The notes under the pieces: model-generated
What the model was told of the DNA's origin: nothing
The model's database searches: none
What the model saw: only the letters and a program-made list of their open reading frames with translations
Position numbers and translations under genes: made by a program
Assembly (NCBI GenBank): GCA_964036045.1
Contig: OZ038378.1
Location: forward strand, 171,244,001 to 171,308,000
Direction: 5' to 3'
Length of the DNA stretch: 64,000 nucleotides
Source of the DNA: Eutreptiella sp. 'Long Island Sound 2002'
Lineage: Eukaryota > Protista > Euglenida
In this document: in pieces, positions 1 to 64,000 of the stretch
Layout of the letters: each line of letters opens with the position of its first letter
Position numbering within the stretch: the stretch's first letter is position 1

Positions 1-3000
1 ATCCCATTGCCTTACATAAAATTACACCACATCATATCACAATTACGCCACGTTACGTTACGTTACACGTTACAATACATCACTTTTGCATTTACATTTA
101 GGTTACATTACACTACACTACACTACATTACATTACATGATAGTACAGTACATTACATTACATTACATTACATTACATTACATTTCATGACACTAAATTA
201 CATTACATTACATTACATTACATTACAGTACATTACATTACATTACAGTACATTACATTACAGTACATTACATTACATTACATGACATTACATTACATTG
301 CATTGCATTGCATTGCATTGCATTGCATTACATTACATTACATTACATTACATTACATTACATTACATCACATTGCGGTACATTACATTACATTACATTA
401 CATTACATTACATTACATTACATTACATTACATTACATTACATTACATTACATTACATTACATTACATTACATTACATTACATTACATTACATTACATTA
501 CATTACATTACATTGCATTACATTTCATTTCATTACACTAAATTACATTGCAATACGTCACATTTCATGACACTAAATTACATGACCTCACCTTACGTTA
601 CCTTACCTTACCTCACCTTACGTTACCTTACCTTACCTTACCTTACCTTACCTTACCTTACCTTACCTTACCTTACCTTACCTTACCTTACCTTACCTTA
701 CCTTACCTTACCTTACCTTACCTTACCTTACCTTACCTTACCTTACCTTACCTGACCTTACCTTACCTTACCTTACCTTACATCACATCACATTGCATTA
801 CATTACATTACATTACATTACATTACATTACATTACATTACATTACATTACATTACATTACATTACTTTACATTACATTACATTACATTACATTGCATTA
901 CATTACATTACATTACATTACATTACATTTCATTACACTAAATTACATTGCAATACATCCCAGTTCATTACACTAAATCACATTACACTACATTACATTA
1001 CATTACCTGACCTTACCTTAGCTTACCTTACCTTAACTTACCTTACCTTACCTTACTTTACCTTACCCTACATCACATTACATTACATTACATTACATTA
1101 CATTACATTACATTACATTACATTACATTACATTACATTTCATTACACTAAATTACATTGCAATACATCACAGTTCATTACACTAAATCACATTACACTA
1201 CATTACATTACATTACCTGACCTTACCTTAGCTTACCTTACCTTAACTTACCTTACCTTACCTTACTTTACCTTACCTTACATCACATTACATTGCATTA
1301 CATTAGATTGCATTACATTACATTACATTGCATTGCATTACATTACATTACATTACATTACATTACATTACATTACATTACATTACATTACATTACATTA
1401 CATTACATTACATTACATTACATTGCATTACATTACATTACATTACATTACATTACATTACATTACATTACATCACATTACATTACATTACATTACATTA
1501 CATTACAATACATTACATTACATGACATTACACTACATTGCATTGAATGACATGACGTCTCATTGCATTAAATTACGTCACGTCGCATCGTGTCACGTCA
1601 CATCACAATGTGTTACATCCCATTGCCTTACATAAAATTACACCACATCATATCACAATTACGCCACGTTACGTTACGTTACACGTTACGATACATCACT
1701 TTTGCATTTACATTTAGGTTACATTACACTACACTACACTACATTACATTACATGATAGTACAGTACATTACATTACATTACATTACATTACATTACATT
1801 TCATGACACTAAATTACATTACATTACATTACATTACATTACAGTACATTACATTACATTACAGTACATTACATTACAGTACATTACATTACATTACATT
1901 ACATTACATTACATTACATTGCATTGCATTGCATTGCATTGCATTACATTACATTACATTACATTACATTACATTACATTACATTACATTACATCACATT
2001 TCAGTACATTACATTACATTACATTACATTACATTACATTACATTACATTACATTACATTACATTACATTACATTACATTACATTACATTACATTACATT
2101 ACATTACATTAGATTACATTACATTACATTACATTACATTACATTACATTACATTACATTACATTACATTACATTACATTACATTACATTGCATTACATT
2201 TCATTTCATTACACTAAATTACATTGCAATACGTCACATTTCATGACACTAAATTACATGACCTCACCTTACCTTACCTTACCTTACCTTACCTTACCTT
2301 ACCTTACCTTACCTTATCTTACCTTACCTTACCTTACCTTACCTTACCTTACCTTACCTTACCTTACCTTACCTTACCTTACCTTACCTTACCTTACCTT
2401 ACCTTACCTTACCTTACCTGACCTTACCTTACCTTACCTTACCTTACATCGCATCGCATTGCATTGCATTACATTACATTACATTACATTACATTACATT
2501 ACATTACATTACATTACATTACATTGCATTACATTACATTACATTACATTACATTACATTACATTACATTACATTACATTACATTACATTACATTACATT
2601 ACATTACATTACATTACATTACATTTCATTACACTAAATTACATTACATTACATTACATTACATTACATTACATTACATTACATTACATTACATTACATT
2701 ACATTACATTACATTACATTACAATACATTACATTACAATACATTACATTACATGACATTACACTACATTGCATTGAATGACATGACGTCTCATTGCATT
2801 AAATTACGTCACGTCGCATCGTGTCACGTCACATCACAATGTGTTACATCCCATTGCCTTACATAAAATTACACCACATCATATCACAATTAGGCCACGT
2901 TACGTTACGTTACACGTTACAATACATCACTTTTGCATTTACATTTAGGTTACATTACACTACACTACACTACACTACTTTACATTACATTATAGTACAG

Positions 3001-6000
3001 TACAGTACATTACATTACATTACATTACATTACATTTCATGACACTAAATTACATTACATTACATTACATTACATTACATTACAGTACATTACATTACAG
3101 TACATTACATTACAGTACATTACATTACAGTACATTACATTACATTACATTACATTACATTACATTACATTGCATTGCATTGCATTGCATTGCATTGCAT
3201 TGCATTGCATTGCATTGCATTGCATTGCATTACATTACATTACATTACATTACATTACATTACATTACATTACATTACATTACATTACATTACATTACAT
3301 TAGATTACATTACATTACATTACATTACATTACACTACATTGCATTGAATGACATGACGTCTCATTGCATTAAATTACATTGCATTACATTTCATTTCAT
3401 TACGGTAAGTTACATTGCAATACGTCACATTTCTTGACACTAAATTACATTACCTCACCTTACCTTACCTTACCTTACCTTACCTTACCTTACCTTACCT
3501 TACCTTACCTTACCTTACCTTACCTTACCTTACCTTACCTTACCTTACCTTACCTTACCTTACCTTACCTTACCTTACCTTACCTTACCTTACCTTACCT
3601 GACCTTACCTTACCTTACCTTACATCACATTGCATTGCATTACATTACATTACATTACATTACATTACATTACATTACATTACATTAGATTACATTACAT
3701 TACATTACATTACATTACATTACATTACATTACATTACATTACATTACATTACATCACATCACATCACATCACATCACATCACATCACATCACGTCATAT
3801 TACACGACATTACATTATATTGCATTGCAATACATGTAATGTTACATTACATTACATTACATTACATTACATTGCATTACATTACATTACACTACATTAC
3901 ATTACATTACATTACATTACATTACATTACATTACATTACATCACATTACATTACATTACATTACATTACAATACATTACATTACATGACATCACACTAC
4001 ATTGCATTGAATGACATGACGTCTCATTGCATTAAATTACGTCACGTCACGTCGTGTCACGTCACATCACAATGTATTACATCCCATTGCCTTACATAAA
4101 ATTACACCACATCATATCACAATTACGCCACGTTACGTTACGTTACACGTTACAATACATCACTTTTGCATTTACATTTAGGTTACATTACACTACACTA
4201 CACTACATTACATTACATGATAGTACAGTACATTACATTACATTACATTACATTACATTACATTTCATGACACTAAATTACATTACATTACATTACATTA
4301 CATTACAGTACATTACATTACATTACAGTACATTACATTACAGTACATTACATTACATTACATGACATTACATTACATTGCATTGCATTGCATTGCATTG
4401 CATTGCATTACATTACATTACATTACATTACATTACATTACATTACATCACATTGCGGTACATTACATTACATTACATTACATTACATTACATTACATTA
4501 CATTACATTACATTACATTACATTACATTACATTACATTACATTACATTACATTACATTACATTACATTACATTACATTACATTACATTACATTACATTG
4601 CATTACATTTCATTTCATTACACTAAATTACATTGCAATACGTCACATTTCATGACACTAAATTACATGACCTCACCTTACGTTACCTTACCTTACCTCA
4701 CCTTACGTTACCTTACCTTACCTTACCTTACCTTACCTTACCTTACCTTACCTTACCTTACCTTACCTTACCTTACCTTACCTTACCTTACCTTACCTTA
4801 CCTTACCTTACCTTACCTTACCTTACCTTACCTTACCTTACCTTACCTTACCTTACCTTACCTTACCTTACCTTACCTTACCTTACCTTACCTTACCTTA
4901 CCTTACCTTACCTTACCTTACCTTACCTTACCTGACCTTACCTTACCTTACCTTACATCACATTGCATTGCATTACATTACATTACATTACATTACATTA
5001 CATTACATTACATTACATTACATTAGATTACATTACATTACATTACATTACATTACATTACATTACATTACATTACATTACATTACATTACATCACATCA
5101 CATCACATCACATCACATCACATCACATCACGTCATATTACACGACATTACATTATATTGCATTGCAATACATGTAATGTTACATTACATTACATTACAT
5201 TACATTACATTGCATTACATTACATTACACTACATTACATTACATTACATTACATTACATTACATTACATTACATTACATTACATCACATTACATTACAT
5301 TACATTACATTACAATACATTACATTACATGACATCACACTACATTGCATTGAATGACATGACGTCTCATTGCATTAAATTACGTCACGTCACGTCGTGT
5401 CACGTCACATCACAATGTATTACATCCCATTGCCTTACATAAAATTACACCACATCATATCACAATTACGCCACGTTACGTTACGTTACACGTTACAATA
5501 CATCACTTTTGCATTTACATTTAGGTTACATTACACTACACTACACTACATTACATTACATGATAGTACAGTACATTACATTACATTACATTACATTACA
5601 TTACATTTCATGACACTAAATTACATTACATTACATTACATTACATTACAGTACATTACATTACATTACAGTACATTACATTACAGTACATTACATTACA
5701 TTACATGACATTACATTACATTGCATTGCATTGCATTGCATTGCATTGCATTACATTACATTACATTACATTACATTACATTACATTACATCACATTGCG
5801 GTACATTACATTACATTACATTACATTACATTACATTACATTACATTACATTACATTACATTACATTACATTACATTACATTACATTACATTACATTACA
5901 TTACATTACATTACATTACATTACATTACATTACATTGCATTACATTTCATTTCATTACACTAAATTACATTGCAATACGTCACATTTCATGACACTAAA

Positions 6001-8990
6001 TTACATGACCTCACCTTACGTTACCTTACCTTACCTCACCTTACGTTACCTTACCTTACCTTACCTTACCTTACCTTACCTTACCTTACCTTACCTTACC
6101 TTACCTTACCTTACCTTACCTTACCTTACCTTACCTTACCTTACCTTACCTTACCTTACCTTACCTTACCTTACCTGACCTTACCTTACCTTACCTTACC
6201 TTACATCACATCACATTGCATTACATTACATTACATTACATTACATTACATTACATTACATTACATTACATTACATTACATTACATTACTTTACATTACA
6301 TTACATTACATTACATTGCATTACATTACATTACATTACATTACATTACATTTCATTACACTAAATTACATTGCAATACATCCCAGTTCATTACACTAAA
6401 TCACATTACACTACATTACATTACATTACCTGACCTTACCTTAGCTTACCTTACCTTAACTTACCTTACCTTACCTTACTTTACCTTACCCTACATCACA
6501 TTACATTACATTACATTACATTACATTACATTACATTACATTACATTACATTACATTACATTTCATTACACTAAATTACATTGCAATACATCACAGTTCA
6601 TTACACTAAATCACATTACACTACATTACATTACATTACCTGACCTTACCTTAGCTTACCTTACCTTAACTTACCTTACCTTACCTTACTTTACCTTACC
6701 TTACATCACATTACATTGCATTACATTAGATTGCATTACATTACATTACATTGCATTGCATTACATTACATTACATTACATTACATTACATTACATTACA
6801 TTACATTACATTACATTACATTACATTACATTACATTACATTACATTACATTGCATTACATTACATTACATTACATTACATTACATTACATTACATTACA
6901 TCACATTACATTACATTACATTACATTACATTACAATACATTACATTACATGACATTACACTACATTGCATTGAATGACATGACGTCTCATTGCATTAAA
7001 TTACGTCACGTCGCATCGTGTCACGTCACATCACAATGTGTTACATCCCATTGCCTTACATAAAATTACACCACATCATATCACAATTACGCCACGTTAC
7101 GTTACGTTACACGTTACGATACATCACTTTTGCATTTACATTTAGGTTACATTACACTACACTACACTACATTACATTACATGATAGTACAGTACATTAC
7201 ATTACATTACATTACATTACATTACATTTCATGACACTAAATTACATTACATTACATTACATTACATTACAGTACATTACATTACATTACAGTACATTAC
7301 ATTACAGTACATTACATTACATTACATTACATTACATTACATTACATTGCATTGCATTGCATTGCATTGCATTACATTACATTACATTACATTACATTAC
7401 ATTACATTACATTACATCACATTTCAGTACATTACATTACATTACATTACATTACATTACATTACATTACATTACATTACATTACATTACATTACATTAC
7501 ATTACATTACATTACATTACATTACATTACATTAGATTACATTACATTACATTACATTACATTACATTACATTACATTACATTACATTACATTACATTAC
7601 ATTACATTACATTGCATTACATTTCATTTCATTACACTAAATTACATTGCAATACGTCACATTTCATGACACTAAATTACATGACCTCACCTTACCTTAC
7701 CTTACCTTACCTTACCTTACCTTACCTTACCTTACCTTATCTTACCTTACCTTACCTTACCTTACCTTACCTTACCTTACCTTACCTTACCTTACCTTAC
7801 CTTACCTTACCTTACCTTACCTTACCTTACCTTACCTTACCTGACCTTACCTTACCTTACCTTACCTTACATCGCATCGCATTGCATTGCATTACATTAC
7901 ATTACATTACATTACATTACATTACATTACATTACATTACATTACATTGCATTACATTACATTACATTACATTACATTACATTACATTACATTACATTAC
8001 ATTACATTACATTACATTACATTACATTACATTACATTACATTTCATTACACTAAATTACATTGCAATACATCCCAGTTCATTACACTAAATCACATTAC
8101 ACTACATTACATTACATTACCTGACCTTACCTTAGCTTACCTTACCTTAACTTACCTTACCTTACCTTAGTTTACCTTACCCTACATCACATTACATTGC
8201 ATTACATTGCATTGCATTACATTACAGTGCATTACATTGCATTGCATTACATTACATTACATTACATTACATTACATTACATTACATTACATTACATTAC
8301 ATTACATTACATTACATTACATTGCATTACATTGCATTGCATTACATTACATTACATTACATTACATTACATTACATTACATTACATTACATTACATTAC
8401 ATTACATTACATTACATTACATTACATTACATTACATTACATTACAGTACATTACATTACATTACATAACATAACATAACATTACATTACATTACATTAC
8501 ATTACATTACATTACATTACATTGCATTTCATTACATTTCATTACACTAAATTACATTACACTACATTACCTTACCTTACCTTACCTTACCTTACCTTAC
8601 CTTACCTTACCTTACCTTACCTTACCTTACCTTACCTTACCTTACCTTACCTTACCTTACCTTACTTTACCTTACCTTACCTTACCTTACCTTACCTTAC
8701 CTTACCTTACCTTACCTTACCTTACCTTACCTTACCTTACCTTACATCACATTACATTACATTACATTACATTACATTACATTGCATTGCATTACATTAC
8801 ATTACATTACATTACATTACATTACAGGGCATGGCATTGCATTGAATTGTATTACATTGCATCATATGTCATTGCGAAACATTACACAGTAAGACATCAC
8901 CTTGCGTTACACTGTGTTACATTACACTACATCACAGTTGCAATTTTAATATGCTTACATTCTTGCGTTTATTATTACTTATGCTTGCAT
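1..8990 (+). repeat. Intronic pentanucleotide satellite (ACATT with GCATT, ACCTT, ACGTT, ACAGT, ACATC variants) in 1.2-1.6-kb modules and a ~5.42-kb higher-order duplication
   Basis: Read directly. The landmark ATCCCATTGCCTTACATAAAATTACACC starts at 1, 1617, 2848, 4081, 5424 and 7045; ORF-track starts repeat at a +5423 offset. Confidence 0.97.
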
Positions 8991-9039
8991 TCCACTGATG
9001 TTGTGTGATGCAATGTAAAAATATCATGTAATGTAGTGT

Positions 9040-9810
9040 GGTGTGACGTAATGTAATGTAATCTAAGGTAATGTAATGCAATACAATGCAATGTAGTGTA
9101 ATGTAAATTAAAATGCAAATGTGAATGCAAATATAAATGTAAATGTAAATGCGAATATAAATGCAAATGCAAATGCCGATGTGATGTGATGTAATGTAAG
9201 GTAACTTAACGCAAGATAACGTAACACAACGCAACGTAACACAACGCAACGTAACATAGCCCAGTGTACTGTACTGTACTGTACTGTACTGTACTGTACT
9301 GTACTGTACTGTACTGTACTGTACTGTACTGTACTGTACTGTACTGTACTGTACTGTACTGTACTGTATTGTACTGTACTGTACTGTACTGTACTGTACT
9401 GTACTGTACTGTACTGTACTGTACTGTACTGTACTGTACTGTACTGTACTGTACTGTACTGTACTGTACTGTACTGTACTGTCATGTAACGTAATGCAAT
9501 GCATTGGAATGCAATGCAATGTGATGTAATGCAAGATAATGTATTGCATTGTAACGTAATGTAACGGAATGTTACGTATCATAATGGAACATATCGTAAT
9601 GTAATGTCGTATCATTCAATGCAATGTAGTGTAGTGTAATGTAATGTAATGTATTGTTGTAATGTAATTGCAAGGATTGCAATGCAATGCAATGCAATGT
9701 AATGTCATGTCATGTCATGTCATGTAATGACATGGAATGTTATGTTATGTTATGTTATGTTATGTGATGTAATGTTTTGTAACATATTGTCATGCCATGT
9801 CATGTCATGT
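9040..9810 (-). repeat. Same pentamer family in inverted orientation (AATGT-like), including a near-pure (GTACT)n block at ~9265-9482
   Basis: Reverse complement of the ACATT/ACAGT variants seen at 1-8900. Confidence 0.93.
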
Positions 9811-9844
9811 AATAAGGTGCCCTACACCCTGCCCCGCCCCACAC

Positions 9845-10117
9845 CTGCCCCTGGCCCATGCTGATGGCAGAGATCCGCTTCTTGCGCTTCTTGGCCAGTG
9901 CCTCGATGGTGGCCGTGGGATCTGATCCTTGGGACAGCAGGAATATCACAGGCATAGTGCAGCTGCACTCCTCGACGACGGCACCAAGGTCAAGCTGCTG
10001 CGCCTCAGAGTACTGGGGTCCAAGGGTCGTTTTGATGTAGTCGATGGCCGAAAGTAGCGTGCGGTCCTCACGGAAGCAGCGCACCAGCAACAGGCGCTCG
10101 AAGGCGTCGAGGCGGTC
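9845..10117 (-). CDS. DNAH5: Dynein heavy chain exon (last in window), AAA6 N-part: DRLDAFERLLLVR...LLSQGSDPT...ISMGQGQ
   Basis: Acceptor TCGCAG|GAC, donor CAG|GTGTGG; 273 nt, phase 0-0. Confidence 0.96.
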
Positions 10118-10165
10118 CTGCGAGGGAGATAATTGTGTACTTCCCGTGAGCTTTGCACTTCCACT

Positions 10166-10225
10166 CACATTGCATTACATTACATAACATAACATGACAT
10201 GACATTACACTACATTACATTACAA
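10166..10225 (+). repeat. Short ACATT-family island on the other side of exon 9845-10117
   Basis: cacattgcattacattacataacataacatgacatgacattacactacattacattac. Confidence 0.9.
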
Positions 10226-12329
10226 CACAAGTATGGGGGGTGCTACAACACTACAATTGGATTGTAAGAGGAGGACCTCATGTTGTGCCCGGCCCCCAAA
10301 AACGGGGGACAATTGGGAACCATGACAACCGCCATTGTGCTCAACTGGTTTCTGGCTCACGGAGGTAAAAGAGCAGCACTGCAGTGGAGCATGGATTCCC
10401 GTTCCCTCTGCACAACAAAGCATCTCATGGTCACCCGCTGTTTGTTCCATTACCATGTTGTTCATTTGACAAAAACTTAGGCTTCCGTACACCCAGGATG
10501 TGTCATCAGGCAGTGTTCCTGCCAGGTGCCACCCAGGGATAATTCTGAAACTTCAAAAGGACCCATTTGGGCCACGCTCAGGTGGTCACGGCCTTAATCA
10601 TCCACATCACCTTTTCAAAATGGGCCACTTTCAAGACATTTTAGACAGTTGCTCACTCGGGCATGTGTTCACAGCGCACAAAAATGTAACCATTGTAAAA
10701 TTGTAAATCGTTAAAACATCGTTGTTGACCATTGTTCAACCCCCAGGTATCCTCATAATCAGCCATATATTGGGACTGAGCTGGTGCCAAAAGGGTCTTC
10801 ACAATGCACTACCAGAAAAATGCGCAAATCACCCTGCACCTTAAAGGCTGCGGGAGGAGCCAAAACAGGTGGAAAGTGGACCAAAAACACTTCTTTTGGC
10901 TTCTTTGGAAATCCCAGATTCCTAATTGGAAAACACACCAACCATGGAGCCCTGCTAAGCAGCATGCACCCTTAACCATGGAGCTATCGATCAGACTGAC
11001 TGTCTATCTTGGCGTAGGCAACATGTTGATCAAACTCACTCCAGTGCAATGCAAAAATGCAGCCCTTATTTGGAGGCTGTTGATTGAGTTCCCTGCCCTA
11101 CACACGGGAGTGCTGCATGTCAAAATGGACAGCATATGGGCTACAAACAAATGTGTCGGCTTCCCAAGTAGCCCATTCTGGATATGGGAAACCATCATTT
11201 GTGACCAATTTCAGTGCGAAAACAAACCAAAGCATTTTGGGAGGGTATCCAAAAGATTGTGGGGGACTACAATAGGATGGTAAAAACTGTGTACTTGAGC
11301 AATGAATAGCCACTGTTTGTCATGTCCCGATAATGTGGGCAATGTGCACACGACACCTTGGAAACTCCTCAAATTTCAAAATGGGCAGACTTGTTGTGCT
11401 AGGATCGCTTTTCAGAAAACGGAACCTGGACCCCCTTTTACAAGACATAGAATTTGGCTATGGTGCTTGGATGCTGCCCAGATTTTGGCGGATTATGCCT
11501 GACAGCATGAAGTTGAATCACAAAAAGTTTTCCGCAAAAACTAGCCGTCTACGGGTCACAAGTGGAGGTGATGGGTAACCTGGGTTTTCGAATTCAAGTC
11601 TGTGAGAGGCACGTGGCGGGTGTCGTATGCATTCAAACCCACCTGCATGACCAAAAACACACTTTTCCTCACTGTTGGTAGACCACTTGCACAACACATA
11701 CACCTTTCAATACAATTTTGGCAATCAATGGTGGTGCATTGCATGCATGCCAGGGTAGGGTTACATGGGTCATGCAGTTGCAAATGGGTTCAAAATCATT
11801 TTCTCCAAAAGTGATCTGGATCCACTAATAACAACAGTGTTTTTAGGCCATGGACAGCCACTGCTGGCATGGTTGTGGGCGGTTCCCAAGATGTAATAAT
11901 TAGCACTGTTTCGAACCGAAAATAGATTCAAAATGAATTTTGGCAAAACGCAGCATGGACCAATGAGGAAGCCAATACAAGGGTTTTCAACCCATTTCCT
12001 GTGTGTCTTGACCAGGGGCTTGTGATTTGTGCACATTGTGCACATTTCATTGTGACCACCCTTGCTTCACCACCTCACTCCCAATATGCAATTTTGGTTC
12101 GGGCGGTCACTTACAGTCAACAATGATGTTTTCCAAAACTGATTGCGGGCTTCGAGGAGGGCAAAAATAGTGGCTTGGAGCCATGAACAGCCACTGTCGG
12201 CATCGTACTATCCCTTTGCTTGCTGCTTCCTTCTTATTGCATGCTTGGTATTGTTAGAACCCACTGTTCTACCCAGACCCTAAAAGGGGTTGTGAATCTT
12301 GCAAGCTTGGTCCACTCGGTTATCCTATC

Positions 12330-12560
12330 CTAGCATGCGCACTGCGGCTCCTGCTGGGCAGCACATACAGCTTACATACATTAGCAGGCCGAGGCATAGG
12401 CAAACCTGCGATGCACAGGCACGGGTACATATACAGGCGCGCGTCGGCACGTGTACAGGGCACTTGCATGCACACAGGGTCCACGCGCAGGCACCGGCAC
12501 GGGCGCATGCATAAGCATCTGCACAGGCACACGCATGCGCACAGGCACGGGCATAGGCAT
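12330..12560. repeat. Degenerate GCACAG/GCACGG/GCATGC-type low-complexity repeat next to an exon donor
   Basis: Short-period repeats such as gcacaggcac, gcacgggcat and gcatgcgc. Confidence 0.6.
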
Positions 12561-12581
12561 GGTGCAGTGGTGGGGCGATAC

Positions 12582-12972
12582 GTCGATGTCGGGGATCTTC
12601 GTATGCTCTGGGGACTCCTGGTCCCACCAATGCTTCCACATCTGGTCATTGCGCTGGATGAAATCTGGCAGATTGCGGAACGTCTTCACGGACTCTGCCA
12701 ACGCCACAAGGTTCAGCCACGCTCGGTCTGGGATCCACTGGAAGGGCTTGGGGCGGCAATCCGACATGTTTAGGGCAGCCCCTCCCTTGAGGAGAGTCTG
12801 GAAGCTCTGGTGGCTCAGGGTGCCAGTGCGCATCTCAATCTTGCAGGCCATGAGTAGCACGAACATGAGCTTGTGCTCCTCAAACAGCCCGCGCCCCAAA
12901 TACTGGAACACGACGTACGTTGCGCAGTCGATGATGGCCTGGATGCGCTTGGACGTGAGCTGATGCCGTTCG
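12582..12972 (-). CDS. DNAH5: Dynein heavy chain exon, AAA5-AAA6 linker: ERHQLTSKRI...RGLFEEHKL...KGGAAL...WLNLV...IPDID
   Basis: Acceptor ACACAG|C, donor GAC|GTATCG; 391 nt, phase 2-0. Confidence 0.96.
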
Positions 12973-13656
12973 CTGTGTGAGAGCGGGCAGGTCATGTGCA
13001 GGAAAAATCGCGCAAACAGCGATTTCGCCCCTTTTCAAAAGGCACAGCCACCCCTCAGCGGGGCTGCTAGGAGCAAAGCTTGTCTGTTTGCGTCGTACCA
13101 TAGTTGTACCGTTGGATTTCAGCAGAAAAAAGGGCGCGAGGTCTTGTCTGGAGCGTTGCTCTGCATACACATGAAGCCGATTTCAGGACTCATGGGGGGG
13201 GGGGGGGGGCTTCTCCAATTTTTGGATGTTGTGCACTTTGGTCAAAATTCGATAAGGCTGAAAAAAGGGGGTAGCTTGGCCGTTTTGGCCACGCTCTTAA
13301 CAGAGGTTGGAAAAAGGGAGTACTTTATGTGCCAAAAGAAAAACGTCCACAAAATGGCGAATGTTCCCGACACCGTTGTGGCTGCATAAGATGTCCCCGT
13401 GCTTCACCTGGACATGTGCGGCAACAGTGCAGTGAAGGGTAGAAGGCGTGCAGCCCTTCAATTTGGGTGGTCGGGTACAGAGGCTGCGTGCGGCCATGAG
13501 CCTGTCTAATGAATGTGTTGTTGGCAACAACCTTTGGGGGGCACAGGCAGAACGACAGGAGCAATACTTCGGGTCTAGATGTGGATGTAGTTCAATTATG
13601 GCAGAATCCAGTTAGTATCCCGCAACATCCCCCTCCTGGAAGCAGAGGCCCAAGAC

Positions 13657-14021
13657 CTGCGGTCTATGCCGTTGTCATACAAGATCAGGAACTGGTTCAG
13701 GCTGGTCTGGTACATGGGATTGACCAACGACATCTCCACCACCAAAAAGTACAGGACGGACCCACGGATGGCCACAGGTCGGTACTCCTCTCGTGCGGAG
13801 TTGATGCGCTTGCGCGTCTCCACGGCGATACTCAGCTTCTCCTTGATCTCGGTGGACGCCTTTTTGGCATCGGCCAACGTGTCGATCAGCTCCTCGTCAT
13901 CGATGAGGTTGCCTTTGGACGCGCTGAGGCACGCCAAAAGCTTGTCCTCATAGAATTTGAGCCGCTTCTCGTTGTTGTTCACTTCCTCTACAAGTTTGGC
14001 CCGCTCCTCCTCCAGCTCGGC
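13657..14021 (-). CDS. DNAH5: Dynein heavy chain exon, AAA5 strut/buttress: AELEEER...GNLIDDEELI...YRPVAIRGSVLYFL...YQTSL
   Basis: Acceptor GCATAG|GCC, donor AG|GTCTTG; 365 nt, phase 0-2. Confidence 0.96.
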
Positions 14022-16573
14022 CTATGCAGCACACGGGAACAGGGTGAGGCCTGTGGGCATGCACGGTCATGCCCTGTAGGGTCGTTTGGACCTGGCAAAC
14101 CGCACCCGACTGACCCAACCACACACACAAGGAGGATGGTGGGCAGCGACAACGAAACTTCGAGGGCCCGGGGGAGTTGGGTGTCCGAGAAGAAATGGAC
14201 ATGCACACATTGACACATGGACACAAAACAGTTTGTGCCTCTGAGCGCGCGAAGTTTTTGGTGGATGACTTTGCTGAATAGGTCGGTCTCGTGAAGGGTC
14301 CATCAGCACTGTTTGTCTGCCAGCCACACATGTCCGACCTGACTTGAAATGGGCTTGTGGTACCGAGCGACCCCTGATGCCCTTGTGTCTTACCCACGGG
14401 GGGTTTGGGTTTCTGCCACACTGCTGAGTATTGATCACACTGGGTTTGTAAATGCTGGCACATGTGAAGTGGCACGGCTCTTGTGAGAGAAAGAGAGAGG
14501 TATGCTGTTTGCTCAACCTAATCAGAGGGATACTGATTGGTAGCTTATGACAAAGCACATTCCCAGATGCTGGTTGGAGATGCTCAATCCTTGCGGCTTC
14601 TTTTCCTGAGGTATTTCATGATGAATCTTGAAGTGTGATAGTGGAAGCTCTTGGGATGGCCTACACATTTGTTAGGTTGATTGCTTGAATGAGACCATTA
14701 TGCTTTCGCACAACAACGTGCAAATGAAGTGCAGTGGCCTTATCCACCATCTGGGTCGCTACGTGGAGCCACCAATGCTGACGATCTGAGGCCTAAGATC
14801 TGAAGCAAGTGGTTGTCTTGGCTGGCAGTAACTTTGGCAATACCAGCAACCAGTCCACAAACCGCTTTCCTCCAATTCTCCACTATTTGCTCCACACCCG
14901 CCATGTGCTGCTGGTCATTGTCTTCTTGACTAGATGGTAAGGTGCGTGTGACTGTGATATTTTGGTGAAATTACCATCTGCCCCTTTCAGTCTTTTTTTT
15001 GCAAGAAGCTCTGCATATCCCTCAGTAACAGTTGTTGTACACGATCCTATGCACTGATTAGCCTCTGCCTCTGTGTGCTAACAATGCTAACAATTTCAGA
15101 AGTTGTTGTGGCCGTGACTTGCACTTTGCATGGTGCCAGTGAGGCGTTGATTGAAGCAACCTGAATCACTCCACCTGTTGTGGATAGCCACCATAATGCA
15201 TTGCACATATTGTGTTCTTTACAAATGCATCTGATGGCGTCATGCAAAGAACACGAGCATCATTCGTATCACCTCCTCATGCACAACGATGTCCAAAGAG
15301 CTGTTTATTGCCGCTTTCTTGTTCCTACTACAATCCTTACAGAGTGTAAGCATTCAGAGCCTTTTGCAAGCTATGCAATGTGCTACTAATGCCCATCATT
15401 ACACAAGATTACGCAAACACAAATGGCACTCTGTCTATCCAGCGGATGACTCGCTGCACACAATGTGGGGACTGAGCTGGTTGCCCTATAGCATGCTGTC
15501 ATGGTAACGTGCCACTACTGTAATCTGCAATCTCCAGCTCCCAACTTGCCCTTTCCCCCTTTTTTTTATATGAATTGCGAACGGTGTTGCTATACCCTAC
15601 GACTATGTAACAAGTCTCGGGGGTAAGGGACTTGGTCCAGAAAGCAAACCTGAACGGCCAATCCTGCCCATAAAAACACGCATTGCCATCTACAGATGGC
15701 ACAAGACTACAAAGGCCCACACACTGCATGACCACCCCACACCCGACGGGAAGGATTACTTCAATGCACACAGGAGTATGATGTGTCCATCGAGTCTACT
15801 GTGTACCGTTGAGGGAGTATCCTCACCCTCACAATACAATCACCTTACACAAAAGGAAACAAAAAAACACCTGTTACATGACACAATAGGTCCATCCTTT
15901 CTAACATGGTAGACACGGGCTTCGATGGAGTCAAGCGCCAGCTCGGGGTCTAGCTGATTCAGCGGGCCAGCGTTTAACAAAATACTTCATGATTGAGAAG
16001 CAGTGGTCGACAGGGGAGTGGGTACCTGCTGCCCGGTCGCCCAGGACCACAGGAAAATTTAATCATGGCCTACAAAACGCTCGACAGCCACCAAGCGACA
16101 AACGACGGCGTTTGGTTCATCCTCCAACAGCAGTTGAATAGTAGGCGATAGCGGTTGGCGCTTACGTGGGAAGAAAATTGCTGGGGGTGGGGGTTGGGGT
16201 GGGGCACAGATGGCCCATTTCCTGAACTCGACCACCCCTGTGGTGCCCGTGCCATGACCCTTGCCCAGCCAGTGAAATGGGGCCTTGGGGGGGGGGGTAA
16301 AACGTCATTAAGGTGAGCTAAGCCAAAGTGAAACTAGAACCTCTGCCTGTTTGCGCGCGAGCCCCCCCCCCCCCGACTGGGAGTGGCGCACCCCTGCCAT
16401 TCCTCAGGCACGAACATGTCGGCACTCCACAGTGATTGCATTACTCCTGCAGTGCCATTTGGCCGTGTACCACTGATGCCGCCACACAATTTCGCCAACA
16501 ACACATCCGGCGTCCCTCTCACAAATGTCAACACCCTCCCTTCAAAAGAAGTGTGCAGTGAAGCAGACGCGAC

Positions 16574-16856
16574 CTTCTCCTGCCCAATCACACGCCCCAG
16601 CAGCTGCTGTTCCAGCCCCGTCATGGTCACAGTGAAATCAATGACCGTGCACTTGGCATAAAGCTCCGGGCTGAAGTTGGGACTGGGCAGCATCGAAGTC
16701 ATGTACAGTTTGAAGTCTTCATTGTACTCGTGGGGCTTCTCGTTGATGAGGATCTGCAGTGTCCGTCCTGCACGCACCACGACCTTCTCCAGCACCGGGT
16801 CCAGCACCGGGTCAATGTCCTCTGTCACATTTTCCACAATCAAAGCCAATCCGTCC
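16574..16856 (-). CDS. DNAH5: Dynein heavy chain exon, AAA5: DGLALIVENVTEDIDPVLDPVLEK...IDFTVTMTGLEQQLLGRVI
   Basis: Acceptor TCTCAG|G, donor AAG|GTCGCG; 283 nt, phase 2-0. Confidence 0.96.
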
Positions 16857-17923
16857 CTGAGAATCAGTACAATGGCAAGGCGGGTGGAAAATTGCCCCAA
16901 GGGGGGGAGGGGTCGTATGAGGCCCCCACGACCCCGGGCCCGAATGTCTGGCCCAGGGTGCTGGCGCTAAGTTGGGACGTGCCCTCCCAAAGCTGCATGG
17001 GTTCGGGCCAACAGCCGCATTTTTCTCCGCCCAAATTCCCCTCAAAGAAACGGCCCTAAAGGGGGCCCAGCGAGGCACAGAATCTGTGCAATTTGGCTGC
17101 AACTCCATTTTCATTCGTATCCATTCCACAGGGTGGTCCTTGGGCTGGAAACCACAAAACCAGAGAAAGTGGGAGGTGGGATGCCTCGACCTTGGTCTTG
17201 AGCCGTGTGGCCCAAGATATGACCCAAACTTGGTTTCGGGCCAAAGTAGCCAGCGCCGATCCCTAGACCTCCATACTACACCACACTTGGCCTGGCTGAG
17301 CCAGCGCACAGGCCCCCCCCTGGTCTGGGCCTAAATGGGTCCACCAACCTCCGACATGGGTCAACAGCGATTGTTTCCAAAGTTGTTCCCTGACCATTTG
17401 GGATGCCCTCATGTTGTGGTGCGTACTTTCTGCGCCGTGTGACGTGTTGTGCGTATTGTGTGAAACCCATACAATCGGGCAGTTGGGTAGGTCGAAAATT
17501 GCCCCAAATGGGGGAGGGGTGGTGTGAGCCTTTTGTTTCAACCCCCCCCCCCCGGGGGGGGTGAGACTCTTCTGTGAGGCCATTACAGGGCCAGACGGTC
17601 TACATGGGACCGACATGGGGACCAAAAACCAATCAAAAATGAAAATGGCATTTTTGGAATCAGCGCATCGAGGGGGGTCAGAAAAGTCGTCATTTGCCCC
17701 AAACAGTAGCCAAAGCCAAGGCCCCTGACAGAAGAGCCGCTTTTCCAGCTCCCCACCCCCTCCCCGGCGCAAACTCCGAATCCGGGAAGCGCATACGTCG
17801 ATGCAGAGGACGGCTAGAGTACGGTAGAGTGGAGTCTGAAGCGTTGGAACGGGGTGATGGCCAAAACGGAATCCTGCTGTGCTTGTTGCTTTAAGGGTAG
17901 AGGGCATCGGGAAAGGCACGTAC

Positions 17924-18174
17924 CGCAGCTGATCCCGAAGATGGTCCAAGAAGAACTTGTCGTTGAAATTGGATATCTTGCAGCCGTCGCCCTGCTCCTC
18001 TCGGGACCGAAGCCACTGCAGGCCCTGGCCCTGGGGATCCACCAGCAGCGGGTATTTGGACGTGCGGGTGATGATGATGCCATTCTGGACGGAGTGGTCG
18101 TCGGATGGCAGGCCTTCGATCTGCCAGTCGGTGATCTGTGACTCGTCGATCAGGAAACGGACGATATTGAGGTC
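17924..18174 (-). CDS. DNAH5: Dynein heavy chain exon, AAA5: DLNIVRFL...WQIEGLPSDDHSVQNG...YPLLVDPQGQG
   Basis: Acceptor CCGTAG|GAC, donor CG|GTACGT; 251 nt, phase 0-2. Confidence 0.96.
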
Positions 18175-18942
18175 CTACGGCCGTGTAGGAGGGGGTATTG
18201 GGGGAGCGGGGCAACGTTCGAGGCGGGGGGAGGCCAGTGTAGCCGAAGTGGGACGAAGCCCCGCGGTCAAGGTGCAATGACAGCGCAACGGAAGTGAAAC
18301 CACACGTGTCAAAAGGTGTCAACACATGTGACCGAGCGTCCAACAAGGGTCATCGAGTGTCACCATTACCCCTCGCGGTGGTGCAGCAGTTTGGACGCCG
18401 GATGCCGAGACTCAGACAATGGAATGCTTTGGTCATCGTGGCCGCCGGGGCGTCATGTGGGCATACTCAGCACCCGCCGAGCACTGCCGTGGAGTCGGGG
18501 TCCCCGTCAACGTCGGAAAACATGGGGGCATATGGAGGCATCTCCACAAGTGTCGGCAAACCCAACAGCACTCAACAACGATCCACTGCAGCAAAGTTCA
18601 GCAACGCTGTACAACACGCCACAACACTCACCCTCAACAATCATCAACAACCTGCGGTCATTCTCAACAACAATTCATGAAGCACCTGGTCCTGTCAAGT
18701 GCTTACCTTTTTGCAGGTTGAATCCTGTGGAAGGGGTCAGAGCGACTGCTGTCCCCAAGCTGGTGTTGGAATCCTGTGAGACTGGAAACCTCACCTTCGC
18801 AAATGGGACTACGAGAGCGTTTCCAGAGAGCAGGGGGCATTGTGGCAGGTTGCTACCATGTGGCACGACCAGTATCCAGTGCTGTGTCTCTTGTATGACC
18901 TGTTTGTCAAGGTTGGGCCGGAGGGGGGTGCTGGGGGGGGGG

Positions 18943-19035
18943 GGTTGGCACAAGGCCTTGGTATTTGATTGTTTGCCTTTGGCGGCGCCTATTGGCCTCT
19001 CGCCACTGCTCATTCTGACCCTCTATGGGCCTGAA
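18943..19035 (+). repeat. ~90-bp dispersed repeat, copy 1
   Basis: Near-identical to 25068-25160 (ggttggcacaaggcc...gcctattggcctct.ccactgctcattctgaccctctatggg). Confidence 0.9.
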
Positions 19036-19110
19036 CGGGCTGGGAGGGGGGGGGGAGTGGGTGATGGTCTTTTGGGGGGGAGTGGAATGACTGTGCTCTC
19101 CGTTCCAGCC

Positions 19111-19327
19111 TGGCAGCATTCTGTGGCGTTGCCCTACCTTGTGTAACTTTATCCAAAGGGCGTTGTGGTCCAAGTTGCTGGTGCAGGCCTGCATTTATGT
19201 CCTCATGGGCATGGTTGACTGCCGGGTTTGTGGACACAAAGAAACTGTGCAGCACGCGTTGTCCGATTGTAAGTACCATGTGGTAGCCTTTGATGCAGTT
19301 GTTGAGATTGTGTGCCATGCCATGTGA
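19111..19327 (+). mobile_element. Decayed non-LTR retrotransposon ORF2 C-terminal zinc-binding (zf-RVT-like) remnant
   Basis: W...LP / F.QRALWSKL.V ... CRVCGHKETVQHALSDC fits the CxxC-x3-ET-xx-H-x4-C pattern; it is frameshifted. Pattern recognition only. Confidence 0.5.
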
Positions 19328-20071
19328 TTGAAGCAGAAGGCAGTCGGGTGTATTTGATAGAGTCATGCCCGTTTTGTGCATTGCAGTTGTGAGCAGCATC
19401 TGAACTGCAGGAGGTTCATTGAGGACATTTCAGACAATGTGGACTTTTGTGGCCCACACCAGAGCAGGGCAAGGGCTGCAGGGTTTGGCCAAGCAGATTT
19501 GGATCGGGTGCACCGGTTGTTGGGTGACTCGTCTGCGTACCCAATGCAATTTGCGGAGGGGGGCGTAAAATGGGCGCAGGTTTTGCCGGTTGGTGCATGC
19601 AGCTTAACGCACTCGGTTGTATTTGTCGGTTTTGTCAAGGCGCGCCGCTTGGCTGCAAGTGTAGGGGGGTCATGGTTTTCAGGGGTTGCATCGGAATGCC
19701 TGTCCGACCACCCACGATTGCAGCCCTCTGTCCCCGCGGCATCCACTCCCCTGCCAGCGCTGACAGGCGTCGCATTCAGTCACTCCCACACCGTCAAATC
19801 TGGAGGTGTGTGTTTGTGGGGGATGGGGGGGAGGTGTTCTTCGACCGGTGTTGTGGATGCTGGACGCTTGGTGGCTTTGTCCGCTGCTACGGGCTTGGGC
19901 TTGGGGAAAAGCGGGATTTGGAAAGCTGCTTCCCCGACAGACATCCGCAACAGACGGACATCCGTGACAGAACGGACACCCGCACGCGACGGGACGGGAT
20001 CGGCGCGCGACGGGCCGGCATGCGCGGGCGCGACGAATGGACGTGCGCGCGCGACACCCAACAACGCAGAC

Positions 20072-20239
20072 CTCCGTCACTGCGATCTTCCGTTTCAACG
20101 CGTCGTTCAAGAAGTAGCTCGAGAACAGCAGCTGCCGGAATTCCGCGTTGAAGGGGCCGCAGTACGAAATGAACGCCGCCGAAAGTGCAACATCACCCAC
20201 CAAACGACGGATCATATCGCGGAACTCATTGGATTGTAC
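20072..20239 (-). CDS. DNAH5: Dynein heavy chain exon, CC2 end/AAA5 start: VQSNEF...RLVGDVALSAAFISYCGPFNAEFR
   Basis: Acceptor GCGCAG|GTA, donor GAG|GTCTGC; 168 nt, phase 0-0. Confidence 0.95.
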
Positions 20240-21054
20240 CTGCGCCGGGGGAAGGGGGGGGGGATGAGGCGCCGGGGGCGAGGGAACGTGACCCAGCTGG
20301 TCCAGGCGGCAGGAGGGCTCTGAGACGGCTCTTCAGGCACCCTGAGCGCGAGTGTAGCACCTGCGCAGCGCTTCCCTGCATTTGGGTGGTCGGATTTCCG
20401 CTTTGGGGGGGGGGGGGAGGGGGGTCACGGGAGTCCACCAAAACTGGGGAGAGGGGGGGGTCTTGGAAAAGGGCTCCCGTGACGGAGCCCGTGACGTCAT
20501 TATTTCCATCGGCGCCGGAGGGAAAATTGTGTCAACAACGGTCTACGTAACAAGGGCGATGCAATGCATGACCACCATATGTTGCCCCCCCCCGCCCCCC
20601 CACCACCATTCTGCCCCCCTGGGACCCCCCCCCCCCTTTCCCCTCCATTGAAGCCCAGGATGTTCCTGCGTTGGGTTTAGGGGGGTCCCGTCACGGGGGC
20701 CCTCTGCGGGGGGGAGGAGCGGGGGTTCCAGCCGCTGTTTCCTTTGCGCCGGATGATGCGGCGTCAAAATTTTCAAATCCAGCGGGTGCACGGGGGTGAG
20801 AGAACGGTAAATCCAGCGCAGATCCAGCGTCCACTGCCCACAAATCCAGCGCAAAGTAAACCGCCGGGGGTCCAGCCCCGGGGGCTCCAATGCCCCCCCC
20901 CCTCCCACCCCCTAAATCCAAAACCCGAGCACCCCTTCCCTCGCGGCCCCCCTCCGCTTCGCTGTGCCGCACGCCGCGCGGCTGTTCTTCACCCGGCGTC
21001 CCCAGTCGCGCCGCCGTCTCTGTCGCGCGCGCAGCGCCGCCGCAGCCGACACAC

Positions 21055-21353
21055 CGTCCAGCGGTCCCGCTCCCCCGACAGCGCGTCGATCAGGCCGTTG
21101 GCCGCCTCCATCCGCTTCTTCGTCCGCTCGGCGTCGTCCTGCAGGTCCTGCTTCTTCTTCTTCGCCGCGTCCAGGCGCGCCTGGCACTCGGCGGAGTCCT
21201 TCTCGACCTTCGCCAGCTCCACCTCTTTGCTCTGCAGTTTGGCGTTGGCCACGCGCAGTTTGCCCTCGGCCTCGCGCAGGGCCTCGATCTTGGGGGCCAC
21301 GAACTTCGCGATGTGATGGTACGTGAACATGGCCCGCACCCACGTGCACAGGC
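21055..21353 (-). CDS. DNAH5: Dynein heavy chain exon, stalk CC2: GLCTWVRAM...VAPK...ANGLIDALSGERDRWT
   Basis: Acceptor CCTCAG|GC, donor ACG|GTGTGT; 299 nt, phase 1-0. Confidence 0.96.
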
Positions 21354-22814
21354 CTGAGGCGGTGCGGGCGGGACATGCGACGGGGACGTACACCGAACGT
21401 GACGTGTCGTGCTGTCCGAGCGCCCCATTTGGGGGAATTACCACAAGTGCCCACCCCCCCCTCCCCCAGAGATGCATTGGAAGTGGGGGGTGGGTAACCC
21501 CCCATCCCCCCTTCAAGGGCCCCCAGCTCATGCCCAGCCACTGCCCCCCTGACGGCAAGTGCCAGCCTCAATGGCATTTGTAACCAACAGTAACCGCCCC
21601 CGACCGCTTTGGCAACCGCCTCCAACCGCCTGCCTAACCGCCCCTGGGGCCGCGTCTGAGGCCGCTTCCCTTCTAATGAATCCCTCCCCCCCCCCCCCGC
21701 CGCCAGATGCGTCAGAGGGGGTTACAGAAGGGGGGCTTCTGAGACCCAAGGATTTGTGCACCAAAAAAAAGGCCCGAAGAAAAAAAGCTTTTGTGCAAAA
21801 TCCGATGTTCCCTCCCGAGGGTTGTGCTGGTCTGGGGGATGCGTCGTCGGACCGGGGGGTACTGGCCATCAAGGCTCAGGGAGTGCGCCGCTTGATGCTT
21901 CCGGGGGTACGCAGTGGTTTGGGTCAGGGAGGGGGGGTGTCGACGTGTCGGCCCACAGACCGACCGACACAGAGCGTAGGACTGTCGTCCCTCGGCTCGT
22001 CGGTGCTGCTTCCCCCCGATGTTTCACATGAAGCGATTCCCAAGGCCGTGAAGTTTGGGGGGTGCTCACCGCTGCTGACGTGGGCAGTGTCCCACAGGGC
22101 CCGCGGGGGTGCGCAGCATTGGGCCTTTGGGGCAGGGGGACCTCCCCGCAGCCTTTCCATCCCAAAGCAGCCCCCCATCGCGCACAGCCGGGCCCCCGCT
22201 TTGACTGCCAGTGCACGTGGGCGCGTTCGGCATGTCTGGGGGCGTCGGAGGCCCAGGAAGGCTCCGAAGCAAATCCTCCAGCCGCCCCCCCTGCCCCGAA
22301 GGTTGAGGGCAAACCACGGCTTTGCGTTACCGGGGGGAGGGGGAGGGGGATGGCAGCCTGGGCCCCTCCGCCTGACCACCCCCCCCACATCAGAACGGGT
22401 TTCCTCAGGAAGTGCAATTTATCAAAAGGGCCCGAAAATGATGGTCGATTTCAGGTACACAAACTGTTTTTTTGCCTCTGACCCCCCCCCCCCCCGCCCC
22501 CCCGGTGCGGGTGAAACTCGCCACTAAGCCGTGGCCTGGTTGAGGGCCCAGCAGGTCCTACAAATCCCACCAGCAGCCCATAGCTTAGTGGCCCCCGCCC
22601 GCCCGCCCGCCCGCATCAGATACGAGTTTCTCAAGGGAAAGAAGAGGACTTATTAAAGCGGCCGGAAATTTGAGGCCGATTTTGGGTACACGAAGGGTTT
22701 TGGGGCCTCTGACCCACCCACCCACGCCCCGGGGGGTGAGTTCTGGGCTGCCCACCAGGACTATGGCGGCCAGGAACGCAGTGGCACCGTCACGGCCCCG
22801 GGCAGTGGACGCAC

Positions 22815-23022
22815 CTGCGACATTCCCGCACGCCTGCCTGGCGCGGTCGAAGGTGAACTCAGGCATGTTGAGGTACGGCAGCAGCAGTTCACAGGTCTCT
22901 CCATTGATCTCGTCCTTTTTGTCGCCGTTGAAGTCCAAGAGGGACGGCAGGAAGTCCAGCCGCGCCAGCATGGGCTTGCCGGCGTACTCCCACGAACTCG
23001 TCAGCATCCGGCTGCCCTTGAC
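22815..23022 (-). CDS. DNAH5: Dynein heavy chain exon, microtubule-binding domain: VKGSRMLTSSWE...ELLLPYLNMPEF...ACGNVA
   Basis: Acceptor CCTCAG|GTC, donor G|GTGCGT; 208 nt, phase 0-1. Confidence 0.94.
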
Positions 23023-24571
23023 CTGAGGACAAGGGGATGGGCACGCGCGTCCGGGGGAACAAGTGCGCTGTGCGTTGATGGGCGGGTGGATGCGCGTTGG
23101 TGGGGGTGCGTGTGCGTGCGCGTGTGTGAAGAGGGGCATCACAGTGCGAGGGCACGAAGGGCACGAGGGGCACGTCCAAGCACCGGCGGGTAGGAGGGCC
23201 AGCAGGTTTGAACATTTAGAAACACAGTCCAGGCGTCCAGGCACTCCCAGCGAGAAGGGGATTCCCATCTCCCAGGGAAGGCGAAGGGGAGGCAAGAGGG
23301 GGTTTCCATAAAAGCTGGTCACTGAGCTGCCGGGGCCAGTAAGGTCTTATAACCCTCTTTGAGGTTTAGGGTGGAGATACCCCTTTTGGCAGCGTCCAGT
23401 AAGCATGCGCAAAAATGGAAAAAATTGGGACTCCGTTCTAGTGACTTGGTTCCTGCCATAATGTTGGTGGCTCATGCCTCTGAGCATGAAGTTGGATCAC
23501 GCAAAAAATGATCCAAAAATCAACACCGGAGGCCGGATACGGCCCCACAAGTGCGGGTGTTGGGTTCCTGAAACTGTCCAAAATGGCCAAAAAAAAACCT
23601 TCTATTTTTGTTTTGCAGTTTATGGAACATCGAATGTATATGACGGGGGCCATTGGCATTGAAATCCAGATACTTTGGGGCATTGGTTGGATGCTTGTAG
23701 ACCCAACCAGCAGCATCAATGACCCCGTTGGGGGGGGGGGGGGGGCGGTAAAAAGAGGCCAAACACAACCCTACAAGTGAGCTACGATGGCTAGCTCTTG
23801 GAGACGCACCTTCTTTTGCCCACTCTTGAGTGCCACCAATTTTTGACCCACCTGGTCACCTCACCTGGTGACCCTACCCTAGCACATGCAAAGCGTGCCA
23901 CTCCATGATCCCAATGGGGCATTGAAGGGTGCTGATGGTGCGCAAGGGGGAATTTTTCCCATTGATCACTGTGCATCACCATAAGGGCCCCCAAGGCAAT
24001 ATATCTGCGAGAGCGGAAGGTGTGGGCCACTGCGCCAAATTGCAGCTAACTGTCCCCCTGCGTCCGTCCCCCCCCCTGCCGGCATGCAATCCTTCCAAGA
24101 GTGAAGTTTTGGAGGGTATTCTCCATGACCAATGCTGTGGGACCTGTACCACAGGGCTGTGGGGGTTTCGGATCATTGGGGGGGAGACAACGAAAAGGAA
24201 AGTGTGGGAGGCGACCATGTCAGGTTCTCACTGCTCGCATGATGTGAGGGGTCAAGGGGGGAGGGGGCTTCTTTGGTGTCGCCATAGCCCCGATGATGAT
24301 AATTGGACGGATTGAGGGGGACACGGGCGCATTGGGGGTAGCGGCGTGGGTCAGGCCCTGCAAGAGGGAGGGGGGTCTGTTCATCAGGACCCATCCACCC
24401 AGTCCAATTCGTCCATGTTGCGGCAAACGCCTCTCCCCCCTCTCCATTGCCCATGGCCTCTCAGTGCTGCTGACTGCCGCTCATGGCCTCGCACAGACTC
24501 TCACTGCGACTCATGGCCTTTTACTGCCTCCCACGCCCCCCACTCTACCGCACGGGGCAGAGTGTACGCAC

Positions 24572-24857
24572 CGTCTCAAAGTAGATGGGGCTGGGGTCCA
24601 GCGGCCCCTGCATCAAAATGACGACCCCATCGAAGATACGCTTGATCAGCTCCGGGGGCTTGGCCAGCGCCTTGAGCGTTTTGACGTCCCCGGGCGTGAT
24701 GGCGTCCAACGCGTTCTTGGCGTCCTCCAGCGCGGGCTGCGCGGCCTTCAGGTCCTCCTCGGCCTCTTTCTTGCCTTTTGACACGATCATGGCCTCGTTC
24801 TGCAGCACGTCCTTGACGGCCGCCACTTCCGCCTGCTTCTTCTGGGCCTTCGCAGTG
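24572..24857 (-). CDS. DNAH5: Dynein heavy chain exon, stalk CC1 into microtubule-binding domain: TAKAQKKQ...AQPALEDA..AL...KPPELIKRIFDGV
   Basis: Acceptor TCTCAG|C, donor ACG|GTGCGT; 286 nt, phase 2-0. Confidence 0.95.
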
Positions 24858-25067
24858 CTGAGAGCGCGGGGGGCAGTGCGACCTCGTGTCCGGACCGGCT
24901 GAGCTACGGCGCATTGCAACCCAACCGAAGGTTGATCTCAGTGCAACGAACAGCAACACGCGACCGTCGCGGGCGGTGACCGTGCAATTTGGAGAATATT
25001 GAGATGGGGCTCGATGCGTCGCGGGGTTATTGGGAGCCAGAGCCATGAGCACTGCAGAGCCTCGAGT

Positions 25068-25160
25068 GGTTGGCACAAGGCCTCGGTATCTGATTGTTTG
25101 CCTTTGGCGGCGCCTATTGGCCTCTCACCACTGCTCATTCTGACCCTCTATGGGTCCGAA
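25068..25160 (+). repeat. ~90-bp dispersed repeat, copy 2
   Basis: Near-identical to 18943-19035. Confidence 0.9.
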
Positions 25161-25787
25161 GGTGTTTTGGTTGTGTCAACGGAGCCCCTGGATGACTTGT
25201 CCTGTTTGACTACTGCAGGGTTGGCTGTCCCGGAGACGGGCTGTTCCCGTGCGGTTGACCAGGTGCATCCAGATGCACACTCCAAGTCCATGCTGGGTTT
25301 GCCGACTCCAACACTGACTTGTGCGCGCTGGGATGTCGGGAGGGGGGTCGATAGAGCCCTCCGGCCGGACCCCCCCCCGCCCCCAAAAAGGGCTCAATTG
25401 ACGTGACCCCCCAAAACCGACCTGAGGACGTCCGTGGTTCCAATGACGGTGGCATTTGTGTTTAAGGACACAAGGCCCCCGGTCAGTTCCGGCTACACAT
25501 GTATGTAGTGCCCCACCATGGCCTATCATTAGAACCACATGAGCTGAGGGGTGCCCAACAAGGGGACAAAATTAGAAGTGCATAACCCCTGCCAAAATAG
25601 GCTCCTCAGCTTCTTTTCGATAGTGATAATGGTGTCTGTCAATGGAGCCCTTTTCCCGTCCCCCCCCCAAGTTTTTGGGGGCTCTATCGACCCCCCCCCC
25701 CCCGGAAGTGAAAACCCGGCGCCCCCAATTGACCCGATACCCACCGGAGGTGCATCAGAGTGCATTGCCCTGTCGTCAATCCCCCCA

Positions 25788-25875
25788 AGGACGACGTCAA
25801 GTCAGCATGCCCCTTATGTTCTGGGCGACACACGTACTACAATGATTAGGACAGAGAGTCGCTAACTTGTGAAAG
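25788..25875 (+). pseudogene. ~90-bp plastid/cyanobacterial-type 16S rRNA fragment (likely NUPT) in an intron
   Basis: AGGACGACGTCAAGTCAGCATGCCCCTTATGTTCTGGGCGACACACGTACTACAATG matches the conserved 16S h34/h38 region (E. coli ~1185-1270). GTCAGCATGCCCCTTA is the plastid/cyanobacterial form. Confidence 0.85.
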
Positions 25876-26782
25876 CACGCATCGCCTCCCTGCAACAGGG
25901 CGGTCCTTACTGCAAAGGAACAACCAGGACCTCAACACTGGTCCGTCAGGAACTGCTGTCAGTTGCCGTCGTCGGTTGACCATCAGCTGCCGCCCGATGA
26001 CTGCCAGTCAGTCAACGGCAATTCTGCCGCCCAAAACCTCAGGCGGTCTTCGGTGAAGAAAATGTGGAAACGTCCCATTCCTCAAGAACGTCCTCAGGCA
26101 CGGGAAGGCGCCTCATTGCCCACCCTTCCCACACGGCGCAGTACGGTCCACCATCACGATGGATGCCACTGCCGTCCAGGCAAGACCCGTTGGTGGTGTC
26201 CCTCTCAACTGTTTGGAATCATCAAATCAAAGGTCCAATTGTCGTGGATGGGAGTCCCCGGGAAGCGTGCATCGTTACTTCTGTGTCCCCTGCCGCGTCT
26301 TTTTCGCAAAGGGAAGACGGTGTAGATATCGATCGTGCATCTACTCAGCAACAAGTCACCTTGCGCGGAACGCGTGGTTGTGTGTCATGTCATCCTGTGA
26401 ACATCGCAGCTTGGGCTTGACTGGAATTGATTGCCGTAGGAAGGGAGGGTAGTTAACGCTCAACTGACGGCTGCTGGCGGTTGAACCGGAGCAGCTGGCG
26501 AAACAGAATCGTCAGGCATTGCAAGCAGCCCCCCCGTGACCGCCGACCGCCTGCTGGGAACAGCATTTTTTGCAAATCCGATCCAACACTATGGCCCATG
26601 AGAAAGCATTTGTGTGTTTCAGTACCCTCAAACGCAGGCTGTGTCCGCGGGGCTGTTTGCAGACCCCGGCTGCATGTGCAGTGTTGAAGCCTCAGAGGGA
26701 GACCCGCAACTGAACAAGCAAATAGGTCAGGCGGTGCTTGGGAACCCCCCACCCCTTCCGGGCCCCCGTTCCCAACCAGCAC

Positions 26783-26889
26783 CTGTCCGTGATCTCCACC
26801 AGCAGCACGTCTGTCTCTTTGGAGGCCTCCTGCAGCTTGATCTCCTTCTGCCCCAGTTCAATCTTCATCATTCGCACATCCTCTCCCGC
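26783..26889 (-). CDS. DNAH5: Dynein heavy chain exon, stalk CC1: AGEDVRMMKIELGQKEIKLQEASKETDVLLVEITD
   Basis: Acceptor CCGCAG|GCG, donor AG|GTGCTG; 107 nt, phase 0-2; heptad pattern in register with DNAH5 'ASESVAALSKEL'. Confidence 0.92.
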
Positions 26890-28064
26890 CTGCGGACCAA
26901 CGTCAATGCACAGATGCAGGGAGGATCGCGTGCGGTTTCTGTTGGGCCCGGGTGTACCCATTGGATGGACTACTGGCAGCGGGGGCACAGAGGTGGGGGG
27001 CTTCAGGAGGCGAAGACCCAGGGCCTGTTGCGTTGTGCTGGCGTTGCAGTAAACAAACAATTGTGCAGACCCTACGAACAAACAATCGGCCAGGGCTTGG
27101 GCTTGGGTGAGGCTTGATTAGTCCCCAGCCACCCAGGTTTTGGGGGGAACCCACCAACCCAAAAGCCTCCCTCTCCTGCAGGGGGGGGGGGGGGGCACCC
27201 ACCCGCCCACCCACTGAGCCATGCACCCACTTTCTGGATGCTGCTAATTCCTGGAGGATTCTGGATGGATGCTGTTAACTCCAGATACATCTTGACACAT
27301 GCAGTGCACAAGGGCATTGGACCAGCTCAGGGATTTCTTTCAAGCAGATAATCTCCAGTTGCAGTTTCAGCCATTTCTCTTCCTCTGAATCGGAGGACGA
27401 GGAGTCAGAAGACAGCGAATCTGACTCTGTACTTTTGCAGGGATTCGCTCATCTGATTGGGTTGCCAAGTTCTGTTCATGGTTTTCCGTGAATTCCTGTG
27501 ATTTTCTGGATTGTCTCTGGATGGACGCTGTCATTTATGGAGGTCTCTGGATTGACACTGTTATTTGCTGGATCAGACCACCATAGTTGCGGCTGGGGCA
27601 CTACTGGTGCCTCTGTATCTTTCAAACCCTGTTGGAGGGCAGGGGGATCGCGCTTAGAGACCCCCTCCCCCCCCTCCCCGGCCGAGCTCTTGGAGCAAGC
27701 CATCTTTTTTCCGCAGCTTAAATTTTATGGCGGTTGGTGGTAGATCAGCAACATCTGTTCACTGGTGCACAGAGTCAAGGGGTCTTTTTTCCACTCAAGA
27801 AGGGTCAGTCACACTCAGTTGGCGAGCCTGTCACGGGCACACCACAGTCACGGAGCTTGTCATACAGGCTTGTCTGGGCACAAGGAGACTCAGTGTGGGG
27901 CAGCAGCAGATGGGGCTGGGCGGGCAGGGGGAAGGGGCGTGGGGGAGGGGGGGGTCTGTGACCCAAACATTGTGGCGAAAAATGGTTGCTTCATTGAAAT
28001 TTGACTTGTTCCTTCAACAAAAGATCTGCCAAACGAGAGGGGGGGCAGGGCATGGGCTCCTTGG

Positions 28065-28165
28065 GTGGTGGTGGTGGTGCTTCCGGTTCCGGTTCCGGTG
28101 TCGCAGGCGGTGATGGTGCTGGGGTTGGTGGTGGTGGTGGTGGTGGTGGTGGTGGTGGTGGCGGT
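28065..28165 (+). repeat. (GGT)n microsatellite, interrupted
   Basis: Read directly. Confidence 0.9.
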
Positions 28166-28219
28166 CGCCTTGGAAAGGGCAGGGAATATGAAGGGCGCTT
28201 GCAGGGGTCGGAGCAGAGC

Positions 28220-28498
28220 CTGCTGCAGCTTCTTCAGCCCTCCATTGATCTTATCGGCCAACAAGTGGATGCTCTCGAGCTTCTCCGCATAGATATCACG
28301 GTATAAATCAATGAAGCCGAGGTACGACTTGGGCGTGCAGTAGACAGACTTGCGGTAGCGCTGGAAGTACTCCGACGTGCAGTCCGTGACGATCTTGTGG
28401 ACGTTGGCCACGAGGCCGTACAAGTGGTTCTTGGTCTTTTGATCCGCCTCCATAGCGTAGGGGTCCAGGAATTTGGTGGCGACGTCCAGCAGCGCCTC
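28220..28498 (-). CDS. DNAH5: Dynein heavy chain exon, AAA4 lid to stalk CC1: EALLDVA...TPKSYLGFI...GGLKKLQQ
   Basis: Acceptor TTGCAG|GAG; donor is CAG|GCTCTG (GC donor); 279 nt, phase 0-0; TPKSYL motif. Confidence 0.93.
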
Positions 28499-30099
28499 CT
28501 GCAACACCGCGGTGCAGAGCGCACTGACCCTAACATCTCCCTCGGACCTGCCCCACACAATCACACAGAGAACCCGCCCCCCCGGGACCCGCCCCGGGGG
28601 ATTCATCGGACCCCTGGGGGGACAGGGGGCAAACCACTCACTACAAACGCGGATTGAATTTTCCAGTCGGTATGTCTGGTTTGATGCACTTCATCGTGTT
28701 TGTGGTGGCGTGCCTCCGGGGCTGTATGTTCGTGTGGACGTCAGGGGTGCAGAGTACCCTCCAAACTTCACCGCGTGTGCTGGCAGCGCTGGCAGGGGAG
28801 TCCGCACCACAAGGGCAGAATGCTACGATGGTGACCAGTGGGGCAGACATTCCGCTCACCAACAAGCTCCACTACCCGCAACTCTGGCAAAGCCGCACAC
28901 TCGGCACAGTGTAAAATAAATGAACTTTTGAATGTGCAGAAAGAATACATACCAAAGACAAATATATCATCAGGAGCCTGTGTAAAGCTGACCACGTTCA
29001 ACGGAGCTGCCCACGGGGGGGGGGGTTCTGGAACCAGTTCACTCGGAGGTGCATAAATGACAGCACTTCTTTGTTTTTTTGTTCGTTTTCTTGTCGTTTT
29101 CTTGATTTCTTCAGCCCCCCCCCCCCAGGCACCATAGAAGGGCAAGGGCAAGGAGGGCAATCTACTGGGCACCTCCTGCTCCCTACTGCCATGCAGCGCT
29201 CGGAATCAAGGAAGAGTTTCGCTCATCTGTCCACCGCATGTACTCGGAGACGGCGCCCAAAGACGGGCCAAGAAAACAGGAAAGGCGCAGTCAGACAGGA
29301 TGCCTGTCCTCGGACACCGCTTGCTCACACGGAGCCCGCGTGTGGCACGTCCGCGCGCACACACCATCGACGAAGCAGCCGTTGCACATCACAAGCATGC
29401 CGCCCCAGGCGAAGACCATGCACATCCCGCAGATATGCAGGAACAGGTACATCCAAAGCGCTGGTGCAAACAACGTGTGATTGGCTTCAACGTGCACTAC
29501 TCTTTAGCTGGAAGAAGACGCCTGGAGGCGAGGCCTTTCTCACTTGCGCCGCACGCGAGACTCTTGCACTCGCCCACCACTGCTCTTCTTGCGTGCAGGT
29601 TTGGGACGGGGCCTGGGGGTTGCAGGGTCCGGTGCAGGCACGACGGACTGCGGGATTTCCAACATCTCACAACAAAAAAACCCGCAACGTTGAGCACCAC
29701 TTGCGGGTTCCTTCATTCTGGTGCCACAAAAGCCCAGGGTAGCAAAACACGCCGTCAGATGGGGTTCCCATTCGTTTACTTGATTGCGCACGCGGGAGCA
29801 TGGGGCAATGGCGCCCCCCTCGAAAACGTTAACCAAAGGAAGCCCTCTGCACTCCACACCCTGATACAGCAGTTTGTGACCTTTGAACTTTCTATCTGCC
29901 ATGCTGCCCGCGAAAAAACCAAGGCACCTCGAAGAAATACATTGCTGGTCGTCAATTACACCAGCTTGCCTCATCGCTTGAAAAGGGTTTCAATTTCTGA
30001 CATTATGGTATCTTGCTGAATACCAAAGCATCCTTGAAAAAAGCTGCAGCAATAATAAAGCCTTGTTCCGGGGATGACGTACTTGTGTGGAATTGATAC

Positions 30100-30354
30100 C
30101 TGCGGCCATGGGAAGAACCAATTGATCGTACAGTAGGCGATGAGCCCAGGGAACTTGCGGGCCCGCAGCCGGAACTTGTCGCCAACGGGGCTGAAGCACA
30201 GTACAAAGTGCAACTTATCGCGCACGCGGTTGATGAAATATTTCCAGAGGTAGTCTGGGGTGTCGTTGAACTCGCGGGGCTTCTCCTTCTTGGCGATGGG
30301 GCGGATGTCATTGCAAGCACTGTCCTTATCTTCGCCCCCGAAGAGGCCTGGGAC
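30100..30354 (-). CDS. DNAH5: Dynein heavy chain exon, AAA4: VPGLF...RVRDKLHFVLCFSPVGDKFRLRARKFPGLIAYCTINWFFPWPQ
   Basis: Acceptor CTCCAG|GTC, donor CAG|GTATCA; 255 nt, phase 0-0. Confidence 0.96.
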
Positions 30355-32092
30355 CTGGAGAACGGGGTGGCAAAGGAAAGCAGTACAGCGAGGAGGGGCT
30401 GCGGGAGGGGTGTGCACTCCTTGGTGCCACAGATTGCTCCATGAAAACTGAACAGCTCAGGAGTAATTAGCCCAGCAGCCCACATTTTCCTGCCAAGCGC
30501 GCCAAACACCTTTTGCCTTTTGTCTGCCAAGTGCGATCAAGTGTCCCTTGGGGGTGGGGGGGGGGAAGGCTCAAACACACTGAACATGACAGGACACCAC
30601 AAAGCAAACCCCATGAAATGACCTGGTGTTGAGCCGGGTACGCCATGACGTTGGCACACCCTGAAAAGGGACCGGCCTCGTTACAAAGACTATAGTCCGG
30701 GTACAGATTACAAGCGGCACAAATCACAAACAGGACAAATTATAGCGGTCTGAGGCACCCACACTATGCAAGCGGAATCTGTCCTGACAAACAGTTTATA
30801 GCAAATTAAGACAGGTTTCCTCGGGACCTGGGTCATTGCAATCATTGCAGCACACAGAAGCCTCAGTGTTATCACCCTCAAATCCGGCTGTGGACGATTC
30901 GCACACAATTATGTCTATATGGGGGAGTTGTTGTGGCGACGCTGGTACACATAGCGCCAAATGCCCATAATCTCCCAAGACCTGAAAATGCATGTCTTGG
31001 ACAACTCTGCAAAACATGCTTGCCCTTACCAGTAGCCCCGAAATGCCAACCAAGAAAGTTTCAAAGAGCGTGTGCTGGAGGTCTGTAAAATTTACGGCAG
31101 GGAAATGTCACAAGCGGTACAAACTACCGCGGTCGAGAAGGCTGTGGGATAAATTTTACCGCGACATTTTCTTCCCAGACTGAAGGAGCATGTCTGCCCT
31201 GGGGGACGACTACAACCGGTCTTGATGCGACGCCCCCCCAAGCCAAAACTTGAGGGGGCAGCTCGGCCGGGGGGTCCTCAATAGGTCAGGTGTGGACCCG
31301 CCACTTAGCTCCAGCCGCGCCTGCCTCACGGCCTTCATTGCCAACTCAGTTCCATGATTGTGCGTGTCACGCGGACAGTGCTTTGCAGTTCTTGTCCCTT
31401 CCCTCCGCCCTGAATGGGGTAAGAGTTGGGCTGCATCTACTGGGTTCTGGGCTTTGTCGCCTGTTGGACTGAGTTCGGGGCGTAGCGTATGAATGTGTCC
31501 CACTTTGGTGTCCGCCGGTGCACTGGTATGCTTGCTTTTGCTGGCCCCTCTTAGTCACATACCTATGTATCAGGTATCCCTGGTCATGGGGGGTTGGGGG
31601 GGGCTGCGCACAACCCACTACTACCACATGCATACCTCAAGGGTGTGTGGGCATGGAGGTATAGAGGTATGTATGCGATAATAGCGATTTCTCGTCTTGC
31701 CAGGAAGAAAGTCTTAAGGGTCGCCGTGTTGCCCCCCTCCCCCCTCCCCCCTCCCCCTCTTAAGGACCAAAGGCATAGGACCCCCTTCAACTAAGCATGG
31801 GACCAAATGGCCCCAACACCGCTATCGTTTCAAACTCAGGGGGGGGGGGGGGGGCTGGGGGGTGTCACATACAAGGACCGGGCCCGGCTGCCCCCCCGGG
31901 ATGTCTGCAATATCGTCACCTCTGGTGCCAAGACACAAAATCTAATCACGACCCAAGCTTGTGAATCCATAACTGTGCAAGATCTTAGAGTGTCAGGCCT
32001 AGGCCTGCAAGCTGCGAAGCGTGTGGCATGCCGAGGGCCATCAGCATGTGCTTTGAAACTCGTCTCCAGATGGCATATTGAGAAGGGTGGAG

Positions 32093-32865
32093 CCACGGGG
32101 GGGGCGACTCCTCGGTTCTGGACGCCAACTACCCCCCCAACTAACTGTTGGCCGGAGGCCCCTTGGGGGGGGGGGGGGGGGGGGGGGGGCAATTGGAGGG
32201 CGGGGTTCAGGGAGGGCGAATGGGGGGGGGGGTATTGGAGGGGCTGGGGGGGGGGGGGCTCCGGGAGGGTCGGTTGGGGGGGGGGGGTCCAAGTGGGGCA
32301 ATTCGGGGTGGTTGGGGGGGGGGTGTCTAGGTGGGGCGATTTGGGGTGTTGGGGGGGGGGGGGCAGGCTCCCCTTACCTCCCCCTAACCATACCATCACC
32401 ATAAACCTAACCCTAACCTTTGCAGCTAGTTGGTTTGGCCATGCCAGCCATGTTGATTGGGCTGAACAAGATGCCCCAAATTTCGTCCATGGTTGCTTTT
32501 GCCACATCATTGCTCTCCATTTTGGACCCCAACACTCACTCTGACCCTAGCCTAGGGTGAGAGCCAGGGCTAGGGTTAGGGCTAGGGCTAGGGTTAGGAT
32601 TAGGTGTAGGGATAGGAGTAGGCTTGGGGTTGGGGGTGGGTGTTAGAGTCAAGGTTGGGTTTAAGGATAGTGTTGGGGTGCAAATTGGACAAAATTTTCC
32701 TTAGGGCACCTTTGGTGTTCATGTAGCATCAGGCGCCTTAGGCGCCCATGGAGGCCTGAGGGCGACACCTTTGGCAACTAACTGTTGGCCGAAGGCCCCT
32801 AGGGGGGGGGGGGGGGGGCAGGGGTAGTTGGCGTCCCAGGACCCGCGGAGTCGCCCCCCCCGTGG
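32093..32865. mobile_element. MITE-like segment bounded by ~43-bp imperfect terminal inverted repeats, enclosing G-tracts and telomere-like hexamers
   Basis: 32093-32135 ccacggggggggcgactcctcggttctggacgccaactacccc is the imperfect inverse of 32821-32865. No clear TSD. Confidence 0.45.
32565..32665 (+). repeat. Degenerate interstitial telomere-like hexamer run (TTAGGG/CTAGGG and variants)
   Basis: CTAGGG TTAGGG CTAGGG CTAGGG TTAGGA TTAGGT GTAGGG... in hexamer phase; C-strand remnant AACCTAACCCTAACC at ~32404-32418. Confidence 0.75.
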
Positions 32866-33859
32866 GCGGAGCAGACCAGACTTCATTTATAAGGGGCTGG
32901 GGGGTTTTGGGATTTTGAGGCACCCACCCAACCAAGACCAAGCCACCCACCCAGACCCCCCCGACCCTTGTAAATATTGGATGGGGGGGTTGAGGCGCTC
33001 TCCCGCGGCTGAACGGCATGCTTCGAATGTTGCTTTTGTTGGCATCGTTGTTGCTGCCGCCACTGCTGCAGCTGTTGCTAGTGTTTGTAATGCTGCTACT
33101 GCTGTTGTTGCTGGTGCCCACAAGGTTCTGCTCGTTCACAAACAATGCTCAAAGGGTCTTTGTGGTCTACTGGCTTTTCAACTGTTTTTGGTGTCGATCA
33201 CTTTTGCAGTGCTCACGTTCACCCTTTTCCACATTCGATATGAGTACTCCACAACCATAGCGGTACTTCCCAAGCTGCCGCATAGCAAAACAAAATCAAA
33301 CAATGAGGTCTGCAGATACACAGGTCTGCAGGTACACACAAAGCGACCCCAATGGCATGACAAATGGAGCTGCTGTCACTGCAACTCCCAACCTTGCAAA
33401 AGAAGCGGAGCTCAAAACAGTTTCCTTAACCGGGAATTGAACCACAGACCTCTAAAACTGGACACAGCTGCAGTACTGTTCTACTATAATCTAGACATGT
33501 TGCATGAACCTCCCATTCAGGTAATTCCCCACATTTTAAATCGAAAAAAAAGCGCCATCAGCCTGCACTCTAACATTAAACGGTGGGGGTCCTAGACTAC
33601 AGACCCACCCACCCACCCAGAGTACAATTCTAAGAGGGGGGGGGGGTCCAGACTTTTGACCCACCCACCCAGGCTGGGGCACCCCCCAGAACACCCCCCC
33701 CCCAGTTAACTTAATTTCTTGTAGACGAAGTCTGGAGCAGACACAGGTCTAGTGAGGTCTGATTGCCTGACTGACCCATATGTGCCTAGCAACACAGCGG
33801 GCTGGTTTTTCCTGTCAGCTCCGCAATTGTTCTACCCTGAACCTGGAGGGCCCTGGGGG

Positions 33860-33891
33860 CCCAGAAATCTTAACCACTAGACCACACGGGA
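33860..33891 (-). pseudogene. 5' half of a tRNA-Glu-like sequence (TCCCGTGTGGTCTAGTGGTTAAGATTTCTGGG), paralog of 34627-34698
   Basis: Canonical tRNA-Glu 5' end and A box; shares ~150-190 bp of adjacent flank with the other copy. Confidence 0.7.
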
Positions 33892-34626
33892 TTTCTACAC
33901 ATAGGTGTACTGAGGGAGGGTGGCAGCAGCAGGTGTGTTTCGGGGGGGATGGACGTTCGGACTGATTTGCAGGCAAACCCCTCCAGCCCCTCGACCCCTG
34001 TACATAGGTTCGTGCATGACCCTCTTTATTTCTTTGGGGGGGGGGGAGACAAAACACACACACCCATGACCCCTGAATGTGTTCCCATCTGGTTACAGGA
34101 AAAAACTGTTTTTTCTCAAAGTTGACACCAGAAGCCTGAGGGGGATTTTGTCCGAGGAGAAGAAGAATGTAATACTCTGTATTTTGAGCAAGAAACAGAT
34201 GGGGCACAATGAGGTCAATTTAAAGGCCCAAGCTCAACACCCCAAAAGGCATCCAGTATGCAGGTTGCCCAGCCTATGAAGTTTCCACTTGGGATGCAGC
34301 TACTTGGTTGAGTCTTGTGATTTCTCGGGATAGCCAGGTTGCTTCAGGCCATTGTCTTGTGCCACTCTCGAGAACAAAACACTGGGTGACAGTGGGATGC
34401 CTGACTTTGCAGCTGATGCTGTCATACCGGCCCTGAAAATTGGCTGCCAACCAAAAACCACACCAAACGAGCGTGCCTCACCATTTGGGTGCATCCATCT
34501 GCCCAACAGATTCCGATGTGCTTTGGAGCCATGTGGCAGCAGATCAGATCCTTGTGCTGATTTACAAAAAACGCCAGCCCATAATGTATGCTGTCTCCCA
34601 ACGCACTACGGAGGAGGCAAAAAGTC

Positions 34627-34698
34627 TCCCCTGCAGGGAATCGAACCCCGTCCGCCTAAGCTTTCTCCCAGAAATCCTAGCCACTAGGCGGCACGGGA
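34627..34698 (-). pseudogene. tRNA-Glu-derived pseudo-tRNA or SINE head (72 nt) with A and B boxes; anticodon arm destroyed
   Basis: TCCCGTGCCGCCTAGTGGCTAGGATT...GGGTTCGATTCCCTGCAGGGGA. The acceptor stem pairs only 4 bp and the anticodon stem does not pair. Confidence 0.75.
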
Positions 34699-35141
34699 TT
34701 TCTACACATATGCGTACTAAGGGAGGGCGGCGGCAGCAGAGGGGGGGATGGGCGGACGTTCGGACGGGTTTGCGGCCCGACCCCTCCAGCCCCTCTACCC
34801 GTGTACATGGATGCACAGACACACATGGCGAATGACCCCGTTCATTTGTGTTTCAGGGGCGGTGACGGGCTGGGGCCCTGCTGTATTTGCCGGCCTTTGG
34901 CCGTAACAGCGATGACCGGTGCGGAGTAGGCCCAAGATTTTCGACCTAACTGGACCCATGCTCCTACAGAGACTCAGTGAGGGTACCAAAGACTGGATTC
35001 CCGTGCGAAAAACAGTCAGAAGTCCGAGGATGTCACTCGAGCTGTGAAGCAAGTTGTTGAACGATAGGGGAACATGAAGTCCAGAGTAGGGGGAACCACA
35101 AGGAGGGAACGAGTCTGAGGGGGTAAACGGAAGCAAAGTAC

Positions 35142-35228
35142 CTCTCCAGAGGACAAGAAATTGTTGATGTACTCCAGGAAGCGTTCCTGCTTGATCTCGT
35201 TGTCAGTGAAGATGAACGTAATATGCCC
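35142..35228 (-). CDS. DNAH5: Dynein heavy chain exon, AAA4: [29 protein letters not shown]
   Basis: Acceptor ATTCAG|GGG, donor GAG|GTACTT; 87 nt, phase 0-0; strongly conserved AAA4 motif. Confidence 0.95.
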
Positions 35229-37474
35229 CTGAATTGTAGGACACAGGGCGTGAAGTGGCAAGCGGATACCCCTCTTGAAAGCAGGCGGTCAAATCAAACA
35301 CAGATCTCGTTCAATAGGTACTCTACTTCGTAGTCCCTTCTACCGCTGCTGAACCGCATTGTGTTCCTTGGAAGTACCTGGCCCTCAGGACGGTGGACAA
35401 CTTGTTGCTCAATGTGTTAAGAAGCATTTGTCAGGAGTCAGTTCCTAGATTGTCATTGATTTCCTCGGAAGGAAGCCCCTGTTCTTGAAGAGCAACACTT
35501 CGTCATTGATATGCACAGGTGGTGTGCAGTGGAACTTTTACTGCCCCAGAAGGAACGCTGGGCTATTGCACGGGTGCACAAGAGGCAGTCAGCATAAAGC
35601 GCAGAAAGAGATTTGGCTCGTCAGTGGCCTACACGAGGGGGGCAGCCTGTTCGAATTCTAGACCCCAAGCGGGTGCGAAACCTTTTGGGGGTCTGGAAGG
35701 AGGGGGGGTAGGTGGGTCGGCTGGTCAGGCGCTGGGCTCCCCAGGGGGGGTCGGTGGGTACCCCAACATACATACCCCAAAATGATCCCCATGACGCACT
35801 GATCATTTGGAACATACACAACTGGAGTAAAAAAAATTTCAGAAAAATTGTCCCATTAGCTCAGGCTCCCATCAGCCAAGGTCCGACCCAGAGGTCAGGT
35901 CGGGGGTAAAATGTTTTTGTGTGTGTTTTTCACCACTTGTGAATTCTCCACCAAATTCTGAGTATTTTGAGTATAGACACGTAGGGCAAAAAAAAAAAAA
36001 AAACCCGTCAGAAGGCCAAAATTTTTTTCGGCGCCTTTGGCGCCAACACTTTCCTCCAGAAAGTGGAGAAAGACGGGTTCGAAAACTTTGGGGGAGATGG
36101 GGGGGAGGGGGGGGGGGTCTGGAATTCGAACAGGCCGCCCCCCTCGGGCCTACAAGACCATAGGTACCTTTCTGTCACAAGACTGAGACGGGATGATGCC
36201 TGCGGGCAGTCCACTGAGCAGGCAAAGAGCGGTGGAGTTGCAGCGGTATGTTCCTGGCCACCGCCATGCGACCGGACCCAACGGTCAATTAACTACTGAG
36301 TTCGCTGATAGTTGGAAACACAGGTGCCCCCTCCCCCCGGGGCTGAAGCCCCAAGCGGATTAGTGTGGATTACTGCCCCCCCTCCTGGTCAAAGTCTCTG
36401 CGGAAATCATTTCCCCCCTTTTCTCCTCATCAGGAACTTCAGCACCATTTGCATCAGCCTCAGCGCCAGTGGTTGCATACCAAAGCACATGCAGCAACAT
36501 CAGGAGTAGGGCAGTATCATCAGCACCAGCAGGGAGAGGTACAAGTGCAGCAATATCCACAGCAATGTTCTGCTGCAGTAAGCAGCAGGAGGGCTCTCAG
36601 GGTCACCGACATCACAATCGCATTCATCGTGTTCGGGAGACCCCAAAAAGAAGAAATGCCCGCCCCAAATGAGAACAGGCACATGTCCTTATGGTGCCTC
36701 ACCTCCTTACGGTGCCTCACCCGGAGATCCTCCCCCATTGAGTTGGACAACAAAAACGCCATTTTTGAGCTTGTCAGAGAAAAGGCAACCCACTGGCCAT
36801 GGCTGTTCTGCTGAAAGTGCCTGCCAGTGAAGAGAGCTTGTGTACATGTTCTTGTTTTTTGGGGGTACAGTCAGGGGAGTGTCCACAGTATGGCTAGAGA
36901 TCAAAAGAACATTGTGCATTTTCAAAATAAAAGAAAGCAAAATAGAAGCATGCAAAAGGAAAAAAGTGAAAGCATGTCTTGCCTTTTGGGGAGTGGTTCA
37001 AGAGGGAGTGGATTGGTGAATCAGGGAGTGAAGGGGAAAACAAGTGGAAGAGCGGTGAATAAGCCAGAGTGAAGTGGTAAGGGGGAGTGCTGCGGCAGAT
37101 GACAATGAGTGACGTGATACATCGCAGCGCTGGGTCCGTTGTGTGATGCTGGTTGCATTTGGTTGCAGAGGTCTGATGTTTCTTCAGCTCATGATTCTTT
37201 CCTACACCATGATGCCAAAACACAACAAGGTAAAGATGGTTTGCATTTCACCTGCACGCTTCAATGTACATAGATTGAAAAAGGATGAGCTGGAGGTTGG
37301 GCCCTCCATGTTATTGCCTTTTTCAACCAGGGATCGCCCCCTGTCTGCGGATAGTAGCCAATTACCGATGGCTGACCACCAGACACCGGCAGTCGACTAC
37401 GAAAGCGCAGTTGGTTTGTCGCCACCGGCCAGTCACCGACACAACACGACACCGTGACAGAGGGAACGGAGAAC

Positions 37475-37720
37475 CTTTACGGCCTCAAAGTACTGCGCCC
37501 GCAAGTCATCAAAGAAATGGTTCACGTTGTAGTTCTTGGTCACAGTGATTTGGAACGTACGCTGGCCCTGCACAAAACTGGACAGCCGGGTCAGCGATTG
37601 CTTGCCGGAGCCTCCGACCCCCACCAGCATTATGCTGCCCCGTGCCATGCTGAGCACCCGAGAGATACGGACCACGTGCTTGACTGCCATATCAAACAGG
37701 ACCAGATCCATCTTCTTGAC
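37475..37720 (-). CDS. DNAH5: Dynein heavy chain exon, AAA4 P-loop (GVGGSGKQSLTRL)
   Basis: Acceptor CACCAG|GTC, donor AAG|GTTCTC; 246 nt, phase 0-0; MDLVLFDMAVKHVVRISRV motif plus Walker A. Confidence 0.96.
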
Positions 37721-38026
37721 CTGGTGAAGATTGGAATTGGGCTCTGTTGAGGCTGAGATCAGGGTTTGTCTTGGAACAAGGCTACAACAATTGTCCGCAG
37801 GTGGTGCCAGTGGAAACAGGACCAGAGAGGTCTTTAGTAGTGGGCTTTGACCACAAAATAACCAGGGAGGCCACACCAGATCATGTTCTCTTAATTAGGC
37901 ATTTCTGAACTGAGTAGAAGACTGAGCAATCAATCTTGCAAAAAAAATGAGGAAAGTTCAGAAAAACTGAGTGGATACCAATTCTTTTTCGCTCAATTTT
38001 ACGCAAACATGAGTCAGAAAATTTTG

Positions 38027-38229
38027 TTTGGAAAATTGTATCCTCAGTTTTACACTATACTAACGTTCTATTGCCCTTGGCAAAGCAGCTTGAAGAGGGT
38101 GGGGGGCACCCTCACGGCTTTGGCTACGTAGGCCTGGTTGCTGCCACCCATGGGTGCTGAAACACGCATAATGGAACAAAATGTTGAACCCATTGCATAG
38201 GCAAGAGAAGGTTTTGGAAGAATTCGAAG
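38027..38229 (+). repeat. ~200-bp direct repeat, copy 1
   Basis: Near-identical to 39762-39962 (a few substitutions and indels by eye). Confidence 0.92.
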
Positions 38230-38540
38230 TGTGGGAAATTTCCAAGTGCAAAGTGAGAAACAATGTAGGTTTCCAAGGCGGACGGGCCGCGGAAATGAAG
38301 GGGAGGGGGGCTGTTTTTATGCCATAAAGTCAAAGAGCACCCATTGCATCCAAGCAAAGGGGCTGCATTGCGCATTAGCCCTAGGTGTATGATGCATAAA
38401 AGCTTGGACAGAAGAGCAAGGGTTACAGTGCCGAAGTTGGACAAAGATGTGATGTTGCTTGCAAACCCGTCCATCATGGAAAAAACTTTGCGTTGCGCCT
38501 TCTCCTCTCTCGTGTACTGACTGGTTGCACCCCCCCCCCC

Positions 38541-38940
38541 ATCCGCCCCCCGTGGGTGGCCCATGTGACATCCGCCCGCCGTGGGGGGCCCATGTGACAT
38601 CCGCCCCCTGTGGGGGGCCCATGTGACATCCGCCCCAGTTGGGGGCCTATGTGACATCCGCCCCCCGTGGGGGACCCATGTGACATCCGCCCCCCGTGGG
38701 GGGCCCATGTGACATCCGCCCCCATGCGGGGCCTATGTGACATCCGCCCACCGTGGGGGGCCCATGTGACATGCACCCCCCGTGGGGGGCCCATGTGACA
38801 TGTGCCCCCCGTGGGGGGCCTATGTGACATGTGCCCCCCGTGGGGGGCCTATGTGACATCCGCCCCCTGTGGGGGGTCTATGTGACATCCGCCCCCCGTG
38901 GGGGCCCTTGTGACATCTGCCCCCCCGTGGGGGCCCATAT
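38541..38940. repeat. ~29-bp GC-rich minisatellite (CATGTGACATCCGCCCCCCGTGGGGGGCC), ~14 copies
   Basis: Read directly; each unit contains a C6-GT-G6 inverted repeat. Confidence 0.95.
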
Positions 38941-39761
38941 GTCTTGAGATTGGTGCAAAAAAAAGTTTCAAAACATCTAAAACACCTTACAGAGGGTTGT
39001 TAGATCAAATGCAGGTGCGAGCGCCGTTTATCCCCCTTTGTGAGTATTCGCATCACACACCCCAATGTGCGGAATTGGATGGTTAACCCCTTGTAAAATT
39101 GGAAGATAAACTGATCACCCAATGAGTTTTCTGATTTAGACCCCTCACCCCCTCCCCTGCAAGGGGACGTGTCGGCGACGGGCGTCAAGCAAAGGCGCGC
39201 AGTCAGTCACACAACAAAAGCCTCATCATTGGTACCACAGGAGCCTTGCCCCCCCCCCCCCCCCCCCGTGTGACATTCCGTCTGGTTGTTGTTCCTTTAC
39301 GGGGCCCTGGACAGTCACCCGTTCGTCCCTTCGCATGCTGCGTCGGGTTGCTGCTTTTTGTCAGCCGCTGCGGCCGGTGCTCTTGCTGGCGTCGTGTCCG
39401 CGTTTGCGGAGCCCGGTAATTGGTGTGTTGGGGATGGGGGGAGGGTGGGGAAATCAAAAAAATGGGGCTGTTTAGTCGCACTTGAAAATTTCGAAAACTT
39501 GACCTTTTCGAAAACCGTTCAACGGATTCCGGGTGGGTTCAGGTCATCCTTTGGGGACAATACGGGTACTCCAGCACCCATAGCCCCCCCCCCCCCCCCA
39601 AAGGCCCGAATTCGTATTTGGCTGTGCAGTGGCATCTGAAAATTGACCTTGTCCGAAAACCTTCTATGGGCCTTGGAATGGGCTTGGGATGGGAGTCATT
39701 GTTTGGTGGCAAAACAGGTACTCTAGCACCAATTGGGACCCATGTAGCGGCTGCTGGTACA

Positions 39762-39962
39762 TTTGGAAAATTGTATCCTCAGTTTTACACTATACTAACG
39801 TTCTATTGCCCTTGGCAAAGCAGCTTGAAGAGGGGTGGGCACCCTCACGGCTTTGGCTACATAGGCCTAGTTGCTGCCACCCATGGGTGCTGAAACACGC
39901 ATAATGGAACAAAATGTTGAACCCATTGCATAGGCAAAAGAAGGTTTTGGGAAAATTCGAAG
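39762..39962 (+). repeat. ~200-bp direct repeat, copy 2
   Basis: Near-identical to 38027-38229. Confidence 0.92.
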
Positions 39963-40420
39963 GCTGATCACAGGATTTTGGTGGTAGTATGAGACATTCT
40001 TCAGCTTACCAACGAATTTCCAATGGACAGGGTGCCCTCCACTACTTTGAACAAGGGTTCTGGAACAAAAACTTTTTTTTGAAAAAATTGTGTATTCAGT
40101 TCTACAACGGACCCCCTAATGATCCGTGAATAGGGCTTGGGTGTAGCATTGGAAGAAGCTGTGCAGTGCAGCACTGGGGCCAGTGTCGTTCAAGCCCCCG
40201 CAACAGAGAGGGAGGCGGGCTTGGCGGGGCTCCTGCAACTCATTGCTGCAACATTCTTTCTGCCTTTTATCTCAGCCTGACTTTGTGTTGCCTGCGTGAG
40301 AAAGCGTGATTGTGATTAATTCTAAATTCCTGAGGCCAATGCGTCCCTGTGTTCAAAAAACTGCCGTACCATCCCCACTCTGCGTGCACTTGGCCACATG
40401 CTTTGTGTCCGGAATCGCAC

Positions 40421-40624
40421 CTTGTTTGAATCCTTAAATTGCTTCTGCGCACCCAGAAGACGCAGGCGTAGCTGGTCAATTGTCTCCGCAGGCTCATACA
40501 CAACGGGCGCAGCCTCAAGCTCCTCGCCAGTGTCCGGGTCGAATATGGGTTCACGGAGGAAATTCACCCAATACGTTGGTTGCTGACAGAGCCCAGCTAC
40601 TTCGTCTCCGAAAAACTCCGTTAC
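40421..40624 (-). CDS. DNAH5: Dynein heavy chain exon (first in window), AAA3-AAA4 linker: VTEFFGDEV...VYEPAETIDQLRLRL...DSNK
   Basis: Acceptor GTGCAG|GTA, donor AAG|GTGCGA; 204 nt, phase 0-0; matches DNAH5-type 'YFVDFLRD...KIYEPIES'. Confidence 0.9.
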
Positions 40625-42277
40625 CTGCACCAGCAACAGCAATAAGTGTCGACAAAACCTCAGTGGATCTGGAGGGGACAGCCAGTCACGATAAAATAAA
40701 GATATGTTGATTGCATAAACATGAGTTTTGGTGTGTGTCATGTGGATTTGAAGAATCACTAAGCAAACAAAACAGCAATTGTTGAACAAAGCGGTCCCAC
40801 CATCAAAAGCTGGGAGGGAAACCATCGTGCCTGGAGTAACTCAGCTACAACACATGAAAGCCGCCAAATCGTGATGCGAATTTGACAACCATGAGGATCG
40901 GCTACCCCTGGCTAAAGCAGAAGGAGCCCCTTCAGCCCCTTCAGCAGCGCAACGCAACCCCATCGCTGAAACCAACTGCCACAGGTTCGGCGTGGTAGTG
41001 CGTAATGGCATTATCAGTTGGTATTTTATAATCACGATGTCAATAGTCCTCAACCAAGTTTTCATCACCTGCACTCCTCAACGAAAGCGCGCCTTGGGAG
41101 ACGGCAGATTCTGATTTCCGGACAGTTGCTGCGACACTGCACCCCAAAGCCCAAATCCCGAGAGTGACATGATGACATCATGGATGTCAGACACAAGCAC
41201 ATGACAATACCAGGTGGTAGTTCATAATCAGGATGTCAATAGTCCTCAACCAAGATTTCATCATCTGCACACCATCACTCGACTCCTGCACCAAGCACCT
41301 CAAAGCATACAATGTCACAGCATATGACATCAATCCTAAAATGTGAGCCCCTCTGCACCTGCTGAATTACTGCACATGACACAGAAACATCCATTGCGTA
41401 CAATGCAAAGATCGAATATCTCCGGATCATCCGGGAGAGTGTACGCCATTAGCACACGTCACTCCTTCACATGAGCCCTAAGCATTGTTGCAGATTTGTA
41501 TCACATCAAACATTGACACAATCAGGTGGTGTTTGATAATCATTTGCTCAGGCAGTCCTCAACCAAAATATCACCATCCGAATCTCATGCATCGAGCCGT
41601 AGACCAACAGATTGCAATGAACCAACACGGATGTTCAAGGATCAATGAAAAAACAGGTTTGCAACCCCTTCAGCAGTGCAAAGAATCCCAATCGCTGAAA
41701 CCAACTGCCACAGGTTCGGCGTGGCAGTGCGTAATGGCATTATCAGGTGGTATTTTATAATCAGGATGTCAATAGTCCTCAACCAAGATTTCATCATCTT
41801 CACACCATCACTCGACTCCTGCACCAAGCACCTCAAAGCATACAATGTCACAGCATATGACATCAATCCTAAAATGTGAGCCCCTCTGCACCTGCTGAAC
41901 TACTGCACATGACACAGAGTAACACCCATTGCGTACAATGCAAAGATCGAATATCTCCGGATCATCCCGAAGAGTGTACGCCATTAGCACACGTCACTCC
42001 TTCACATGAGCCCTAAGCATTGTTGCAGATTCGTATCACATCAAACATTGACACAATCAGGTGGTGTTTGATAATCATTTGCTCAGGCAGTCCTCAACCA
42101 AAATATCATCATCCGAATCTCATGCATCGAGCCGTAGACCAACAGATTGCAATGAACCAACACGGATGTTCAAGGATCAATGAAAAAACAGGTTTGCAAC
42201 CCCTTCAGCAGTGCAACGTATCCCAATCGCTGAAACCAACTGCCACAGGTTCGGCGTGGCAGTGCGTAATGGCATTA

Positions 42278-42332
42278 TCAGGTGGTATTTTATAATCACG
42301 ATGTCAATAGTCCTCAACCAAGATTTCATCAC
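42278..42332 (-). ncRNA. Representative type-1 variant module in a long unit (GTGATGA C box, GTGATTA C' box)
   Basis: The substitutions at C and C' stay inside or move toward the RUGAUGA consensus. Confidence 0.65.
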
Positions 42333-45300
42333 CTGCACTCCTCCACGAAAGCGCGCCTTGGGAGACGGCAGATTCTGATTTCCGGACAGTTGCTGCGACA
42401 CTGCACCCCAAAGCCCCAATCCCGAAAGTGACATGATGACATGATGGATGTCAGACACAAGCACATGACAATATCAGGTGGTATTTCATAATCAGGATGT
42501 CAATAGTCCTCAACCTAGTTTTCGTCATCTGCATACCATCACTCGACTCCTGCACCAAGCACCTCAAAGCATACAATGTCACAGCATATGACATCAATCC
42601 TAAAATGTGAGCCCCTCTGCACCTGCTGAATTACTGCACATGACACAGAGTAACACCCATTGCGTACAATGCAAAGATCGAATATCTCCGGATCATCCCG
42701 AAGAGTGTACGCCATTAGCACACGTCACTCCTTCACATGAGCCCTAAGCATTGTTGCAGATTCGTATCACATCAAACATTGACACAATCAGGTGGTGTTT
42801 GATAATCATTTGCTCAGGCAGTCCTCAACCAAAATATCATCATCCGAATCTCATGCATCGAGCCGTAGACCAACAGATTGCAATGAACCAACATGGATGT
42901 TGAAGGATCAATGGAAAGCAGGTTTGCAACCCCTTCAGCAGTGCAAGGTATCCCAATCGCTGAAACCAACTGCCACAGGTTCGGCGTGGCAACGGGTAAT
43001 GGCATTATCAGGTGGTATTTTATAATCACGATGTCAATAGTCCTCAACCAAGTTTTCATCACCTGCACTCCTCCACGAAAGCGCGCCTTGGGAGACGGCA
43101 GATTCTGATTTCCGGACAGTTGCTGCGACACTGCACCCCAAAGCCCAAATCCCGAAAGTGACATGATGACATGATGGATGTCAGACACAAGCACATGACA
43201 ATATCAGGTGGTATTTCATAATCAGGATGTCAATAGTCCTCAACCAAGATTTCATCATCTGCACACCATCACTCGACTCCTGCACCAAGCACCTCAAAGC
43301 ATACAATGTCACAGCATATGACATCAATCCTAAAATGTGAGCCCCTCTGCACCTGTGGAACTACTGCACATGACACAGCGTAACACCCATTGCGTATCGA
43401 TGGAATATCTCCGGATCATCCGGAAGAGTGTACGCCATTAGCACACGTCACTCCTTCACATGAGCCCTAAGCATTGTTGCAGATTCGTATCACATCAAAC
43501 ATTGACACAATCAGGTGGTGTTTGATAATCATTTGCTCAGGCAGTCCTCAACCAACATATCATCATCCGAATCTCATGCATCGAGCCGTAGACCAACAGA
43601 TTGCAATGAACCAACACGGATGTTGAAGGATCAATGAAAAAGCAGGTTTGCAACCCCTTCAGCAGTGCAAAGAATCCCCATCGCTGAAAACAACTGCCAG
43701 AGGTTCGGCATGGTAGTGCGTGATGGCATTATCAGGTGGTATTTTATAATCAGGATGTCAATAGTCCTCAACCAAGATTTCATCATCTGCACACCATCAC
43801 TCGACTCCTGCACCAAGCACCTCAAAGCATACAATGTAACGGGATTTGACATCAATCCTAAAATGTGAGCCCCTCTGCACCTGTGAAACTACTGCACATG
43901 ACACAGAGTAACACCCACTGCGTATCGATGAAATATGTCCGGATCATCCGGAAGAGTGTACGCCATTAGCACACGTCACTCCTTCACATGAGCCCTAAGC
44001 ATTGTTGCAGATTCGTATCACATCAAACATTGACACAATCAGGTGGTGTTTGATAATCATTTGCTCATGCAGTCCTCAACCAAAATATCATCATCCGAAT
44101 CTCATGCATCGAGCCGTAGACCAACAGATTGCAATGAACCAACACGGATGTTCAAGGATCAATGAAAAAACAGGTTTGCAACCCCTTCAGCAGTGCAAAG
44201 AATCCCAATCGCTGAAACCAACTGCCACAGGTTCGGCGTGGTAGTGCGTAATGGCATTATCAGGTGGTATTTTATAATCAGGATGTCAATAGTCCTCAAC
44301 CAAGATTTCATCATCTTCACACCATCACTCGACTCCTGCACCAAGCACCTCAAAGCATACAATGTCACAGCATATGACATCAATCCTAAAATGTGAGCCC
44401 CTCTGCACCTGCTGAATTACTGCACATGACACAGAGTAACACCCATTGCGTACAATGCAAAGATCGAATATCTCCGGATCATCCCGAAGAGTGTACGCCA
44501 TTAGCACACGTCACTCCTTCACATGAGCCCTAAGCATTGTTGCAGATTCGTATCACATCAAACATTGACACAATCAGGTGGTGTTTGATAATCATTTGCT
44601 CAGGCAGTCCTCAACCAAAATATCACCATCCGAATCTCATGCATCGAGCCGTAGACCAACAGATTGCAATGAACCAACACGGATGTTGAAGGATCAATGA
44701 AAAAACAGGTTTGCAGCCCCTTCAGCAGTGCAACGCATCCCAATCGCTGAAAACAACTGCCACAGGTTCGGCGTGGCAGTGCGTAATGGCATTATCAGGT
44801 GGTATTTTATAATCAGGATGTCAATAGTCCTCAACCAAGATTTCATCATCTGCACACCATCACTCGACTCCTGCACCAAGCACCTCAAAGCATACAATGT
44901 CACAGCATATGACATCAATCCTAAAATGTGAGCCCCTCTGCACCTGCTGAACTACTGCACATGACACAGAGTAACACCCATTGCGTACAATGCAAAGATC
45001 GAATATCTCCGGATCATCCGGGAGAGTGTACGCCATTAGCACACGTCACTCCTTCACATGAGCCCTAAGCATTGTTGCAGATTCGTATCACATCAAACAT
45101 TGACACAATCAGGTGGTGTTTGATAATCATTTGCTCAGGCAGTCCTCAACCAAAATATCATCATCCGAATCTCATGCATCGAGCCGTAGACCAACAGATT
45201 GCAATGAACCAACATGGATGTTGAAGGATAAATGGAAAGCAGGTTTGCAACCCCTTCAGCAGTGCAAGGTATCCCAATCGCTGAAACCAACTGCCACAGT

Positions 45301-47623
45301 TTCGGCGTGGCAACGGGTAATGGCATTATCAGGTGGTATTTTATAATCACGATGTCAATAGTCCTCAACCAAGTTTTCATCACCTGCACTCCTCCACGAA
45401 AGCGCGCCTTGGGAGACGGCAGATTCTGATTTCCGGACAGTTGCTGCGACACTGCACCCCAAAGCCCCAATCCCGAAAGTGACATGATGACATGATGGAT
45501 GTCAGAGACAAGCACATGACAATAACAGGTGGTATTTTATAATCAGGATGTCAATAGTCCTCAACCAAGATTTCATCATCTGCACACCATCACTCGACTC
45601 CTGCACCAAGCACCTCAAAGCATACAATGTCACAGCATATGACATCAATCCTAAAATGTGAGCCCCTCTGCACCTGTGAAACTACTGCACATGAGACAGC
45701 GTAACACCCATTGCGTATCGATGGAATATCTCCGGATCATCCGGAAGAGTGTACGCCATTAGCACACGTCACTCCTTCACATGAGCTCTAAGCATTGTTG
45801 CAGATTCGTATCACATCAAACATTGACACAATCAGGTGGTGTTTGATAATCATTTGCTCAGGCAGTCCTCAACCAAAATATCATCATCCGAATCTCATGC
45901 ATCGAGCCGTAGACCAACAGATTGCAATGAACCAACATGGATGTTGAAGGATAAATGGAAAGCAGGTTTGCAACCCCTTCAGCAGTGCAAGGTATCCCAA
46001 TCGCTGAAACCAACTGCCACAGGTTCGGCGTGGCAACGGGTAATGGCATTATCAGGTGGTATTTTATAATCACGATGTCAATAGTCCTCAACCAAGTTTT
46101 CATCACCTGCACTCCTCCACGAAAGCGCGCCTTGGGAGACGGCAGATTCTGATTTCCGGACAGTTGCTGCGACACTGCACCCCAAAGCCCAAATCCCGAA
46201 AGTGACATGATGACATGATGGATGTCAGAGACAAGCACATGACAATATCAGGTGGTATTTTATAATCAGGATGTCAATAGTCCTCAACCAAGATTTCATC
46301 ATCTGCACACCATCACTCGACTCCTGCACCAAGCACCTCAAAGCATACAATGTCACAGCATATGACATCAATCCTAAAATGTGAGCCCCTCTGCACCTGT
46401 GAAACTACTGCACATGACACAGCGTAACACGCATTGCGTATCGATGGAATATCTCCGGATCATCCGGAAGAGTGTACGCCATTAGCACACGTCACTCCTT
46501 CACATGAGCCCTAAGCATTGTTGCAGATTTGTATCACATCAAACATTGACACAATCAGGTGGTGTTTGATAATCATTTGCTCAGGCAGTCCTCAACCAAC
46601 ATATCATCATCCGAATCTCATGCATCGAGCCGTAGACCAACAGATTGCAATGAACCAACACGGATGTTGAACGATCAATGGAAAAACAGGTTTGCAACCC
46701 CTTCAGCAGTGCAACGCATCCCAATCACTGAAAACAACTGCCACAGGTTCGGCATGGTAGTGCGTAATGGCATTATCAGGTGGTATTTTATAATCACGAT
46801 GTCAATAGTCCTCAACCAAGATTTCATCATCTGCACACCATCACTCGACTCCTGCACCAAGCACCTCAAAGCATACAATGTCACAGCATATGACATCAAT
46901 CCTAAAATGTGAGCCCCTCTGCACCTGCTGAATTACTGCACATGACACAGAGTAACACCCATTGCGTACAATGCAAAGATCGAATATCTCCGGATCATCC
47001 GGAAGAGTGTACGCCATTAGCACACGTCACTCCTTCACATGAGCCCTAAGCATTGTTGCAGATTCGTATCACATCAAACATTGACACAATCAGGTGGTGT
47101 TTGATAATCATTTGCTCAGGCAGTCCTCAACCAACATATCATCATCCGAATCTCATGCATCGAGCCGTAGACCAACAGATTGCAATGAACCAACACGGAT
47201 GTTGAAGGATCAATGGAAAACAGGTTTGCAACCCCTTCAGCAGTGCAACGTATCCCAATCGCTGAAGCCCAATGCCACAGGTTCGGCGTGGCAGTGCGTA
47301 ATGGCATTATCAGGTGGTATTTTATAATCAGGATGTCAATAGTCCTCAACCAAGATTTCATCATCTGCACACCATCACTCGACTCCTGCACCAAGCACCT
47401 CAAAGCATACAATGTCACAGCATATGACATCAATCCTAAAATGTGAGCCCCTCTGCACCTGCTGAACTACTGCACATGACACAGAGTAACACTCATTGCG
47501 TACAATGCAAAGATCGAATATCTCCGGATCATCCGGAAGAGTGTACGCCATTAGCACACGTCACTCCTTCACATGAGCCCTAAGCATTGTTGCAGATTCG
47601 TATCACATCAAACATTGACACAA

Positions 47624-47679
47624 TCAGGTGGTGTTTGATAATCATTTGCTCAGGCAGTCCTCAACCAACATATCATCAT
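47624..47679 (-). ncRNA. Representative box C/D snoRNA-like module, type 2 (56 nt; ~40 copies in the array)
   Basis: ATGATGA(C)-TATGTTGGTTGAGGACTGC-CTGA(D')-GCAA-ATGATTA(C')-TCAAACACCAC-CTGA(D). Target not identified. Confidence 0.7.
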
Positions 47680-47843
47680 CCGAATCTCATGCATCGAGCC
47701 GTAGACCAACAGATTGCAATGAACCAACACGGATGTTGAAGGATCAATGGAAAACAGGTTTGCAACCCCTTCAGCAGTGCAACGCATCCCAATCGCTGAA
47801 ACCAAATGCCACAGGTTCGGCGTGGCAGTGCGTAATGGCATTA

Positions 47844-47898
47844 TCAGGTGGTATTTCATAATCAGGATGTCAATAGTCCTCAACCAAGATTTCATCAT
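47844..47898 (-). ncRNA. Representative box C/D snoRNA-like module, type 1 (55 nt; ~41 copies)
   Basis: ATGATGA(C)-AATCTTGGTTGAGGACTA-TTGA(D')-CATC-CTGATTA(C')-TGAAATACCAC-CTGA(D), with a 10-bp flanking stem. Confidence 0.65.
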
Positions 47899-50800
47899 CT
47901 GCACACCATCACTCGACTCCTGCACCAAGCACCTCAAAGCATACAATGTCACAGCATATGACATCAATCCTAAAATGTGAGCCCCTCTGCACCTGCTGAA
48001 CTACTGCACATGACACAGAGTAACACCCATTGCGTACAATGCAAAGAGCGAATATCTCCGGATCATCCGGAAGAGTGTACGCCATTAGCACACGTCACTC
48101 CTTCACATGAGCCCTAAGCATTGTTGCAGATTCGTATCACATCAAACATTGACACAATCAGGTGGTGTTTGATAATCATTTGCTCAGGCAGTCCTCAACC
48201 AAAATATCATCATCCGAATCTCATGCATCGAGCCGTAGACCAACAGATTGCAATGAACCAACACGGATGTTGAAGGATCAATGGAAAACAGGTTTGCAAC
48301 CCCTTCAGCAGTGCAACGCATCCCAATCGCTGAAACCAAATGCCACAGGTTCGGCGTGGCAGTGCGTAATGGCATTATCAGGTGGTATTTTATAATCAGG
48401 ATGTCAATAGTCCTCAACCAAGATTTCATCATCTGCACACCATCACTCGACTCCTGCACCAAGCACCTCAAAGCATACAATGTCACAGCATATGACATCA
48501 ATCCTAAAATGTGAGCCCCTCTGCACCTGCTGAACTACTGCACATGACACAGAGTAACACCCATTGGGTATCCATCGAATATCTCCGGATCATCCGGAAG
48601 AGTGTACGCCATTAGCACACGTCACTCCTTCACATGAGCCCTAAGCATTGTTGCAGATTCGTATCACATCAAACATTGACACAATCAGGTGGTGTTTGAT
48701 AATCATTTGCTCAGGCAGTCCTCAACCAAAATATCACCATCCGAATCTCATGCATCGAGCCGTAGACCAACAGATTGCAATGAACCAACACGGATGTTGA
48801 AGGATCAATGAAAAAACAGGTTTGCAACCCCTTCAGCAGTGCAACGCATCCCCATCGCTGAAGCCCAATGCCACAGGTTCGGCGTGGTAGTGCGTAATGG
48901 CATTATCAGGTGGTATTTTATAATCAGGATGTCAATAGTCCTCAACCAAGATTTCATCATCTGCACACCATCACTCGACTCCTGCACCAAGCACCTCAAA
49001 GCATACAATGTCACAGCATATGACATCAATCCTAAAATGTGAGCCCCTCTGCACCTGCTGAACTACTGCACATGACACAGAGTAACACCCATTGCGTACA
49101 ATGCAAAGATCGAATATCTCCGGATCATCCCGAAGAGTGTACGCCATTAGCACACGTCACTCCTTCACATGAGCCCTAAGCATTGTTGCAGATTCGTATC
49201 ACATCAAACATTGACACAATCAGGTGGTGTTTGATAATCATTTGCTCAGGCAGTCCTCAACCAAAATATCACCATCCGAATCTCATGCATCGAGCCGTAG
49301 ACCAACAGATTGCAATGAACCAACACGGATGTTGAAGGATCAATGAAAAAACAGGTTTGCAACCCCTTCAGCAGTGCAACGCATCCCAATCGCTGAAAAC
49401 AACTGCCACAGGTTCGGCGTGGCAGTGCGTAATGGCATTATCAGGTGGTATTTTATAATCAGGATGTCAATAGTCCTCAACCAAGATTTCATCATCTGCA
49501 CACCATCACTCGACTCCTGCACCAAGCACCTCAAAGCATACAATGTCACAGCATATGACATCAATCCTAAAATGTGAGCCCCTCTGCACCTGCTGAACTA
49601 CTGCACATGACACAGAGTAACACCCATTGCGTACAATGCAAAGATCGAATATCTCCGGATCATCCGGGAGAGTGTACGCCATTAGCACACGTCACTCCTT
49701 CACATGAGCCCTAAGCATTGTTGCAGATTCGTATCACATCAAACATTGACACAATCAGGTGGTGTTTGATAATCATTTGCTCAGGCAGTCCTCAACCAAA
49801 ATATCATCATCCGAATCTCATGCATCGAGCCGTAGACCAACAGATTGCAATGAACCAACATGGATGTTGAAGGATAAATGGAAAGCAGGTTTGCAACCCC
49901 TTCAGCAGTGCAAGGTATCCCAATCGCTGAAACCAACTGCCACAGGTTCGGCGTGGCAACGGGTAATGGCATTATCAGGTGGTATTTTATAATCACGATG
50001 TCAATAGTCCTCAACCAAGTTTTCATCACCTGCACTCCTCCACGAAAGCGCGCCTTGGGAGACGGCAGATTCTGATTTCCGGACAGTTGCTGCGACACTG
50101 CACCCCAAAGCCCACATCCCGAAACTGACATGATGACATGATGGATGTCAGAGACAAGCACATGACAATATCAGGTGGTATTTTATAATCAGGATGTCAA
50201 TAGTCCTCAACCAAGATTTCATCATCTGCACACCATCACTCGACTCCTGCACCAAGCACCTCAAAGCATACAATGTCACAGCATATGACATCAATCCTAA
50301 AATGTGAGCCCCTCTGCACCTGCTGAACTACTGCACATGACACAGAGTAACACCCATTGCGTACAATGCAAAGATCGAATATCTCCGGATCATCCGGGAG
50401 AGTGTACGCCATTAGCACACGTCACTCCTTCACATGAGCCCTAAGCATTGTTGCAGATTCGTATCACATCAAACATTGACACAATCAGGTGGTGTTTGAT
50501 AATCATTTGCTCAGGCAGTCCTCAACCAACATATCATCGTCCGAATCTCATGCATCGAGCCGTAGACCAACAGATTGCAATGAACCAACACGGATGTTGA
50601 ACGATCAATGGAAAAACAGGTTTGCAACCCCTTCAGCAGTGCAACGCATCCCCATCGCTGAAAACAACTGCCACAGGTTCGGCATGGTAGTGCATAATGG
50701 CATTATCAGGTGGTATTTTGTAATCACGATGTCAATAGTCCTCAACCAAGATTTCATCACCTGCACACCATCACTCGACTCCTGCACCAAGCACCTCAAA

Positions 50801-53800
50801 GCATACAATGTCACAGCATATGACATCAATCCTAAAATGTGAGCCCCTCTGCACCTGTGAAACTACTGCACATGACACAGAGTAACACCCATTGCGTACA
50901 ATGCAAAGAGCAAATATCTCCGGATCATCCGGAAGAGTGTACGCCATTAGCACACGTCACTCCTTCACATGAGCCCTAAGCATTGTTGCAGATTCGTATC
51001 ACATCAAACATTGACACAATCAGGTGGTGTTTGATAATCATTTGCTCAGGCAGTCCTCAACCAAAATATCATCATCCGAATCTCATGCATCGAGCCGTAG
51101 ACCAACAGATTGCAATGAACCAACACGGATGTTGAACGATCAATGGAAAACAGATTTGCAACCCCTTCAGCAGTGCAACGTATCCCAATCGCTGAAGCCC
51201 AATGCCACAGGTTCGGCGTGGCAGTGCGTAATGGCATTATCAGGTGGTATTTTATAATCACGATGTCAATAGTCCTCAACCAAGATTTCATCATCTGCAC
51301 ACCATCACTCGACTCCTGCACCAAGCACCTCAAAGCATACAATGTCACAGCATATGACATCAATCCTAAAATGTGAGCCCCTCTGCACCTGCTGAATTAC
51401 TGCACATGACACAGAGTAACACTCATTGCGTACAATGCAAAGATCGAATATCTCCGGATCATCCGGAAGAGTGTACGCCATTAGCACACGTCACTCCTTC
51501 ACATGAGCCCTAAGCATTGTTGCAGATTCGTATCACATCAAACATTGACACAATCAGGTGGTGTTTGATAATCATTTGCTCAGGCAGTCCTCAACCAACA
51601 TATCATCATCCGAATCTCATGCATCGAGCCGTAGACCAACAGATTGCAATGAACCAACACGGATGTTGAAGGATCAATGGAAAACAGGTTTCCAACCCCT
51701 TCAGCAGTGCAACGCATCCCAATCGCTGAAACCAAATGCCACAGGTTCGGCGTGGTAGTGCGTAATGGCATTATCAGGTGGTATTTCATAATCAGGATGT
51801 CAATAGTCCTCAACCAAGATTTCATCATCTGCACACCATCACTCGACTCCTGCACCAAGCACCTCAAAGCATACAATGTCACAGCATATGACATCAATCC
51901 TAAAATGTGAGCCCCTCTGCACCTGCTGAACTACTGCACATGACACAGAGTAACACCCATTGCGTACAATGCAAAGATTGAATATCTCCGGATCATCCGG
52001 AAGAGTGTACGCCATTAGCACACGTCACTCCTTCACATGAGCCCTAAGCATTGTTGCAGATTCGTATCACATCAAACATTGACACAATCAGGTGGTGTTT
52101 GATAATCATTTGCTCAGGCAGTCCTCAACCAAAATATCATCATCCGAATCTCATGCATCGAGCCGTAGACCAACAGATTGCAATGAACCAACACGGATGT
52201 TGAAGGATCAATGGAAAACAGGTTTGCAACCCCTTCAGCAGTGCAACGCATCCCAATCGCTGAAACCAAATGCCACAGGTTCGGCGTGGCAGTGCGTAAT
52301 GGCATTATCAGGTGGTATTTCATAATCAGGATGTCAATAGTCCTCAACCAAGATTTCATCGTCTGCACACCATCACTCGACTCCTGCACCAAGCACCTCA
52401 AAGCATACAATGTCACAGCATATGACATCAATCCTAAAATGTGAGCCCCTCTGCACCTGCTGAACTACTGCACATGACACAGAGTAACACCCATTGCGTA
52501 CAATGCAAAGATCGAATATCTCCGGATCATCCGGAAGAGTGTACGCCATTAGCACACGTCACTCCTTCACATGAGCCCTAAGCATTGTTGCAGATTCGTA
52601 TCACATCAAACATTGACACAATCAGGTGGTGTTTGATAATCATTTGCTCAGGCAGTCCTCAACCAAAATATCATCATCCGAATCTCATGCATCGAGCCGT
52701 AGACCAACAGATTGCAATGAACCAACACGGATGTTGAAGGATCAATGGAAAACAGGTTTGCAACCCCTTCAGCAGTGCAACGCATCCCAATCGCTGAAAA
52801 CAACTGCCACAGGTTCGGCATGGCAGTGCGTAATGGCATTATCAGGTGGTATTTTATAATCAGGATGTCAATAGTCCTCAACCAAGATTTCATCATCTGC
52901 ACACCATCACTCGACTCCTGCACCAAGCACCTCAAAGCATACAATGTCACAGCATATGACATCAATCCTAAAATGTGAGCCCCTCTGCACCTGCTGAACT
53001 ACTGCACATGACACAGAGTAACACCCATTGCGTACAATGCAAAGATCGAATATCTCCGGATCATCCGGAAGAGTGTACGCCATTAGCACACGTCACTCCT
53101 TCACATGAGCCCTAAGCATTGTTGCAGATTCGTATCACATCAAACATTGACACAATCAGGTGGTGTTTGATAATCATTTGCTCAGGCAGTCCTCAACCAA
53201 AATATCATCATCCGAATCTCATGCATCGAGCCGTAGACCACCAGATTAGAATGAACCAACACGGATGTTGAACGATCAATGGAAAACAGATTTGCAACCC
53301 CTTCAGCAGTGCAAAGCATCCCAATCGCTGAAACCCAATGCCACAGGTTCGGCGTGGCAGTGCGTAATGGCATCATCAGGTGGTATTTTATAATCAGGAT
53401 GTCAATAGTCCTCAACCAAGATTTCATCATCTGCACACCATCACTCGACTCCTGCACCAAGCACCTCAAAGCATACAATGTCACAGCATATGACATCAAT
53501 CCTAAAATGTGAGCCCCTCTGCACCTGTGAAACTACTGCACATGACACAGAGTAACACCCATTGCGTATCGATGGAATACCTCCGGATCATCCGGGAGAG
53601 TGTACGCCATTAGCACACGTCACTCCTTCACATGAGCCCTAAGCATTGTTGCAGATTCGTATCACATCAAACATTGACACAATCAGGTGGTGTTTGATAA
53701 TCAGTTGCTCAGGCAGTCCTCAACCAAAATATCATCATCCGAATCTCATGAATCGAGCCGTAGACCAACAGATTGCAATGAACCAACACGGATGTTGAAC

Positions 53801-56800
53801 GATCAATGGAAAACAGGTTTGCAACCCCTTCAGCAGTGCAACATATCCCAATCGCTGAAACCCAATGCCACAGGTTCGGCGTGGCAGTGCGTAATGGCAT
53901 TATCAGGTGGTATTTTATAATCAGGATGTCAATAGTCCTCAACCAAGATTTCATCATCTGCACACCATCACTCGACTCCTGCACCAAGCACCTCAAAGCA
54001 TACAATGTCACAGCATATGACATCAATCCTAAAATGTGAGCCCCTCTGCACCTGCTGAACTACTGCACATGACACAGAAACACCCATTGTGTATCCATCG
54101 AATATCTCCGGATCATCCGGAAGAGTGTACGCCATTAGCACACGTCACTCCTTCACATGAGCTCTAAGCATTGTTGCAGATTCGTAACACATCAAACATT
54201 GACACAATCAGGTGGTGTTTGATAATCATTTGCTCAGGCAGTCCTCAACCAAAATATCATCATCCGAATCTCATGCATCGAGCCGTAGACCAACAGATTG
54301 CAATGAACCAACACGGATGTTGAAGGATCAATGAAAAAACAGGTTTGCAACCCCTTCAGCAGTGCAACGCATCCCAATCGCTGAAAACCACTGCCACAGG
54401 TTCGGCATGGTAGTGCGTAATGGCATTATCAGGTGGTATTTTATAATCACGATGTCAATAGTCCTCAACCAAGATTTCATCATCTGCACACCATCACTCG
54501 ACTCCTGCACCAAGCACCTCAAAGCATACAATGTCACAGCATATGACATCAATCCTAAAATGTGAGCCCCTCTGCACCTGTGGAACTACTGCACATGACA
54601 CAGAAACACCCATTGCGTACAATGCAAAGATCGAATATCTCCGGATCATCCGGCAAAGTTTACGCCATTAGCACACGTCACTCCTTCACATGAGCCCTAA
54701 GCATTGTTGCAGATTCGTATCACATCAAACATTGACACAATCAGGTGGTGTTTGATAATCATTTGCTCAGGCAGTCCTCAACCAAAATATCATCATCCGA
54801 ATCTCATGCATCGAGCCGTAGACCAACAGATTGCAATGAACCAACACGAATGTTGAAGGATCAATGGAAAACAGGTTTGCAACCCCTTCAGCAGTGCAAC
54901 GCATCCCAATCGCTGAAAACAACTGCCACAGGTTCGGCGTGGTAGTGCGTAATGGCATTATCAGGTGGTATTTTATAATCACGATGTCAATAGTCCTCAA
55001 CCGAGATTTCATCATCTGCACACCATCACTCGACTCCTGCACCAAGCACCTCAAAGCATACAATGTCACAGCATATGACATCAATCCTAAAATGTGAGCC
55101 CCTCTGCACCTGCTGAACTACTGCATATGACACAGAAACACCTCTGGTGTATCGATCGAATATCTCCGGATCATCCGGAAGAGTGTACGCCATTAGCACA
55201 CGTCACTCCTTCACATGAGCCCTAAGCATTGTTGCAGATTTGTATCACATCAAACATTGACACAATCAGGTGGTGTTTGATAATCATTTGCTCAGGCAGT
55301 CCTCAACCAAAATATCATCATCCGAATCTCATGCATCGAGCCGTAGACCAACAGATTGCAATGAACCAACACGGATACTGAACGATCAATGAAAAAACAG
55401 GTTTGCAACCCCTTCAGCAGTGCAACGCATCCCAATCGCTGAAAACAACTGCCACAGGTTCGGCATGGTAGTGCGTGATGGCATTATCAGGTGGTATTTT
55501 ATAATCAGGATGTCAATAGTCCTCAACCAAGATTTCATCATCTGCACACCATCACTCGACTCCTGCACCAAGCACCTCAAAGCATACAATGTCACAGCAT
55601 ATGACATCAATCCTAAAATGTGAGCCCCTCTGCACCTGCTGAATTACTGCACATGACACAGAGTAACACCCATTGCGTACAATGCAAAGATCGAATATCT
55701 CCGGATCATCCGGGAGAGTGTATGCCATTAGCACACGTCACTCCTTCACATGAGCCCTAAGCATTGTTGCAGATTCGTATCACATCAAACATTGACACAA
55801 TCAGGTGGTGTTTGATAATCATTTGCTCAGGCAGTCCTCAACCAAAATATCATCATCCGAATCTCATGCATCGAGCCGTAGACCAACAGATTGCAATGAA
55901 CCAACACGGATGTTGAACGATCAATGGAAAACAGGTTTGCAACCCCTTCAGCAGTGCAACGCATCCCAATCGCTGAAACCAAATGCCACAGGTTCGGCGT
56001 GGCAGTGCGTAATGGCATTATCAGGTGGTATTTTATAATCAGGATGTCAATAGTCCTCAACCAAGATTTCATCATCTGCACACCATCACTCGACTCCTGC
56101 ACCAAGCACCTCAAAGCATACAATGTCACAGCATATGACATCAATCCTAAAATGTGAGCCCCTCTGCACCTGTGGAACTACTGCACATGACACAGAGTAA
56201 CACCCATTGCGTACAATGCAAAGATCGAATATCTCCGGATCATCCGGAAGAGTGTACGCCATTAGCACACGTCACTCCTTCACATGAGCCCTAAGCATTG
56301 TTGCAGATTCGTAACACATCAAACATTGACACAATCAGGTGGTGTTTGATAATCATTTGCTCAGGCAGTCCTCAACCAAAATATCATCATCCGAATCTCA
56401 TGCATCGAGCCGTAGACCAACAGATTAGAATGAACCAACACGGATGTTGAACGATCAATGGAAAACAGGTTTGCAACCCCTTCAGCAGTGCAACGCATCC
56501 CCATCGCTGAAAACCACTGCCACAGGTTCGGCATGGTAGTGCGTAATGGCATTATCAGGTGGTATTTTATAATCAGGATGTCAATAGTCCTCAACCAAGA
56601 TTTCATCATCTGCACACCATCACTCGACTCCTGCACCAAGCACCTCAAAGCATACAATGTCACAGCATATGACATCAATCCTAAAATGTGAGCCCCTCTG
56701 CACCTGTGGAACTACTGCACATGACACAGAAACACCCATTGCGTACAATGCAAAGATCGAATATCTCCGGATCATCCGGAAGAGTGTACGCCATTAGCAC

Positions 56801-59800
56801 ACGTCACTCCTTCACATGAGCCCTAAGCATTGTTGCAGATTCGTAACACATCAAACATTGACACAATCAGGTGGTGTTTGATAATCATTTGCTCAGGCAG
56901 TCCTCAACCAAAATATCATCATCCGAATCTCATGCATCGAGCCGTAGACCAACAGATTAGAATGAACCAACACGGATGTTGAACGATCAATGGAAAACAG
57001 GTTTCCAACCCCTTCAGCAGTGCAACGCATCCCAATCGCTGAAAACAACTGCCACAGGTTCGGCGTGGTAGTGCGTAATGGCATTATCAGGTGGTATTTT
57101 ATAATCAGGATGTCAATAGTCCTCAACCAAGATTTCATCATCTGCACACCATCACTCGACTCCTGCACCAAGCACCTCAAAGCATACAATGTCACAGCAT
57201 ATGACATCAATCCTAAAATGTGAGCCCCTCTGCACCTGTGGAACTACTGCACATGACACAAAGAAACACCCATTGCGTACAATGCAAAGATCGAATATCT
57301 CCGGATCATCCGGAAGAGTGTACGCCATTAGCACACGTCACTCCTTCACATGAGCTCTAAGCATTGTTGCAGATTCGTATCACATCAAACATTGACACAA
57401 TCAGGTGGTGTTTGATAATCATTTGCTCAGGCAGTCCTCAACCAAAATATCATCATCCGAATCTCATGCATCGAGCCGTAGACCAACAGATTGCAATGAA
57501 CCAACACGGATGTTGAACGATCAATGGAAAACAGGTTTGCAACCCCTTCAGCAGTGCAAAGCATCCCAATCGCTGAAAACCACTGCCACAGGTTCGGCAT
57601 GGTAGTGCGTAATGGCATTATCAGGTGGTATTTTATAATCAGGATGTCAATAGTCCTCAACCAAGATTTCATCATCTGCACACCATCACTCGACTCCTGC
57701 ACCAAGCACCTCAAAGCATACAATGTCACAGCATATGACATCAATCCTAAAATGTGAGCCCCTCTGCACCTGTGGAACTACTGCACATGACACAGAGAAA
57801 CACCCATTGCGTACAATGCAAAGAGCGAATATCTCCGGATCATCCGGAAGAGTGTACGCCATTAGCACACGTCACTCCTTCACATGAGCCCTAAGCATTG
57901 TTGCAGATTCGTATCACATCAAACATTGACACAATCAGGTGGTGTTTGATAATCATTTGCTCAGGCAGTCCTCAACCAAAATATCATCATCCGAATCTCA
58001 TGCATCGAGCCGTAGACCAACAGATTGCAATGAACCAACACGGATGTTGAAGGATCAATGGAAAACAGGTTTGCAACCCCTTCAGCAGTGCAAAGCATCC
58101 CAATCGCTAAAAACCACTGCCACAGGTTCGGCGTGGTAGTGCGTAATGGCATTATCAGGTGGTATTTTATAATCAGGATGTCAATAGTCCTCAACCAAGA
58201 TTTCATCATCTGCACACCATCACTCGACTCCTGCACCAAGCACCTCAAAGCATACAATGTCACAGCATATGACATCAATCCTAAAATGTGAGCCCCTCTG
58301 CACCTGCTGAACTACTGCACATGACACAGAAACACCTCTGGTGTATCAATCGAATATCTCCGGATCATCCGGAAGAGTGTACGCCATTAGCACACGTCAC
58401 TCCTTCACATGAGCCCTAAGCATTGTTGCAGATTCGTATCACATCAAACATTGACACAATCAGGTGGTGTTTGATAATCATTTGCTCAGGCAGTCCTCAA
58501 CCAAAATATCATCATCCGAATCTCATGCATCGAGCCGTAGACCAACAGATTGCAATGAACCAACACGGATGTTGAACGATCAATGAAAAAACAGGTTTGC
58601 AACCCCTTCAGCAGTGCAACGCATCCCAATCGCTGAAACCAAATGCCACAGGTTCGGCATGGTAGTGCGTAATGGCATTATCAGGTGGTATTTTATAATC
58701 AGGATGTCAATAGTCCTCAACCAAGATTTCGTCATCTGCACACCATCACTCGACTCCTGCACCAAGCACCTCAAAGCATACAATGTCACAGCATATGACA
58801 TCAATCCTAAAATGTGAGCCCCTCTGCACCTGCTGAATTACTGCACATGACACAGAGTAACACCCATTGCGTACAATGCAAAGATCGAATATCTCCGGAT
58901 CATCCGGGAGAGTGTACGCCATTAGCACATGTCACTCCTTCACATGAGCTCTAAGCATTGTTGCAGATTTGTATCACATCAAACATTGACACAATCAGGT
59001 GGTGTTTGATAATCATTTGCTCAGGCAGTCCTCAACCAAAATATCATCATCCGAATCTCATGCATCGAGCCGTAGACCAACAGATTGCAATGAACCAACA
59101 CGGATGTTGAACGATCAATGAAAAAACAGGTTTGCAACCCCTTCAGCAGTGCAACGCATCCCAATCGCTGAAAACAACTGCCACAGGTTCGGCGTGGCAG
59201 TGCGTAATGGCATTATCAGGTGGTATTTTATAATCAGGATGTCAATAGTCCTCAACCAAGATTTCATCATCTGCACACCATCACTCGACTCCTGCACCAA
59301 GCACCTCAAAGCATACAATGTCACAGCATATGACATCAATCCTAAAATGTGAGCCCCTCTGCACCTGTGGGACTACTGCACATGACACAGAGTAACACCC
59401 ATTGCGTACAATGCAAAGAGCGAATATCTCCGGATCATCCGGAAGAGTGTACGCCATTAGCACACGTCACTCCTTCACATGAGCCCTAAGCATTGTTGCA
59501 GATTCGTATCACATCAAACATTGACACAATCAGGTGGTGTTTGATAATCATTTGCTCAGGCAGTCCTCAACCAAAATATCATCATCCGAATCTCATGCAT
59601 CGAGCCGTAGACCAACAGATTGCGATGAACCAACACGGATGTTGAAGGATCAATGAAAAAACAGGTTTGCAACCCCTTCAGCAGTGCAAAGCATCCCAAT
59701 CGCTGAAAACAACTGCCAGAAGTTCGGCGTGGCAGTGCGTAATGGCATTATCAGGTGGTATTTTATAATCAGGATGTCAATAGTCCTCAACCAAGATTTC

Positions 59801-62800
59801 ATCATCTGCACACCATCACTCGACTCCTGCACCAAGCACCTCAAAGCATACAATGTCACAGCATATGACATCAATCCTAAAATGTGAGCCCCTCTGCACC
59901 TGTGGAACTACTGCACATGACACAGAGAAACACCCATTGCGTACAATGCAAAGATCGAATATCTCCGGATCATCCGGAAGAGTGTACGCCATTAGCACAC
60001 GTCACTCCTTCACATGAGCCCTAAGCATTGTTGCAGATTCGTATCACATCAAACATTGACACAATCAGGTGGTGTTTGATAATCATTTGCTCAGGCAGTC
60101 CTCAACCAAAATATCATCATCCGAATCTCATGCATCGAGCCGTAGACCAACAGATTGCAATGAACCAACACGGATGTTGAACGATCAATGGAAAACAGGT
60201 TTGCAACCCCTTCAGCAGTGCAACGTATCCCAATCGCTGAAAACCACTGCCACAGGTTCGGCGTGGTAGTGCGTAATGGCATTATCAGGTGGTATTTTAT
60301 AATCACGATGTCAATAGTCCTCAACCAAGATTTCATCATCTGCACACCATCACTCGACTCCTGCACCAAGCACCTCAAAGCATACAATGTCACAGCATAT
60401 GACAGCAATCCTAAAATGCGAGCCCCTCTGCACCTGCTGAACTACTGCATATGACACAGAAACACCTCTGGTGTATCGATCGAATATCTCCGGATCATCC
60501 GGAAGAGTGTACGCCATTAGCACACGTCACTCCTTCACATGAGCCCTAAGCATTGTTGCAGATTCGTATCACATCAAACATTGACACAATCAGGTGGTGT
60601 TTGATAATCATTTGCTTAGGCAGTCCTCAACCAAAATATCATCATCCGAATCTCATGCATCGAGCTGTAGACCAACAGATTGCAATGAACCAACACGGAT
60701 GTTGAGCGATCAATGGAAAACAGGTTTGCAACCCCTTCAGCAGTGCAACGCATCCCCATCGCTGAAAACAACTGCCACAGGTTAGGCGTGGCAGTGCGTA
60801 ATGGCATTATCAGGTGGTATTTTATAATCAGGATGTCAATAGTCCTCAACCAAGATTTCATCATCTGCACACCATCACTCGACTCCTGCACCAAGCACCT
60901 CAAAGCATACAATGTCACAGCATATGACATCAATCCTAAAATGTGAGCCCCTCTGCACCTGCTGAACTACTGCATATGACACAGAAACACCTCTGGTGTA
61001 TCGATAGAATATCTCCGGATCATCCGGGAGAGTGTACGCCATTAGCACACGTCACTCCTTCACATGAGCCCTAAGCATTGTTGCAGATTCGTATCACATC
61101 AAACATTGACACAATCAGGTGGTGTTTGATAATCATTTGCTCAGGCAGTCCTCAACCAAAATATCATCATCCGAATCTCATGCATCGAGCCGTAGACCAA
61201 CAGATTGCAATGAACCAACACGGATGTTGAACGATCAATGGAAAACAGGTTTGCAACCCCTTCAGCAGTGCAATGCATCCCAATCGCTGAAAACAACTGC
61301 CACAGGTTCGGCGTGGCAGTGCGTAATGGCATTATCAGGTGGTATTTTATAATCAGGATGTCAATAGTCCTCAACCAAGATTTCATCATCTGCACACCAT
61401 CACTCGACTCCTGCACCAAGCACCTCAAAGCATACAATGTCACAGCATATGACATCAATCCTAAAATGTGAGCCCCTCTGCACCTGCTGAACTACTGCAC
61501 ATGACACAGAGTAACACCCATTGCGTACAATGCAAAGATCGAATATCTCCGGATCATCCGGAAGAGTGTACGCCATTAGCACACGTCACTCCTTCACATG
61601 AGCCCTAAGCATTGTTGCAGATTCGTATCACATCAAACATTGACACAATCAGGTGGTGTTTGATAATCATTTGCTCAGGCAGTCCTCAACCAAAATATCA
61701 TCATCCGAATCTCATGCATCGAGCCGTAGACCAACAGATTGCAATGAACCAACACGGATGTTGAAGGATCAATGAAAAAACAGGTTTGCAACCCCTTCAG
61801 CAGTGCAACGCATCCCCATCGCTGAAACCAAATGCCACAGGTTCGGCATGGTAGTGCGTAATGGCATTATCAGGTGGTATTTTATAATCAGGATGTCAAT
61901 AGTCCTCAACCAAGATTTCATCATCTGCACACCATCACTCGACTCCTGCACCAAGCACCTCAAAGCATACAATGTCACAGCATGTGACAGCAATCCTAAA
62001 ATGTGAGCCCCTCTGCACCTGTGGAACTACTGCATATGACACACAATTACCTCTGGTGTATCGATCGAATATCTCCGGATCATCCGGGAGAGTGTACGCC
62101 ATTAGCACACGTCACTCCTTCACATGAGCCCTAAGCATTGTTGCAGATTTGTATCACATCAAACATTGACACAATCAGGTGGTGTTTGATAATCATTTGC
62201 TCAGGCAGTCCTCAACCAAAATATCATCATCCGAATCTCATGCATCGAGCCGTAGACCAACAGATTGCAATGAACCAACACGGATGTTGAACGATCAATG
62301 GAAAACAGGTTTGCAACCCCTTCAGCAGTGCAACGCATCCCCATCGCTGAAAACAACTGCCAGAGGTTCGGCGTGGTAGTGCGTAATGGCATTATCAGGT
62401 GGTATTTTATAATCAGGATGTCAATAGTCCTCAACCAAGATTTCATCATCTGCACACCATCACTCGACTCCTGCACCAAGCACCTCAAAGCATACAATGT
62501 CACAGCATATGACATCAATCCTAAAATGTGAGCCCCTCTGCACCTGCTGAACTACTGCATATGACACAGAAACACCTCTGGTGTATCGATCGAATATCTC
62601 CGGATCATCCGGGAGAGTGTACGCCATTAGCACACGTCACTCCTTCACATGAGCCCTAAGCATTGTTGCAGATTCGTATCACATCAAACATTGACACAAT
62701 CAGGTGGTGTTTGATAATCAGTTGCTCAGGCAGTCCTCAACCAAAATATCATCATCCGAATCTCATGCATCGAGCCGTAGACCAACAGATTGCAATGAAC

Positions 62801-64000
62801 CAACACGGATGTTGAACGATCAATGAAAAAACAGGTTTGCAACCCCTTCAGCAGTGCAAAGCATCCCAATCGCTGAAAACAACTGCCAGAGGTTCGGCAT
62901 GGTAGTGCGTAATGGCATTATCAGGTGGTATTTTATAATCAGGATGTCAATAGTCCTCAACCAAGATTTCATCATCTGCACACCATCACTCGACTCCTGC
63001 ACCAAGCACCTCAAAGCATACAATGTCACAGCATATGACATCAATCCTAAAATGTGAGCCCCTCTGCACCTGTGGAACTACTGCACATGACACAGAGAAA
63101 CACCCATTGCGTACAATGCAAAGAGCGAATATCTCCGGATCATCCGGAAGAGTGTACGCCATTAGCACACGTCACTCCTTCACATGAGCCCTAAGCATTG
63201 TTGCAGATTTGTATCACATCAAACATTGACACAATCAGGTGGTGTTTGATAATCATTTGCTCAGGCAGTCCTCAACCAAAATATCATCATCCGAATCTCA
63301 TGCATCGAGCCGTAGACCAACAGATTGCAATGAACCAACACGGATGTTGAACGATCAATGGAAAACAGGTTTGCAACCCCTTCAGCAGTGCAACGCATCC
63401 CCATCGCTGAAAACAACTGCCACAGGTTCGGCATGGTAGTGCGTAATGGCATTATCAGGTGGTATTTTATAATCAGGATGTCAATAGTCCTCAACCAAGA
63501 TTTCATCATCTGCACACCATCACTCGACTCCTGCACCAAGCACCTCAAAGCATACAATGTCACAGCATATGACATCAATCCTAAAATGTGAGCCCCTCTG
63601 CACCTGTGAAACTACTGCACATGACACAGAAACACTCATTGCGTACAATGCAAAGATCGAATATCTCCGGATCATCCGGAAGAGTGTACGCCATTAGCAC
63701 ACGTCACTCCTTCACATGAGCTCTAAGCACACCCTTAAAATAAACACTGGCCCGAGGCTTTTCGGCCAGCGGCCAGTAGACTGTAAATTGTTGTAAATTT
63801 TGTTGTAAATTCCACCTTTTTTTGAGAGAAATCCAAAAAAAATTGTACCTTTTTACTTGTTTTATGCATCCTTCTTCCTACCCATTCCCCAAATGCTTCA
63901 TAAGACACAATTAGTCATTCATGCATATGACCTAGACACCACTAACACCACTCTGCTTGAATGCTGTTTTTTTACAACTCTGGACGTGTGCTGTTTATTC

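Follow-up and report, generated by a model that had tools for sequence, protein, structure and literature searches.

A tandem array of putative compact box C/D snoRNA genes inside a dynein heavy chain intron of a euglenid

Clustered, multi-copy and polycistronic snoRNA genes with isoforms are documented in Euglena and in the trypanosomatids (PMC2784804, PMC7671301), as the first-pass annotation of the locus described here had stated of tandemly repeated C/D clusters. In Euglena gracilis the multi-copy genes are linked (PMC2784804), and tandemly repeated, polycistronically transcribed clusters of modification-guide snoRNAs are reported from this species by Moore and Russell (2012), as cited in PMC7671301. 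The array analyzed here, situated in a window of 64,000 nt (the whole stretch of Eutreptiella DNA under analysis), resembles these clusters in its euglenid host, its putative compact C/D RNAs, the placement of the genes on one strand of a tandemly repeated unit, and the origin of isoforms by duplication within the cluster. Paralogous guides shifted to neighbouring sites, as proposed below for the array, also occur in Euglena. The array differs from the E. gracilis clusters in its location inside an intron of a protein-coding gene, in having two closely related genes per unit with long inter-module spacers (164 and 259 nt), in the concentration of 87 modules in one block, and in being known here at the level of its putative genes. 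For trypanosomatids, the work cited in PMC2784804 and PMC3273796 describes reiterated clusters of C/D and H/ACA-like genes with polycistronic transcripts. These are likewise Euglenozoan, clustered, same-strand and repeated guide RNA genes, whose RNAs are processed from long precursors; unlike the array, they contain H/ACA-like genes alongside the C/D ones and lie outside introns, because trypanosomatids have almost no cis-introns. No H/ACA-like gene was recognised in the unit of the array (without a dedicated scan).

Intronic polycistronic snoRNA clusters are known from plants, Chlamydomonas and Ostreococcus (PMC7671301, by way of its references 14 and 15). They share with the array the presence of several sense-oriented snoRNAs per protein-coding intron, where animals as a rule have a single one, and their release must be splicing-independent and endonucleolytic. 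Each such cluster holds a handful of different snoRNAs, whereas the array repeats a single cassette about 40 times or more, covers more than 23 kb and resides in a gene for a dynein motor, not in a ribosome-related host. The mammalian imprinted SNORD115/SNORD116 and SNORD113/114 arrays of C/D snoRNA genes (PMC2766290) are similar in carrying dozens of near-identical tandem C/D copies within a repeat that maskers treat as satellite; in contrast to the array, whose copies share one coding-gene intron, each of their copies has its own intron of a non-coding host, and they are orphans without a known rRNA target. Combining the tandem polycistronic clusters of Euglena and trypanosomatids with the intronic clusters of plants, Chlamydomonas and Ostreococcus, the array is a large example and not a new class. 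The extreme amplification proposed at first reading stands as regards copy number, while the layout itself was already known.

The array (Table 1) is composed of approximately 40 head-to-tail repeats of a ~534-bp unit on the minus strand. BLAST of one unit against the window returned copies from 63729 down to 40936 at 94.4–99.6% identity, falling into standard units of 525–535 bp (n = 34) and long units of 723–731 bp (n = 5), with a third module in each of the latter; no long ORFs were present among the ORF translations within the array. A module census anchored on the common 13-mer TTGGTTGAGGACT (at most two mismatches) yielded 87 modules of 55–56 nt with the C / D' / C' / D layout (40 of type 2, 41 of type 1 and 6 of a third variant, T1b), matching the earlier estimate of ~87 on the minus strand, with one chance match of the anchor on the plus strand. 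Motif search and census also recovered the two box layouts as originally described, i.e., ATGATGA-19-CTGA-4-ATGATTA-11-CTGA for type 2 and ATGATGA-18-TTGA-4-(C/G)TGATTA-11-CTGA for type 1. A strict motif pattern produced 68 matches and a slightly wider one 75, all of them on the minus strand; the wider pattern matched neither the plus strand nor any of 100 dinucleotide shuffles. The D' (CTGA or TTGA) and C' (NTGATTA) boxes are separated by 4 nt in all three variants, with UGAUUA of C' one position off the consensus UGAUGA and with UUGA as the type 1 D'. Five of the T1b copies occupy the five long units, and the remaining one lies in the partial unit at the 3' end of the array (window 41.0–50.1 kb).

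Table 1. Coordinates of the array, its representative modules and the surrounding host gene within the window
Feature	Position	Strand	Details
Tandem array	40936..63729	-	34 standard and 5 long units, partial units at both ends; 87 box C/D-like modules
Representative type 2 module	47624..47679	-	56 nt, 40 copies; C ATGATGA, 19-nt D' guide, D' CTGA, loop GCAA, C' ATGATTA, 11-nt D guide TCAAACACCAC, D CTGA
Representative type 1 module	47844..47898	-	55 nt, 41 copies; C ATGATGA, 18-nt D' guide, D' TTGA, loop CATC, C' CTGATTA (GTGATTA in some copies), 11-nt D guide T(A/G)AAATACCAC, D CTGA
Type 1 module with terminal stem	47835..47909	-	Predicted fold: AUGGUGU/AUGCCAU, 7 bp, extending to as many as 10 bp when the whole unit is folded; C and D brought together
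Representative third variant (T1b)	46052..46106	-	6 copies; C GTGATGA, C' GTGATTA
Non-repeat sequence at array edge	63730..64000		Unrelated to the repeat; unit BLAST match begins at unit position 94
Unique 3' tail of host intron	40625..40935	-	Last partial unit to 3' splice site (...ggtgcag/GTAACGG); spliced contig match ends at 40625
Dynein heavy chain exon directly downstream of array	40421..40624	-	GT donor 40420-40419; three metatranscriptome contigs
Next downstream dynein exon, start	37689..37718	-	...KKMDLVLFDM..., opens AAA4 / AAA_8; Pfam AAA_8 E 4e-26; loose contig ends map exactly
Rest of host gene in window	9800..40624	-	Dynein heavy chain exons, AAA4, stalk, AAA5, AAA6; ORF translations, Pfam AAA_8, AAA_9, Dynein_heavy

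Canonical RUGAUGA (C, near the 5' end) and CUGA (D, near the 3' end) are both present in 77/87 modules, a C or D box being mutated in the other 10/87 copies (11%). Altered C boxes were found near the places named in the first-pass annotation as well as at further ones: ATGGTGA in the modules at 41577, 44629, 48740 and 49275, ACGATGA at 50540 and 52362, and ATGACGA at 58735 and 42528. The earlier statement that D boxes are intact in every copy read is corrected by two type 1 copies, which carry CTGT (~45526) and CTGG (~41211), and D' is altered in two type 2 copies (CTAA, ATGA). The 13-nt core is unchanged in 85/87 modules, and none of the 40 type 2 copies departs from the others in its D guide or loop.

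Expression and splicing of the host gene are evident from spliced mRNA contigs. Three metatranscriptome contigs match 40419–40625 with 0 differences and run into other exons on both sides, and the mRNA junction from the 40.4-kb exon to 37689–37718 is represented in spliced contigs (three RNA runs, estuary metatranscriptomes). The Pfam dynein domains are on the minus strand, so that the strand of the array is the dynein sense strand; both the host strand and the intronic location thereby agree with the original proposal. The upstream exon joined in the same spliced contigs is absent from 40626–64000; since the exon below the array is spliced to an upstream exon outside the window, the array lies within one intron of at least 23.4 kb, best explained as the intron that separates the exon encoding the end of AAA3 from the one with which AAA4 starts. 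The array is found, as intronic clusters are, in sense orientation inside an intron of an expressed host gene and, as in clusters of the Euglenozoan type, has at least two putative guide RNA genes on one strand of a unit repeated head to tail.

The modules do not stand out from the rest of the unit in how much they vary among the copies. Boxes were expected at first reading to be better conserved than spacers across copies; on average the modules are less variable, but several spacer stretches (unit positions ~62–170 and ~231–325) are equally invariant, and when module-sized windows were rotated round the unit, 158/535 placements varied as little as the modules. The two modules of a unit are paralogous, as had been suggested: types 1 and 2 are identical at 46/56 positions within the module (~82%) vs. 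~50% in the flanks. Their C and D boxes are identical, D' and C' differ by one base each, and the matches amount to 13/13 in the core, 9/11 in the D guide and 0–1/4 in the D'-C' loop. This paralogue comparison, with its similarity peak inside the C-to-D span, shows constraint at the level of sequence. The duplication that separated the two types is older than the amplification, because both are present in every unit. Relative to D', the register of the 13-nt core is offset by one base (further from D' in type 2), from which methylation of two adjacent nucleotides is predicted.

The predicted geometry of the modules, with 18–19-nt and 11-nt guides, a 4-nt D'-C' loop and a 7–10-bp type 1 terminal stem, fits compact double-guide C/D RNAs. 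The type 2 flanks GAUUCGG / UUGUGUC pair imperfectly (6/7 counting wobbles), and T1b, its 5' flank being another one, consequently lacks the type 1 stem. The modules do not fold with better energies than shuffled sequence, as is usual for C/D RNAs. No Rfam family matched the modules at gathering thresholds, and the sub-threshold matches at the modules were exclusively to C/D snoRNA families, all on the minus strand. The best match of type 1 is SNORD74 (19.6 bits, E 0.2, vs. a gathering score of 41), in the alignment of which the type 1 terminal stem is also present, and type 2 has weak matches to snoZ17 and sR11. The modules have in common with these three families a generic C/D box layout and, with the archaeal sR11, a compact geometry with short fixed spacers; at 14–20 bits against gathering scores of 39–55, a shared guide or target is not indicated, and membership of the modules in SNORD74, snoZ17 or sR11 was rejected with scores this far below gathering.

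Sequence of the array was found in four metatranscriptome runs, which are stored as contigs that give neither strand nor read ends. The corresponding contigs (220–492 nt) span module, spacer and module at a depth of 3–7, equal to that of the single-copy exon although each genome has many copies from the array; over the unique intron tail the depth is zero, and splicing within units was not seen in the RNA-library contigs. All of these RNA data would be explained by nascent intron RNA, or by DNA that was carried over into the libraries and raised by its copy number.

Overall, we consider it probable that the array is a genuine set of intron-borne, tandemly amplified compact box C/D snoRNA genes. 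Each unit is best explained as carrying two paralogous, sense-oriented putative double-guide genes of ~55 nt from C to D (~60–75 nt with terminal stems). The guide-gene interpretation advanced in the first-pass annotation is partly supported, namely by architecture, strand, intron location, paralogy and the one-base register; in Rfam, gathering scores are not reached. The array would be transcribed within the dynein pre-mRNA, or as a long same-strand polycistronic precursor, Snu13, Nop56, Nop58 and fibrillarin would assemble on the C/D kink-turns, and endonucleases would cut in the spacers before exonucleases trim the pieces to the protected ends, releasing single snoRNAs, potentially dozens of copies of each per host transcript. 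Through D' guides with the common core UUGGUUGAGGACU, the fifth-nucleotide rule would direct type 2 to 2'-O-methylation of U, and type 1 to that of the following C, in the target 5'-AGUCCUCAACCAA-3', which is presumably rRNA; two further sites may be served by the 11-nt D guides.

The principal competing explanation is a satellite grown by unequal crossing-over from a unit with a chance duplicated snoRNA gene, in which boxes are intact only through youth and homogenisation, and most or all copies are passive intron without a functional guide, or the working copies reside elsewhere in the genome. The 94–99.6% identity of the units, spacers as invariant as the modules (the rotation test being not significant), box mutations in 11% of modules plus the two altered D' boxes, terminal stems broken in the rearranged long units, and an RNA depth that does not exceed what nascent intron would give at this copy number are all compatible with such an origin. 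Nevertheless, we judge it unlikely: across the older divergence of types 1 and 2 the boxes and guides were preserved while loop and flanks were not, 77/87 modules are intact, and by established snoRNA biology a sense C/D motif with a terminal stem in a transcribed intron would be expected to assemble a snoRNP, whatever its origin. That the motifs of a repeat resemble boxes by chance, or are part of a coding sequence or transposon, is scarcely credible; the lack of Rfam family membership would suit this reading, but the shuffles gave no match against 75 observed, the array is devoid of long ORFs, the modules are all on one strand, and two diverged paralogues have kept all four boxes.

It is also conceivable that the array encodes mainly products other than classical methylation guides, i.e., orphan C/D RNAs with non-rRNA targets, or sno-lncRNA-like RNAs derived from the inter-module spacer and capped by snoRNPs at both ends. 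Many snoRNP sites in one intron would keep exonucleases away from the intervening RNA, long invariant stretches occur in the inter-module spacers, the RNA-library contigs run from module through spacer to module, and stable polycistronic snoRNA forms are reported from Ostreococcus tauri (PMC7671301). On the other hand, RNA depth per copy is low, recent homogenisation accounts for the spacer invariance equally well, and the one-base offset of otherwise identical guides is what adjacent-site methylation guides would be expected to have. In its favour, an rRNA target was not found, complements to the guides in metagenome, genome and viral collections, papers and the window being chance matches only, but this result is uninformative because the organism's own rRNA was not among the sequences searched. 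We hold this reading to be highly unlikely. A related reading, in which the intron acts as a snoRNA "amplifier" whose closely set snoRNP sites also yield stable unit-length sno-lncRNA-like RNAs from the invariant spacers, with a snoRNP at each end, or in which orphan guides act on non-ribosomal RNA, is likewise unlikely; if true, it would give the array a role beyond that of supplying guides for rRNA methylation.

Returning to the preferred reading as snoRNA genes, the array, if its RNAs are made, would be among the largest single-intron snoRNA arrays described, and a single dynein transcript would supply each of the two guides some forty times over. These guides, having apparently diverged by a one-base shift to mark neighbouring nucleotides, would be a clear example of new methylation sites arising by duplication. 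In form, the locus is satellite DNA, i.e., a long head-to-tail run of near-identical non-coding units, a description with which gene content is still compatible; this carries a warning for annotation, since euglenid blocks masked as satellite can be gene arrays. The array was not listed by the tandem repeat finder, as its ~534-bp unit exceeds the period limit of 500 bp. At unit position ~94 the array is either interrupted or comes to its end, and the non-repeat sequence found there, at 63730–64000, may be an insertion.

Comparison of one 534-bp unit with the whole window by BLAST resolved the array into head-to-tail copies on the minus strand with 94.4–99.6% identity, and a weaker self-match within the unit (positions 1–57 vs. 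315–371, ~81% identity) corresponds to its two modules, the paralogous box C/D-like elements of type 1 and type 2. Although the tandem repeat finder reports other repeats, the array is missing from its output, because the 534-bp unit is longer than the 500-bp period limit of that program. When cut at an anchor in the flank, the array gave 34 standard units (525–535 bp) and five long ones, while anchoring on the 13-mer common to all modules yielded a census of 87 (40 type 2, 41 type 1 and six copies of a third variant, T1b, whose C box reads GTGATGA). This is the number (~87) proposed in the first-pass annotation, whose box layouts for type 1 and type 2 also match exactly what the array shows. 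At 63729, inside the window, the array ends next to unrelated sequence.

Coordinates of features in the window (nucleotide positions of the window; long units by their beginnings)
Feature	Position	Size or copies	Remarks
Array of ~534-bp units	63729 down to 40936		Minus strand
Long units	42854, 43577, 45898, 46621, 50551	723–731 bp	Within 41.0–50.1 kb
T1b copies	~41014–41068 (sixth copy)	6	Five in long units, sixth in partial unit at array 3' end
Sequence beyond the array	63730–64000		AT-rich
Dynein exon next to the array intron	40419–40625		Ordinary GT…AG ends
Start of AAA4 exon	37689–37718
Last dynein exon seen in window	9800–10168
(TTACA)n microsatellite	103–8826	8.7 kb, ~1738 copies	Plus strand, 86% matches
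Short arrays related to (TTACA)n	9265–9813
29-bp tandem repeat	38540–38938	~14 copies	89% matches
G-rich repeat	32267–32362	37–38-bp unit	In dynein intron

The modules share a compact geometry, with 18–19 nt before D', a 4-nt loop between D' and C' and 11 nt before D. A motif combining the four boxes with their spacing matched 75 times, only on the minus strand, and never in 100 dinucleotide-preserving shuffles; its stricter version had 68 minus-strand matches and no plus-strand match. Canonical RUGAUGA and CUGA boxes are kept in 77 of the 87 modules, eight have a point mutation in the C box, the 13-nt core is unaltered in 85/87, and the loop and D guide of type 2 are unaltered in 40/40 copies. 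D' is altered in two type 2 copies; two type 1 copies carry a D-box mutation, so that the earlier statement that all D boxes are intact has to be corrected. No additional C/D candidates with terminal stems and internal boxes were found elsewhere in the window.

All long units and T1b copies lie in the array's 3' half. In the long units, the 3' flank of the type 1 module is replaced, and ~120 nt of other sequence, including a fragment that resembles a D'-loop-C' segment, precede a T1b module whose own 3' flank is that of a normal type 1 module. This rearrangement divides the type 1 terminal stem between two modules. In the spacers of the units (e.g., 47680–48157, minus strand), several short and perfectly matched hairpins or palindromes occur (CCGGATGATCCGG, CATTGTACGCAATG and TGTCATATGCTGTGACA). 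The break at 63729 falls at unit position ~94, and the sequence beyond it, ending in a GC-rich hairpin (…CTGGCCGCTGGCCGAAAAGCCTCGGGCCAG…), may represent a mobile-element insertion into the array.

The first-pass annotation had also placed the array on the strand of a dynein gene and within one of its introns, and both points are borne out. Dynein heavy chain is encoded by minus-strand ORF fragments at 9.8–40.6 kb, with Pfam matches to AAA_8 (E-values 4e-26 and 2e-11), AAA_9 (4e-30) and the D6 domain Dynein_heavy (7.5e-10). Among contigs of three estuary metatranscriptomes and one DNA metagenome aligned to 40300–41600, one contig per RNA run (571, 1871 and 1247 nt) matches the exon next to the array with 0 differences and extends past it, upstream and downstream, into sequence that does not border this exon in the genome. 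Downstream, the contigs pass exactly into the start of the AAA4 exon; upstream, they continue into sequence that was found nowhere in the window, even at three mismatches. The upstream splice partner of the exon therefore lies beyond position 64000, and a single intron, which holds the array in sense orientation, takes up positions 40626 through at least 64000. The presence of dynein spliced mRNA at 100% identity in the estuary metatranscriptomes also means that this organism, or else a strain very close to it, is active there. Splicing inside the units was considered as well, three GGTGCAG motifs in the unit spacers being similar to the real 3' splice site of the host exon (ctggtgcag|G). The sole skipping joint, which skips 196 nt (41027→41224), is present also in the contig of the DNA run, and so reflects a genomic unit variant rather than splicing; the contigs aligned to 40300–41600 give no sign that splicing separates the units, as it does in the SNORD116 host of mammals.

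Alignment of the three module variants with their flanks showed that types 1 and 2 are identical at 46 of 56 module positions, including all 13 of the core and 9 of 11 in the D guide, whereas the D'-C' loop matches at 0–1 of 4 positions and identity in the flanks drops to roughly half. The C and D boxes are identical between the types, and D' and C' differ by one base each. Since every unit has both types, their duplication predates the amplification. Of the evidence for constraint within the sequence, this comparison of paralogues is the strongest. The sole difference in length lies between the core and D' (GC in type 2, A in type 1). Under the fifth-nucleotide rule, which is established for C/D snoRNAs, the guide of type 2 would accordingly address the U, and that of type 1 the C following it, in a target that reads 5'-AGUCC…, a prediction re-derived here from the sequence.

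The most satisfactory explanation, which we hold to be probable, is that the array consists of intron-borne, tandemly amplified genes of compact box C/D snoRNAs guiding methylation of two adjacent nucleotides; the anatomy, strand and intron location of a snoRNA-like array are supported. The main alternative is a young satellite that was seeded by a snoRNA-bearing unit and whose copies are largely idle. Variation among copies had been proposed earlier as a test of the modules. In the 34 standard units, mean minor-allele frequency is 0.64% in modules vs. 2.8% in spacers, and 10.8% vs. 19.6% of sites are polymorphic (Fisher p 0.036), so modules do vary less on average. Nevertheless, spacer variation clusters in a few hot spots, long spacer stretches (alignment positions about 62–170 and 231–325) are as invariant as the modules, and module-sized windows rotated round the unit score equal or lower in 158 of 535 placements, for which reason conservation within the array was dropped as evidence for the modules. 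Selection and homogenization by unequal exchange account for the pattern equally well. The evidence for RNA from the array is likewise weak. Four metatranscriptome runs contain array sequence, as do several runs under three organism names. In the RNA runs aligned here, the array contigs are 220–492 nt long, cover module, spacer and module, and carry neither strand nor read ends. Word depth in these RNA runs is 3–7 for the array, about equal to the 7–9 of the single-copy exon, and zero for the unique intron tail, while in the DNA run array depth is 4.7 and the exon is absent; because the array is multicopy per genome, such depth is explicable by RNA of the nascent intron, or by slight carry-over of DNA, multiplied by copy number. 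Set beside the paralogue comparison, largely idle copies appear to us an improbable reading.

A 7-bp stem (AUGGUGU/AUGCCAU) closes the type 1 module and lengthens to 10 bp in the fold of the whole unit; the flanks of type 2 (GAUUCGG/UUGUGUC) pair imperfectly. Folding energies are those of shuffled sequence (z-scores near 0), which is normal for C/D RNAs and uninformative either way. No match was obtained in Rfam at curated thresholds, and at relaxed thresholds all module matches are to C/D snoRNA families on the minus strand (SNORD74, snoZ17, sR11 and snoU83D), but with 14–20 bits against thresholds of 39–55. Judged by these scores, the modules are C/D-like in form and members of no curated family; by their layout they look like compact double-guide C/D RNAs.

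The search for the target, inferred as 5'-(G)UAGUCCUCAACCAA-3', gave no candidate. Metagenome contigs scanned for GTAGTCCTCAACCA contain it at no fewer than 120 loci (at least 120), and none of the matches listed has an rRNA context or a universal rRNA motif. A pattern that combined the D' and D targets across a gap had no match in a prokaryotic genome collection, a 15-mer target search in viral contigs returned chance matches only, guide and target strings in full-text literature recovered only unrelated primer sequences, and pairing sites within the window are only G·U-wobble-rich and chance-like. These results weigh little against the guide hypothesis, the searches covering metagenomic, prokaryotic and viral sequences, the literature and the window rather than rRNA of this organism. 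The predicted target may loosely resemble one SSU and one LSU rRNA stretch of yeast, a likeness on which no claim is based.

Both elements of this arrangement have precedents. In Euglena and trypanosomatids, snoRNA genes are clustered, multi-copy and linked (PMC2784804); those of Euglena and Chlamydomonas form mainly polycistronic clusters yielding multiple isoforms, and plants and Ostreococcus have intronic snoRNA clusters processed from a polycistronic precursor (PMC7671301), while tandem C/D gene arrays occur at mammalian imprinted loci (PMC2766290). The array described here combines the tandemly repeated with the intronic layout, its copy number is unusually high, and its host gene, a dynein, is unrelated to ribosome synthesis. 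No such array in a euglenid was described in the literature searched, a result that is not firm, as key Euglena snoRNA studies were outside the reach of that search.

Other repeats accompany the dynein gene. The (TTACA)n microsatellite, where GC falls to 29% with a strong strand skew, lies 3' of the last dynein exon visible in the window and is probably located in another intron or in the 3' flank of the same gene. The 29-bp repeat, whose unit has a C6…G6 palindrome (CCCCCCGTGGGGGG), sits in the intron that separates the 40.4-kb and 37.7-kb dynein exons, and the ORFs crossing it look spurious. Many long G or C homopolymer runs occur in dynein introns throughout 20–33 kb and, together with the G-rich repeat, give rise to long proline- or glycine-rich spurious ORFs on both strands.
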